From NCBI GenBank assembly GCA_963710335.1, contig CAVQAA010000025.1, positions 296,993 through 320,992 on the forward strand: 24,000 nucleotides of DNA. Direction: 5' to 3'. The DNA is from an uncultured Spirochaetota bacterium (lineage in GTDB: Bacteria > Spirochaetota > Spirochaetia > SZUA-6 > Fen-1364). Positions 1-24,000 of the stretch are shown here, piece after piece (the first letter of the stretch is position 1; each line of letters starts with the position of its first letter). The translations under genes and the position numbers were made by a program. Under the pieces are notes generated by a model. The model was not told the origin of the DNA. It saw nothing but the letters and a program-made list of their open reading frames with translations, and ran no database searches.

Positions 1-72
1 CTGGGCTCGCTGATGGACGCCCGTGAGGTAGCGGCAAACCGCGGACGCGGCCTCAAGGACATGTGGGGGTAG
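1..72 (+). CDS. rpsE: 30S ribosomal protein S5, C-terminal fragment (5' end outside window)
   Basis: Frame 1 reads LGSLMDAREVAANRGRGLKDMWG then TAG at 70-72. This resembles the S5 C-terminal tail (..EVAAxRGK..L). It sits directly upstream of L30, as in the spc operon. Confidence 0.75.
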   Translation: MGSLMDAREVAANRGRGLKDMWG

Positions 73-76
73 GCGC

Positions 77-265
77 ATGGCAGCAAACGTTCTGCGGATC
101 ACCCTCGTGCGCAGCACCATCGGGTGCCTGCCGGCGCACCGAAAGACAATCAAGGCGTTGGGCTTGCGCCGCATCGGCGCAGTCGTAGAGAAGGCCGCGA
201 CCCCGTCCATCCTTGGAATGGTTCGCGCCGTTTCCCACCTTCTCGAGGTGGAGGAGAAGGGCTGA
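77..265 (+). CDS. rpmD: 50S ribosomal protein L30
   Basis: 62-aa ORF, MAANVLRITLVRSTIGCLPAHRKTIKALGLRRIG..., a typical L30 sequence. It lies between S5 and L15. Confidence 0.9.
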   Translation: MAANVLRITLVRSTIGCLPAHRKTIKALGLRRIGAVVEKAATPSILGMVRAVSHLLEVEEKG

Positions 266-267
266 GT

Positions 268-705
268 ATGGAAGGATTTACTTTCCGGGCGCCGCGCGGG
301 CAGAAGAAGGAAAAGAGGCTGGGCAGGGGTGTCGGGTCCGGCCACGGCAAGACTGCCGGCAAGGGAACCAAGGGCCAGAAGTCGCGCGCCGGCGGCGGGA
401 AGCCTCGCATCGGCTTCGAGGGCGGCCAGATGCCGCTGTTTCGAAGGATAGCCAGGCGCGGGTTCTCCAATTATCCCTTCAAGAAGGAGTTCCAGGTGGT
501 CAACGTCTCCGACCTGAACAGGTTTGCGGACGGCGACACGGTGACTCCGGATACCCTGCGTGCCATCGGCCTGGCCAGGAAAAGGGGCGTGGCGGTGAAG
601 GTCCTCGGGGGAGGAGAGCTCACCAGAAAGGTCATTGTGCAGGATGCAAAGGTTTCGGCGGCCGCCCGTGAGAAGATTACGAAGATGGGCGGGCAGGTGA
701 AATAA
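268..705 (+). CDS. rplO: 50S ribosomal protein L15
   Basis: ATG at 268, 2 nt after the L30 stop. MEGFTFRAPRGQKKEKRLGRGVGSGHGKTAGKGTKGQKSRAGG... is the Gly/Lys-rich L15 N-terminus. The track ORF start at 124 is an out-of-context upstream extension overlapping rpmD. Confidence 0.93.
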   Translation: MEGFTFRAPRGQKKEKRLGRGVGSGHGKTAGKGTKGQKSRAGGGKPRIGFEGGQMPLFRRIARRGFSNYPFKKEFQVVNVSDLNRFADGDTVTPDTLRAIGLARKRGVAVKVLGGGELTRKVIVQDAKVSAAAREKITKMGGQVK

Positions 706-2024
706 TGGCGAATCCGATTGTCGACATCTTTCGCGTCAAGGAGCTGAGGGACCGCATCCTCTTCACCATCGGTATACTCGTCATCTACCGGCTGGGGACC
801 ATCCTGCCGGTGCCAGGGGTCAACATTGCGGCGCTGAAGCTCTACTTCGCCTCGCAGGGAACCTCAGGGGCCATGGGAATCGAGGACTTCCTCGACTTCT
901 TCGCGGGCGGGGCGTTCAAGAACTTCTCCATCCTGATGCTCTCCATCATGCCGTACATCTCGATGTCGATCATCATGCAGCTGGTCACCATCGTGTTCCC
1001 CAAGCTGAAGAAGATCTCCGAGGAGGAAGGCGGGAAGAAGAAGATCAACCGCTGGACGCGCTACGGTACGGTGCTGGTCTGTATCATCCAGTCCTACACG
1101 GTGACCGTGTACGCAAACAGGATCCCCGACGCCATCTCCATGGGCCGGATCCCCTTCATCCTGCTGGCCATGCTGACCATCACGACGGGCACGATGTTCC
1201 TCATGTGGCTCGGTGACCAGATCACGCGGCGAGGGATCGGCAACGGGATCTCCATGATCATTTTCGCGGGCATCGTTGCGCGCATTCCCGGCGCATTGTG
1301 GACGCTCGTCCAGTCCATCCAGCGCCGCGAGCTGAACCCGGTGTTCGTGATCATCGTCCTGCTCCTCTTCGTGGTGGTTGTGGCGCTCGTCATCATCGAG
1401 CAGCAGGGTCAGAGGAAGATCCCGGTCCACTACGCGAAACGGGTCATCGGCAGAAGGATGTACGGGGCGCAGAACACGTACCTGCCGTTCAAGGTGAACC
1501 CGTCGGGGGTCATCCCGGTGATCTTCGCCTCCTCGGTCCTGATCTTCCCCATCCAGATAGCCCAGAACCTCGGCGCGCGGGTGGAGTGGCTTTCGCGGTT
1601 CGCTGCCTGGTTGCATCCGCAGGGCCTTCCCTACGTGGTGATGTATGCGCTGCTGATCATATTCTTCGCGTATTTCTACACCCAGGTCACGTTGAACCCC
1701 GTGGAAATATCGAAGCACATCAGGGAAAACGGGGGTTCCATTCCGGGAATCCGCAGCGAAAAGATGGAGGAATATCTCTCGCGAATACTCTACCGGATCA
1801 TCCTCCCCGGTTCGTTGTTCCTCGCCTTCATAGCCGTCATACCGACGCTGGTGCAGACGCTCTTCCGTTTCCCCAGCGCCATTGCGTATCTCATGGGAGG
1901 AACATCGCTTCTGATTCTGGTCGGAGTGGACCTGGACACGATGTCACAGATTGAAGGGTACCTGCGCATGCACCATCACGAAGGCATCGTGAAGAGGGGC
2001 AAGATACGCTCCCGGAATCTGTAG
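705..2024 (+). CDS. secY: Preprotein translocase subunit SecY
   Basis: 439-aa polytopic membrane protein with a SecY-like sequence throughout (e.g. [29 protein letters not shown]). The start overlaps the rplO stop (TAATG). Confidence 0.97.
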
Positions 2025-2055
2025 GAGGGGGCATGATGCGAACGGAGGCTTTGTC

Positions 2056-2169
2056 ATGAAAGTGCGGGTGAGCGTGAAGCCGATCTGCGACAAGTGCAAG
2101 GTGATCAGGCGCAGGGGCGTCGTGCGCATCATATGCACGAACCCCAAGCACAAGCAGCGCCAGCGGTAG
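2056..2169 (+). CDS. rpmJ: 50S ribosomal protein L36 (Cys/His zinc-ribbon form)
   Basis: Not in the ORF track because it is too short. ATG 2056 is preceded by GGAGG at 2044-2048. It translates to [37 protein letters not shown], stop TAG 2167-2169. This is canonical L36 with CxxC...C...H. Confidence 0.93.
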
Positions 2170-2185
2170 GGCGAAGGAGACAGGA

Positions 2186-2554
2186 ATGGCACGTATTGCG
2201 GGCGTGGATCTTCCCAACAAGCATCTCGACGTGGCACTGACGTACATCTACGGGATCGGCGTCACTTCCGCGCGGAAGATCTGCGCCGCCACCGGCGTGG
2301 ATCCCGAGAAGCGGACGAATGACCTCTCTCCGGATGAGGTCAATAAGCTGCGGACCGTCATCGAAAGCGACTACAAGGTGGAAGGGAGGCTGCGAACCGA
2401 GGTCTCCCTGAACATAAAGCGGCTCATGGATATCGGCTGCTACCGGGGGATCCGCCATCGCCGCGGCCTGCCGGTACGGGGCCAGCGGACAAAGACGAAC
2501 GCAAGGACCCGCAAGGGCAAGCGGAAGACGGTTGCAGGGAAGAGGAAGAAATAG
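2186..2554 (+). CDS. rpsM: 30S ribosomal protein S13
   Basis: [25 protein letters not shown]... is canonical S13. AAGGAG at 2174-2179 precedes the ATG. Confidence 0.97.
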
Positions 2555-2556
2555 CA

Positions 2557-2940
2557 ATGGCCAAGACGAAGGGCAAGAAGGAAAAGAAAAAGAATATAGC
2601 GGAAGGGAAGGCGTATATTCAGGCCACCTTCAACAACACCATAGTGACCATCACGGATCTCATGGGAAACACCATCTCATGGGCGTCCGCCGGCGGACTT
2701 GGATTCAAGGGCGCCAAGAAATCGACGCCTTTTGCCGCGCAGACAACTGCGGAGTCGGCCGCCAGCAAGGCCATGGAGCAGGGGCTTCGCGAGCTGGTGG
2801 TCCTCGTCAGGGGTCCCGGGGTCGGCAGCGAGGCCGCCATCCGAGCTTTTGGTGTCCTGGGGATCAGGGTGCGTTCCATCAAGGATATCACGCCGATCCC
2901 TCACAACGGTTGCCGGCCTCCGAAGAAGCGCCGGGTGTAG
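2557..2940 (+). CDS. rpsK: 30S ribosomal protein S11
   Basis: 127 aa. ..[46 protein letters not shown].. is canonical S11. Confidence 0.97.
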
Positions 2941-2952
2941 GGAGGACAGACA

Positions 2953-3588
2953 GTGGGAAGGAACATCGGACCCCAGTGCAGGTTGTGCAGGGCCCAGGGA
3001 TACAAGCTCTATTTGAAAGGTGACAGGTGCAAGGGCCCCAAGTGCCCCGTGACCAGGAAGAAAGGCGCACCGGGCAAAGGGCCGCGCAGCCGCACCAAGA
3101 AGATATCCGACTACGGTGTGCAGCTGCATGAGAAGCAGAAGCTGAAGAGGATGTACGGAATGCTGGAAGGCCAGTTCCGCCTGTTCTTCGGCAAGGCCGT
3201 GCGCAGGAAGGGGATCACGGGGGAGAACCTCATCCAGATGCTGGAGAGGAGACTCGACAATGTCGTCTACCGGATGCACCTGGCCCCCTCGCGCAAGTCA
3301 GCGCGGCAGCTTGTCCTGCATGGCCACATCGCCGTCAATGGCAAGAGGGCGTCCATTCCCTCCTTGCTCGTCAAGGAGAATGACGAGATTTCCGTCCGCG
3401 AGCCCAGCACGAAGCTCACGGCGATCAAGGAGAGCCTGAAGGAATATTCCCGGGCAGGAATCGTGCCCTGGCTCGAGATCGACCCGGACAGGATGGTAGG
3501 AAAGATCCGTGCCATTCCCCGGCGCAGCGAGATCACTGACTTGTCGGATGTCAGAGAGCAGTTGATCGTCGAGCTGTATTCGAAGTGA
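2953..3588 (+). CDS. rpsD: 30S ribosomal protein S4 (four-Cys zinc-ribbon N-terminus)
   Basis: GTG start. MGRNIGPQCRLCRAQGYKLYLKGDRCKGPKC... followed by an S4 RNA-binding domain (LERRLDNVVYRMHLAPSRKSARQLVLHGHIAVNGKR). Confidence 0.95.
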   Translation: MGRNIGPQCRLCRAQGYKLYLKGDRCKGPKCPVTRKKGAPGKGPRSRTKKISDYGVQLHEKQKLKRMYGMLEGQFRLFFGKAVRRKGITGENLIQMLERRLDNVVYRMHLAPSRKSARQLVLHGHIAVNGKRASIPSLLVKENDEISVREPSTKLTAIKESLKEYSRAGIVPWLEIDPDRMVGKIRAIPRRSEITDLSDVREQLIVELYSK

Positions 3589-3598
3589 GGTCTTGTCA

Positions 3599-4699
3599 AT
3601 GGTCCGCAAGAACCTTCTGAAGGGCTTCAAGAAACCCAAGGGCATCACCTTCGAGCACAGCGAGGTGGAGGCCAACTACGGACGTTTTGTCGCTTATCCC
3701 TTCGAGCGGGGATACGGCGTCACCATCGGCAACACCCTCCGCAGGATTCTCCTGTCTTCCATCCAGGGATGTGCGGTGTCCGCCGTGAAGATCACGACGT
3801 ACAAGGACGACGGGAGTCCGCATACCATTGCCAGCGAGTACGAGCCCATCCCCCACGTCGTTGAGGACACCCCGGACTTCATCAACAACCTGAAGCAGGT
3901 TCAGGTGAGGCTGAGCGGGGACCTGGAGGAGAAGACCGTCATCGTGGAGGCCAAAGGCGCGCGCACCATCTACGCGAAGGACCTTGCCTCCGACAACGAC
4001 ATCGAAGTTGTCAACGGGGACTTCCCCATTGCCACGCTGATGGACAAGGCCAACCTCGAGTTCGAAGTGCAGATCAACCTGGGACGCGGGTACGTTCCCG
4101 CCGAAAGGAATGAGAAGTACATCGAGGTGATCGGCACCATCCCCATCGACGCAATCTTCTCCCCCATCCAGAAGGTGAAGTACAACGTCGAAAACACGCG
4201 GGTGGGGCAGAGAACGGACTACGACAAGCTGATCCTGGAGATCTGGACCAACGGGACGATCACCCCGGATGACGCCCTGGCTGAGGCCGCGAAGATCGCC
4301 AAGGACCACTTCACCATCTTCATCAATTTCGACGAGTCCGAGGCCGGGGGAGACGACGAGGTGGATGAGGATGAGGAGCGCATTCGGGCGCTGCTCGACA
4401 CCCCCGTGGAGGAGCTGGAGCTCTCGGTGCGGTCCAGCAACTGCCTGCGGAACGCGAACATCCGTACAATCGGGGACCTCACGAAGAAGACCGAAGAGGA
4501 AATCACGAAAACCCGCAATTTCGGGAAAAAGAGCTTGCAGGAGATCCGGGACAAGCTCCAGGCGCGGGGCCTGGACCTCGGTATGAAGGATTATTCTGCC
4601 CTGAAGAAGCAACTGAAGAAGCTGGGGGAGACGCAGCCGGCTTCCGCCCCGAGCGCCGGAGCAGTGGCACTGGGAGAAGAGAATGAATCATCGGAGTGA
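3599..4699 (+). CDS. rpoA: DNA-directed RNA polymerase alpha subunit
   Basis: N-terminal domain ([25 protein letters not shown]) and C-terminal domain ([22 protein letters not shown]) are canonical. I prefer ATG 3599 (GAGG at 3587-3590, 8-nt spacer) over the track's TTG at 3593. There is a short Ala/Ser/Glu-rich C-terminal tail. Confidence 0.95.
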
Positions 4700-5096
4700 C
4701 TACAACAGGCTGGGCCGGACCTCGGCTCATCGCAAAGCCCTCCTGAAGAGTCAGGCAAAGGCGCTTTTCCGCTATGAGAGGATCCGCACGACGGTCTCCA
4801 AGGCCAAGGAAGCGCGCCGCCTCGCGGAGAAGCTTATCACGAGGGCAAAAGTCGACTCGGTTCACAACAGGCGGATCGCCCAACGCGCCATTGACGACGG
4901 CCGGATCCTGAACAAGCTTTTTACGGACATCGCGCCTCGCTACGCCCAGAGACCGGGCGGCTACACCAGGATACTGAAGATGGGACGCCGCTTCGGCGAC
5001 GCCTCCGAAATGGTCATCCTGGAGCTTGTGGATCGCAAGGAAAGGGAGAGGAAGCGCAAGAAGAAGGAAGCTCAGGAAGCGGCAAAGGAGGGCTGA
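4683..5096 (+). CDS. rplQ: 50S ribosomal protein L17
   Basis: [37 protein letters not shown]... is canonical L17. GGAG at 4672-4675. It overlaps the rpoA 3' end by 17 nt. Lys/Glu-rich tail. Confidence 0.95.
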
Positions 5097-5144
5097 AAGC
5101 CCTTCCAGCTGCAACGCGCGCCTGGGGCTATGGCCACCACCCCC

Positions 5145-5174
5145 TTTCGCCGATAGACAGAGAGAAGGTATACT
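5145..5174 (+). promoter_or_regulatory. Candidate promoter: TATACT -10 (5169-5174) with a weak -35 (TTTCGC 5145-5150), 8 nt upstream of ATG 5183
   Basis: The -10 hexamer is identical to the ptsI promoter, with the same 8-nt distance to the ATG. There is no Shine-Dalgarno in the 8 nt. The -35 is poor, so support is moderate only. Confidence 0.4.
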
Positions 5175-5182
5175 GTTTCTCG

Positions 5183-8100
5183 ATGCGGCAAAGTCTCAAG
5201 GTCGCCATAAGCTTGCTCATTTCAATTGTCCTGTTCGCCGGGTTCAGCGTCCTTGCTTTTTCCGGGCTCTTCGACATCCTGCAGGCCAGCTTCTTCCTTC
5301 CCCGTGTCGAACAGGGGTACCAGCAACAGCTTGCCGTCCTTGGGGACAGGATTGAGAAGTACCACGCCGCGAACCTCGAGCGATTTTCGACGCTTGCCAG
5401 GAAAGACTTCGTCTCCGCCTCCTTTGAGACAAACCTTCCCGCGGAGGTGATGAGCCAGTGGGCGGACGCCATAGCCAACCTGAAGGTTTCCGCGGTGCGG
5501 GTCCTGGCGCCGGACGGACAGAAAATCGTTTTCAGCTCAATAGCCTCGGACGCAAAGGATCAGAGGCCTGACCGGTTTGCATACCGCAACTACGGGGAGG
5601 TCGACCAGGCCGTCCCGTCCATCTCCATCGTTTTGGGTGCCGGGGATCAGCCGAGACTCTTCATCGACGGCAACCAGGGCAGGTTCCTCTACCTCGTGCC
5701 AGTCTACCAGGCTGCTTCCCGAGGGGGAGGGGCTCAGCTTTTCAAGGGAACGGCCGTCTTCTATGTCGATTCGCTGGATCTCCTCAGAGATCTGCAGCTC
5801 ATGCCGCAGGTTCCCGTTACCAGCGTCGTGCTGGTCCAGAACGAAGGCGTCCTCCTCAATTTCACGGCAGCTGACCCGAAACCCGTCACGGCCGCCCTGC
5901 AGGCAACCTGGCAGGCCCATGCAGGCTCTTCTTCATTCACGTCTCCGCTGGCGCTGACCCGGGAAGGGGGCAGGACGGGCTCTTTCCTGTCTTTCTCCCT
6001 TCGACTCACGCAGGGCGGCGTGGCGAGCCTCCTCGTCGATGCGTCGGTATTTGAAATGACGGACCTCATGAAGGGCCTCCTCCTGGGCACGTTTTTTCTT
6101 ACCGTCTTTCTCATTGTTTACCTTCTTATCAACCTGAGGTCGGACCCCCTTGATGTGCTGCGCCAGAGAGTGAAGCGCTTCCAGGTTCAGCTCATCACGG
6201 AGCTGGTTGAAGGGCCGGGCGGAACGGACTGGAGCAGATGGCGTCGGGAGCTGGAGTCGCGCCAGGGGGAGATCACGTGGCAGATCCAGAGAGGCATCGG
6301 CAGAGTCTCACGCAGGCAGAAACCCCTGGTCGATGAGTACATGTCCAAGAGCTGGAACGAGATCCTGGACCTTCTCTCCCGGAGAGCTGAGACCCCGCAG
6401 CCCCCGGTCGTGGGTGCCCTGGATATCTCCCGGCTGGAAAGCCTGATCAGGAGCGCCTTGCAGAATGAGTCTTTCAAACGCAGTCTGCCCGCTCGCGAAA
6501 CACGCGCCGCGCGCGGGGAAACCTCGGAAGCAACCTCAGCAGCGCAAGGACCCGGTATTGAAGCGGTTGAGCCGGCAGAAGAGGCCGAGGCAGTAGAAGA
6601 GGCTGAGGCGGTAGAAGAGGCTGAGGCAGTAGAAGAGGCTGAGGCGGTAGAAGAGGCCGAGGCAGTGGAAGAAGCCGAGGCGGTAGAAGAGGCCGAGGCG
6701 GTGGAAGAAGCCGAGGCGGTAGAAGAAGCCGAGGCGGTAGAAGAGGCCGAGGCAGTCGAGGCTCCCGCGGTTTCTGATAAGGCCGAAGCCACTCAAGAAG
6801 AACCCGAGCTCGCCCAAGAGCTTGAAGAGGTGCCGTCCTTCGATGAAGGCGGCGTCGCGGAATTTGGCCTGCCGCAGCATGCGAAAGTCGGAGCCGTTGA
6901 TAGCGGCCGCATGCAGGGGGAGGGCGCGCTTTCCGCGCGGGCGACCCGTGAGCCGTTGATGGCACCCGCGGCCACTGAACCGGAAACGTTCCTGATGGAC
7001 TCACCGGATGAGGTTCTGGAAGAGCTTGAGGCCCTTCCAGATATACGACCGCTGCCGCCTTTGCCCTTTGAGGAAGGACTCGAGTTGCTACCGGCAGCCG
7101 AAAATGAGGAGTCGACGGCACGACTCACGGACGAGGGAGCTCTAATGAGAGACGGCGAAAGCGAAGAATCAGGCGCTTCGGATTACCCGGATCTGAAACG
7201 CCTTGAAGAGCTTTCCGATGTGGAGGAGCTTTCCGATGTCGACGAGATCGAAGACGTGGAATTTGACATGACGACGCTGACGACGGTCGAACCAGGGAAC
7301 CTTCCGGAGGAGCAGGAGCTGGGGGAGCTGGAGACCATTGATGAAGCAATGGCCGCCGTGGAGCCGGGGAGCACAAATGAGCTTTCCCTCGAGGACAAAC
7401 AAGCTGAGCTGACGAAACTCCTTGCAAACGGAGCCATCAAGACATGGACCATAGGTGAAATGCTTCATCTTGTGGAGGAAAGCAGATCCACCATCGTCAT
7501 GGAGGACGGCGTATTCAGGATCAAGGAGGAGGTCTATGGGCCCGGCAACCATGAAGACAAGCAGTTCGCGCCCGAGGCTTCCCGCAACGGAGGGCTGCGC
7601 GAGATCGCTCAAGAAGTGGTTTCCCACATGTCGGCCCAGGGCCAGGATGGTTCCCAGTCGGGAATAGGGGATATCATCAGCGATGCTGCGGTTTTTGACT
7701 TCCCTGCGGAGATGCCGAGGCAGTCCGGGACCCGCGATGAGGAGCTTTCCGGTGACCGGGAAAAGACATCCCCGATCAAGCTTACCAGAAGCGGGATAGA
7801 TTATGATGATTTTCTCTCCAACTACCCTCGATCGATCAGCCAGACCCAGCAGATGAAGTCTCTGGTCGAAGTCTCCCGCCGCGTGGCGGCCGTCAGCGCA
7901 GGGATGCTGGTCAAGGGACAGAGCGGCTATTCCCTGGAGCTGACCGTCGGCCTCAACGAAAAAAGCCGACAGCAACTGCATTTCGACCCAAGAGACCCGT
8001 TCAACTCGTTCTTCGCAGACCGGAAGGCGGTTGCCGTTGATAGAAATCCGTCAGATCTGCAAACCTGGAAGGTCCTCATCGACCAGGAGGATCTGCGCTA

Positions 8101-8224
8101 TATAAAAAGGATTCTCATAATTCCCGCCGCATTCCATTCTCAAGAAGCCTATCTTTTCCTTGCGTTCGCGGCTGACACTGACGTTGTCTTGAAGGGGATT
8201 TTTTCCAAGCTGCTGATCCGATGA
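5183..8224 (+). CDS. Hypothetical two-TM sensor-like membrane protein with an acidic repeat-containing cytoplasmic region (1013 aa)
   Basis: Long ORF with consistent GC3 coding bias. TM1 is near the N-terminus (VAISLLISIVLFAGFSVLAF). An extracytoplasmic segment of about 270 aa follows. TM2 is at nt 6074-6136 (GLLLGTFFLTVFLIVYLLINL). Then come a juxtamembrane helix, an (EEAEAV)n repeat, a long E/D/L/P-rich region and a non-acidic C-terminal domain. I recognise no family. Confidence 0.85.
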   Translation: MRQSLKVAISLLISIVLFAGFSVLAFSGLFDILQASFFLPRVEQGYQQQLAVLGDRIEKYHAANLERFSTLARKDFVSASFETNLPAEVMSQWADAIANLKVSAVRVLAPDGQKIVFSSIASDAKDQRPDRFAYRNYGEVDQAVPSISIVLGAGDQPRLFIDGNQGRFLYLVPVYQAASRGGGAQLFKGTAVFYVDSLDLLRDLQLMPQVPVTSVVLVQNEGVLLNFTAADPKPVTAALQATWQAHAGSSSFTSPLALTREGGRTGSFLSFSLRLTQGGVASLLVDASVFEMTDLMKGLLLGTFFLTVFLIVYLLINLRSDPLDVLRQRVKRFQVQLITELVEGPGGTDWSRWRRELESRQGEITWQIQRGIGRVSRRQKPLVDEYMSKSWNEILDLLSRRAETPQPPVVGALDISRLESLIRSALQNESFKRSLPARETRAARGETSEATSAAQGPGIEAVEPAEEAEAVEEAEAVEEAEAVEEAEAVEEAEAVEEAEAVEEAEAVEEAEAVEEAEAVEEAEAVEAPAVSDKAEATQEEPELAQELEEVPSFDEGGVAEFGLPQHAKVGAVDSGRMQGEGALSARATREPLMAPAATEPETFLMDSPDEVLEELEALPDIRPLPPLPFEEGLELLPAAENEESTARLTDEGALMRDGESEESGASDYPDLKRLEELSDVEELSDVDEIEDVEFDMTTLTTVEPGNLPEEQELGELETIDEAMAAVEPGSTNELSLEDKQAELTKLLANGAIKTWTIGEMLHLVEESRSTIVMEDGVFRIKEEVYGPGNHEDKQFAPEASRNGGLREIAQEVVSHMSAQGQDGSQSGIGDIISDAAVFDFPAEMPRQSGTRDEELSGDREKTSPIKLTRSGIDYDDFLSNYPRSISQTQQMKSLVEVSRRVAAVSAGMLVKGQSGYSLELTVGLNEKSRQQLHFDPRDPFNSFFADRKAVAVDRNPSDLQTWKVLIDQEDLRYIKRILIIPAAFHSQEAYLFLAFAADTDVVLKGIFSKLLIR
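6560..6757 (+). repeat. 18-bp in-frame tandem repeat: 10 perfect-period copies (6578-6757) encoding EEAEAV, plus one degenerate leading copy (6560-6577, EAVEPA)
   Basis: Read directly: GAA GAR GCY GAG GCR GTN repeated head to tail. Every inter-copy difference is at a third codon position and is synonymous. Confidence 0.97.
7205..7258 (+). repeat. Three further in-frame 18-bp hexad units (EELSDV, EELSDV, DEIEDV)
   Basis: gaagagctttccgatgtg / gaggagctttccgatgtc / gacgagatcgaagacgtg. They have the same 6-aa period and the same acidic-acidic-x-x-x-Val pattern as the 6578-6757 array. Confidence 0.7.
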
Positions 8225-8259
8225 TCGACGCGCCAAAGTGTGTCACAACGACACAAAGG

Positions 8260-8281
8260 CGGTAATAACTCGGTCATAACT
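8260..8281 (+). repeat. 11-bp tandem direct repeat CGGTAATAACT / CGGTCATAACT upstream of the rny promoter
   Basis: Read directly: 10/11 identical, one helical turn apart, ending 20 bp upstream of the -35 hexamer at 8302. Confidence 0.6.
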
Positions 8282-8301
8282 GCCTCAATATTGGGTCACC
8301 C

Positions 8302-8330
8302 TTGACAAACCAACCAAACTGACTTACTCT
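8302..8330 (+). promoter_or_regulatory. Candidate sigma70-type promoter for rny: TTGACA (8302-8307), 17 bp spacer, TACTCT (8325-8330)
   Basis: Perfect -35 consensus with a 17-bp spacer and a TAnnnT -10. It lies in the most AT-rich intergenic stretch of the window, about 35 nt upstream of the rny ATG, which has a GGAGG SD. Confidence 0.55.
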
Positions 8331-8364
8331 ATCATTGACTTAGTGCACGCGTGTGGAGGAAGAC

Positions 8365-9894
8365 ATGAGCACACTGGCGTACTTCATTCTTCCTCTCGCC
8401 GGTTTATTTCTAGGTTGGCTAATTCGATGGCTTTACGCACGTTTTCAGCTTTCATCGGCAGAGCAAAGGGCAACAAGGATTGTCACGGAGGCCTTAAGAG
8501 AGGCGGAAGCAAAGAAGAAAGAGGCGATACTTGAGAGCAAAGACCAGCTCCTGCGGGAACGCAACCAGCTGGAAAAAGAGACGCGGGAGCGCAGAATCGA
8601 GCTCCAGCGAGTTGAGAGGCGCCTCCTTCAAAAAGAAGAAAACCTAGAAAAGCGCTTTGAATCCCTCGAAAAGCAGGAGAGGGTCGTCAGCAACCGGGAG
8701 AGGGGAACCGCCGAAAAAGAAGCGGCGTTGCAGCAGGAAGGCGAGCGGATAGCCGCTGAGTTGGAAAGGATATCGGGCCTCACCAGGGCGGAGGCCAAGA
8801 AGCTACTTGTACAGAGCCTCGAAAACGAGGCGCGGCACGACGCCCAGGTGACGATCAACGTCATTGAGCAGGAGGCCAGGCTCGCCGCTGACCGCAAAGC
8901 GCGGGACATCCTGGTCACGACCATTCAGCGACTGGCAACGGACGTCGCTTCCGAAGTAACGGTCACAACCGTGACTCTTCCCAACGATGAGATGAAGGGC
9001 CGCATCATCGGGAGGGAAGGGCGGAACATACGGACCCTGGAGACCCTGACGGGGGTTGATGTCATCATTGACGACACCCCGGAAGCCGTGGTCATCTCCT
9101 GCTTTGATCCCATCAGGCGGGAGATCGCGAAGACGGCGCTCAGCCGGTTGATTTCCGATGGTCGGATCCATCCCGCTCGAATCGAAGAGATCGTTCAGAA
9201 AGTCAGCAAGGAGATCGCCCAGACCATTTATGAAGAGGGCGAACGGGTCCTCTTCGAGGTCGGCATCCATACCATGAGCCCCGAGGCCATCAGGACCCTG
9301 GGCCGGTTGCATTACCGCACCAGCTACGGGCAGAACGTCCTTGCCCACTCCAAAGAGGTTGCGCTGATAGCCGGCATGATTGCAGCCGAGGTGGGGGGCA
9401 ACGTGGAGCTGGCAAAGCGCGCGGCGCTCCTGCACGACATCGGCAAAGGCGTCGAGGCTGACGGGGACGGCAACCACATCGAGGTCGGCATGGACCTTGC
9501 CCGCAAGCTCGGCGAAGACGCGCGCGTCATCAACGCCATCGGAGCGCACCACGGGGATGTGGAGCCGGAGAGCGTGGAGGCGGTCATCGTGCAGATCGCG
9601 GACGCAATCTCGGCCGCCCGGCCTGGCGCGCGCAAAGAGACTCTGGACAATTATCTCAAGCGACTGGAAAACCTCGAGTCGATTGCGGAGGATTTCGAAG
9701 GCGTCGACAAGGCGTATGCCATCCAGGCGGGTCGCGAGCTGCGCATTCTCGTGAACAACGAGAAAGTCAGCGACGACGCAGCCAAGGAGCTCGCGAAGGG
9801 CATTGCAAAACGCATCGAGACCGAGCTCAAGTACCCGGGCCGGATCAAGGTGACGATCATACGGGAGATGCGCGTCGTCGAGTACGCGCGCTGA
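8365..9894 (+). CDS. rny: Ribonuclease Y (N-terminal TM anchor, coiled coil, KH, HD domains)
   Basis: [23 protein letters not shown] is the TM anchor. It is followed by a KH motif ([26 protein letters not shown]) and an HD domain (LLHDIGKG...GAHHGD). I prefer ATG 8365 (GGAGG at 8355-8359) to the track's GTG 8353. Confidence 0.95.
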
Positions 9895-9900
9895 GGCCGG

Positions 9901-10710
9901 GTGGGAACGAACCTGAGGGCCCTCGTCGTGGGTGACGTCGTCGGTCAACCCGGATGCAGGGCCCTTTTCGTCGGCCTGCCGGAGCTGGTGCGCAGGCTCG
10001 GCGCGGACCTTGTCATTGCGAACGGGGAGAACGCAGCTGACGGTTTCGGGCTCACTCCGGACATCGCCGAGCGCATGTTCAAGTCCGGCGTTCACGTCAT
10101 CACGTCGGGAAACCATATCTGGCAGAAACGCGATATATTTCCCGTTCTGAAAACGAATGACGTGCTGCTGCGTCCCGAGAACTATCCTGTCCTGGCCGGC
10201 GCTGACGCGATCCCGGGAAAGGGACACTGCATCGTCATGGCCCGGGACGTGCCGGTGCTCGTGATCAACCTGGAGGGGAGGGTCAACCTCTCTCCTCTGC
10301 GTGACCCTCTCCAGGTGGGCAGGTCGCTGCTGAAGCAGTTCCGTGGCAAGGCGCGCCTCTCCATCGTGGACTTCCATGCAGAATCCGTCGAGGAAAAAGA
10401 GGCGCTCGGAATGTACCTGGACGGCGAAGCGTCCGCAGTGGTCGGGACCCACACCCACGTGCAGACCGCGGATGAGAGGATCCTCTCCGGCGGCACGGCG
10501 TACATCACCGACATCGGGATGAGCGGGCCGGTTGACAGCGTCATTGGCATGAAAAAAGAGACGGCGGTGGCGCGAAGCCTCACGCAGATGCCGCTCAAGA
10601 TGGAAGTGCAGAACTCAGCCGCGGAAATCATGGGGGTCCTCATAGAGCTGGACCCGTCGAGCGGCAAAGCTGTGAGCATTGAAAGAGTGCGCCAGCTGTC
10701 GTCCGTGTGA
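9901..10710 (+). CDS. ymdB: YmdB-family metallophosphoesterase (2',3'-cyclic-nucleotide phosphodiesterase-like, TIGR00282 type)
   Basis: LRALVVGDVVGQPG...VIANGENAADGFGLTP...VITSGNHIW...VDFHAE...GTHTHVQTADERI are the calcineurin-like metal-binding motifs in YmdB order. It sits directly downstream of rny, as in Bacillus subtilis. GTG start. Confidence 0.9.
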   Translation: MGTNLRALVVGDVVGQPGCRALFVGLPELVRRLGADLVIANGENAADGFGLTPDIAERMFKSGVHVITSGNHIWQKRDIFPVLKTNDVLLRPENYPVLAGADAIPGKGHCIVMARDVPVLVINLEGRVNLSPLRDPLQVGRSLLKQFRGKARLSIVDFHAESVEEKEALGMYLDGEASAVVGTHTHVQTADERILSGGTAYITDIGMSGPVDSVIGMKKETAVARSLTQMPLKMEVQNSAAEIMGVLIELDPSSGKAVSIERVRQLSSV

Positions 10711-10711
10711 A

Positions 10712-11521
10712 ATGCCTCAGCGCCGGATTCCCCTCATTCAGCTTCTCAAATCCGCGTATCCGGCAAAACCCGAGAATGAGCTATTTGCGCTGATCCTGCG
10801 CGGAGATGTCCGGGTGGACGGAGAGCCGGTGGAAAAACCCGGCGCCCCCGTTGACAGCGGCTCCAGCATCAGCCTGCGCGACAATCCCCCGTATGCATCC
10901 CGGGGCGGTGAAAAGCTGGCGTACGCCCTGGAGGCATGGAAGGTCGGATGTCAGGGGTTGGTGTGGATCGACGCCGGCTGCTCGACCGGCGGGTTCACCG
11001 ACTGCCTTCTTTCCCACGGCGCGTTGGTGGTCCATGCCATCGACGTTGGAACGAACCAGCTGGACTGGCGGCTTCGCAGGGACGCCCGCGTGCTGGCAAG
11101 GGAAGGGACCAACATCATGCACGTCCGGCCGGGCCAGCTTGTCCCAGCGCCGCACAGCGCCGTGGCGGACCTGTCTTTCCGCTCGCTGCGCCGTGCCGCC
11201 TCCCACATCCTGGGGCTCACCAGTGAGGGTTGGGGCATCTTCCTGGTCAAACCTCAGTTCGAGTGGTCACGCCCGTCCAAGGAGTTTCGAGGCGTGGTGC
11301 GGGATCCTGGTACCGTGGTATCGATCGTCCAGGAGCTCGTCAGCGGGCTTGCGACTGAAGAGGTTTGCGTCGAAAAAGCCCTGGTGTCGCCTGTTCGCGG
11401 CAGAAAGGGAAACAGGGAGCTCCTCTTTCTCCTGCGGTCAGGGAAAAAGCATCGGGGTGACGTCTCACCTCGCGGCCTTGAGAAGATCATCTTTGACGGC
11501 TGGGGCCAGGATCTGCCCTAG
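10712..11521 (+). CDS. tlyA: TlyA-family rRNA 2'-O-methyltransferase (so-called hemolysin A): S4-like domain plus FtsJ-like methyltransferase domain
   Basis: PYASRGGEKLAYALEAWKV...VWIDAGCSTGGFTDCLLSHGALVVHAIDVGTNQLDWRLRRDARV matches TlyA signatures. ATG 10712 is 1 nt after the ymdB stop. The track's TTG at 10679 would overlap ymdB. Confidence 0.88.
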   Translation: MPQRRIPLIQLLKSAYPAKPENELFALILRGDVRVDGEPVEKPGAPVDSGSSISLRDNPPYASRGGEKLAYALEAWKVGCQGLVWIDAGCSTGGFTDCLLSHGALVVHAIDVGTNQLDWRLRRDARVLAREGTNIMHVRPGQLVPAPHSAVADLSFRSLRRAASHILGLTSEGWGIFLVKPQFEWSRPSKEFRGVVRDPGTVVSIVQELVSGLATEEVCVEKALVSPVRGRKGNRELLFLLRSGKKHRGDVSPRGLEKIIFDGWGQDLP

Positions 11522-12303
11522 AACGAGCTTCGGGACAACGGCTGGCTGATGCTCACCCCTTCGGTTCCCAGGTAGTCGACCTTTTTCCCTTCGATGAGAA
11601 ACTGCACCCTTTTGACTGTTGGAAACTCCGTGGCCGCGTACACCACCTGGCGAAGCTGCGCTTTCATACCGTCAATCCCCAGGGAGTTGAACCGGAAGCT
11701 CTCGCTGAAATCCACGTAAGCGGTGTCTCCCCGGACTGTCACTCCGCGAAGTGCCGTGCCTGTCGGGATCATCGTGAGAAGGCCGAGGTTGATCTCCTGG
11801 GACGTCGGGCCTTTGAGGAGCGTCTCCAGGGCGTCTTTCAGCGGCGAGTCACTCTGGGGAATCGGGCGTATGACCCCTTTCATGAAGATGTTCCCGTTCT
11901 GATCGACTGAAAGGAAGAACAGGCGAGTCTTGCGCAGGACCGGTCTCTCTTCGGTCTGGGTGGTGATGGGGGGCCGGGTCACCGTCACAACCCTGTCTCC
12001 GGGGGCTGCCGGCGGCCTGCCTTGCGTCTGCGGGGTCTGTCCGCTGACGGGCGGGTTCCCCGCGTCCCGGGCCGGAGGGACATTCGCATCTGACAGAGGT
12101 TTGACCGTGACCTGGGGCGTTGTCCGGCTGGAGCCGGACGGCGTTCCTTTGCCCACAAGGCGAGTGAACGTGTCTGCAATCTGGGCGCGCGCGACATACC
12201 CCACCGCTACAATGATGGCCAGCAGGCACAGCCAGAAGAGGCAGCCGATGCCGCGGCTTCGAAGAGAAGATGAGCGGGTGCGCGAGGTCTTCTTTGTTGC
12301 CAT
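11518..12303 (-). CDS. GerMN-domain membrane-anchored protein
   Basis: N-terminal basic stretch plus TM (GIGCLFWLCLLAIIVAVGYVA), then a Pro/Thr-rich linker. The C-terminal region is typical of GerMN (LFFLSVDQNGN...PLKDALETLLKGPTSQE...GDTAYVDFSESF...VYAATEFPTVKRVQFLIEGKKV). I prefer ATG at 12303 (GAAGG upstream) to GTG at 12315. Confidence 0.85.
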   Translation of the reverse strand: MATKKTSRTRSSSLRSRGIGCLFWLCLLAIIVAVGYVARAQIADTFTRLVGKGTPSGSSRTTPQVTVKPLSDANVPPARDAGNPPVSGQTPQTQGRPPAAPGDRVVTVTRPPITTQTEERPVLRKTRLFFLSVDQNGNIFMKGVIRPIPQSDSPLKDALETLLKGPTSQEINLGLLTMIPTGTALRGVTVRGDTAYVDFSESFRFNSLGIDGMKAQLRQVVYAATEFPTVKRVQFLIEGKKVDYLGTEGVSISQPLSRSSF

Positions 12304-12331
12304 TTCCGCCTTCACTTAATGATCGGTTTGT

Positions 12332-12360
12332 TTGACAGGCCCATTGAATAACGCTATACT
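12332..12360 (+). promoter_or_regulatory. Candidate strong sigma70-type promoter for ptsI: TTGACA (12332-12337), 17 bp spacer, TATACT (12355-12360)
   Basis: Perfect -35, optimal spacer and a 5/6 -10. The -10 ends 8 nt before ATG 12369, with no SD in between. Confidence 0.65.
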
Positions 12361-12368
12361 CTCGCCGC

Positions 12369-14090
12369 ATGATGGAGTTCGTTGGGATCAGCGCCTCACC
12401 CGGCATTGCCCGAGGCAGGGCGTTCCTGTTCCTTGACGACAAGCTCACGGTACCTCGGCACCACATCGAAGCCTCGCAGGTCGAATACGAGTATGGAAGG
12501 TTCCTCACGGCGCTCATCAAGGCGGCCGAAGAGGTGAAGGGCCTCGCTCGGGGACGAAACGCCAAGCTCTTCGATGCCCAGATACTCATGTTCGACGACC
12601 CGGAGCTCAAGAGCAGGGTCCGAAGCGCGCTGGAAGACCAGCAGCGCAACGTGGAGTGGGTGCTCCTCCAGATCATCGAGGAAATGTCGCAGAAGCTCGA
12701 GTTGGCGGACAGCCAATACCTTCGCGAACGAACGGTGGACTTCAGCGATGCGGGAAACAGGATACTGGGCCATCTCCTTTTTCGGCCCAAAGTCCAGCTC
12801 TCCGATGTCAAAAGCGAAGTCATCCTCGTCACCCACAACCTCATGCCGTCGGACACGCTGGGACTTGACCGCAAGGTCGTGCTGGGCATTGCGGCGGACG
12901 TCGGCGGGAAGACCTCCCACACGGCCATTCTGGCGAGGTCCAGCGAGATCCCCGCGGTCCTGGGGCTCTCCGACATCAGCCGGCACGTCAAATCGGGAGA
13001 CGAGGTCATTGTCGACGGGATACGCGGCACGGTCATCGTGGAGCCGGACGATCTCACGCGGGACCTGTACGACGAGCGGAGGAAGGACTGGCAGCGCAAG
13101 TACGTCATCCTGAAGGAGTTGCGGGAGCTGCCCGCGGAGACCGTGGACGGAAAGCTCGTCTCCATAGAGGCGAACATCGAGCTGCCGGAAGAAGTGGATT
13201 CGGTTCTCACGCACGGTGGGGACGGGATCGGGCTGTTTCGATCCGAGTTCCTTTTTCTCCAGCCCAATCGCTTCCCGTCGGAAGAGGACCAGTACCAGGC
13301 ATACAGCACGGTGTTGAAGGCCATGCGCGGAAAGAGCGTGACCATCAGGACGCTGGACCTAGGCGGGGACAAGATAATGCCGGGCTTCTCCCTGGATTCG
13401 GATGCGAACCCCCTCCTGGGGTGGCGCGCAATCCGATTCTGCCTTGCCAAGCCGGACATCTTCCGCACCCAGCTACGCGCCTTGCTGCGTTCGTCGGTGA
13501 ATGGAAACCTTCGCATCATGTTTCCCTTGATATCGGGGGCAGAGGAGCTTTCCCGGATCGTCGAGACCCTGGCGCAGGTGAAGGCGGAGCTGCGCCGGGA
13601 GAATGTCCAGTTCCGGGAGGAGATCCCCATCGGGATCATGATCGAGGTGCCCTCCGCGGCGCTGTCCTCCGACATTCTTGCCGCGCAGGCGGACTTCTTC
13701 TCGATCGGAACGAATGACCTCATCCAGTACACCCTGGCGGTGGACCGGGGCAATGAGCGCGTGGCGTACCTGTATGAGCCGTTTCATCCGGGCGTGCTTC
13801 GCCTCATCCGCACCACAATCGAAAACGCCCACGCGCGCGGCCTGCCCGTGGGGATGTGCGGTGAAATGGCGGGAGACCCGCTGGCCACGGTGGTCTTGCT
13901 GGGGCTCGGCCTGGACAGCTTCTCCATGGGCCCTATTGCCATCCCGCTCATCAAGAGGATCATACGCTCGGTGGGAGTCATGGAGGCTGAGGCCTTTGCC
14001 CGGAGCCTCGTGCCAATGAGCTCGGCAGCGCAGATAGAGCAGGCCGCGCGACGGTGGATGGAGGAGCGGCTTGATTTCTTCTCGTGGTAA
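12369..14090 (+). CDS. ptsI: Phosphoenolpyruvate-protein phosphotransferase (PTS Enzyme I)
   Basis: 573 aa. Phospho-His region GGKTSHTAILARS, PEP-utilising TIM-barrel motifs (GIGLFRSEFLF, IGTNDLIQYTLAVDRGN, CGEMAGDP). Confidence 0.96.
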   Translation: MMEFVGISASPGIARGRAFLFLDDKLTVPRHHIEASQVEYEYGRFLTALIKAAEEVKGLARGRNAKLFDAQILMFDDPELKSRVRSALEDQQRNVEWVLLQIIEEMSQKLELADSQYLRERTVDFSDAGNRILGHLLFRPKVQLSDVKSEVILVTHNLMPSDTLGLDRKVVLGIAADVGGKTSHTAILARSSEIPAVLGLSDISRHVKSGDEVIVDGIRGTVIVEPDDLTRDLYDERRKDWQRKYVILKELRELPAETVDGKLVSIEANIELPEEVDSVLTHGGDGIGLFRSEFLFLQPNRFPSEEDQYQAYSTVLKAMRGKSVTIRTLDLGGDKIMPGFSLDSDANPLLGWRAIRFCLAKPDIFRTQLRALLRSSVNGNLRIMFPLISGAEELSRIVETLAQVKAELRRENVQFREEIPIGIMIEVPSAALSSDILAAQADFFSIGTNDLIQYTLAVDRGNERVAYLYEPFHPGVLRLIRTTIENAHARGLPVGMCGEMAGDPLATVVLLGLGLDSFSMGPIAIPLIKRIIRSVGVMEAEAFARSLVPMSSAAQIEQAARRWMEERLDFFSW

Positions 14091-15465
14091 CGCACGGCCG
14101 GGCCGCCGCTCCCCGGCATCCCTTCCCCGAATCGCCATCCTGGGAAGACCAAATGTCGGCAAATCATCTCTTTTCAATGCGTTGCTCGGCCGACGCCGGT
14201 CGATCACCCACTCGAATCCGGGGGTGACGCGGGACCCCGTGGAAGAGGCCTGCACCCTCGGCGGCATCCGTGCGCTCCTCATTGACACCGGCGGATTTGC
14301 CCCCGAGGGGGAGGCCATTGACCGCGTTGTTTCCGGGCGGAGCCTTGCAACCGCCCGCGCAGCGGATCTCATCCTGCTGGTGCTGGACGCGGCTGAGACG
14401 ACTCCGGAGGATGAGGACTTCATGAGCCTGCTTCGCCCGCTCTCGGACAAGCTCCTCCTGGTGGTCAATAAAGTGGACACCCCGGACAGGGATTCCCTTG
14501 TCTGGAACGCGCATTCCTATGGTTTCCCGCGGGTCATCGGCGTATCCGCGGCGCATGGCAGGAACCTGCCCGAAATCAAGGAGCTGATTGCAGCTCTGCT
14601 GGAGGAGCGGGCTTCCGAGCTCAAGACAACGGACCGGGAGACCCCGGAACCGCAGGGCGAAGCCGTGCGGATTGCCATCCTGGGTAAGCCCAACACCGGG
14701 AAGTCCAGCCTTGCGAACCGGCTCACCGGGGATGATCGCTCCATCGTGTCGCCGGTGCCGGGCACCACCCGGGACGTGGTGCAGGCGCGGTTCGAGCACC
14801 GGGGCCGGGCATTCGACATCCTGGACACCGCCGGCATCAGACGCAAGAGCCGGGTGACGGATGCAGTGGAGTACTATTCCGTCAATCGCGCCATTGAGAG
14901 CATTGAGCGGGCCGACCTGGTGTTCCTGATGATCGATGCCACGCAAGGGCTGGTTGACCAGGACAAGAAGATCGCCGGGCAAGCCCTTAAAGAAGGCCGG
15001 GGGATCGTGATTGTGCCCAGCAAGTGGGACCTCCTGGGGAAAGCGCCGGACCTCGTTGCCCGGGTGAGCGACCAGCTGAGATTCCAGTTCCCCGTGCTCG
15101 GCTTTGCGCCGATTGCGCCAATTTCCTCTCTTACCGGGTACGGCATTCGCGCGCTCCTTGACACGGCGATCTCCGTGTGGGACCAGCTCCATCGGCGTGT
15201 CACCACCGGGCGCCTGAACTCCGCCCTGGAATCGTGGATGGAACACTATCCCCTTCCCGGGCGCGGGAAGTACAAGATCCGGTTTGCAACCCAGGTCGGC
15301 TCCAATCCCATACAGTTCGTGATCTTCGTGAACCGGCCCCTCGGATTCCCCGCCTCATACATCTCGTATCTGGAAAACTGCATCCGCAGGGACCTGGGAT
15401 TCCCCCAGGTCCCCATCGCCGTCGAGGTCCGAAAAAGCGGGAAGACCGACCCGCGCGGCAGGTGA
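14071..15465 (+). CDS. der: Ribosome-associated GTPase Der/EngA (tandem GTPase domains plus KH-like domain)
   Basis: Two P-loops (GRPNVGKSSLFN and GKPNTGKSSLAN), with DTGG/DTAG and NKVD/SKWD motifs. TTG 14071 is the only plausible in-frame start upstream of the first P-loop and is preceded by GGAGGAG at 14060-14066. It overlaps ptsI by 20 nt. Confidence 0.9.
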   Translation: MISSRGNARPGRRSPASLPRIAILGRPNVGKSSLFNALLGRRRSITHSNPGVTRDPVEEACTLGGIRALLIDTGGFAPEGEAIDRVVSGRSLATARAADLILLVLDAAETTPEDEDFMSLLRPLSDKLLLVVNKVDTPDRDSLVWNAHSYGFPRVIGVSAAHGRNLPEIKELIAALLEERASELKTTDRETPEPQGEAVRIAILGKPNTGKSSLANRLTGDDRSIVSPVPGTTRDVVQARFEHRGRAFDILDTAGIRRKSRVTDAVEYYSVNRAIESIERADLVFLMIDATQGLVDQDKKIAGQALKEGRGIVIVPSKWDLLGKAPDLVARVSDQLRFQFPVLGFAPIAPISSLTGYGIRALLDTAISVWDQLHRRVTTGRLNSALESWMEHYPLPGRGKYKIRFATQVGSNPIQFVIFVNRPLGFPASYISYLENCIRRDLGFPQVPIAVEVRKSGKTDPRGR

Positions 15466-15470
15466 GGCCG

Positions 15471-17228
15471 ATGAAATCGTGGAGCATCGGCGAGGTGGCG
15501 CGGTTTCTCGGGGTCAAGCCGTATATCCTGCGCTACTGGGAAGGCGAGCTTCCCCTGCTCTCGCCGCGCAAGGGGTTATCGGGGCGGCGCGAGTATTCCA
15601 GCCGCGAAATACGCCTCCTCATGAGGTTCCGCTACCTCCTCCATGAGAAAAAGTTCACGATCGAAGGGGCCAAGCGGCGAATGTGGGAGGAGCTGGGAGC
15701 CGGAGAGCAGAATGTGGCTGCGCGGTTCGACGAGGTGCGGGCCGACCTTGTCGAGGCTCTCATGACGCTTCAGCGCGGCAGGGCAGCGGGCCCGGAAGGG
15801 CCCTCTGACGAGGGTTGCAACAGCAACGTCGAGGGAAAAAAAATGACGGAAAAGGAGATCAGGGAGGCGTGCGAGGCAAACGGGCAGGAGCACTTGTTTG
15901 CTCATTGGGACGCCCGGCCCGCCGCTATGAAACAGAAGCTGCTTTCCGATCTTGCCGCACTGGACTTCGGCAGGCTGGATGAGCTTCGGAGCCGACTGCG
16001 CGAGCCGCCGGCAGCGACCGTGACTGACGTTCCCGTCCCTGCCCCTTACATTCCAATCTCCCTCAGCGCATCAGACCATGCCGCGCGGGAAATCGGTGAG
16101 GACCTGATCCGGCGCGGGAAGACGGCTATTCTCACCGTGGCGGGCGGGCAGGGGTCACGCCTGGGTTTTGACGGGCCCAAGGGAATGTTCCCCATAAGCC
16201 CCCTGCGCAAGCTGACCCTTTTTGCCCTTCACGCGGAGAAGCTCCTTGCGGCCCGCAGGTGGTACGGGGCGGAGATACCCTGGCTCATCATGACCAGCCC
16301 GTCCAACCGTGCTGAAACGGAGGAGTACTTCCGCCGGGAGGACTGGTTCGGGCTGGGCAGCGGATCTGTCCTCCTTTTCTCCCAGGGGACCCTGCCATCA
16401 CTGTCCCCGCAGGGCAGCCTCCTGATGGCGCCGGACGGCGGGCTTTTTGTCAACCCGAACGGTCATGGAGGCGTCGTCAGCGCTCTTACGGACTCGAGGG
16501 TCATTCAGGAAATCCGTGACAGGGGAATTGAAGAGCTGTTCCATTTCCAGGTGGACAACCCCCTGGTGCGCGTGCCGGACCCCGTTTTTCTGGGGTTTCA
16601 CCGCAAGGAAAGCTCGGAGATCTCGTCGAAAGTCATCGAAAAGGCCTATCCCGAAGAGAAGCTCGGCGTCATTGCCCTTGTTCGGGAAAAGCCATGCGTG
16701 ATCGAGTATTCCGACTTCGACGAGCAGTTGATGAGTTCCCGGGGGCCGGACGGGAAGCTTGCTTTCCCCCAGGGCTCGATTGCCATCCACGTGCTCAACG
16801 TGGATTTCCTGTCCCGAACCGGCAGGTCGCTTCCTTTGCATATTGCGCGGAAGAAGGTGAAGGCCCTCAAACCCACGCACGAAGGAACCGAAATTGGAGA
16901 GGAAGACGCCGTGAAGATGGAGATGTTCATTTTCGACGCGATCCCGATGGCGGGAAAGGCGATCTTCTTCGAGACGGAGCGCATCGAGGAGTTCGCGCCG
17001 CTGAAGAATCGCGAGGGTCTTGATTCCATCGAGACGTGCGTTCGCGGACAGATCGAGAAGGCCGCCAGATGGCTGTCCGCATGCGGTGTCGAGGTGCCGC
17101 GGGACGGCAATGGCAGGTCTCTGCATGCCATCGAGATCAGCGCGCTCTTTGCCTGGGACCGGCAGGTGCTGGCTGCGAAACGCGGGAGCCTCAAGGACAG
17201 GATTGATGAAGACACGCTTCTTGCATAG
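15471..17228 (+). CDS. Single ORF fusing an N-terminal MerR-family HTH domain (about aa 1-124) to a UDPGP-family UDP-sugar / UDP-GlcNAc pyrophosphorylase-like enzyme (from internal ATG 15843)
   Basis: MerR HTH: WSIGEVARFLGVKPYILRYWEGE...GRREYSSREIRLLMRFRYLL. Enzyme part: GQEHLFAHWD..., LTVAGGQGSRLGFDGPKGMFPI, NPNGHGG, FQVDNPL. There is no stop between the two parts. The internal ATG 15843 has its own GAGGG SD. The track start at 15177 is an extension inside der. Confidence 0.8.
   Translation: MKSWSIGEVARFLGVKPYILRYWEGELPLLSPRKGLSGRREYSSREIRLLMRFRYLLHEKKFTIEGAKRRMWEELGAGEQNVAARFDEVRADLVEALMTLQRGRAAGPEGPSDEGCNSNVEGKKMTEKEIREACEANGQEHLFAHWDARPAAMKQKLLSDLAALDFGRLDELRSRLREPPAATVTDVPVPAPYIPISLSASDHAAREIGEDLIRRGKTAILTVAGGQGSRLGFDGPKGMFPISPLRKLTLFALHAEKLLAARRWYGAEIPWLIMTSPSNRAETEEYFRREDWFGLGSGSVLLFSQGTLPSLSPQGSLLMAPDGGLFVNPNGHGGVVSALTDSRVIQEIRDRGIEELFHFQVDNPLVRVPDPVFLGFHRKESSEISSKVIEKAYPEEKLGVIALVREKPCVIEYSDFDEQLMSSRGPDGKLAFPQGSIAIHVLNVDFLSRTGRSLPLHIARKKVKALKPTHEGTEIGEEDAVKMEMFIFDAIPMAGKAIFFETERIEEFAPLKNREGLDSIETCVRGQIEKAARWLSACGVEVPRDGNGRSLHAIEISALFAWDRQVLAAKRGSLKDRIDEDTLLA
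15836..15843 (+). repeat. A8 homopolymer at the MerR/pyrophosphorylase junction
   Basis: Read directly: GAGGG AAAAAAAA TGACGG. The last A is the first base of the internal ATG. With 7 A the upstream frame would end at TGA, overlapping that ATG as ATGA. Confidence 0.95.
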
Positions 17229-18522
17229 GGTCTGCCTCTTCTCACTCGCGCTTGCCCTGGGGATTGCCCCGCTTGAGGCATGGACGCCCGTCAGCGATGA
17301 GACGGCGCTGGGAACCGTGCCCGAGAACTGGGAAGCCCGGACCCTTTTGCGGGACGTCATTTTCGCGTCCGCGCGGGATGCCGCCGCCTCGCCGCGGAGA
17401 ATCGTGCCACAGGTCGAAGCCGGGGACGATGTCTCTTTCACGGCCCAGGTTCAGGATGATGCGGTATATCTGGTGTTTGCCAACAGGAAAGGAAACTCCT
17501 TCCCCCTGGCGGATGCCGGAACCTTCATCATCAAGAGGAGCCTTCGCGACGGAAAGTTCCTCCAGGCCAAGATATTTATCCAGAACGACCCCGGCTGCTT
17601 CCTGAGGCTTTTCCCCGAGGGCGACAGGACCGCCATGGACATCGTGCTCTTCAATGAGAGCTTCCAGACCCACGTCATCCTGCCGTCCCCGTTCCAGGAC
17701 CTTCTTACCTCCTCTTTTGCCCGGATCGTGGACCTTTGCAGGCCCGCTGTAGACTGGTCTCTTGTCATGGCCCCTTCCCAGGGCCCCGGTGACGAACGCC
17801 TCGAAAGAATGGTGAGTGCCTTGCGCAGCCAACTGGGGAAGCTGCGGGACATGGATGATGGGGCGATGGATGCAAGCGGCAGGCTTGTCTTCATTGCCTC
17901 CGGGAAGCCGGCCCCCTCCAGGCTGGGCGGCTTCAACTGCTCGGGATTCGCGAAGTGGGTGATTGACGGCTTTTACTTTCCCCTGACCGGTTCCTTCACG
18001 GATATCGATGTTCTTCGATCAAGGGATTCCGACCTCCTGGGCAAAGCGTGGAGCGCCAGGTTCGAGGAGGAGCAGGATCCCTACTTCGGGCTTGACTGGT
18101 CGCGCGGCCTTGCGCGGGCAATCGCAAATGCCCGGACCGGCGAGATGCCAGGCCCCGAGTCACTCGACGTGACCGAAAGCGAGCGGTTTGCGCACGTGAA
18201 GGACGTTGGCTACAGGGTGGAAAGCCTGCCGGGGCTGCTGTACTTCCTGGCGCGCGAGCGCCCCGGAACGATGTACCTCGGTTCCGTGAACGCGCGCTCG
18301 AAAGGCGTTCCGCAGGGCGCCAGCATGCTGCTCCGCCAGCACCATCATGTCGTCGTGCTTCTGCCCTTCTTCGACAAGGCCGGGGATTTTCGCCCGGTTG
18401 TCATGGAAAGGAACAAGGAGACGAGCGTCCCGTCCCTTATCAGGCGATACGCCGGTGAATACATAAACCTCGTGAGAGTCGATTCCACCGGCCAGTTTGC
18501 CCCTCCCGAGATCCCGCGGTAA
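17206..18522 (+). CDS. Secreted hypothetical protein (438 aa) with a possible papain-fold / NlpC-P60-like Cys motif
   Basis: ATG 17206 gives a signal peptide (MKTRFLHRVCLFSLALALGIAPLEA|WTP). It overlaps the upstream gene by 23 nt. GGFNCSGFAKWVIDG (Cys codon 17938-17940) resembles the DCSGF catalytic motif, and a QHHHVVVL His cluster lies at 18340-18348. The function call is speculative. Confidence 0.78.
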   Translation: MKTRFLHRVCLFSLALALGIAPLEAWTPVSDETALGTVPENWEARTLLRDVIFASARDAAASPRRIVPQVEAGDDVSFTAQVQDDAVYLVFANRKGNSFPLADAGTFIIKRSLRDGKFLQAKIFIQNDPGCFLRLFPEGDRTAMDIVLFNESFQTHVILPSPFQDLLTSSFARIVDLCRPAVDWSLVMAPSQGPGDERLERMVSALRSQLGKLRDMDDGAMDASGRLVFIASGKPAPSRLGGFNCSGFAKWVIDGFYFPLTGSFTDIDVLRSRDSDLLGKAWSARFEEEQDPYFGLDWSRGLARAIANARTGEMPGPESLDVTESERFAHVKDVGYRVESLPGLLYFLARERPGTMYLGSVNARSKGVPQGASMLLRQHHHVVVLLPFFDKAGDFRPVVMERNKETSVPSLIRRYAGEYINLVRVDSTGQFAPPEIPR

Positions 18523-18558
18523 AACCCCCGACCATCGCCCTGGCCGGGCGTCCTAGCG

Positions 18559-18587
18559 TTGACAGGTCTTCCCGATAGGTTTACTAT
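18559..18587 (+). promoter_or_regulatory. Candidate sigma70-type promoter for the giant coiled-coil gene: TTGACA (18559-18564), 17 bp spacer, TACTAT (18582-18587)
   Basis: Perfect -35, 17-bp spacer and a TAnnnT -10. It is followed by GGAGG (18602-18606) and ATG 18613. The track's TTG start at 18559 is the -35 hexamer itself. Confidence 0.6.
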
Positions 18588-18612
18588 TGATAAAACCTCT
18601 GGGAGGGGGACA

Positions 18613-21600
18613 ATGCTACCAATTTTCTCGATTGGTAATCTGATTACCTTCCTTGCTGTCCTTCTAATCCTGGTCATCATTCGAGCGCTGGATCGCAACA
18701 ACAGATCGCTGGAAAAGCTCAAAAGGTTCAGCGACAAAATCGCGGCAAACATCTCGGCCCTGGCTGAGGAGAAGACCGCCCAGATCGGCGCGCTCGTCGC
18801 CGGCCTCCAGGGAAGCCTTGCCGCCGGCAAGGAGCTGATGTCCAGGGCTCGAACCGTGGAAGAAGCCCTCCAGGCCAGGTCTGGGGAGGTCGAGGGGATT
18901 CGCAAGAGACTCCTTGATTATGAGAAGAGCTTCAGCGACATCACCTCGGTGTCGACGCGCCTTGACCAGGCTCTTAGAAAGCTGCGCGCGGAAGCGGAGG
19001 TCGCTGACTCCGTTGGCAAGAAAATCGGCGAAACCGCGGGGCGCCTCGAGAAACTGGAGAAGAGGCTTCCTGAGATTGAAGCAGGCTCAAGCGCTCGCGC
19101 ACGGCAGGCCCTGGAGGCGGCCCGAGCGGAGGTTGTTTCTGTCGTAGAGACCAGGGTCGGCGCGCTGGCTTCCAACGTCAACGCATCGGAAAAGAAGCTG
19201 AAGGATTTTTCCGCCTATATGGCGCACCTTGAAGCGCGGGAGGAACAGGCGGAGAAGGAAAGGGCGGCATACCTCTCCCGGTCCCTTGAGGCATTCGAGG
19301 CAGACCTGAACGCCAGGCTTTCGAAGGCGCGCGAGCGCGGGGAAACCCTGGAGGGGGAGGTCTTCGGCCGTCTGGCAACCAGGATCAAAGAGGATGAGGC
19401 CGCTTTTGCCCGGAGCATCGAGGCAATCGAGGCGCGGCTGGCCGATTATCAGGGCGATGTCGACTACCGGATCAAGGCTCTGGAGGAGTCCAGCGATATC
19501 GAGGCCCTGCGCGTTTCTCTGGCTGAAAGCCTGCAGAAGATGGCGGCAGGCGTGCGCGTGGAGATGAAGGAGACTGCCGCAAGTCTCGTTGCGGGATGGC
19601 AGGCTGAAATCACCGCGGCCGCAAGCGCCAGGGAAAAGCTCCACGCCGGCCTTGCTGAAGTGCACGCCGGGCTGGAAGAGCTCAAGACCCGCGCCTACCA
19701 GGACGTGGAGAAGGGCCTGGCCGTCTTCGAAGATGAGTTCTTTGCCGACCTGCGCCAGAGGGCGGAGCAGGCCCTGGACAAGGTGGAGGGTTTCGAAGGT
19801 GACCTGAAGGCGCGGATATCCTCCTCAGATGAATCGGTGAAGACGCTGGGGGAGAAGATGTCCTCCTTCCAGGTTGACGTTGCGGACAGGATGAAGAAGA
19901 TGGCCGCAGACCTTGTTGCCGGTTGGCAGACTGAAACTGCCTCCGCGGCCAGCGCCCGCAAACAGATCAGCGCGGAGCTGGAAAAGCTCAAGACAAACGC
20001 ATATCAGGACGTGGAAAAAGGACTTGCTGTTTTCGAGGACCAGTTCTTTGCAGACCTGCGCCAGAGGGCGGAGCAGGCGCTGGACAAGGTGAAAGGCTTT
20101 GAAGGCGACTTGAAGGCTCGGATATCCTCCTCAGATGAGTCGGTGAAGACGCTGGGTGAGAAGATGTCCTCCTTCGAAGCGGACGTGGACGGCAGGATGA
20201 AAAAACTGGCCACGGACCTGGTTGCGGGGTGGCAGATCGAAACCACCGCCGCGGCAAGCGCCCGGCAGCAGATCAGCGCGGACCTGGAAGAGCTCAGGGC
20301 AGGCGCCCACCAGGAGGTGGAAAAAGGACTTGCTGTTTTCGAGGACCAGTTCTTCGCGGACCTGCGCCAGCGGGCCGCCCAGGCGCTGGACAGGTACCAA
20401 CTCTGGCAGGCGGATGTCGAGAAACGGATGGAAGCATTCGAGGGCGAGTTGAAGTCCCGGCTTGCTTCCTCTGACGATGCCATGCAGGGCCTGAGGGAGG
20501 CTTTGCGCGTCGAGGTTGAGAAAACGCGCAAAGACTCGTCACTGGCAATCGAGAAGGAAACCGCCGGTCTCAGAGAGACGCTGGATGCCGCCGTACGCAA
20601 GGGTCAGCGGGAAATCGAGTCGAGGCTCCGGGAGATGTCTGCTGAGCTGGAGACCGGCCGCAAAGACATGGGGGACGTGCTGGACGCCTCCCGAGCGGAA
20701 GTCGTGGCCTGGGAAGGCCGGGTGCGGCAACAGCTCTCGGAGACGGAGGTTTCCGTCGCGGAGAAGATCTCTCGGCTTGCCTCCGAGGCAGAGTCTTCCA
20801 TCGGCGTTGTGCGGGACGAGTTCACATCCCAGAAAGACGACATGCTCGCTGTCTTCACCCAGGAAAGGAATGCCATCAAGGCGGAGCTGAAGGACCTGGG
20901 GGAGAGGATCTCGGGATTCGAGGGCGACTTGAAGCGCTCTGCCGAGACGGCGGTGCAAGGCATTCGGATCCAGATGGAGAAGGCCGGCAAGGGGACGGCG
21001 GCGGCCCTGGAGAAGGAGCTTGCCGCAGTGAAGGAAGCGCTGGAGACCAGGAGCGCGTCCATGCACGGGGAGATCGAGAACCGGATGCAGGAGCTTGCCG
21101 CGCTGCTGGAGGCCGGCCGCAAGGAGGCAGCAGCCCAGGCGGAGTCGGCGCTCGGCGCCATCCGCGGCAGCTTCGCCTCGCAGAGGGACGAGCTGATGAC
21201 GGCTTCCGCGGCGGAGCGGGAGGCCCTGAAGAAGCAGATTGCCGAAATGGCGGAGAGGGTCGGTTCCTTCGATGCGGAGCTGTCGCGCACCACGGACTCC
21301 ACCATGGAGGCCATCCAGGTGCTGAGGGATGCCCTGCACGAGGAAGTGGAAAAGGCGCGCGGGGAGTCGTCCCTTGCCATGGAGAAGGACCTTGCGTCCC
21401 TGCGGGAGTCCCTGGACGGCGCGTCGCACCGGATGCAGAAAGAGATAGAATCGCGGATGAGCAGCATCACCGCGGAAATGGAAACGAACAGGAAAGAAGT
21501 GTCGCAGCTGCTGGAAGCATCCAGCACGTACGTCACCGCGTGGGAAACAAAGACGCGGCAGCGGATGTCCGAGTCAGAGGCTGCAATCGCCAGGAGGGTT

Positions 21601-22899
21601 GCTGCCATGGAATCCGAAGCCGGTTCGTCGGTGGAAGCGGTGCAGGAAGCGTTCGCGGCCCAGAAAGAGGAGCTGATTGCGGCTTCCAGCGCGGAGAACG
21701 CGGAGTTCAAGAGCCAGCTCGCCGAGATGGGGCAGAAGATTTCCGCATTGAAGGCCGAGCTTTCCCGGTCTTCCGAGGAGACACTGGAGAACCTGCGTAC
21801 GGAAGCGGAGACCCTCCAGGCGGAAAGCCAGAAGCGGATCCGGGATTTCCAGGCGGACGTCGAGACGAGGATAAAGGAACACCGGCAGCTCATGACGGAA
21901 AGCCGCGAAAAAGCCGAAGGAATGCAGGAAAAGCTGGTGGCAAAGATCGATGAGAGCTACCGCCTCATGTCGACGAACCTCGCCGACATCGAAAAGCGGG
22001 TGAAGTCGTTCACCGCGCAGACGCGTCTTTTCGAGCGAGCGGATTCCCTGAAGGTCGGACTGGAAGGCAACATCGAGGAGATGAAGAAAGAGATCGCGAA
22101 GCTGGGGGCGGAGAAGGCGGAGCTTGCGGAAACCGAGCTGCAGCTGGCACGGACAAAGAAGCTGGCGGACGAGGTTTCCCAGAAGCTGTCCCGGTTCCTT
22201 GCGGAGAAGCGGCGCATCGACGAGATGGAAGGCGAGTTCAAGAAGCTCCTCACTTTGTCACGGGACATCGATCTGAAAGTGAACACCCTTTCGGGCAGCC
22301 ATGACGCTCTCCAGCAGATCCAGGCCAAGGTTCGCGAGTTCGAGGAGATGGGGAAAGTCGTGGAGACCGGCGTGGAGAGGCTGGACAAGAAGCAGCAGAT
22401 CATCTCCGTCACCGCGGAAGGCGTGGACAAGAACTTCCAGCGCCTGGAGACCATGGAGAAGACCATCAAGGAGACGGACCAGGAAACCGCGGCCCTGGAG
22501 GCAAAGGTGAGGTCCCTCATGACCGAGTACGAGACGCTGGCCGGACGCAAAAAGGACGCGGAAAGCGCCATGGAGATTTCCGGGAGGCTCACGGCCGTCA
22601 TCGAGGATCTGGAGCAGAGGCTGGAGAAAGCCCAGAACTCCCGGGAATGGCTGGCCAGGACTGAGACGCGCTTCGAGGAGATTGGCCGCCAGGCGCAGGA
22701 GCAGGTGCGCCTTCTTGAGAGCATCGTGAAGTCTGAAACCAAGAAGGAGAAAGGGGACAAGGGCGCCCCTCCCATGGACAAGCGGGAAACCGTGGTCAAG
22801 CTCTCACATCAGGGCTGGTCGGTGCAGGAGATCTCCCGGGTGACCCAGCTCAGCCGCGGCGAGGTGGAGCTGATCCTGGAGCTTGCTCCCAAGGTTTGA
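18613..22899 (+). CDS. Giant (1428 aa) N-terminally membrane-anchored protein, helical by composition, built from repeats, with a C-terminal HTH-like motif
   Basis: MLPIFSIGNLITFLAVLLILVIIRALDRNNRS is a single TM with a positive-inside flank. About 1350 aa of E/A/K/R/L-rich sequence with recurring modules follows. The protein ends in KLSHQGWSVQEISRVTQLSRGEVELILELAPKV. I recognise no family. Coiled-coil content is inferred from composition, not computed. Confidence 0.88.
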   Translation: MLPIFSIGNLITFLAVLLILVIIRALDRNNRSLEKLKRFSDKIAANISALAEEKTAQIGALVAGLQGSLAAGKELMSRARTVEEALQARSGEVEGIRKRLLDYEKSFSDITSVSTRLDQALRKLRAEAEVADSVGKKIGETAGRLEKLEKRLPEIEAGSSARARQALEAARAEVVSVVETRVGALASNVNASEKKLKDFSAYMAHLEAREEQAEKERAAYLSRSLEAFEADLNARLSKARERGETLEGEVFGRLATRIKEDEAAFARSIEAIEARLADYQGDVDYRIKALEESSDIEALRVSLAESLQKMAAGVRVEMKETAASLVAGWQAEITAAASAREKLHAGLAEVHAGLEELKTRAYQDVEKGLAVFEDEFFADLRQRAEQALDKVEGFEGDLKARISSSDESVKTLGEKMSSFQVDVADRMKKMAADLVAGWQTETASAASARKQISAELEKLKTNAYQDVEKGLAVFEDQFFADLRQRAEQALDKVKGFEGDLKARISSSDESVKTLGEKMSSFEADVDGRMKKLATDLVAGWQIETTAAASARQQISADLEELRAGAHQEVEKGLAVFEDQFFADLRQRAAQALDRYQLWQADVEKRMEAFEGELKSRLASSDDAMQGLREALRVEVEKTRKDSSLAIEKETAGLRETLDAAVRKGQREIESRLREMSAELETGRKDMGDVLDASRAEVVAWEGRVRQQLSETEVSVAEKISRLASEAESSIGVVRDEFTSQKDDMLAVFTQERNAIKAELKDLGERISGFEGDLKRSAETAVQGIRIQMEKAGKGTAAALEKELAAVKEALETRSASMHGEIENRMQELAALLEAGRKEAAAQAESALGAIRGSFASQRDELMTASAAEREALKKQIAEMAERVGSFDAELSRTTDSTMEAIQVLRDALHEEVEKARGESSLAMEKDLASLRESLDGASHRMQKEIESRMSSITAEMETNRKEVSQLLEASSTYVTAWETKTRQRMSESEAAIARRVAAMESEAGSSVEAVQEAFAAQKEELIAASSAENAEFKSQLAEMGQKISALKAELSRSSEETLENLRTEAETLQAESQKRIRDFQADVETRIKEHRQLMTESREKAEGMQEKLVAKIDESYRLMSTNLADIEKRVKSFTAQTRLFERADSLKVGLEGNIEEMKKEIAKLGAEKAELAETELQLARTKKLADEVSQKLSRFLAEKRRIDEMEGEFKKLLTLSRDIDLKVNTLSGSHDALQQIQAKVREFEEMGKVVETGVERLDKKQQIISVTAEGVDKNFQRLETMEKTIKETDQETAALEAKVRSLMTEYETLAGRKKDAESAMEISGRLTAVIEDLEQRLEKAQNSREWLARTETRFEEIGRQAQEQVRLLESIVKSETKKEKGDKGAPPMDKRETVVKLSHQGWSVQEISRVTQLSRGEVELILELAPKV
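19561..20400 (+). repeat. Long in-frame tandem repeat, about 2.7 units of 327/306 bp (109/102 aa)
   Basis: The LVAGWQ codons recur at 19585, 19912 and 20218. The units share VEKGLAVFEDxFFADLRQRAEQALDKVxGFEGDLKARISSSDESVKTLGEKMSSF. There is a 38-nt identical patch at 20011 and 20317. Confidence 0.9.
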
Positions 22900-22903
22900 T
22901 GCG

Positions 22904-24000
22904 GTGGAAACCTCTTCCCGCGTCGCCCTGATCGCATGCCCGGACTATGACCGTGAGCGCGTCCGCGCTGCGGTCCGCCGGGGCCTCGGCTTGCTGGGCC
23001 GCGGCGCTCTCCCCGGGCCCCGGGACCTGAACGGCAGATACCTTCTTCTCAAGCCGAACCTGCTGCGTCCGGCGCCCGCGGAGCGGGGCGTTACCACTCA
23101 CCCCTCGGTGTTCTCCGCCGTGGCCGGCTTCCTGAAGGACGGCGGTTTTGCGCTTGCCTACGGAGACTCGCCCAACGGAATGTTCAGCCCAATCAGCGCG
23201 GCTCGAGCCAGCGGCATCCAGGCGGAAGCCGAGGCGCTGGCAATACCCATGGCTGATTTCGACGTCGGTGTCGACGTCAGCTTTCCCCGCGGAGTACTGG
23301 ACCGGCGGTTTTCCGTGGCGAAAGGGGCCGTGGAGGCGGGCGGAATCATCAGCCTGCCCCGGCTGAAGACTCATGGGCTGACCACGATGACGGGCGCGCT
23401 CAAGAACACATTCGGCCTCATCCCTGGCGGCCGCAAGGGGGAGTACCACGTCACGCATCCCGACGTGGAAAGTTTTTCCCGGATGATCGTGGACCTGAAC
23501 GGTGCCGTGGCTCCCCGCCTGGTGGTCATGGATGCAATTACGGTCATGGAGGGCAACGGCCCTGCCAATGGACGGCTTCGAAACGTCGGCCTTCTGATCA
23601 TCACGACGGACCCGGTTGCCGCCGATGCGGTGGGGTGCAGGATCATGGGGATAGATCCGCTGGCGATCCCTTTCATCCGCATGGCGGATGAAGCCGGCCT
23701 GGGGAACGCCGCGGAAGGGAAGATCGAGCTGCTGGGTGATCCCCTGGATGGGTACATATGCGCGGACCTGGATGTGCGCGCCCGGCCCCTCGGGCAGAAT
23801 GTGCCCGGCTTCCTGTTTCGCATCGCAAAGGACCTCATCGTCTCCAAGCCGGTCATCGACGCAGAGGTGTGCTCACGCTGCGGTCAATGCGTCGAGGCTT
23901 GCCCTACCAGCCCCAAGTCCCTGCAATGGGGTGACGCGGGACCGCTTCACAGCGTGCCGCGCTACCTGTACTCGACATGCATCCGGTGCTACTGTTGCCA
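22904..24000 (+). CDS. DUF362-domain protein with a C-terminal 4Fe-4S ferredoxin-type domain (3' end outside window)
   Basis: Not in the ORF track because it is open-ended. GTG 22904 (AAGG 9 nt upstream) gives METSSRVALIACPDYDRERV...LLLKPNLL...THP...GIISLPRLKTHGLTTMTGALKNTFG...MDAITVMEGNGP, typical of DUF362. Then comes CSRCGQCVEACP (about 23864-23905) and the start of a second Cys cluster (CIRCYCC). Confidence 0.85.
   Translation, partial: METSSRVALIACPDYDRERVRAAVRRGLGLLGRGALPGPRDLNGRYLLLKPNLLRPAPAERGVTTHPSVFSAVAGFLKDGGFALAYGDSPNGMFSPISAARASGIQAEAEALAIPMADFDVGVDVSFPRGVLDRRFSVAKGAVEAGGIISLPRLKTHGLTTMTGALKNTFGLIPGGRKGEYHVTHPDVESFSRMIVDLNGAVAPRLVVMDAITVMEGNGPANGRLRNVGLLIITTDPVAADAVGCRIMGIDPLAIPFIRMADEAGLGNAAEGKIELLGDPLDGYICADLDVRARPLGQNVPGFLFRIAKDLIVSKPVIDAEVCSRCGQCVEACPTSPKSLQWGDAGPLHSVPRYLYSTCIRCYCC

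Follow-up and report, generated by a model that had tools for sequence, protein, structure and literature searches.

A MerR-type DNA-binding domain joined in frame to a UDP-N-acetylhexosamine pyrophosphorylase-like enzyme in uncultured spirochaetes

Introduction

Some regulators carry an enzyme in the same polypeptide: in NadR and BirA, a helix-turn-helix (HTH) is joined to a nucleotidyl-transferring or adenylating enzyme. MerR-type regulators can come under the control of enzymes, as TnrA and GlnR are controlled by glutamine synthetase. It is also well known how two genes can become one, a common route being a one-nucleotide frame change at a 4-nt stop/start overlap that joins the two open reading frames (ORFs). 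Another MerR-type regulator that is controlled by enzymes is MlrA, the enzymes in this case being PdeR and DgcM (PMC3715855). NagU of S. aureus, a bacterial UAP1-like enzyme, makes UDP-GlcNAc and, by binding a partner protein directly, regulates that protein as well (preprint 10.64898/2026.06.23.733835). There is recent evidence that some bacteria make their cell-wall UDP-GlcNAc via UAP1/NagU enzymes of eukaryote-like type instead of GlmU, and the locus described here bears on that evidence.

The locus lies in a 24-kb stretch of DNA (24,000 nt, 61% GC; the window in what follows). It holds a real gene that is conserved among uncultured spirochaetes and in which a MerR-type DNA-binding domain is joined to a eukaryote-like UDP-N-acetylhexosamine pyrophosphorylase. 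The gene belongs to the chromosome of an uncultured Spirochaetia lineage and has been inherited vertically. The host group consists of poorly studied uncultured spirochaetes from soil and peat. A search of the literature for MerR-UAP or MerR-UDPGP fusions found nothing relevant.

The Fused Gene and Its Domains

The fused ORF, merR::uap, occupies positions 15471–17228 of the forward strand, which also carries der, gene X and the ptsI promoter described below. It runs in frame from an ATG at 15471 to a TAG at 17226–17228 and encodes 585 amino acids; the database protein P0001 is 100% identical to the product. The initial annotation had described a MerR HTH continuing in frame into a UDPGP-family enzyme, and the ORF together with the Pfam matches bears this out.

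The N-terminal part is a MerR-type winged HTH (aa 5–71, positions 15483–15683). It matches Pfam MerR_1 with an E value of 6e-13 and 49.1 bits (cut-off 21.6) and the Pfam MerR model with 32.5 bits (cut-off 28.2), and so passes the gathering thresholds of the MerR family (PF13411/PF00376). The residues R21, Y22, W23 and E24, and G38, R39, R40 and Y42, are invariant in 80 homologues that are 59–87% identical to the query. Among solved structures, the N-terminal domain of CarH/LitR comes closest, as a marginal match (E 1e-3), and NCBIfam returns similarities to CarH and HspR, both below threshold. AlphaFold2 (AF2) models the domain with a pLDDT of about 80–90. A long helix predicted at aa 82–105 (15714–15785) is a putative MerR alpha5 dimerisation helix, its pLDDT being about 40–50 in what is a monomer model only. 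The stand-alone MerR proteins of the split lineages described below stop just past this putative helix and have no effector domain. A disordered linker follows (15768–15842; pLDDT below 50 at aa 100–121), whose length is hypervariable in the alignment of homologues, from 0 to about 130 aa.

The remainder (aa 125–585, 15843–17225) is a UAP1/AGX1/NagU-like UDP-N-acetylhexosamine pyrophosphorylase domain. Its fold begins at about aa 122–127 and is modelled with a pLDDT above 90. The Pfam core (UDPGP, PF01704) covers aa 216–515 (16116–17015) with an E value of 8e-31 and 107 bits (cut-off 22); NCBIfam gave no match for the enzyme part. In the PDB, the UDP-GlcNAc pyrophosphorylases of fungi and humans give the best sequence matches (E 2e-69 to 1e-61), and the matches to UAP1/AGX1 span aa 6–455 of the enzyme domain. 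The conserved motifs are AGGQG(S/T)RLG...PKG (here AGGQGSRLG), EYS, FxFD and PLKN, and the residues G225–G228, R230, K237, E412–S414, F486, F488, D489 and K512–N513 are invariant in the 80 homologues and align with UAP1. Full-length homology, the catalytic loop and the motifs all place the enzyme in the UAP1 type (PF01704, EC 2.7.7.23/83).

In the sugar-binding loop, eukaryotes have GNGG, whereas all spirochaete and most planctomycete members of the family have GHGG, and the substrate specificity is uncertain for that reason. The bacterial family also contains long homologues in which the enzyme is fused to Ddl (D-Ala-D-Ala ligase), PGI, PMI or guanylate kinase; other fusions to regulators were sought in the family and none was found. 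The Ddl, PGI and PMI fusions point to a place in cell-wall and hexosamine metabolism. The enzyme most likely supplies UDP-GlcNAc, or another UDP-HexNAc, for the cell envelope.

The Junction and the Conservation of the Fusion

The linker and the enzyme meet at a run of eight A's (15836–15843), made up of two Lys codons, AAA AAA, and flanking A's. The last A of the run is the A of an in-frame ATG (15843–15845), the codon of Met125; the alignment of homologues marks it as the codon at which the enzyme gene originally started. A Shine-Dalgarno (SD)-like GAGGG (15831–15835) lies 5′ of this ATG with a 7-nt spacer. Within the ATG ACG of Met-Thr is an out-of-frame TGA (15844–15846) that belongs to the +1 frame, so that a net deletion of one nucleotide upstream, anywhere in the linker, would end the MerR frame there. 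The initial annotation had drawn attention to the position of the run, to the internal ATG with its SD, and to the ATGA stop/start overlap that loss of one A would create, and all of these are found as described. It had also called the internal SD near-ideal; the SD is present, but the start at 15471 pairs more strongly with the anti-SD sequence (−10.0 vs. −6.4 kcal/mol at the internal ATG).

The fused state is general among close relatives. Of the 120 best homologues in the database (57–86% identity, many from short-read assemblies), about 112 have the full-length MerR plus UDPGP architecture, with lengths of 566–650 aa and both PF13411 and PF01704. Among the genome loci, 26 have an unbroken fused ORF, many of them assembled with MEGAHIT or SPAdes, and fusion is universal in close relatives to an identity of about 51%. 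The architecture had been thought unusual. It is uncharacterised in the literature, but in this lineage it is not rare, there being more than 100 distinct proteins in the database. Their label at present is only “UTP--glucose-1-phosphate uridylyltransferase,” and long-read assemblies artefactually split such genes.

This conservation bears directly on the suggestion that the fusion arose from a sequencing or assembly indel, that is, that the true sequence has seven (or ten) A's and the locus consists of two ATGA-coupled genes. Homopolymers are a classic site of error, and the window seems to belong to a very long contig (398 kb), possibly of long-read origin. Other very long, possibly long-read contigs break the frame in the same gene: L001, L018 and L033, the last two inside the enzyme, as well as fragmented members of the protein cluster that were found in long ENA contigs. 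Against this, in-frame fusion holds in all the close relatives, to an identity of about 51%, including those on MEGAHIT, SPAdes and JGI contigs whose junctions are free of homopolymers. To explain the fusion, an error would have had to hit by chance on the very frame that the clade conserves, and split genes are confined to more distant lineages. An artefact is therefore scarcely credible, although the conserved frame supports the A count at the junction only modulo 3.

Two apparent examples of a natural A7 state were considered and set aside. P0015, a close homologue with UDPGP only, is cut by a contig end. P0032/L001 differs from the fused L004, a near-identical contig, by exactly one deleted nucleotide, which produces an ATGA split; the deletion lies elsewhere in the linker. 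An A run is involved in neither case. L001 is on a very long contig, possibly from a long-read assembly.

Split Orthologues

In about 19 more distant spirochaete loci, merR (99–117 aa) and the enzyme are separate genes. Their junctions are of the ATGA/GTGA overlap type in 15 loci, and the other four have an in-frame stop and a spacer of 3–9 nt. The gene order ptsI-der-merR-uap-X-coiled-coil is common to the fused and the split lineages. The tree is a rough neighbour-joining one, drawn over genomes that span 27% to 71% GC; in it, all 200 bootstrap replicates require at least three changes between the fused and the split state, 177 of the 200 place the split state at the root, and none unites all the fused genes in a single clade.

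The comparison of orthologues that the initial annotation had proposed thus gives fused genes in close relatives and split pairs in more distant spirochaetes. The one-base toggle between a fusion and an ATGA-coupled pair, which had been conceived for this locus, is real on an evolutionary scale, both states being present among orthologues. The fused gene evolved from a merR gene of about 105 codons and a separate enzyme gene, translationally coupled by a 4-nt ATGA/GTGA overlap that sister lineages keep. A frame change of one nucleotide took away the stop codon and fused the two, and on the tree this step, or its reverse, occurred at least three times.

A Retained Internal Initiation Region

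The residue at the junction is Met in 60 of the 80 fused homologues and Val in six more, and the corresponding codon is GTG or TTG in some fused loci. In split loci, the ATG or GTG of the overlap falls at the same position as Met125. About 12 of the 80 have neither Met nor Val at this place, so internal initiation is not universal.

The sequence 5′ of the junction is also constrained at the nucleotide level. Pairing with the anti-SD has a median of −7.1 kcal/mol at the junction ATGs of fused genes and −3.5 kcal/mol at their other in-frame ATGs (Mann-Whitney p = 1.7e-9). Gly codons just 5′ of the junction are GGA in 14 cases, GGG in eight and GGC in one; gene-wide, the counts are GGC 308, GGG 206, GGA 131 and GGT 60, which makes the GGA/GGG share 22/23 next to the junction against 48% in the genes as a whole. 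Both statistics count related loci as independent and the p-values are overstated on that account. Split loci encode the same purine motif in another reading frame.

We read GAGGG as the relic ribosome-binding site (RBS) of what was once a separate enzyme gene, and it may still be active. Since the ancestral start codon and an SD-like motif are kept at the nucleotide level, the comparison suggests that fused genes may yield free enzyme besides the fusion protein. In the gene at hand, ribosomes initiating at 15471 would make the 585-aa fusion, and those initiating at 15843 probably the free enzyme as well. The dual product that the initial annotation had allowed for from a single sequence thereby gains comparative support, and the retained SD and start codon make the fused gene a clear candidate for dual-product expression.

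The A Run

The A8 run is unusual for the window. It is the only homopolymer of seven or more bases there, and about 0.08 runs of eight or more A's are expected from base composition. The run is unconserved: at the junction, the closest relatives have GGGAGAAAAGAC, GGGGAAATGCA and similar sequences, and a homopolymer at this place was sought in the relatives, including those at 86%, 80% and 77% identity, and is absent from all. The junction region is purine- or A-rich in relatives as well.

These facts decide how much weight can be given to the proposal that the run is a phase-variable or programmed switch, in which a change of its length, by slippage in replication, transcription or translation, toggles the locus between a fusion and a separate regulator and enzyme. 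The rarity of such a run in the window speaks for the proposal, as does its position, where loss of one nucleotide gives an ATGA overlap with an SD already in place. Both states are functional in nature, and transcription across long A runs can show low-level slippage. The locus thus has one mark of phase-variable loci, a coding homopolymer whose shortening by one nucleotide ends the MerR frame at the TGA of 15844–15846. It does not share the other, retention of the tract in orthologues, and a run that no relative has is neither conserved nor a device under selection. The context is chromosomal and housekeeping (secY, rpoA, rny, der), unlike that of a contingency locus. Ribosomes that shifted by −1 on A_AAA_AAA would enter an unconserved frame of 55 codons and would not meet the TGA, and no stop or rare codon adjoins the run to stimulate a +1 shift. 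Programmed −1/+1 frameshifting of the dnaX/prfB type was rejected on similar grounds, namely the unconserved motif and the destinations of the shifted frames. Sequence from the same species was sought by scanning metagenome contigs with an exact-flank pattern, with no match; no contig bearing P0001 turned up, and the 90% cluster of that protein has a single member. With the tract missing in all relatives and no same-species sequence found, the switch is unsupported; we regard it as very improbable and probably unimportant.

Most simply, the run is a lineage-specific, A-rich spacer of the relic initiation region and is incidental. Fused genes retain the old start codon and its SD, and in this genome the retained motif happens to read GAGGG-A7-ATG.

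Gene Neighbourhood

The gene 5′ of merR::uap is der/engA (14071–15465), which encodes a GTPase with two MMR_HSR1 stretches and a KH_dom-like domain; 5 nt separate its stop codon from the MerR start. In nearly all the related loci that bear merR, der is directly 5′ of merR/uap. On the 3′ side, gene X (17206–18522), which encodes 438 aa with a signal-peptide-like N-terminus, shares 23 nt with the fusion gene; it has no Pfam match and is syntenic in all the related loci.

Upstream of ptsI is a sigma-70-like promoter, TTGACA-17-TATACT (12332–12360), which has 11 of 12 matches and is conserved over about 40 related loci. It is probably the operon promoter for ptsI-der-merR::uap-X, its link to the fusion gene following from tight spacing only. 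MerR-controlled promoters would be recognised by a spacer of 19–20 bp and a dyad; in the one strong promoter of the cluster, the spacer measures 17 bp and a dyad is absent. The search for an operator covered the gene cluster only, and no convincing dyad came from looking for inverted repeats at the ptsI promoter and at a promoter-like site at 18559. A conserved ATGATCGG box upstream of the −35 element was rejected as a MerR operator because its position relative to the −35 shifts between lineages; the box is more likely part of the promoter of a divergent GerMN gene or of a 5′UTR.

Possible Function

Taken as a whole, the locus is best explained, and in our judgement probably correctly, as a genuine fusion that arose from ATGA-coupled genes, keeps a relic initiation region, and uses the enzyme as the sensor of a MerR regulator. 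The explanation starts from the architecture, its conservation, the distribution of split and fused genes, the retention of the SD and start codon, and the family of the enzyme, as read directly from the loci compared. From these we infer the specificity of the enzyme, internal initiation, DNA binding and regulatory coupling.

The most likely function is that of a trigger enzyme, the enzyme domain sensing for the MerR regulator. The MerR DNA-binding domain has no effector domain of its own, and the enzyme would serve it as a sensor or oligomerisation module. Occupancy of the enzyme by UTP, GlcNAc-1-P or UDP-GlcNAc would be coupled to transcription. Regulator and enzyme would be linked covalently in the fused lineage and, presumably, non-covalently in the split ones. 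That fused and split orthologues coexist predicts, by “Rosetta stone” reasoning, a physical interaction of regulator and enzyme.

A rival view is that the MerR-like domain does not serve as a transcription factor here but is a vestigial or structural part, such as a nucleoid tether or a dimerisation handle, and that the two neighbours were joined without regulatory coupling. The results of the operator and promoter search in the cluster favour this view, and the linker is long and disordered. Moreover, one Spirochaetia lineage (L051, L056 and L060) has der followed by the enzyme and no MerR, so the enzyme works without it. But the HTH and wing residues are invariant across the homologues compared, and the match to MerR_1 is well over threshold, neither of which suits a mere appendage. 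The coupling or fusion of merR and the enzyme also persists through deep divergence, at GC contents from 27% to 71%, and this persistence of adjacency argues for selection on co-expression or interaction. We consider the structural role unlikely, and the trigger enzyme remains the preferred reading.

A bolder version of the trigger-enzyme reading is that covalent and ATGA-coupled forms are a single orthologous regulator-enzyme system, in which the pyrophosphorylase is the ligand-sensing subunit of a minimal MerR and the internal RBS sets the ratio of fusion to free enzyme. The comparison of loci makes this possible, and we put it forward tentatively, with more doubt than belief. If it is true, the supply of envelope precursors would be tied to transcription, and this would be the first nucleotide-sugar pyrophosphorylase to serve as the sensor of a transcription factor. 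The family would also be a natural experiment in how a protein-protein trigger enzyme becomes a one-component regulator. Should the mechanism hold, both the MerR family and the known range of trigger enzymes would gain a new sensor module.

Comparison with Known Systems

In layout, the fusion resembles the regulators CarH/LitR, BmrR and TipAL, which have an N-terminal MerR-type winged HTH, then a helix and then a C-terminal module as the would-be signal input. It differs from them in that the module is a complete metabolic enzyme instead of a ligand-binding domain and is a separate polypeptide in sister lineages, and in that no MerR-type promoter or operator was found here.

With the trigger enzymes PutA, BirA and NadR, the fusion shares the presence of DNA-binding and catalytic domains in one polypeptide. 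The proposed logic would also be the same, by analogy, with occupancy by substrate or product setting DNA binding. The differences are the class of the HTH, here MerR, and the enzyme.

The split lineages are closer to TnrA/GlnR with glutamine synthetase and to MlrA with PdeR/DgcM. Their minimal MerR has no effector domain, and the enzyme is adjacent and translationally coupled. The enzyme and the pathway are different, and the interaction is here suggested solely by the fusion.

As to the enzyme itself, it is of the same family as UAP1/AGX1, with full-length homology and the same motifs. It shares with NagU the PF01704 UAP1-like type, by family, NagU being the one that serves bacterial cell-wall UDP-GlcNAc and moonlights by binding a partner. 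None of the characterised members has a DNA-binding domain, and the sugar loop is GHGG here vs. GNGG.

Finally, the locus conforms to what is known of gene fusion and fission at ATGA junctions, and both states and the intermediates are visible here. What is unusual is the recurrence within one orthologous family, with at least three changes of state, and the survival of the internal SD and start codon through fusion.

The Fusion Is Genuine

On the forward strand, merR::uap runs from an ATG at 15471 to a TAG at 17226-17228 as a stop-free frame of 585 aa. Two Pfam domains score far above their curated cut-offs: MerR_1 (aa 5-71, E 6e-13) and UDPGP (PF01704, aa 216-515, E 8e-31). At the junction, an A run (15836-15843, +) ends in the A of an ATG that is in frame (codon 125). 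GAGGG (15831-15835, +) lies 7 nt 5′ of this ATG, and the Met-Thr codons ATG ACG create a TGA in the +1 frame (15844-15846, +). The initial annotation had read all of this correctly. A8 is the sole homopolymer of at least 7 bases in the 24-kb window (61% GC), where base composition predicts about 0.08.

Could a sequencing or assembly indel have produced the fusion, as was first considered? A query against 5.8 billion proteins gave a match at 100% identity, and about 112 of the best 120 matches are full-length, with PF13411/PF00376 and PF01704 together. Among these 120, the fused homologues have 566–650 aa, 57–86% identity and 100% query coverage, and named sources are labeled Spirochaetia or Spirochaetes. 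Contigs from JGI, MEGAHIT or SPAdes are the source of many fused homologues. The fused ORF is whole and in frame at 26 loci of species-representative genomes, reaching down to ~51% identity and in one case ~40%. The few close UDPGP-only matches have trivial causes. P0015 is rejected as a natural enzyme-only protein: it starts at a contig end with the frame open upstream. P0032 (locus L001) is likewise no natural split, having a one-base deletion, within a repeated Ala/Pro-rich linker, relative to the near-identical fused L004. An assembly indel therefore does not account for the fusion and is rejected. Judged from sequence, the fusion is real, and very probably a conserved one that arose from an ATGA-coupled pair or interconverts with one. 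It should be noted that the conserved frame fixes the A count only modulo 3, not its exact number.

Single-base frame breaks in merR::uap occur in L001 (3519-5386), L018 (5001-6918), L033 (5001-6819) and the P0008 cluster, on metagenomic contigs of 340–980 kb that are possibly long-read assemblies. Those of L018 and L033 fall within the enzyme, on very long contigs; other long ENA contigs also hold fragmented members of the fused family (P0008 cluster). From such contigs gene callers report MerR and UDPGP as two proteins, which is an artefact, or give pieces of 153–360 aa, and domain-architecture statistics from these assemblies need caution.

Fused and Split Forms

More distant Spirochaetota loci (39–53% identity; short-read assemblies, 27–70% GC) carry merR (99–117 aa) and the enzyme in separate genes. 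In 15 of them the enzyme starts at an ATG or GTG that overlaps the TGA stop of merR (e.g., GAGAAATGAGCG, GCGCGATGAACC, GGATCATGAATT); in four, an in-frame stop is followed by a 3–9 nt spacer. Fused and split loci share a gene order: ptsI, der, merR, uap, a gene X for a secreted protein of ~430 aa, and a giant coiled-coil protein. Rooted with enzyme-only Planctomycetota, a neighbor-joining tree of the enzyme domain places the split loci at its base as a paraphyletic group, and fused genes occupy at least three positions (L048; L026 with L029; and the large clade holding the window). Over 200 bootstraps of this tree, parsimony gives 3–6 state changes; the inferred root is split in 177 and monophyly of all fused genes is recovered in none. 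At 50% clustering, the fused family contributes one full-length representative (P0078) and a few partial ones to a set of 1,359 strong homologues, the remainder being essentially all enzyme-only. The fused architecture is therefore restricted to one lineage, yet abundant there.

The split loci uphold the one-nucleotide toggle of the initial annotation as an evolutionary change. As a phase-variable or slippery switch at A8, nothing supports it. The closest relatives' junctions read GGGAGAAAAGAC-ATG, GGGGAAATGCA-ATG, GGGGGACACGCC-ATG, GGGAGAAATGCC-ATG and GGGGGAAAAGCG-ATG, and none of those aligned has a homopolymer there; the suggested orthologue comparison yielded both fused loci and separated gene pairs, neither with a junction A tract. 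The linker is hypervariable among fused homologues. A -1 ribosomal slip on A_AAA_AAA leads into an unconserved 55-codon frame, and on the +1 route to TGA there is neither a stop nor a rare codon to stimulate the shift. The surroundings are core housekeeping genes (secY, rpsD, rpoA, rny, ymdB, tlyA-like, ptsI, der), and the locus is not a contingency locus. A second same-species sequence showing the A-run length was sought in metagenome contigs and protein clusters, and none was found. The slippery character of A8 is most likely incidental. With the site reading GAGGG-A7-ATG, the simplest reading of the run is an A-rich, unstructured spacer made of two Lys codons.

A Relic Start Inside the Fused Gene

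A conserved (E/G)-G-(E/D)-(E/D)-M motif closes the fused linkers, which are otherwise unalignable. The junction column holds Met in 60 of 80 fused sequences and Val in six more; some fused loci without Met have GTG or TTG. Anti-SD pairing before the junction ATG has a median of -7.1 kcal/mol (96% at or below -6), against -3.5 kcal/mol (27%) for 229 other in-frame ATGs of fused ORFs (Mann-Whitney p = 1.7e-9, which takes loci as unrelated and overstates significance); true enzyme starts in split genes have a median of -5.7 kcal/mol. Gly codons among the six before the junction ATG are GGA 14, GGG 8 and GGC 1, as against GGC 308, GGG 206, GGA 131 and GGT 60 gene-wide (statistics that ignore relatedness). 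Split loci keep the purine motif in another frame, in the Lys/Glu/Gly tail of MerR, so it is the nucleotide signal that is conserved, not the peptide.

The pattern of SD and start retention is consistent across independent fused lineages. Its simplest reading is that the ancestral enzyme RBS and start codon survive inside the fused ORF, where they may still function. The locus would then yield two products, the fusion of 585 aa and a free enzyme of 461 aa; the retained signals favor this dual output, which was first proposed in the initial annotation. We consider the case for functional internal initiation evenly balanced.

In one fused subclade (P0017, P0018, P0034, P0035, P0050, P0051, P0066) the linker is enlarged by tandem ~8-aa units (EKPASSRM, DKPAGSRT, ENSASSRK) after the conserved EGEDM motif. 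They are seen in locus L017 (~5265-5470), and since copy number differs between relatives, the linker is a repeat-expansion hotspot.

The Two Domains

In the predicted structure (AF2, mean pLDDT 88.5), confidence is high for the wHTH (aa 1-76) and for the enzyme fold, which begins at ~aa 122-127, at the relic start. Between them come a long helix modeled with low confidence (aa 82-105) and a linker that is disordered (aa 100-121, pLDDT below 50). Throughout the family the HTH and wing residues do not vary; the MerR part matches the CarH/LitR DNA-binding domain weakly (E 1e-3) and the CarH and HspR NCBIfam models below threshold. In split lineages MerR stops directly after the long helix and therefore has no effector-binding region of its own.

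By sequence, the enzyme's best solved relatives are the UDP-GlcNAc pyrophosphorylases UAP1/AGX1 of fungi and humans (E 2e-69 to 1e-61); matches to UDP-sugar and UDP-glucose pyrophosphorylases are much weaker. Homologues show no variation in the Gly-rich catalytic loop, with its Arg and Lys, or in the EYS, FxFD and PLKN motifs; the sugar loop is GHGG, not GNGG, as in planctomycete relatives. UDP-HexNAc specificity is likely. Bacterial UAP1-like homologues outside the window have other fusion partners: D-Ala-D-Ala ligase, phosphoglucose isomerase, phosphomannose isomerase or guanylate kinase (P0189, P0157, P0218, P0261). These fusions tie the family to the metabolism of cell-wall and hexosamine precursors, and those with the ligase or an isomerase fit an enzyme that helps to supply them. 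Another bacterial UAP1-like enzyme, NagU of S. aureus, makes most of that organism's UDP-GlcNAc and additionally regulates DacA through direct binding, in a preprint that mentions neither spirochaetes nor MerR (10.64898/2026.06.23.733835).

Neighboring Genes

Gene X (17206-18522, +; 438 aa) overlaps the fusion gene's end by 23 nt, has no Pfam match, and lies downstream of the enzyme in almost all related spirochaete loci. Its N-terminus resembles a signal peptide (MKTRFLHRVCLFSLALALGIAPLEA), and it contains a GGFNCSGFAKW motif that may resemble the one around the catalytic Cys in cell-wall peptidases of NlpC/P60 type. The next gene (18559-22899, +) encodes a 1446-aa protein, apparently coiled-coil by sequence, with an N-terminal hydrophobic segment and internal repeats (...VEKGLAVFEDQFFADLRQRAEQALDK... 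occurs three times); it is conserved 3′ of gene X in many loci (29–86% identity).

Upstream, a sigma-70-like promoter (12332-12360, within 12316-12368; near-consensus TTGACA-17-TATACT) precedes ptsI in ~40 of loci L001-L070. Only 8 nt separate it from the ptsI ATG, implying a ptsI mRNA that is leaderless or nearly so. Conservation of the whole divergent intergenic region (55 nt) is striking among related loci and in the GC-rich clade extends to the spacer GGCCCATTGAATAMCGC; the box ATGATCGG recurs in most loci, from ~40% to 70% GC.

Regulator and Enzyme as a Proposed Unit

Full-text literature searches gave no description of a MerR-UDPGP/UAP protein; databases label these proteins UTP--glucose-1-phosphate uridylyltransferase or UAP. 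Enzyme-regulator fusions are already known, as are MerR proteins with various C-terminal modules and gene fusion where a stop and a start overlap; the case is not categorically new. Its interest lies in a regulator-enzyme family that occurs naturally both fused and split, in the retained internal start, and in the link to emerging non-GlmU routes to UDP-GlcNAc.

Translational coupling or covalent fusion of a minimal MerR-type factor to the enzyme has been kept across deep divergence, which argues that MerR and the enzyme work together. In the best-supported model the pyrophosphorylase would be a trigger enzyme, feeding the MerR DNA-binding domain through substrate or product occupancy or oligomeric state; the link would be covalent in the fused lineage and presumably non-covalent in split ones. 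Against such coupling, no MerR operator was found in the cluster, and its sole strong, deeply conserved promoter (12332-12360) has a 17-bp spacer and no dyad. One related lineage also lacks MerR: in L051, L056 and L060 (Spirochaetia, 68–70% GC), der is followed by the enzyme after ~35–105 nt. The regulator was either lost or never acquired there, and the lineage is a natural comparison group for MerR's contribution. We advance trigger-enzyme coupling tentatively, as a plausible possibility.

The covalent link in the window's protein resembles that of the covalent trigger enzymes PutA, BirA and NadR. The presumed non-covalent link of split lineages resembles the pairing of TnrA/GlnR with glutamine synthetase. 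It also resembles MlrA, a MerR-type regulator steered non-covalently by the enzymes PdeR and DgcM (PMC3715855).

What the first reader, a model, noticed from the sequence alone, without database searches (positions are those of the whole stretch)
18613..22899. 1428-aa membrane-tethered repeat protein with no recognisable family
The architecture is a single N-terminal TM helix, then about 1350 aa of uninterrupted E/A/K/R/L-rich sequence that looks helical or coiled-coil, then a small HTH-like C-terminus. It has its own consensus promoter and a strong SD. From about 19560 to 21830 it is built of modules of different length. Each module ends in a recurring motif: GFEGDLKARISSSDE, FEGELKSRLASSDD, GFEGDLKRSAET, SFDAELSRTTDS, LKAELSRSSEE. 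This suggests stepwise expansion of an ancestral unit. Positive-inside topology puts the bulk in the cytoplasm. That is compatible with a long spacer or scaffold reaching from the membrane, but this is speculative. The module composition is reminiscent of apolipoprotein-like amphipathic helices.
Basis: partly seen in the sequence, partly recalled or inferred. Interest (0 to 1): 0.7.

Follow-up and report, generated by a model that had tools for sequence, protein, structure and literature searches.

The report
Spirochaete membrane-anchored coiled-coil rod protein (SpiroCoCo)
This is a real 1428-residue gene for a membrane-anchored helical rod protein that belongs to a named but unstudied spirochaete family, and its small C-terminal domain most resembles the part of the Vibrio/Pseudomonas protein FipA that docks the flagellum-placement GTPase FlhF, which gives a testable idea of what it does.

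Summary
ORF 18613-22899 (+) encodes 1428 aa with one N-terminal TM helix, about 1350 aa of helix, internal modules and a C-terminal three-helix HTH.

The claim "no recognisable family" is wrong. NCBIfam SpiroCoCo_N (126 bits, cutoff 75) and SpiroCoCo_C (308 bits, cutoff 125) both match. The window comes from a Spirochaetia MAG.

The family is large: at least 548 species genomes and 860 clusters at 50% identity. All members keep the N-terminal anchor and the extreme C-terminal domain. Length runs from 363 to 2718 aa because the middle varies.

This copy equals a 946-aa orthologue plus two extra 102-aa units and one extra 277-aa module, all tandem duplications. The ends show heptad periodicity; the middle shows a coherent 3.64-residue periodicity, like apolipoproteins. 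AlphaFold gives helices of 84-169 residues, not a globule.

The C-terminal domain's best Pfam matches are DUF6115 (above threshold) and DUF2802, the FipA domain (below threshold). By coordinate mapping, FipA's three fully conserved residues fall on invariant G1401, E1417 and L1420.

My reading is a membrane tether or spacer that presents a FipA-like partner-binding domain, with FlhF as the leading candidate. That step is inferred. Gene context is housekeeping, not flagellar. It is an ordinary member of a known, uncharacterised family.

The parts
18559..18587 (+). Sigma-70-like promoter TTGACA-17 nt-TACTAT
   Evidence: 10 of 12 matches. The region has 2 such sites against 0.4 expected. This is a consensus match only.
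18601..18609 (+). Shine-Dalgarno-like GGGAGGGGG, 3 nt before the ATG
   Evidence: Read directly from the sequence.
18613..22899 (+). CDS of the 1428-aa SpiroCoCo family coiled-coil protein (stop codon included)
   Evidence: ORF. (NCBIfam NF047514 and NF047515 above cutoff). (a 1428-aa orthologue at 88% identity; 97 complete orthologues).
18622..18684 (+). Single transmembrane helix, aa 4-24 (N-terminus out, C-terminus in by the positive-inside rule)
   Evidence: this is the only segment with 19-residue mean hydropathy above 1.6. Six Arg/Lys follow within 15 residues.
18682..18735 (+). Juxtamembrane motif RALDRNNRSLEKLKRFSD (aa 24-41), the most conserved N-terminal stretch of the family
   Evidence: R-x-LD-x-x-NRSLEK-x-KR-F is conserved in at least 90% of 103 aligned N-termini, including the 392-aa short forms.
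18640..19272 (+). SpiroCoCo_N / LA_3659-family domain (aa 10-220). The heptad-type periodicity (3.46-3.5) is clearest at about aa 60-130.
   Evidence: 126.3 bits, cutoffs 75 and 36; periodicity; aa 4-152 align to aa 1-149 of short form P0086, E=1e-21.
19606..20523 (+). Three tandem 102-aa units (about aa 332-637). The DNA array is 19671-20392 with period 306.
   Evidence: up to 95% aa identity between units; 946-aa orthologues have one unit; 204 extra aa here.
20410..21837 (+). Duplicated 277-aa module: copy 1 at about aa 600-876, copy 2 from aa 877. Similarity is traceable to about aa 1075, where this part ends; a full 277-aa second copy would reach about aa 1153.
   Evidence: shift-277 matches at 35-53% identity; 946- to 987-aa orthologues lack exactly 277 aa here.
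20170..21252 (+). Region modelled by AlphaFold (aa 520-880): helices at aa 521-689, 693-790 and 796-879
   Evidence: mean pLDDT 79.6, pTM 0.24. Breaks fall at Gly-rich aa 681-694 and 791-795.
21943..22878 (+). SpiroCoCo_C domain (aa 1111-1422): heptad coiled coil, linker and HTH
   Evidence: 307.9 bits, cutoff 125, profile 1-313 of 313; period 3.38-3.5; aa 1218-1425 align to short form P0086, E=9e-34.
22747..22773 (+). Flexible linker (aa 1379-1387, KGDKGAPPM)
   Evidence: residues 39-47 of the 88-residue model sit in the lowest-confidence stretch. pLDDT is below 50 for 39-45, and no helix is assigned to 41-47.
22774..22884 (+). Three-helix HTH-like domain (aa 1388-1424) of DUF6115/DUF2802 type. 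Invariant G1401 (22813-22815), E1417 (22861-22863) and L1420 (22870-22872).
   Evidence: pLDDT above 90. DUF6115 in 36/36 and DUF2802 in 35/36 family members; invariant columns. FipA G110, E126 and L129.

Best explanation
**What it is.** The gene encodes an ordinary member of the spirochaete SpiroCoCo family. It is a bitopic inner-membrane protein whose first 3 residues face the periplasm and whose remaining roughly 1400 residues are cytoplasmic.

**Anatomy.**
- A conserved TM helix and juxtamembrane heptad coiled coil (aa 1-150).
- A variable middle (about aa 150-1215) of long alpha-helices. It is built from tandemly duplicated modules with a near-straight 3.64-residue hydrophobic stripe.
- A conserved C-terminal heptad coiled coil (aa 1215-1378).
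- A 9-residue flexible linker.
- A three-helix HTH-like domain at the extreme C-terminus.

**Proposed mechanism.** The protein forms a membrane-anchored rod, probably a parallel dimer. The middle is a length-adjustable spacer. The C-terminal domain is the working end. That domain is the same type as the DUF2802 domain of FipA, so it most likely captures a cytoplasmic protein rather than DNA. FlhF is the leading candidate. The partner would then be held at the membrane at sites where periplasmic flagella are assembled.

**Shown:** family membership, topology signals, helicity and periodicity, the duplication history, the conserved ends, and the Pfam relationship of the C-terminal domain.

**Inferred:** dimerisation, the spacer role, protein rather than DNA binding, and FlhF as partner.

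**My estimates:** family and architecture about 0.95; tether with a partner-binding C-terminal domain about 0.6; FlhF as the partner about 0.25-0.3.
For: **Family.** SpiroCoCo_C E=7e-92 over the full profile, and SpiroCoCo_N E=1e-36. 548 species genomes encode a relative, and the best 80 are all Spirochaetota. There are 860 cluster representatives, with the C-terminal match always at the extreme C-terminus.

**Conserved ends, dispensable middle.** The syntenic 392-aa orthologue P0086 aligns only to aa 4-152 and aa 1218-1425. Family lengths run from 363 to 2718 aa. The difference from 946 to 1428 aa is explained by 2 x 102 aa plus 277 aa.

**Helical rod.** Periodicity analysis. AlphaFold helices of 84-169 residues at pLDDT about 80. 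The hydrophobic face is narrow, about +/-60 degrees.

**C-terminal domain.** AlphaFold gives helix, disordered linker, then a tri-helical bundle. DUF6115 matches 36/36 members (best 2.6e-8; this protein 32.8 bits, cutoff 27). DUF2802 matches 35/36 (best 5.3e-8). The best generic HTH family, HTH_23, matches 29/36 (best 3e-5).

**Parallels with FipA (PMC11620751).**
- FipA has periplasmic aa 1-5, a TM at 6-28, a coiled region, and then a cytoplasmic DUF2802 domain.
- It self-interacts and must be membrane-anchored to work.
- G110 and L129 are required for FlhF binding.
- The G-to-L spacing is 19 in both Vibrio (110/129) and P. putida (104/123). G1401 to L1420 is also 19.
- Mapping through the Pfam coordinates puts G110, E126 and L129 on G1401, E1417 and L1420. 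These are invariant or nearly invariant in the family.

**Protein rather than DNA binding.** The helix equivalent to a recognition helix is SRGEVELILEL. It is acidic and hydrophobic and is invariant, which does not suit DNA contact (sequence; inference).

**FlhF is available.** Spirochaetes encode FlhF, per the supplement of PMC11620751.
Against: - DUF2802 scores below Pfam's gathering threshold for this protein: 16.7-24.5 bits against 33.5.
- No FipA sequence could be obtained, so there is no profile-profile or reciprocal test. The residue mapping assumes that the Vibrio DUF2802 match is full-length and ungapped.
- fipA lies next to the flhF/flhG/fliA-che operon. This gene never does so in 76 loci. 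Its neighbours are PtsI, Der, UDPGP, an unknown secreted protein, a TPR/ExbB/ExbD/TonB-like cluster, a HAD hydrolase and grpE-dnaK-dnaJ.
- The FipA authors report no FipA homologue in spirochaetes.
- The fold is a generic tri-helical HTH. The nearest PDB folds are resolvase, Pax and NarL, and none reaches E below 0.1.
- Why a FipA-like tether would need 100-250 nm of helix is unexplained.
Confidence: 0.4

Rival explanations
1. It is a general membrane-anchored scaffold or ruler whose C-terminal domain binds a partner unrelated to flagella. Candidates are cell division or cell-shape factors in the manner of EzrA, or cytoplasmic partners of the adjacent Tol/Ton-like envelope cluster. The resemblance to FipA would then reflect only a shared small domain.
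For: - There is conserved synteny with a TPR / OMP-like / ExbB / ExbD / TonB-like cluster and a HAD hydrolase upstream, all on the same strand. No flagellar gene is nearby.
- EzrA has the same gross plan of an N-terminal TM followed by long helical repeats. Pfam EzrA gave weak hits in 2 of 34 family members.
- One database entry is named "cytoskeletal protein".
Against: - This protein has no Pfam EzrA match.
- The neighbouring genes are housekeeping genes of unrelated functions, so the synteny says little.
- This reading does not explain why DUF2802 and DUF6115 beat generic HTH families by about three orders of magnitude.
Confidence: 0.3
2. It is a nucleoid-membrane tether. The C-terminal HTH binds DNA and the rod links the chromosome to the inner membrane, like RacA/DivIVA-type anchoring.
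For: - The C-terminal domain has a tri-helical HTH fold. Its nearest solved relatives are DNA binders: resolvase, Pax and NarL/DosR.
- JGI auto-annotations call fragments "NarL/FixJ" or "sigma-24".
Against: - The third helix, at the recognition position, is the invariant GEVELILE. It has three Glu and no conserved basic or polar DNA-contacting residue.
- The domain is roughly net neutral to acidic (sequence).
- All PDB matches are non-significant (E of 0.16 or more).
- The closest sequence families, DUF2802 and DUF6115, are not known DNA binders. In FipA the corresponding residues mediate protein binding.
Confidence: 0.08
3. It is a membrane-surface or lipid-binding protein. The 3.64-period amphipathic helices of the middle region would lie on the inner leaflet, like apolipoprotein, perilipin or synuclein 11-mers. 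They would sense or shape membrane curvature in a thin helical cell.
For: - Pfam Apolipoprotein matches six stretches at 74.9 bits. The family is precomputed on most orthologues.
- The middle shows a coherent 3.64 period rather than 3.5.
- The protein is already tethered to the membrane.
Against: - The Pfam score is below the gathering threshold of 90.
- The hydrophobic face is narrow (about +/-60 degrees) and aliphatic. Lys/Arg is not clearly enriched at the interface as in class A helices.
- The middle is entirely absent from the syntenic 392-aa orthologue, so it cannot carry the core function.
Confidence: 0.07
4. Its function is linked to the DnaK chaperone system, because it sits directly upstream of grpE-dnaK-dnaJ, where hrcA sits in many bacteria.
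For: GrpE, DnaK and DnaJ follow on the same strand in 49 of 76 loci, with GrpE as the very next gene in 24. Intergenic gaps are 28-289 nt.
Against: - In this window the next gene is a DUF362/4Fe-4S protein, not grpE.
- No CIRCE element is found.
- There is no similarity to HrcA or to co-chaperones.
- Adjacency to universally conserved operons is common without any functional link.
Confidence: 0.05

Closest known systems
NCBIfam SpiroCoCo family coiled-coil protein (NF047514 SpiroCoCo_N / NF047516 LA_3659 family; NF047515 SpiroCoCo_C)
   Same: Both domain models match above their cutoffs. The C model is covered end to end. The source is a spirochaete. The plan is the same: conserved ends and a variable coiled-coil middle.
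   Different: Nothing essential differs. At 1428 aa it is longer than the modal 946-1100 aa because of two extra 102-aa units and one extra 277-aa module. The family has a name but no described function; I found no paper on it.
FipA (Pfam DUF2802, PF10975), the FlhF interaction partner of polar-flagellated gammaproteobacteria (Arroyo-Perez et al., eLife 2024, PMC11620751)
   Same: - A very short periplasmic N-terminus, one TM helix, a cytoplasmic coiled region, then a small C-terminal domain.
- DUF2802 is one of the two best Pfam matches of the C-terminal domain in 35 of 36 family members.
- FipA's three fully conserved residues map onto invariant G1401, E1417 and L1420, with the same 16- and 19-residue spacing.
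- The host phylum uses FlhF.
   Different: - It is about nine times longer: about 1350 aa of helix against about 30 aa.
- The DUF2802 score is below Pfam's threshold.
- The gene is not next to flagellar genes.
- No FlhF interaction has been shown.
- The FipA paper lists spirochaetes as lacking FipA.
Pfam DUF6115 (PF19610), an uncharacterised family
   Same: This is the only Pfam family passed at the gathering threshold: 28.0 bits for the whole protein and 31.6-32.8 bits for the C-terminal segment, against a cutoff of 27. The match covers profile positions 38-133 of 134, that is the last coiled-coil helix, the linker and the HTH.
   Different: The DUF6115 profile is 134 positions long, so it describes a small protein or domain, whereas here it is the tail of a 1428-aa protein. 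The function of DUF6115 is unknown. My guess that B. subtilis SwrB belongs to it could not be checked.
EzrA (Pfam PF06160), a membrane-anchored division regulator of Firmicutes
   Same: An N-terminal TM anchor followed by a long cytoplasmic body of helical repeats about 100 aa long (EzrA's plan is from general knowledge). Two of 34 family members gave weak EzrA hits.
   Different: This protein has no EzrA match. There is no evidence of spectrin-like three-helix bundles; AlphaFold gives helices of 84-169 residues. EzrA has no C-terminal HTH.
Apolipoprotein A1/A4/E (PF01442)
   Same: Sub-threshold matches in six stretches. The same kind of near-11/3 hydrophobic periodicity, 3.64, runs through long E/A/K/R/L-rich helices.
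   Different: The score is below the gathering threshold (74.9 against 90). The protein is cytoplasmic and membrane-anchored, not secreted. Helices are not punctuated by proline (5 Pro in 1428 aa). The hydrophobic face is narrower.
SMC / Rad50 / SbcC ("chromosome segregation ATPase", as JGI auto-annotates homologues)
   Same: Weak hits to the coiled-coil arms only (E 1e-9 to 1e-12, 35-45 bits).
   Different: Scores are an order of magnitude below the cutoffs (567-1000 bits). There are no ATPase head domains and no hinge. The automatic names are coiled-coil artefacts.

Membership tests
NCBIfam SpiroCoCo | N-terminal domain model NF047514 above its cutoff (75 bits) | tested here: met
   126.3 bits, E=1.2e-36, aa 10-220.
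NCBIfam SpiroCoCo | C-terminal domain model NF047515 above its cutoff (125 bits) | tested here: met
   307.9 bits, E=7.2e-92, aa 1111-1422, profile 1-313 of 313.
NCBIfam SpiroCoCo | Spirochaete origin | tested here: met
   The best 80 of 548 related loci are all Spirochaetota. The closest is a Spirochaetia MAG with 96% identity in the C-terminal domain.
NCBIfam SpiroCoCo | Long helical or coiled-coil region between the conserved ends | tested here: met
   Periodicity of 3.46-3.64 well above shuffled controls. AlphaFold helices of 84-169 residues.
Pfam DUF6115 (PF19610) | Score at or above the gathering threshold (27 bits) | tested here: met
   28.0 bits for the whole protein. 31.6 and 32.8 bits for C-terminal segments. 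36 of 36 family members match.
FipA / Pfam DUF2802 (PF10975) | DUF2802 score at or above the gathering threshold (33.5 bits) | tested here: not met
   16.7, 18.3 and 24.5 bits depending on the segment scanned. 35 of 36 family members match at E of 0.1 or less, best 5.3e-8.
FipA / Pfam DUF2802 (PF10975) | Single N-terminal TM with a very short periplasmic N-terminus and a cytoplasmic C-terminal part | tested here: met
   TM at aa 4-24, 3 residues before it, and 6 Arg/Lys just after it. This is a sequence prediction only; FipA's topology was mapped experimentally.
FipA / Pfam DUF2802 (PF10975) | The three residues fully conserved in FipA (G110, E126, L129 in Vibrio) | tested here: met
   G1401, E1417 and L1420 have spacings of 16 and 19, as in FipA. 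They are invariant or nearly invariant in the family. They were mapped through the Pfam profile coordinates. The mapping assumes an ungapped, full-length Vibrio match.
FipA / Pfam DUF2802 (PF10975) | Gene immediately downstream of the flhA-flhF-flhG-fliA-che operon | tested here: not met
   No flagellar or chemotaxis gene lies within about 10 kb in the window or in 76 related loci.
FipA / Pfam DUF2802 (PF10975) | Direct interaction with FlhF and an effect on FlhF localisation | not testable with these tools
   Needs two-hybrid or pull-down assays and microscopy.
FipA / Pfam DUF2802 (PF10975) | Found only in genomes that encode FlhF and FlhG | not tested
   Spirochaetes in general encode FlhF (supplement of PMC11620751). 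The genomes holding this family could not be searched for flhF.
Apolipoprotein A1/A4/E (PF01442) | Score at or above the gathering threshold (90 bits) | tested here: not met
   74.9 bits in six stretches.
SMC / Rad50 | ATPase head domains and a score above the model cutoffs | tested here: not met
   16-45 bits against cutoffs of 567-1087. Matches cover coiled-coil arms only.
DNA-binding HTH regulators (LuxR/NarL, resolvase, Pax type) | Significant sequence or fold match, and a basic or polar recognition helix | tested here: inconclusive
   The fold is a tri-helical HTH. PDB matches have E of 0.16 or more. HTH_23 scores 13-17 bits against a cutoff of 24.6. The third helix is the acidic, invariant GEVELILE.

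The most novel reading that the evidence does not exclude
SpiroCoCo is the missing spirochaete counterpart of FipA. It would be a membrane-anchored landmark whose C-terminal DUF2802/DUF6115-type domain binds FlhF and fixes where and how many periplasmic flagella are built. Its variable rod, 363-2718 aa across species, would act as a length-tunable spacer. If so, TM-plus-coil-plus-mini-HTH proteins in Gammaproteobacteria (DUF2802), in the lineages that carry DUF6115, and in Spirochaetota would form one ancient family of FlhF partners. That would contradict the published view that FipA is confined to polar-flagellated gammaproteobacteria.
Probability: 0.25. Interest if true: 0.75.

Novelty: new member of a known kind. 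Interest (0 to 1): 0.45.

Why it matters
How FlhF finds its site is an open question outside the monotrichous gammaproteobacteria. A 2025 review states that landmarking in other flagellation patterns "remains unclear" (PMC12826062). In spirochaetes FlhF and FlhG control the number and arrangement of periplasmic flagella, which determine cell shape, motility and virulence in Borrelia, Treponema and Leptospira.

This work yields a conserved, phylum-wide membrane protein carrying a FipA-like domain with the FlhF-binding residues intact. That is a concrete candidate which can be tested with existing genetics and cryo-ET.

Independently of function, the family is a clear natural example of protein length evolving by tandem duplication of long helical modules between two fixed ends. 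It could serve as a natural "molecular ruler" series.

There is also a practical point. Homologues are widely mis-annotated as "chromosome segregation ATPase" or "SbcCD". They are also often mis-called, truncated or replaced by antisense ORFs in MAGs.

Tried and rejected
- **Fetching FipA or DUF6115 proteins by sequence search.** I searched with the C-terminal 88-aa profile. It returned only fragments of SpiroCoCo proteins. Hits in every search were no longer than about 1.7-1.9 times the query, and the 27 weakest hits were not listed. So no FipA alignment could be built and no hhalign test was run.
- **PDB sequence search with the C-terminal profile.** No FipA-like entry appeared. The best hit is a 185-residue chain named "CAP REPEAT" (8vd6).
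- **NCBIfam scan of the C-terminal segments at E up to 10.** There was no FipA or SwrB model hit.
- **Literature searches.** Searches for SpiroCoCo, LA_3659, DUF6115 and PF19610 found nothing. Searches for FipA together with spirochaetes found only the FipA paper and a review.
- **The idea that B. subtilis SwrB belongs to DUF6115.** SwrB is a single-pass membrane protein with a cytoplasmic C-terminal domain, required to raise flagellar hook number. The SwrB sequence was not obtainable, so the idea stays unverified.
- **Exact-sequence look-up of the window protein.** It is not on record.
- **SMC/Rad50 identity.** Rejected: the hits are to coiled-coil arms only.
- **CIRCE/HrcA-type regulation shared with grpE.** No CIRCE element was found in 24 loci.
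- **The recurring FEGDL-type motif as a helix-capping "module end".** Rejected: in the AlphaFold model it lies inside helices.

Full report
**1. The observation.**
- The ORF from ATG 18613 to the stop at 22897-22899 is intact and encodes 1428 aa.
- The alternative in-frame TTG at 18559 overlaps a TTGACA-17-TACTAT promoter-like site (18559-18587, 10/12). All orthologues start with M-x-FS-x-GN, like the ATG product. So 18613 is the start. It is preceded by GGGAGGGGG at 18601-18609.
- The only hydrophobic segment is aa 4-24. Three uncharged residues precede it and six Arg/Lys follow. The positive-inside rule therefore places about 1400 residues in the cytoplasm. This is a prediction.
- Composition is A 14%, E 14%, L 10%, S/R 8% and K 7.6%, with 5 Pro and no Cys.
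- The coding strand is purine-rich: GC skew +0.14 to +0.18 and AT skew up to +0.30 over 19-23 kb.
The spacings are 102, 114, 159, 117 and 161 aa.
- The core pattern occurs 8 times against 0.06 expected.

**2. Repeats and how the protein grew.**
- TRF finds a 306-nt tandem array at 19671-20392.
- At protein level there are three 102-aa units (about aa 332-637, up to 95% identical). A 277-aa module is present twice: about aa 600-876, and again from aa 877, with similarity traceable to about aa 1075.
- A full-length search returned 117 homologues. Of these, 97 are complete at both ends, with lengths of 888-1754 aa. The most common length is 946 aa, and one 1428-aa protein is 88% identical.
- Global alignments to the 946-aa orthologues give 61% identity over aligned columns. 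The window protein carries 204 extra residues within aa 385-597, equal to two 102-aa units. It also carries 277 extra residues within aa 737-1060. 946 + 204 + 277 = 1427.
- Across one representative per 50% cluster, the family has 860 members at E of 1e-3 or less, with lengths from 363 to 2718 aa. The conserved C-terminal stretch always ends at the last residues.

**3. It has a family.**
- NCBIfam SpiroCoCo_C matches aa 1111-1422 over the entire 313-position profile (307.9 bits, cutoff 125).
- SpiroCoCo_N (also listed as the LA_3659 family) matches aa 10-220 (126.3 bits, cutoff 75).
- A scan of one genome per species found 548 genomes encoding a relative. The best 80 are all Spirochaetota: Spirochaetia MAGs, Marispirochaeta and Sediminispirochaeta. 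The closest, a peat-bog Spirochaetia MAG, is 96% identical in the C-terminal domain.
- I found no paper that mentions SpiroCoCo, LA_3659 or DUF6115.
- The family is therefore named by curators but uncharacterised. Automatic names such as "chromosome segregation ATPase" or "SbcCD" reflect weak coiled-coil hits only.

**4. What is conserved.**
- A 392-aa orthologue (P0086) sits in the same gene order: Der, TPR protein, ExbB, ExbD, HAD hydrolase, this gene, then GrpE-DnaK-DnaJ.
- It aligns only to aa 4-152 (E=1e-21) and aa 1218-1425 (E=9e-34) of the window protein.
- The roughly 1065 residues in between are absent. They are therefore not needed for the core function in that lineage.
- The most conserved N-terminal feature is the juxtamembrane motif R-x-LD-x-x-NRSLEK-x-KR-F.
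- At the C-terminus, REWLARTETR and GEVELILE are invariant or nearly so.

**5. Structure.**
- Fourier analysis of hydrophobic residues shows heptad-like periods in the conserved ends: 3.46-3.5 in the N-terminal part, clearest around aa 60-130, and 3.38-3.5 over aa 1110-1370.
- The variable middle shows a long-range coherent period of 3.64. Power is 6.1 for aa 330-640 and 8.4 for aa 640-1110, against a 95th percentile of about 1.2 in shuffles.
- One 102-aa unit equals 28 turns at this period.
- This near-11/3 periodicity explains the sub-threshold Pfam Apolipoprotein match (74.9 bits, cutoff 90).
- The hydrophobic face is narrow (about +/-60 degrees) and aliphatic. That fits a weakly supercoiled coiled coil or helical bundle at least as well as a lipid-binding helix.
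- AlphaFold on aa 520-880, with 25 aligned homologues, gives three helices of 169, 98 and 84 residues. Mean pLDDT is 79.6 and pTM 0.24. Breaks fall at Gly-rich aa 681-694 and 791-795.
- The protein is extended and helical, not globular.
- If fully extended, about 1350 helical residues would span roughly 200 nm (0.15 nm per residue; inference). That is comparable with the diameter of a thin spirochaete.

**6. The C-terminal domain.**
- AlphaFold on the last 88 aa, with 36 sequences, gives a long helix, a disordered linker (aa 1379-1387) and a compact three-helix bundle with pLDDT above 90.
- Foldseek finds only generic tri-helical HTH domains (resolvase, Pax, NarL/DosR). None has E below 0.1.
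- By sequence the picture is sharper. I scanned the C-terminal segments of 36 family members individually against Pfam:

| Pfam family | Members matched | Best E-value |
|---|---|---|
| DUF6115 | 36/36 | 2.6e-8 |
| DUF2802 | 35/36 | 5.3e-8 |
| HTH_23 (best generic HTH) | 29/36 | 3e-5 |
| HTH_7 | 16/36 | 6e-4 |

- For the window protein, DUF6115 passes its threshold (32.8 bits against 27). DUF2802 does not (24.5 bits against 33.5).

**7. Why DUF2802 matters.**
- DUF2802 is the domain of FipA, which was shown in Vibrio parahaemolyticus, Pseudomonas putida and Shewanella putrefaciens to bind FlhF. FipA helps recruit FlhF to the pole (PMC11620751).
- FipA has periplasmic residues 1-5, a TM helix at 6-28, a coiled region at 31-58 and DUF2802 at 68-135. 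It self-associates and is inactive without its TM helix.
- G110, E126 and L129 are 100% conserved. G110A and L129A abolish FlhF binding.
- The window protein has the same order of parts.
- The Pfam match aligns profile positions 36-66 to residues 54-84 of the 88-residue segment, without gaps. The Vibrio domain (68-135) is exactly the profile length (68).
- G110, E126 and L129 therefore correspond to profile positions 43, 59 and 62. These are G1401, E1417 and L1420, which are invariant or nearly invariant across the family.
- This mapping assumes an ungapped, full-length Vibrio match. I could not obtain a FipA sequence to verify it.
- The helix carrying E1417 and L1420 occupies the position of an HTH recognition helix. 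It reads SRGEVELILEL, which is acidic and hydrophobic. That argues for protein binding rather than DNA binding (inference).

**8. Evidence against a FipA-like role.**
- The FipA paper states that homologues are absent from spirochaetes. Its supplement lists Brachyspira, Leptospira, Borreliella, Spirochaeta, Salinispira and Oceanispirochaeta as FlhF-positive and FipA-negative.
- DUF2802 is below threshold here.
- Gene context is not flagellar. The window, from upstream to downstream, holds:
  - rplO, secY, rpsD, rpoA and rplQ;
  - an unknown 1013-aa protein;
  - rny, ymdB and an FtsJ-like methyltransferase;
  - a Germane-domain protein on the minus strand;
  - ptsI, der and a MerR/UDPGP ORF;
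  - an unknown 433-aa secreted protein;
  - this gene;
  - a DUF362/4Fe-4S protein.
- In 76 related loci, the recurrent neighbours are that unknown secreted protein, a TPR / OMP-like / ExbB / ExbD / TonB-like cluster and a HAD hydrolase upstream. GrpE-DnaK-DnaJ and a histidine kinase lie downstream.
- No CIRCE element lies before grpE.

**9. Conclusion.**
- The finding is a genuine but ordinary member of a large, curated, functionally unstudied spirochaete family.
- The best-supported description is a membrane-anchored helical rod with fixed ends and an evolutionarily elastic middle.
- The best available functional hypothesis is that its C-terminal FipA-type domain captures a cytoplasmic partner at the membrane, with FlhF as the leading candidate. 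I rate that specific step at about 0.25-0.3.
- Rivals, in order of my preference:
  - a scaffold for a non-flagellar partner;
  - a nucleoid tether;
  - a membrane-surface amphipathic protein;
  - a chaperone-linked role.

Noticed in passing
window 5183-8224 (+): A second large unknown protein (1013 aa) lies between rplQ and rny. It has a hydrophobic N-terminal segment and an E/A/L-rich composition. It has no Pfam hit and no similarity to the SpiroCoCo protein or to the TPR protein of related loci.
   Followed up: partly
window 17221-18522 (+): A 433-aa protein with a signal-peptide-like N-terminus and no Pfam match lies immediately upstream. Homologues recur on the same strand within a few genes upstream of the SpiroCoCo gene in 34 of 76 related loci.
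   Followed up: partly
window 15177-17228 (+): A MerR-type HTH (aa 103-169 of the ORF) and a UDP-sugar pyrophosphorylase domain (aa 314-613) lie in one uninterrupted reading frame. This is either a fusion or two genes with no stop between them. In related loci the UDPGP-like ORFs my rough ORF picker called are about 363 aa.
   Followed up: no
window 20604-21893 (-), 20539-21429 (-), 21957-22799 (-); locus L001 8254-9972 (-): Long antisense ORFs (up to 429 aa) run inside the gene. In the related MAG locus L001 the gene caller accepted a 572-aa ORF on the opposite strand, immediately upstream of the called gene, and called only the last 397 aa of the real gene. That assembly also has frameshifts (its HSP70 gene is split in three). 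Many database "homologues" of 180-550 aa are such fragments.
   Followed up: partly
proteins P0190 and P0195 (142 aa): These small proteins consist of two tandem copies of the same C-terminal mini-HTH (...GWSKEEIAKALRISPGEVELTLE...), with no TM helix and no coiled coil. So the domain also exists outside the SpiroCoCo architecture.
   Followed up: no
loci L003-L082; window 22883-24000: In most related genomes grpE-dnaK-dnaJ follows the SpiroCoCo gene on the same strand, where hrcA sits in many bacteria. In this window a DUF362/4Fe-4S gene follows instead; its ORF overlaps the stop codon by 17 nt as listed. No plus-strand terminator-like site follows the gene.
   Followed up: partly
PDB entry 8vd6: The best PDB sequence match of the C-terminal profile (E=7e-6) is a 185-residue chain named "CAP REPEAT". 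It is built of 33-residue units (RREVRELIEEGKTAEEIAEILGLSVDEIKELI) that resemble the mini-HTH.
   Followed up: no
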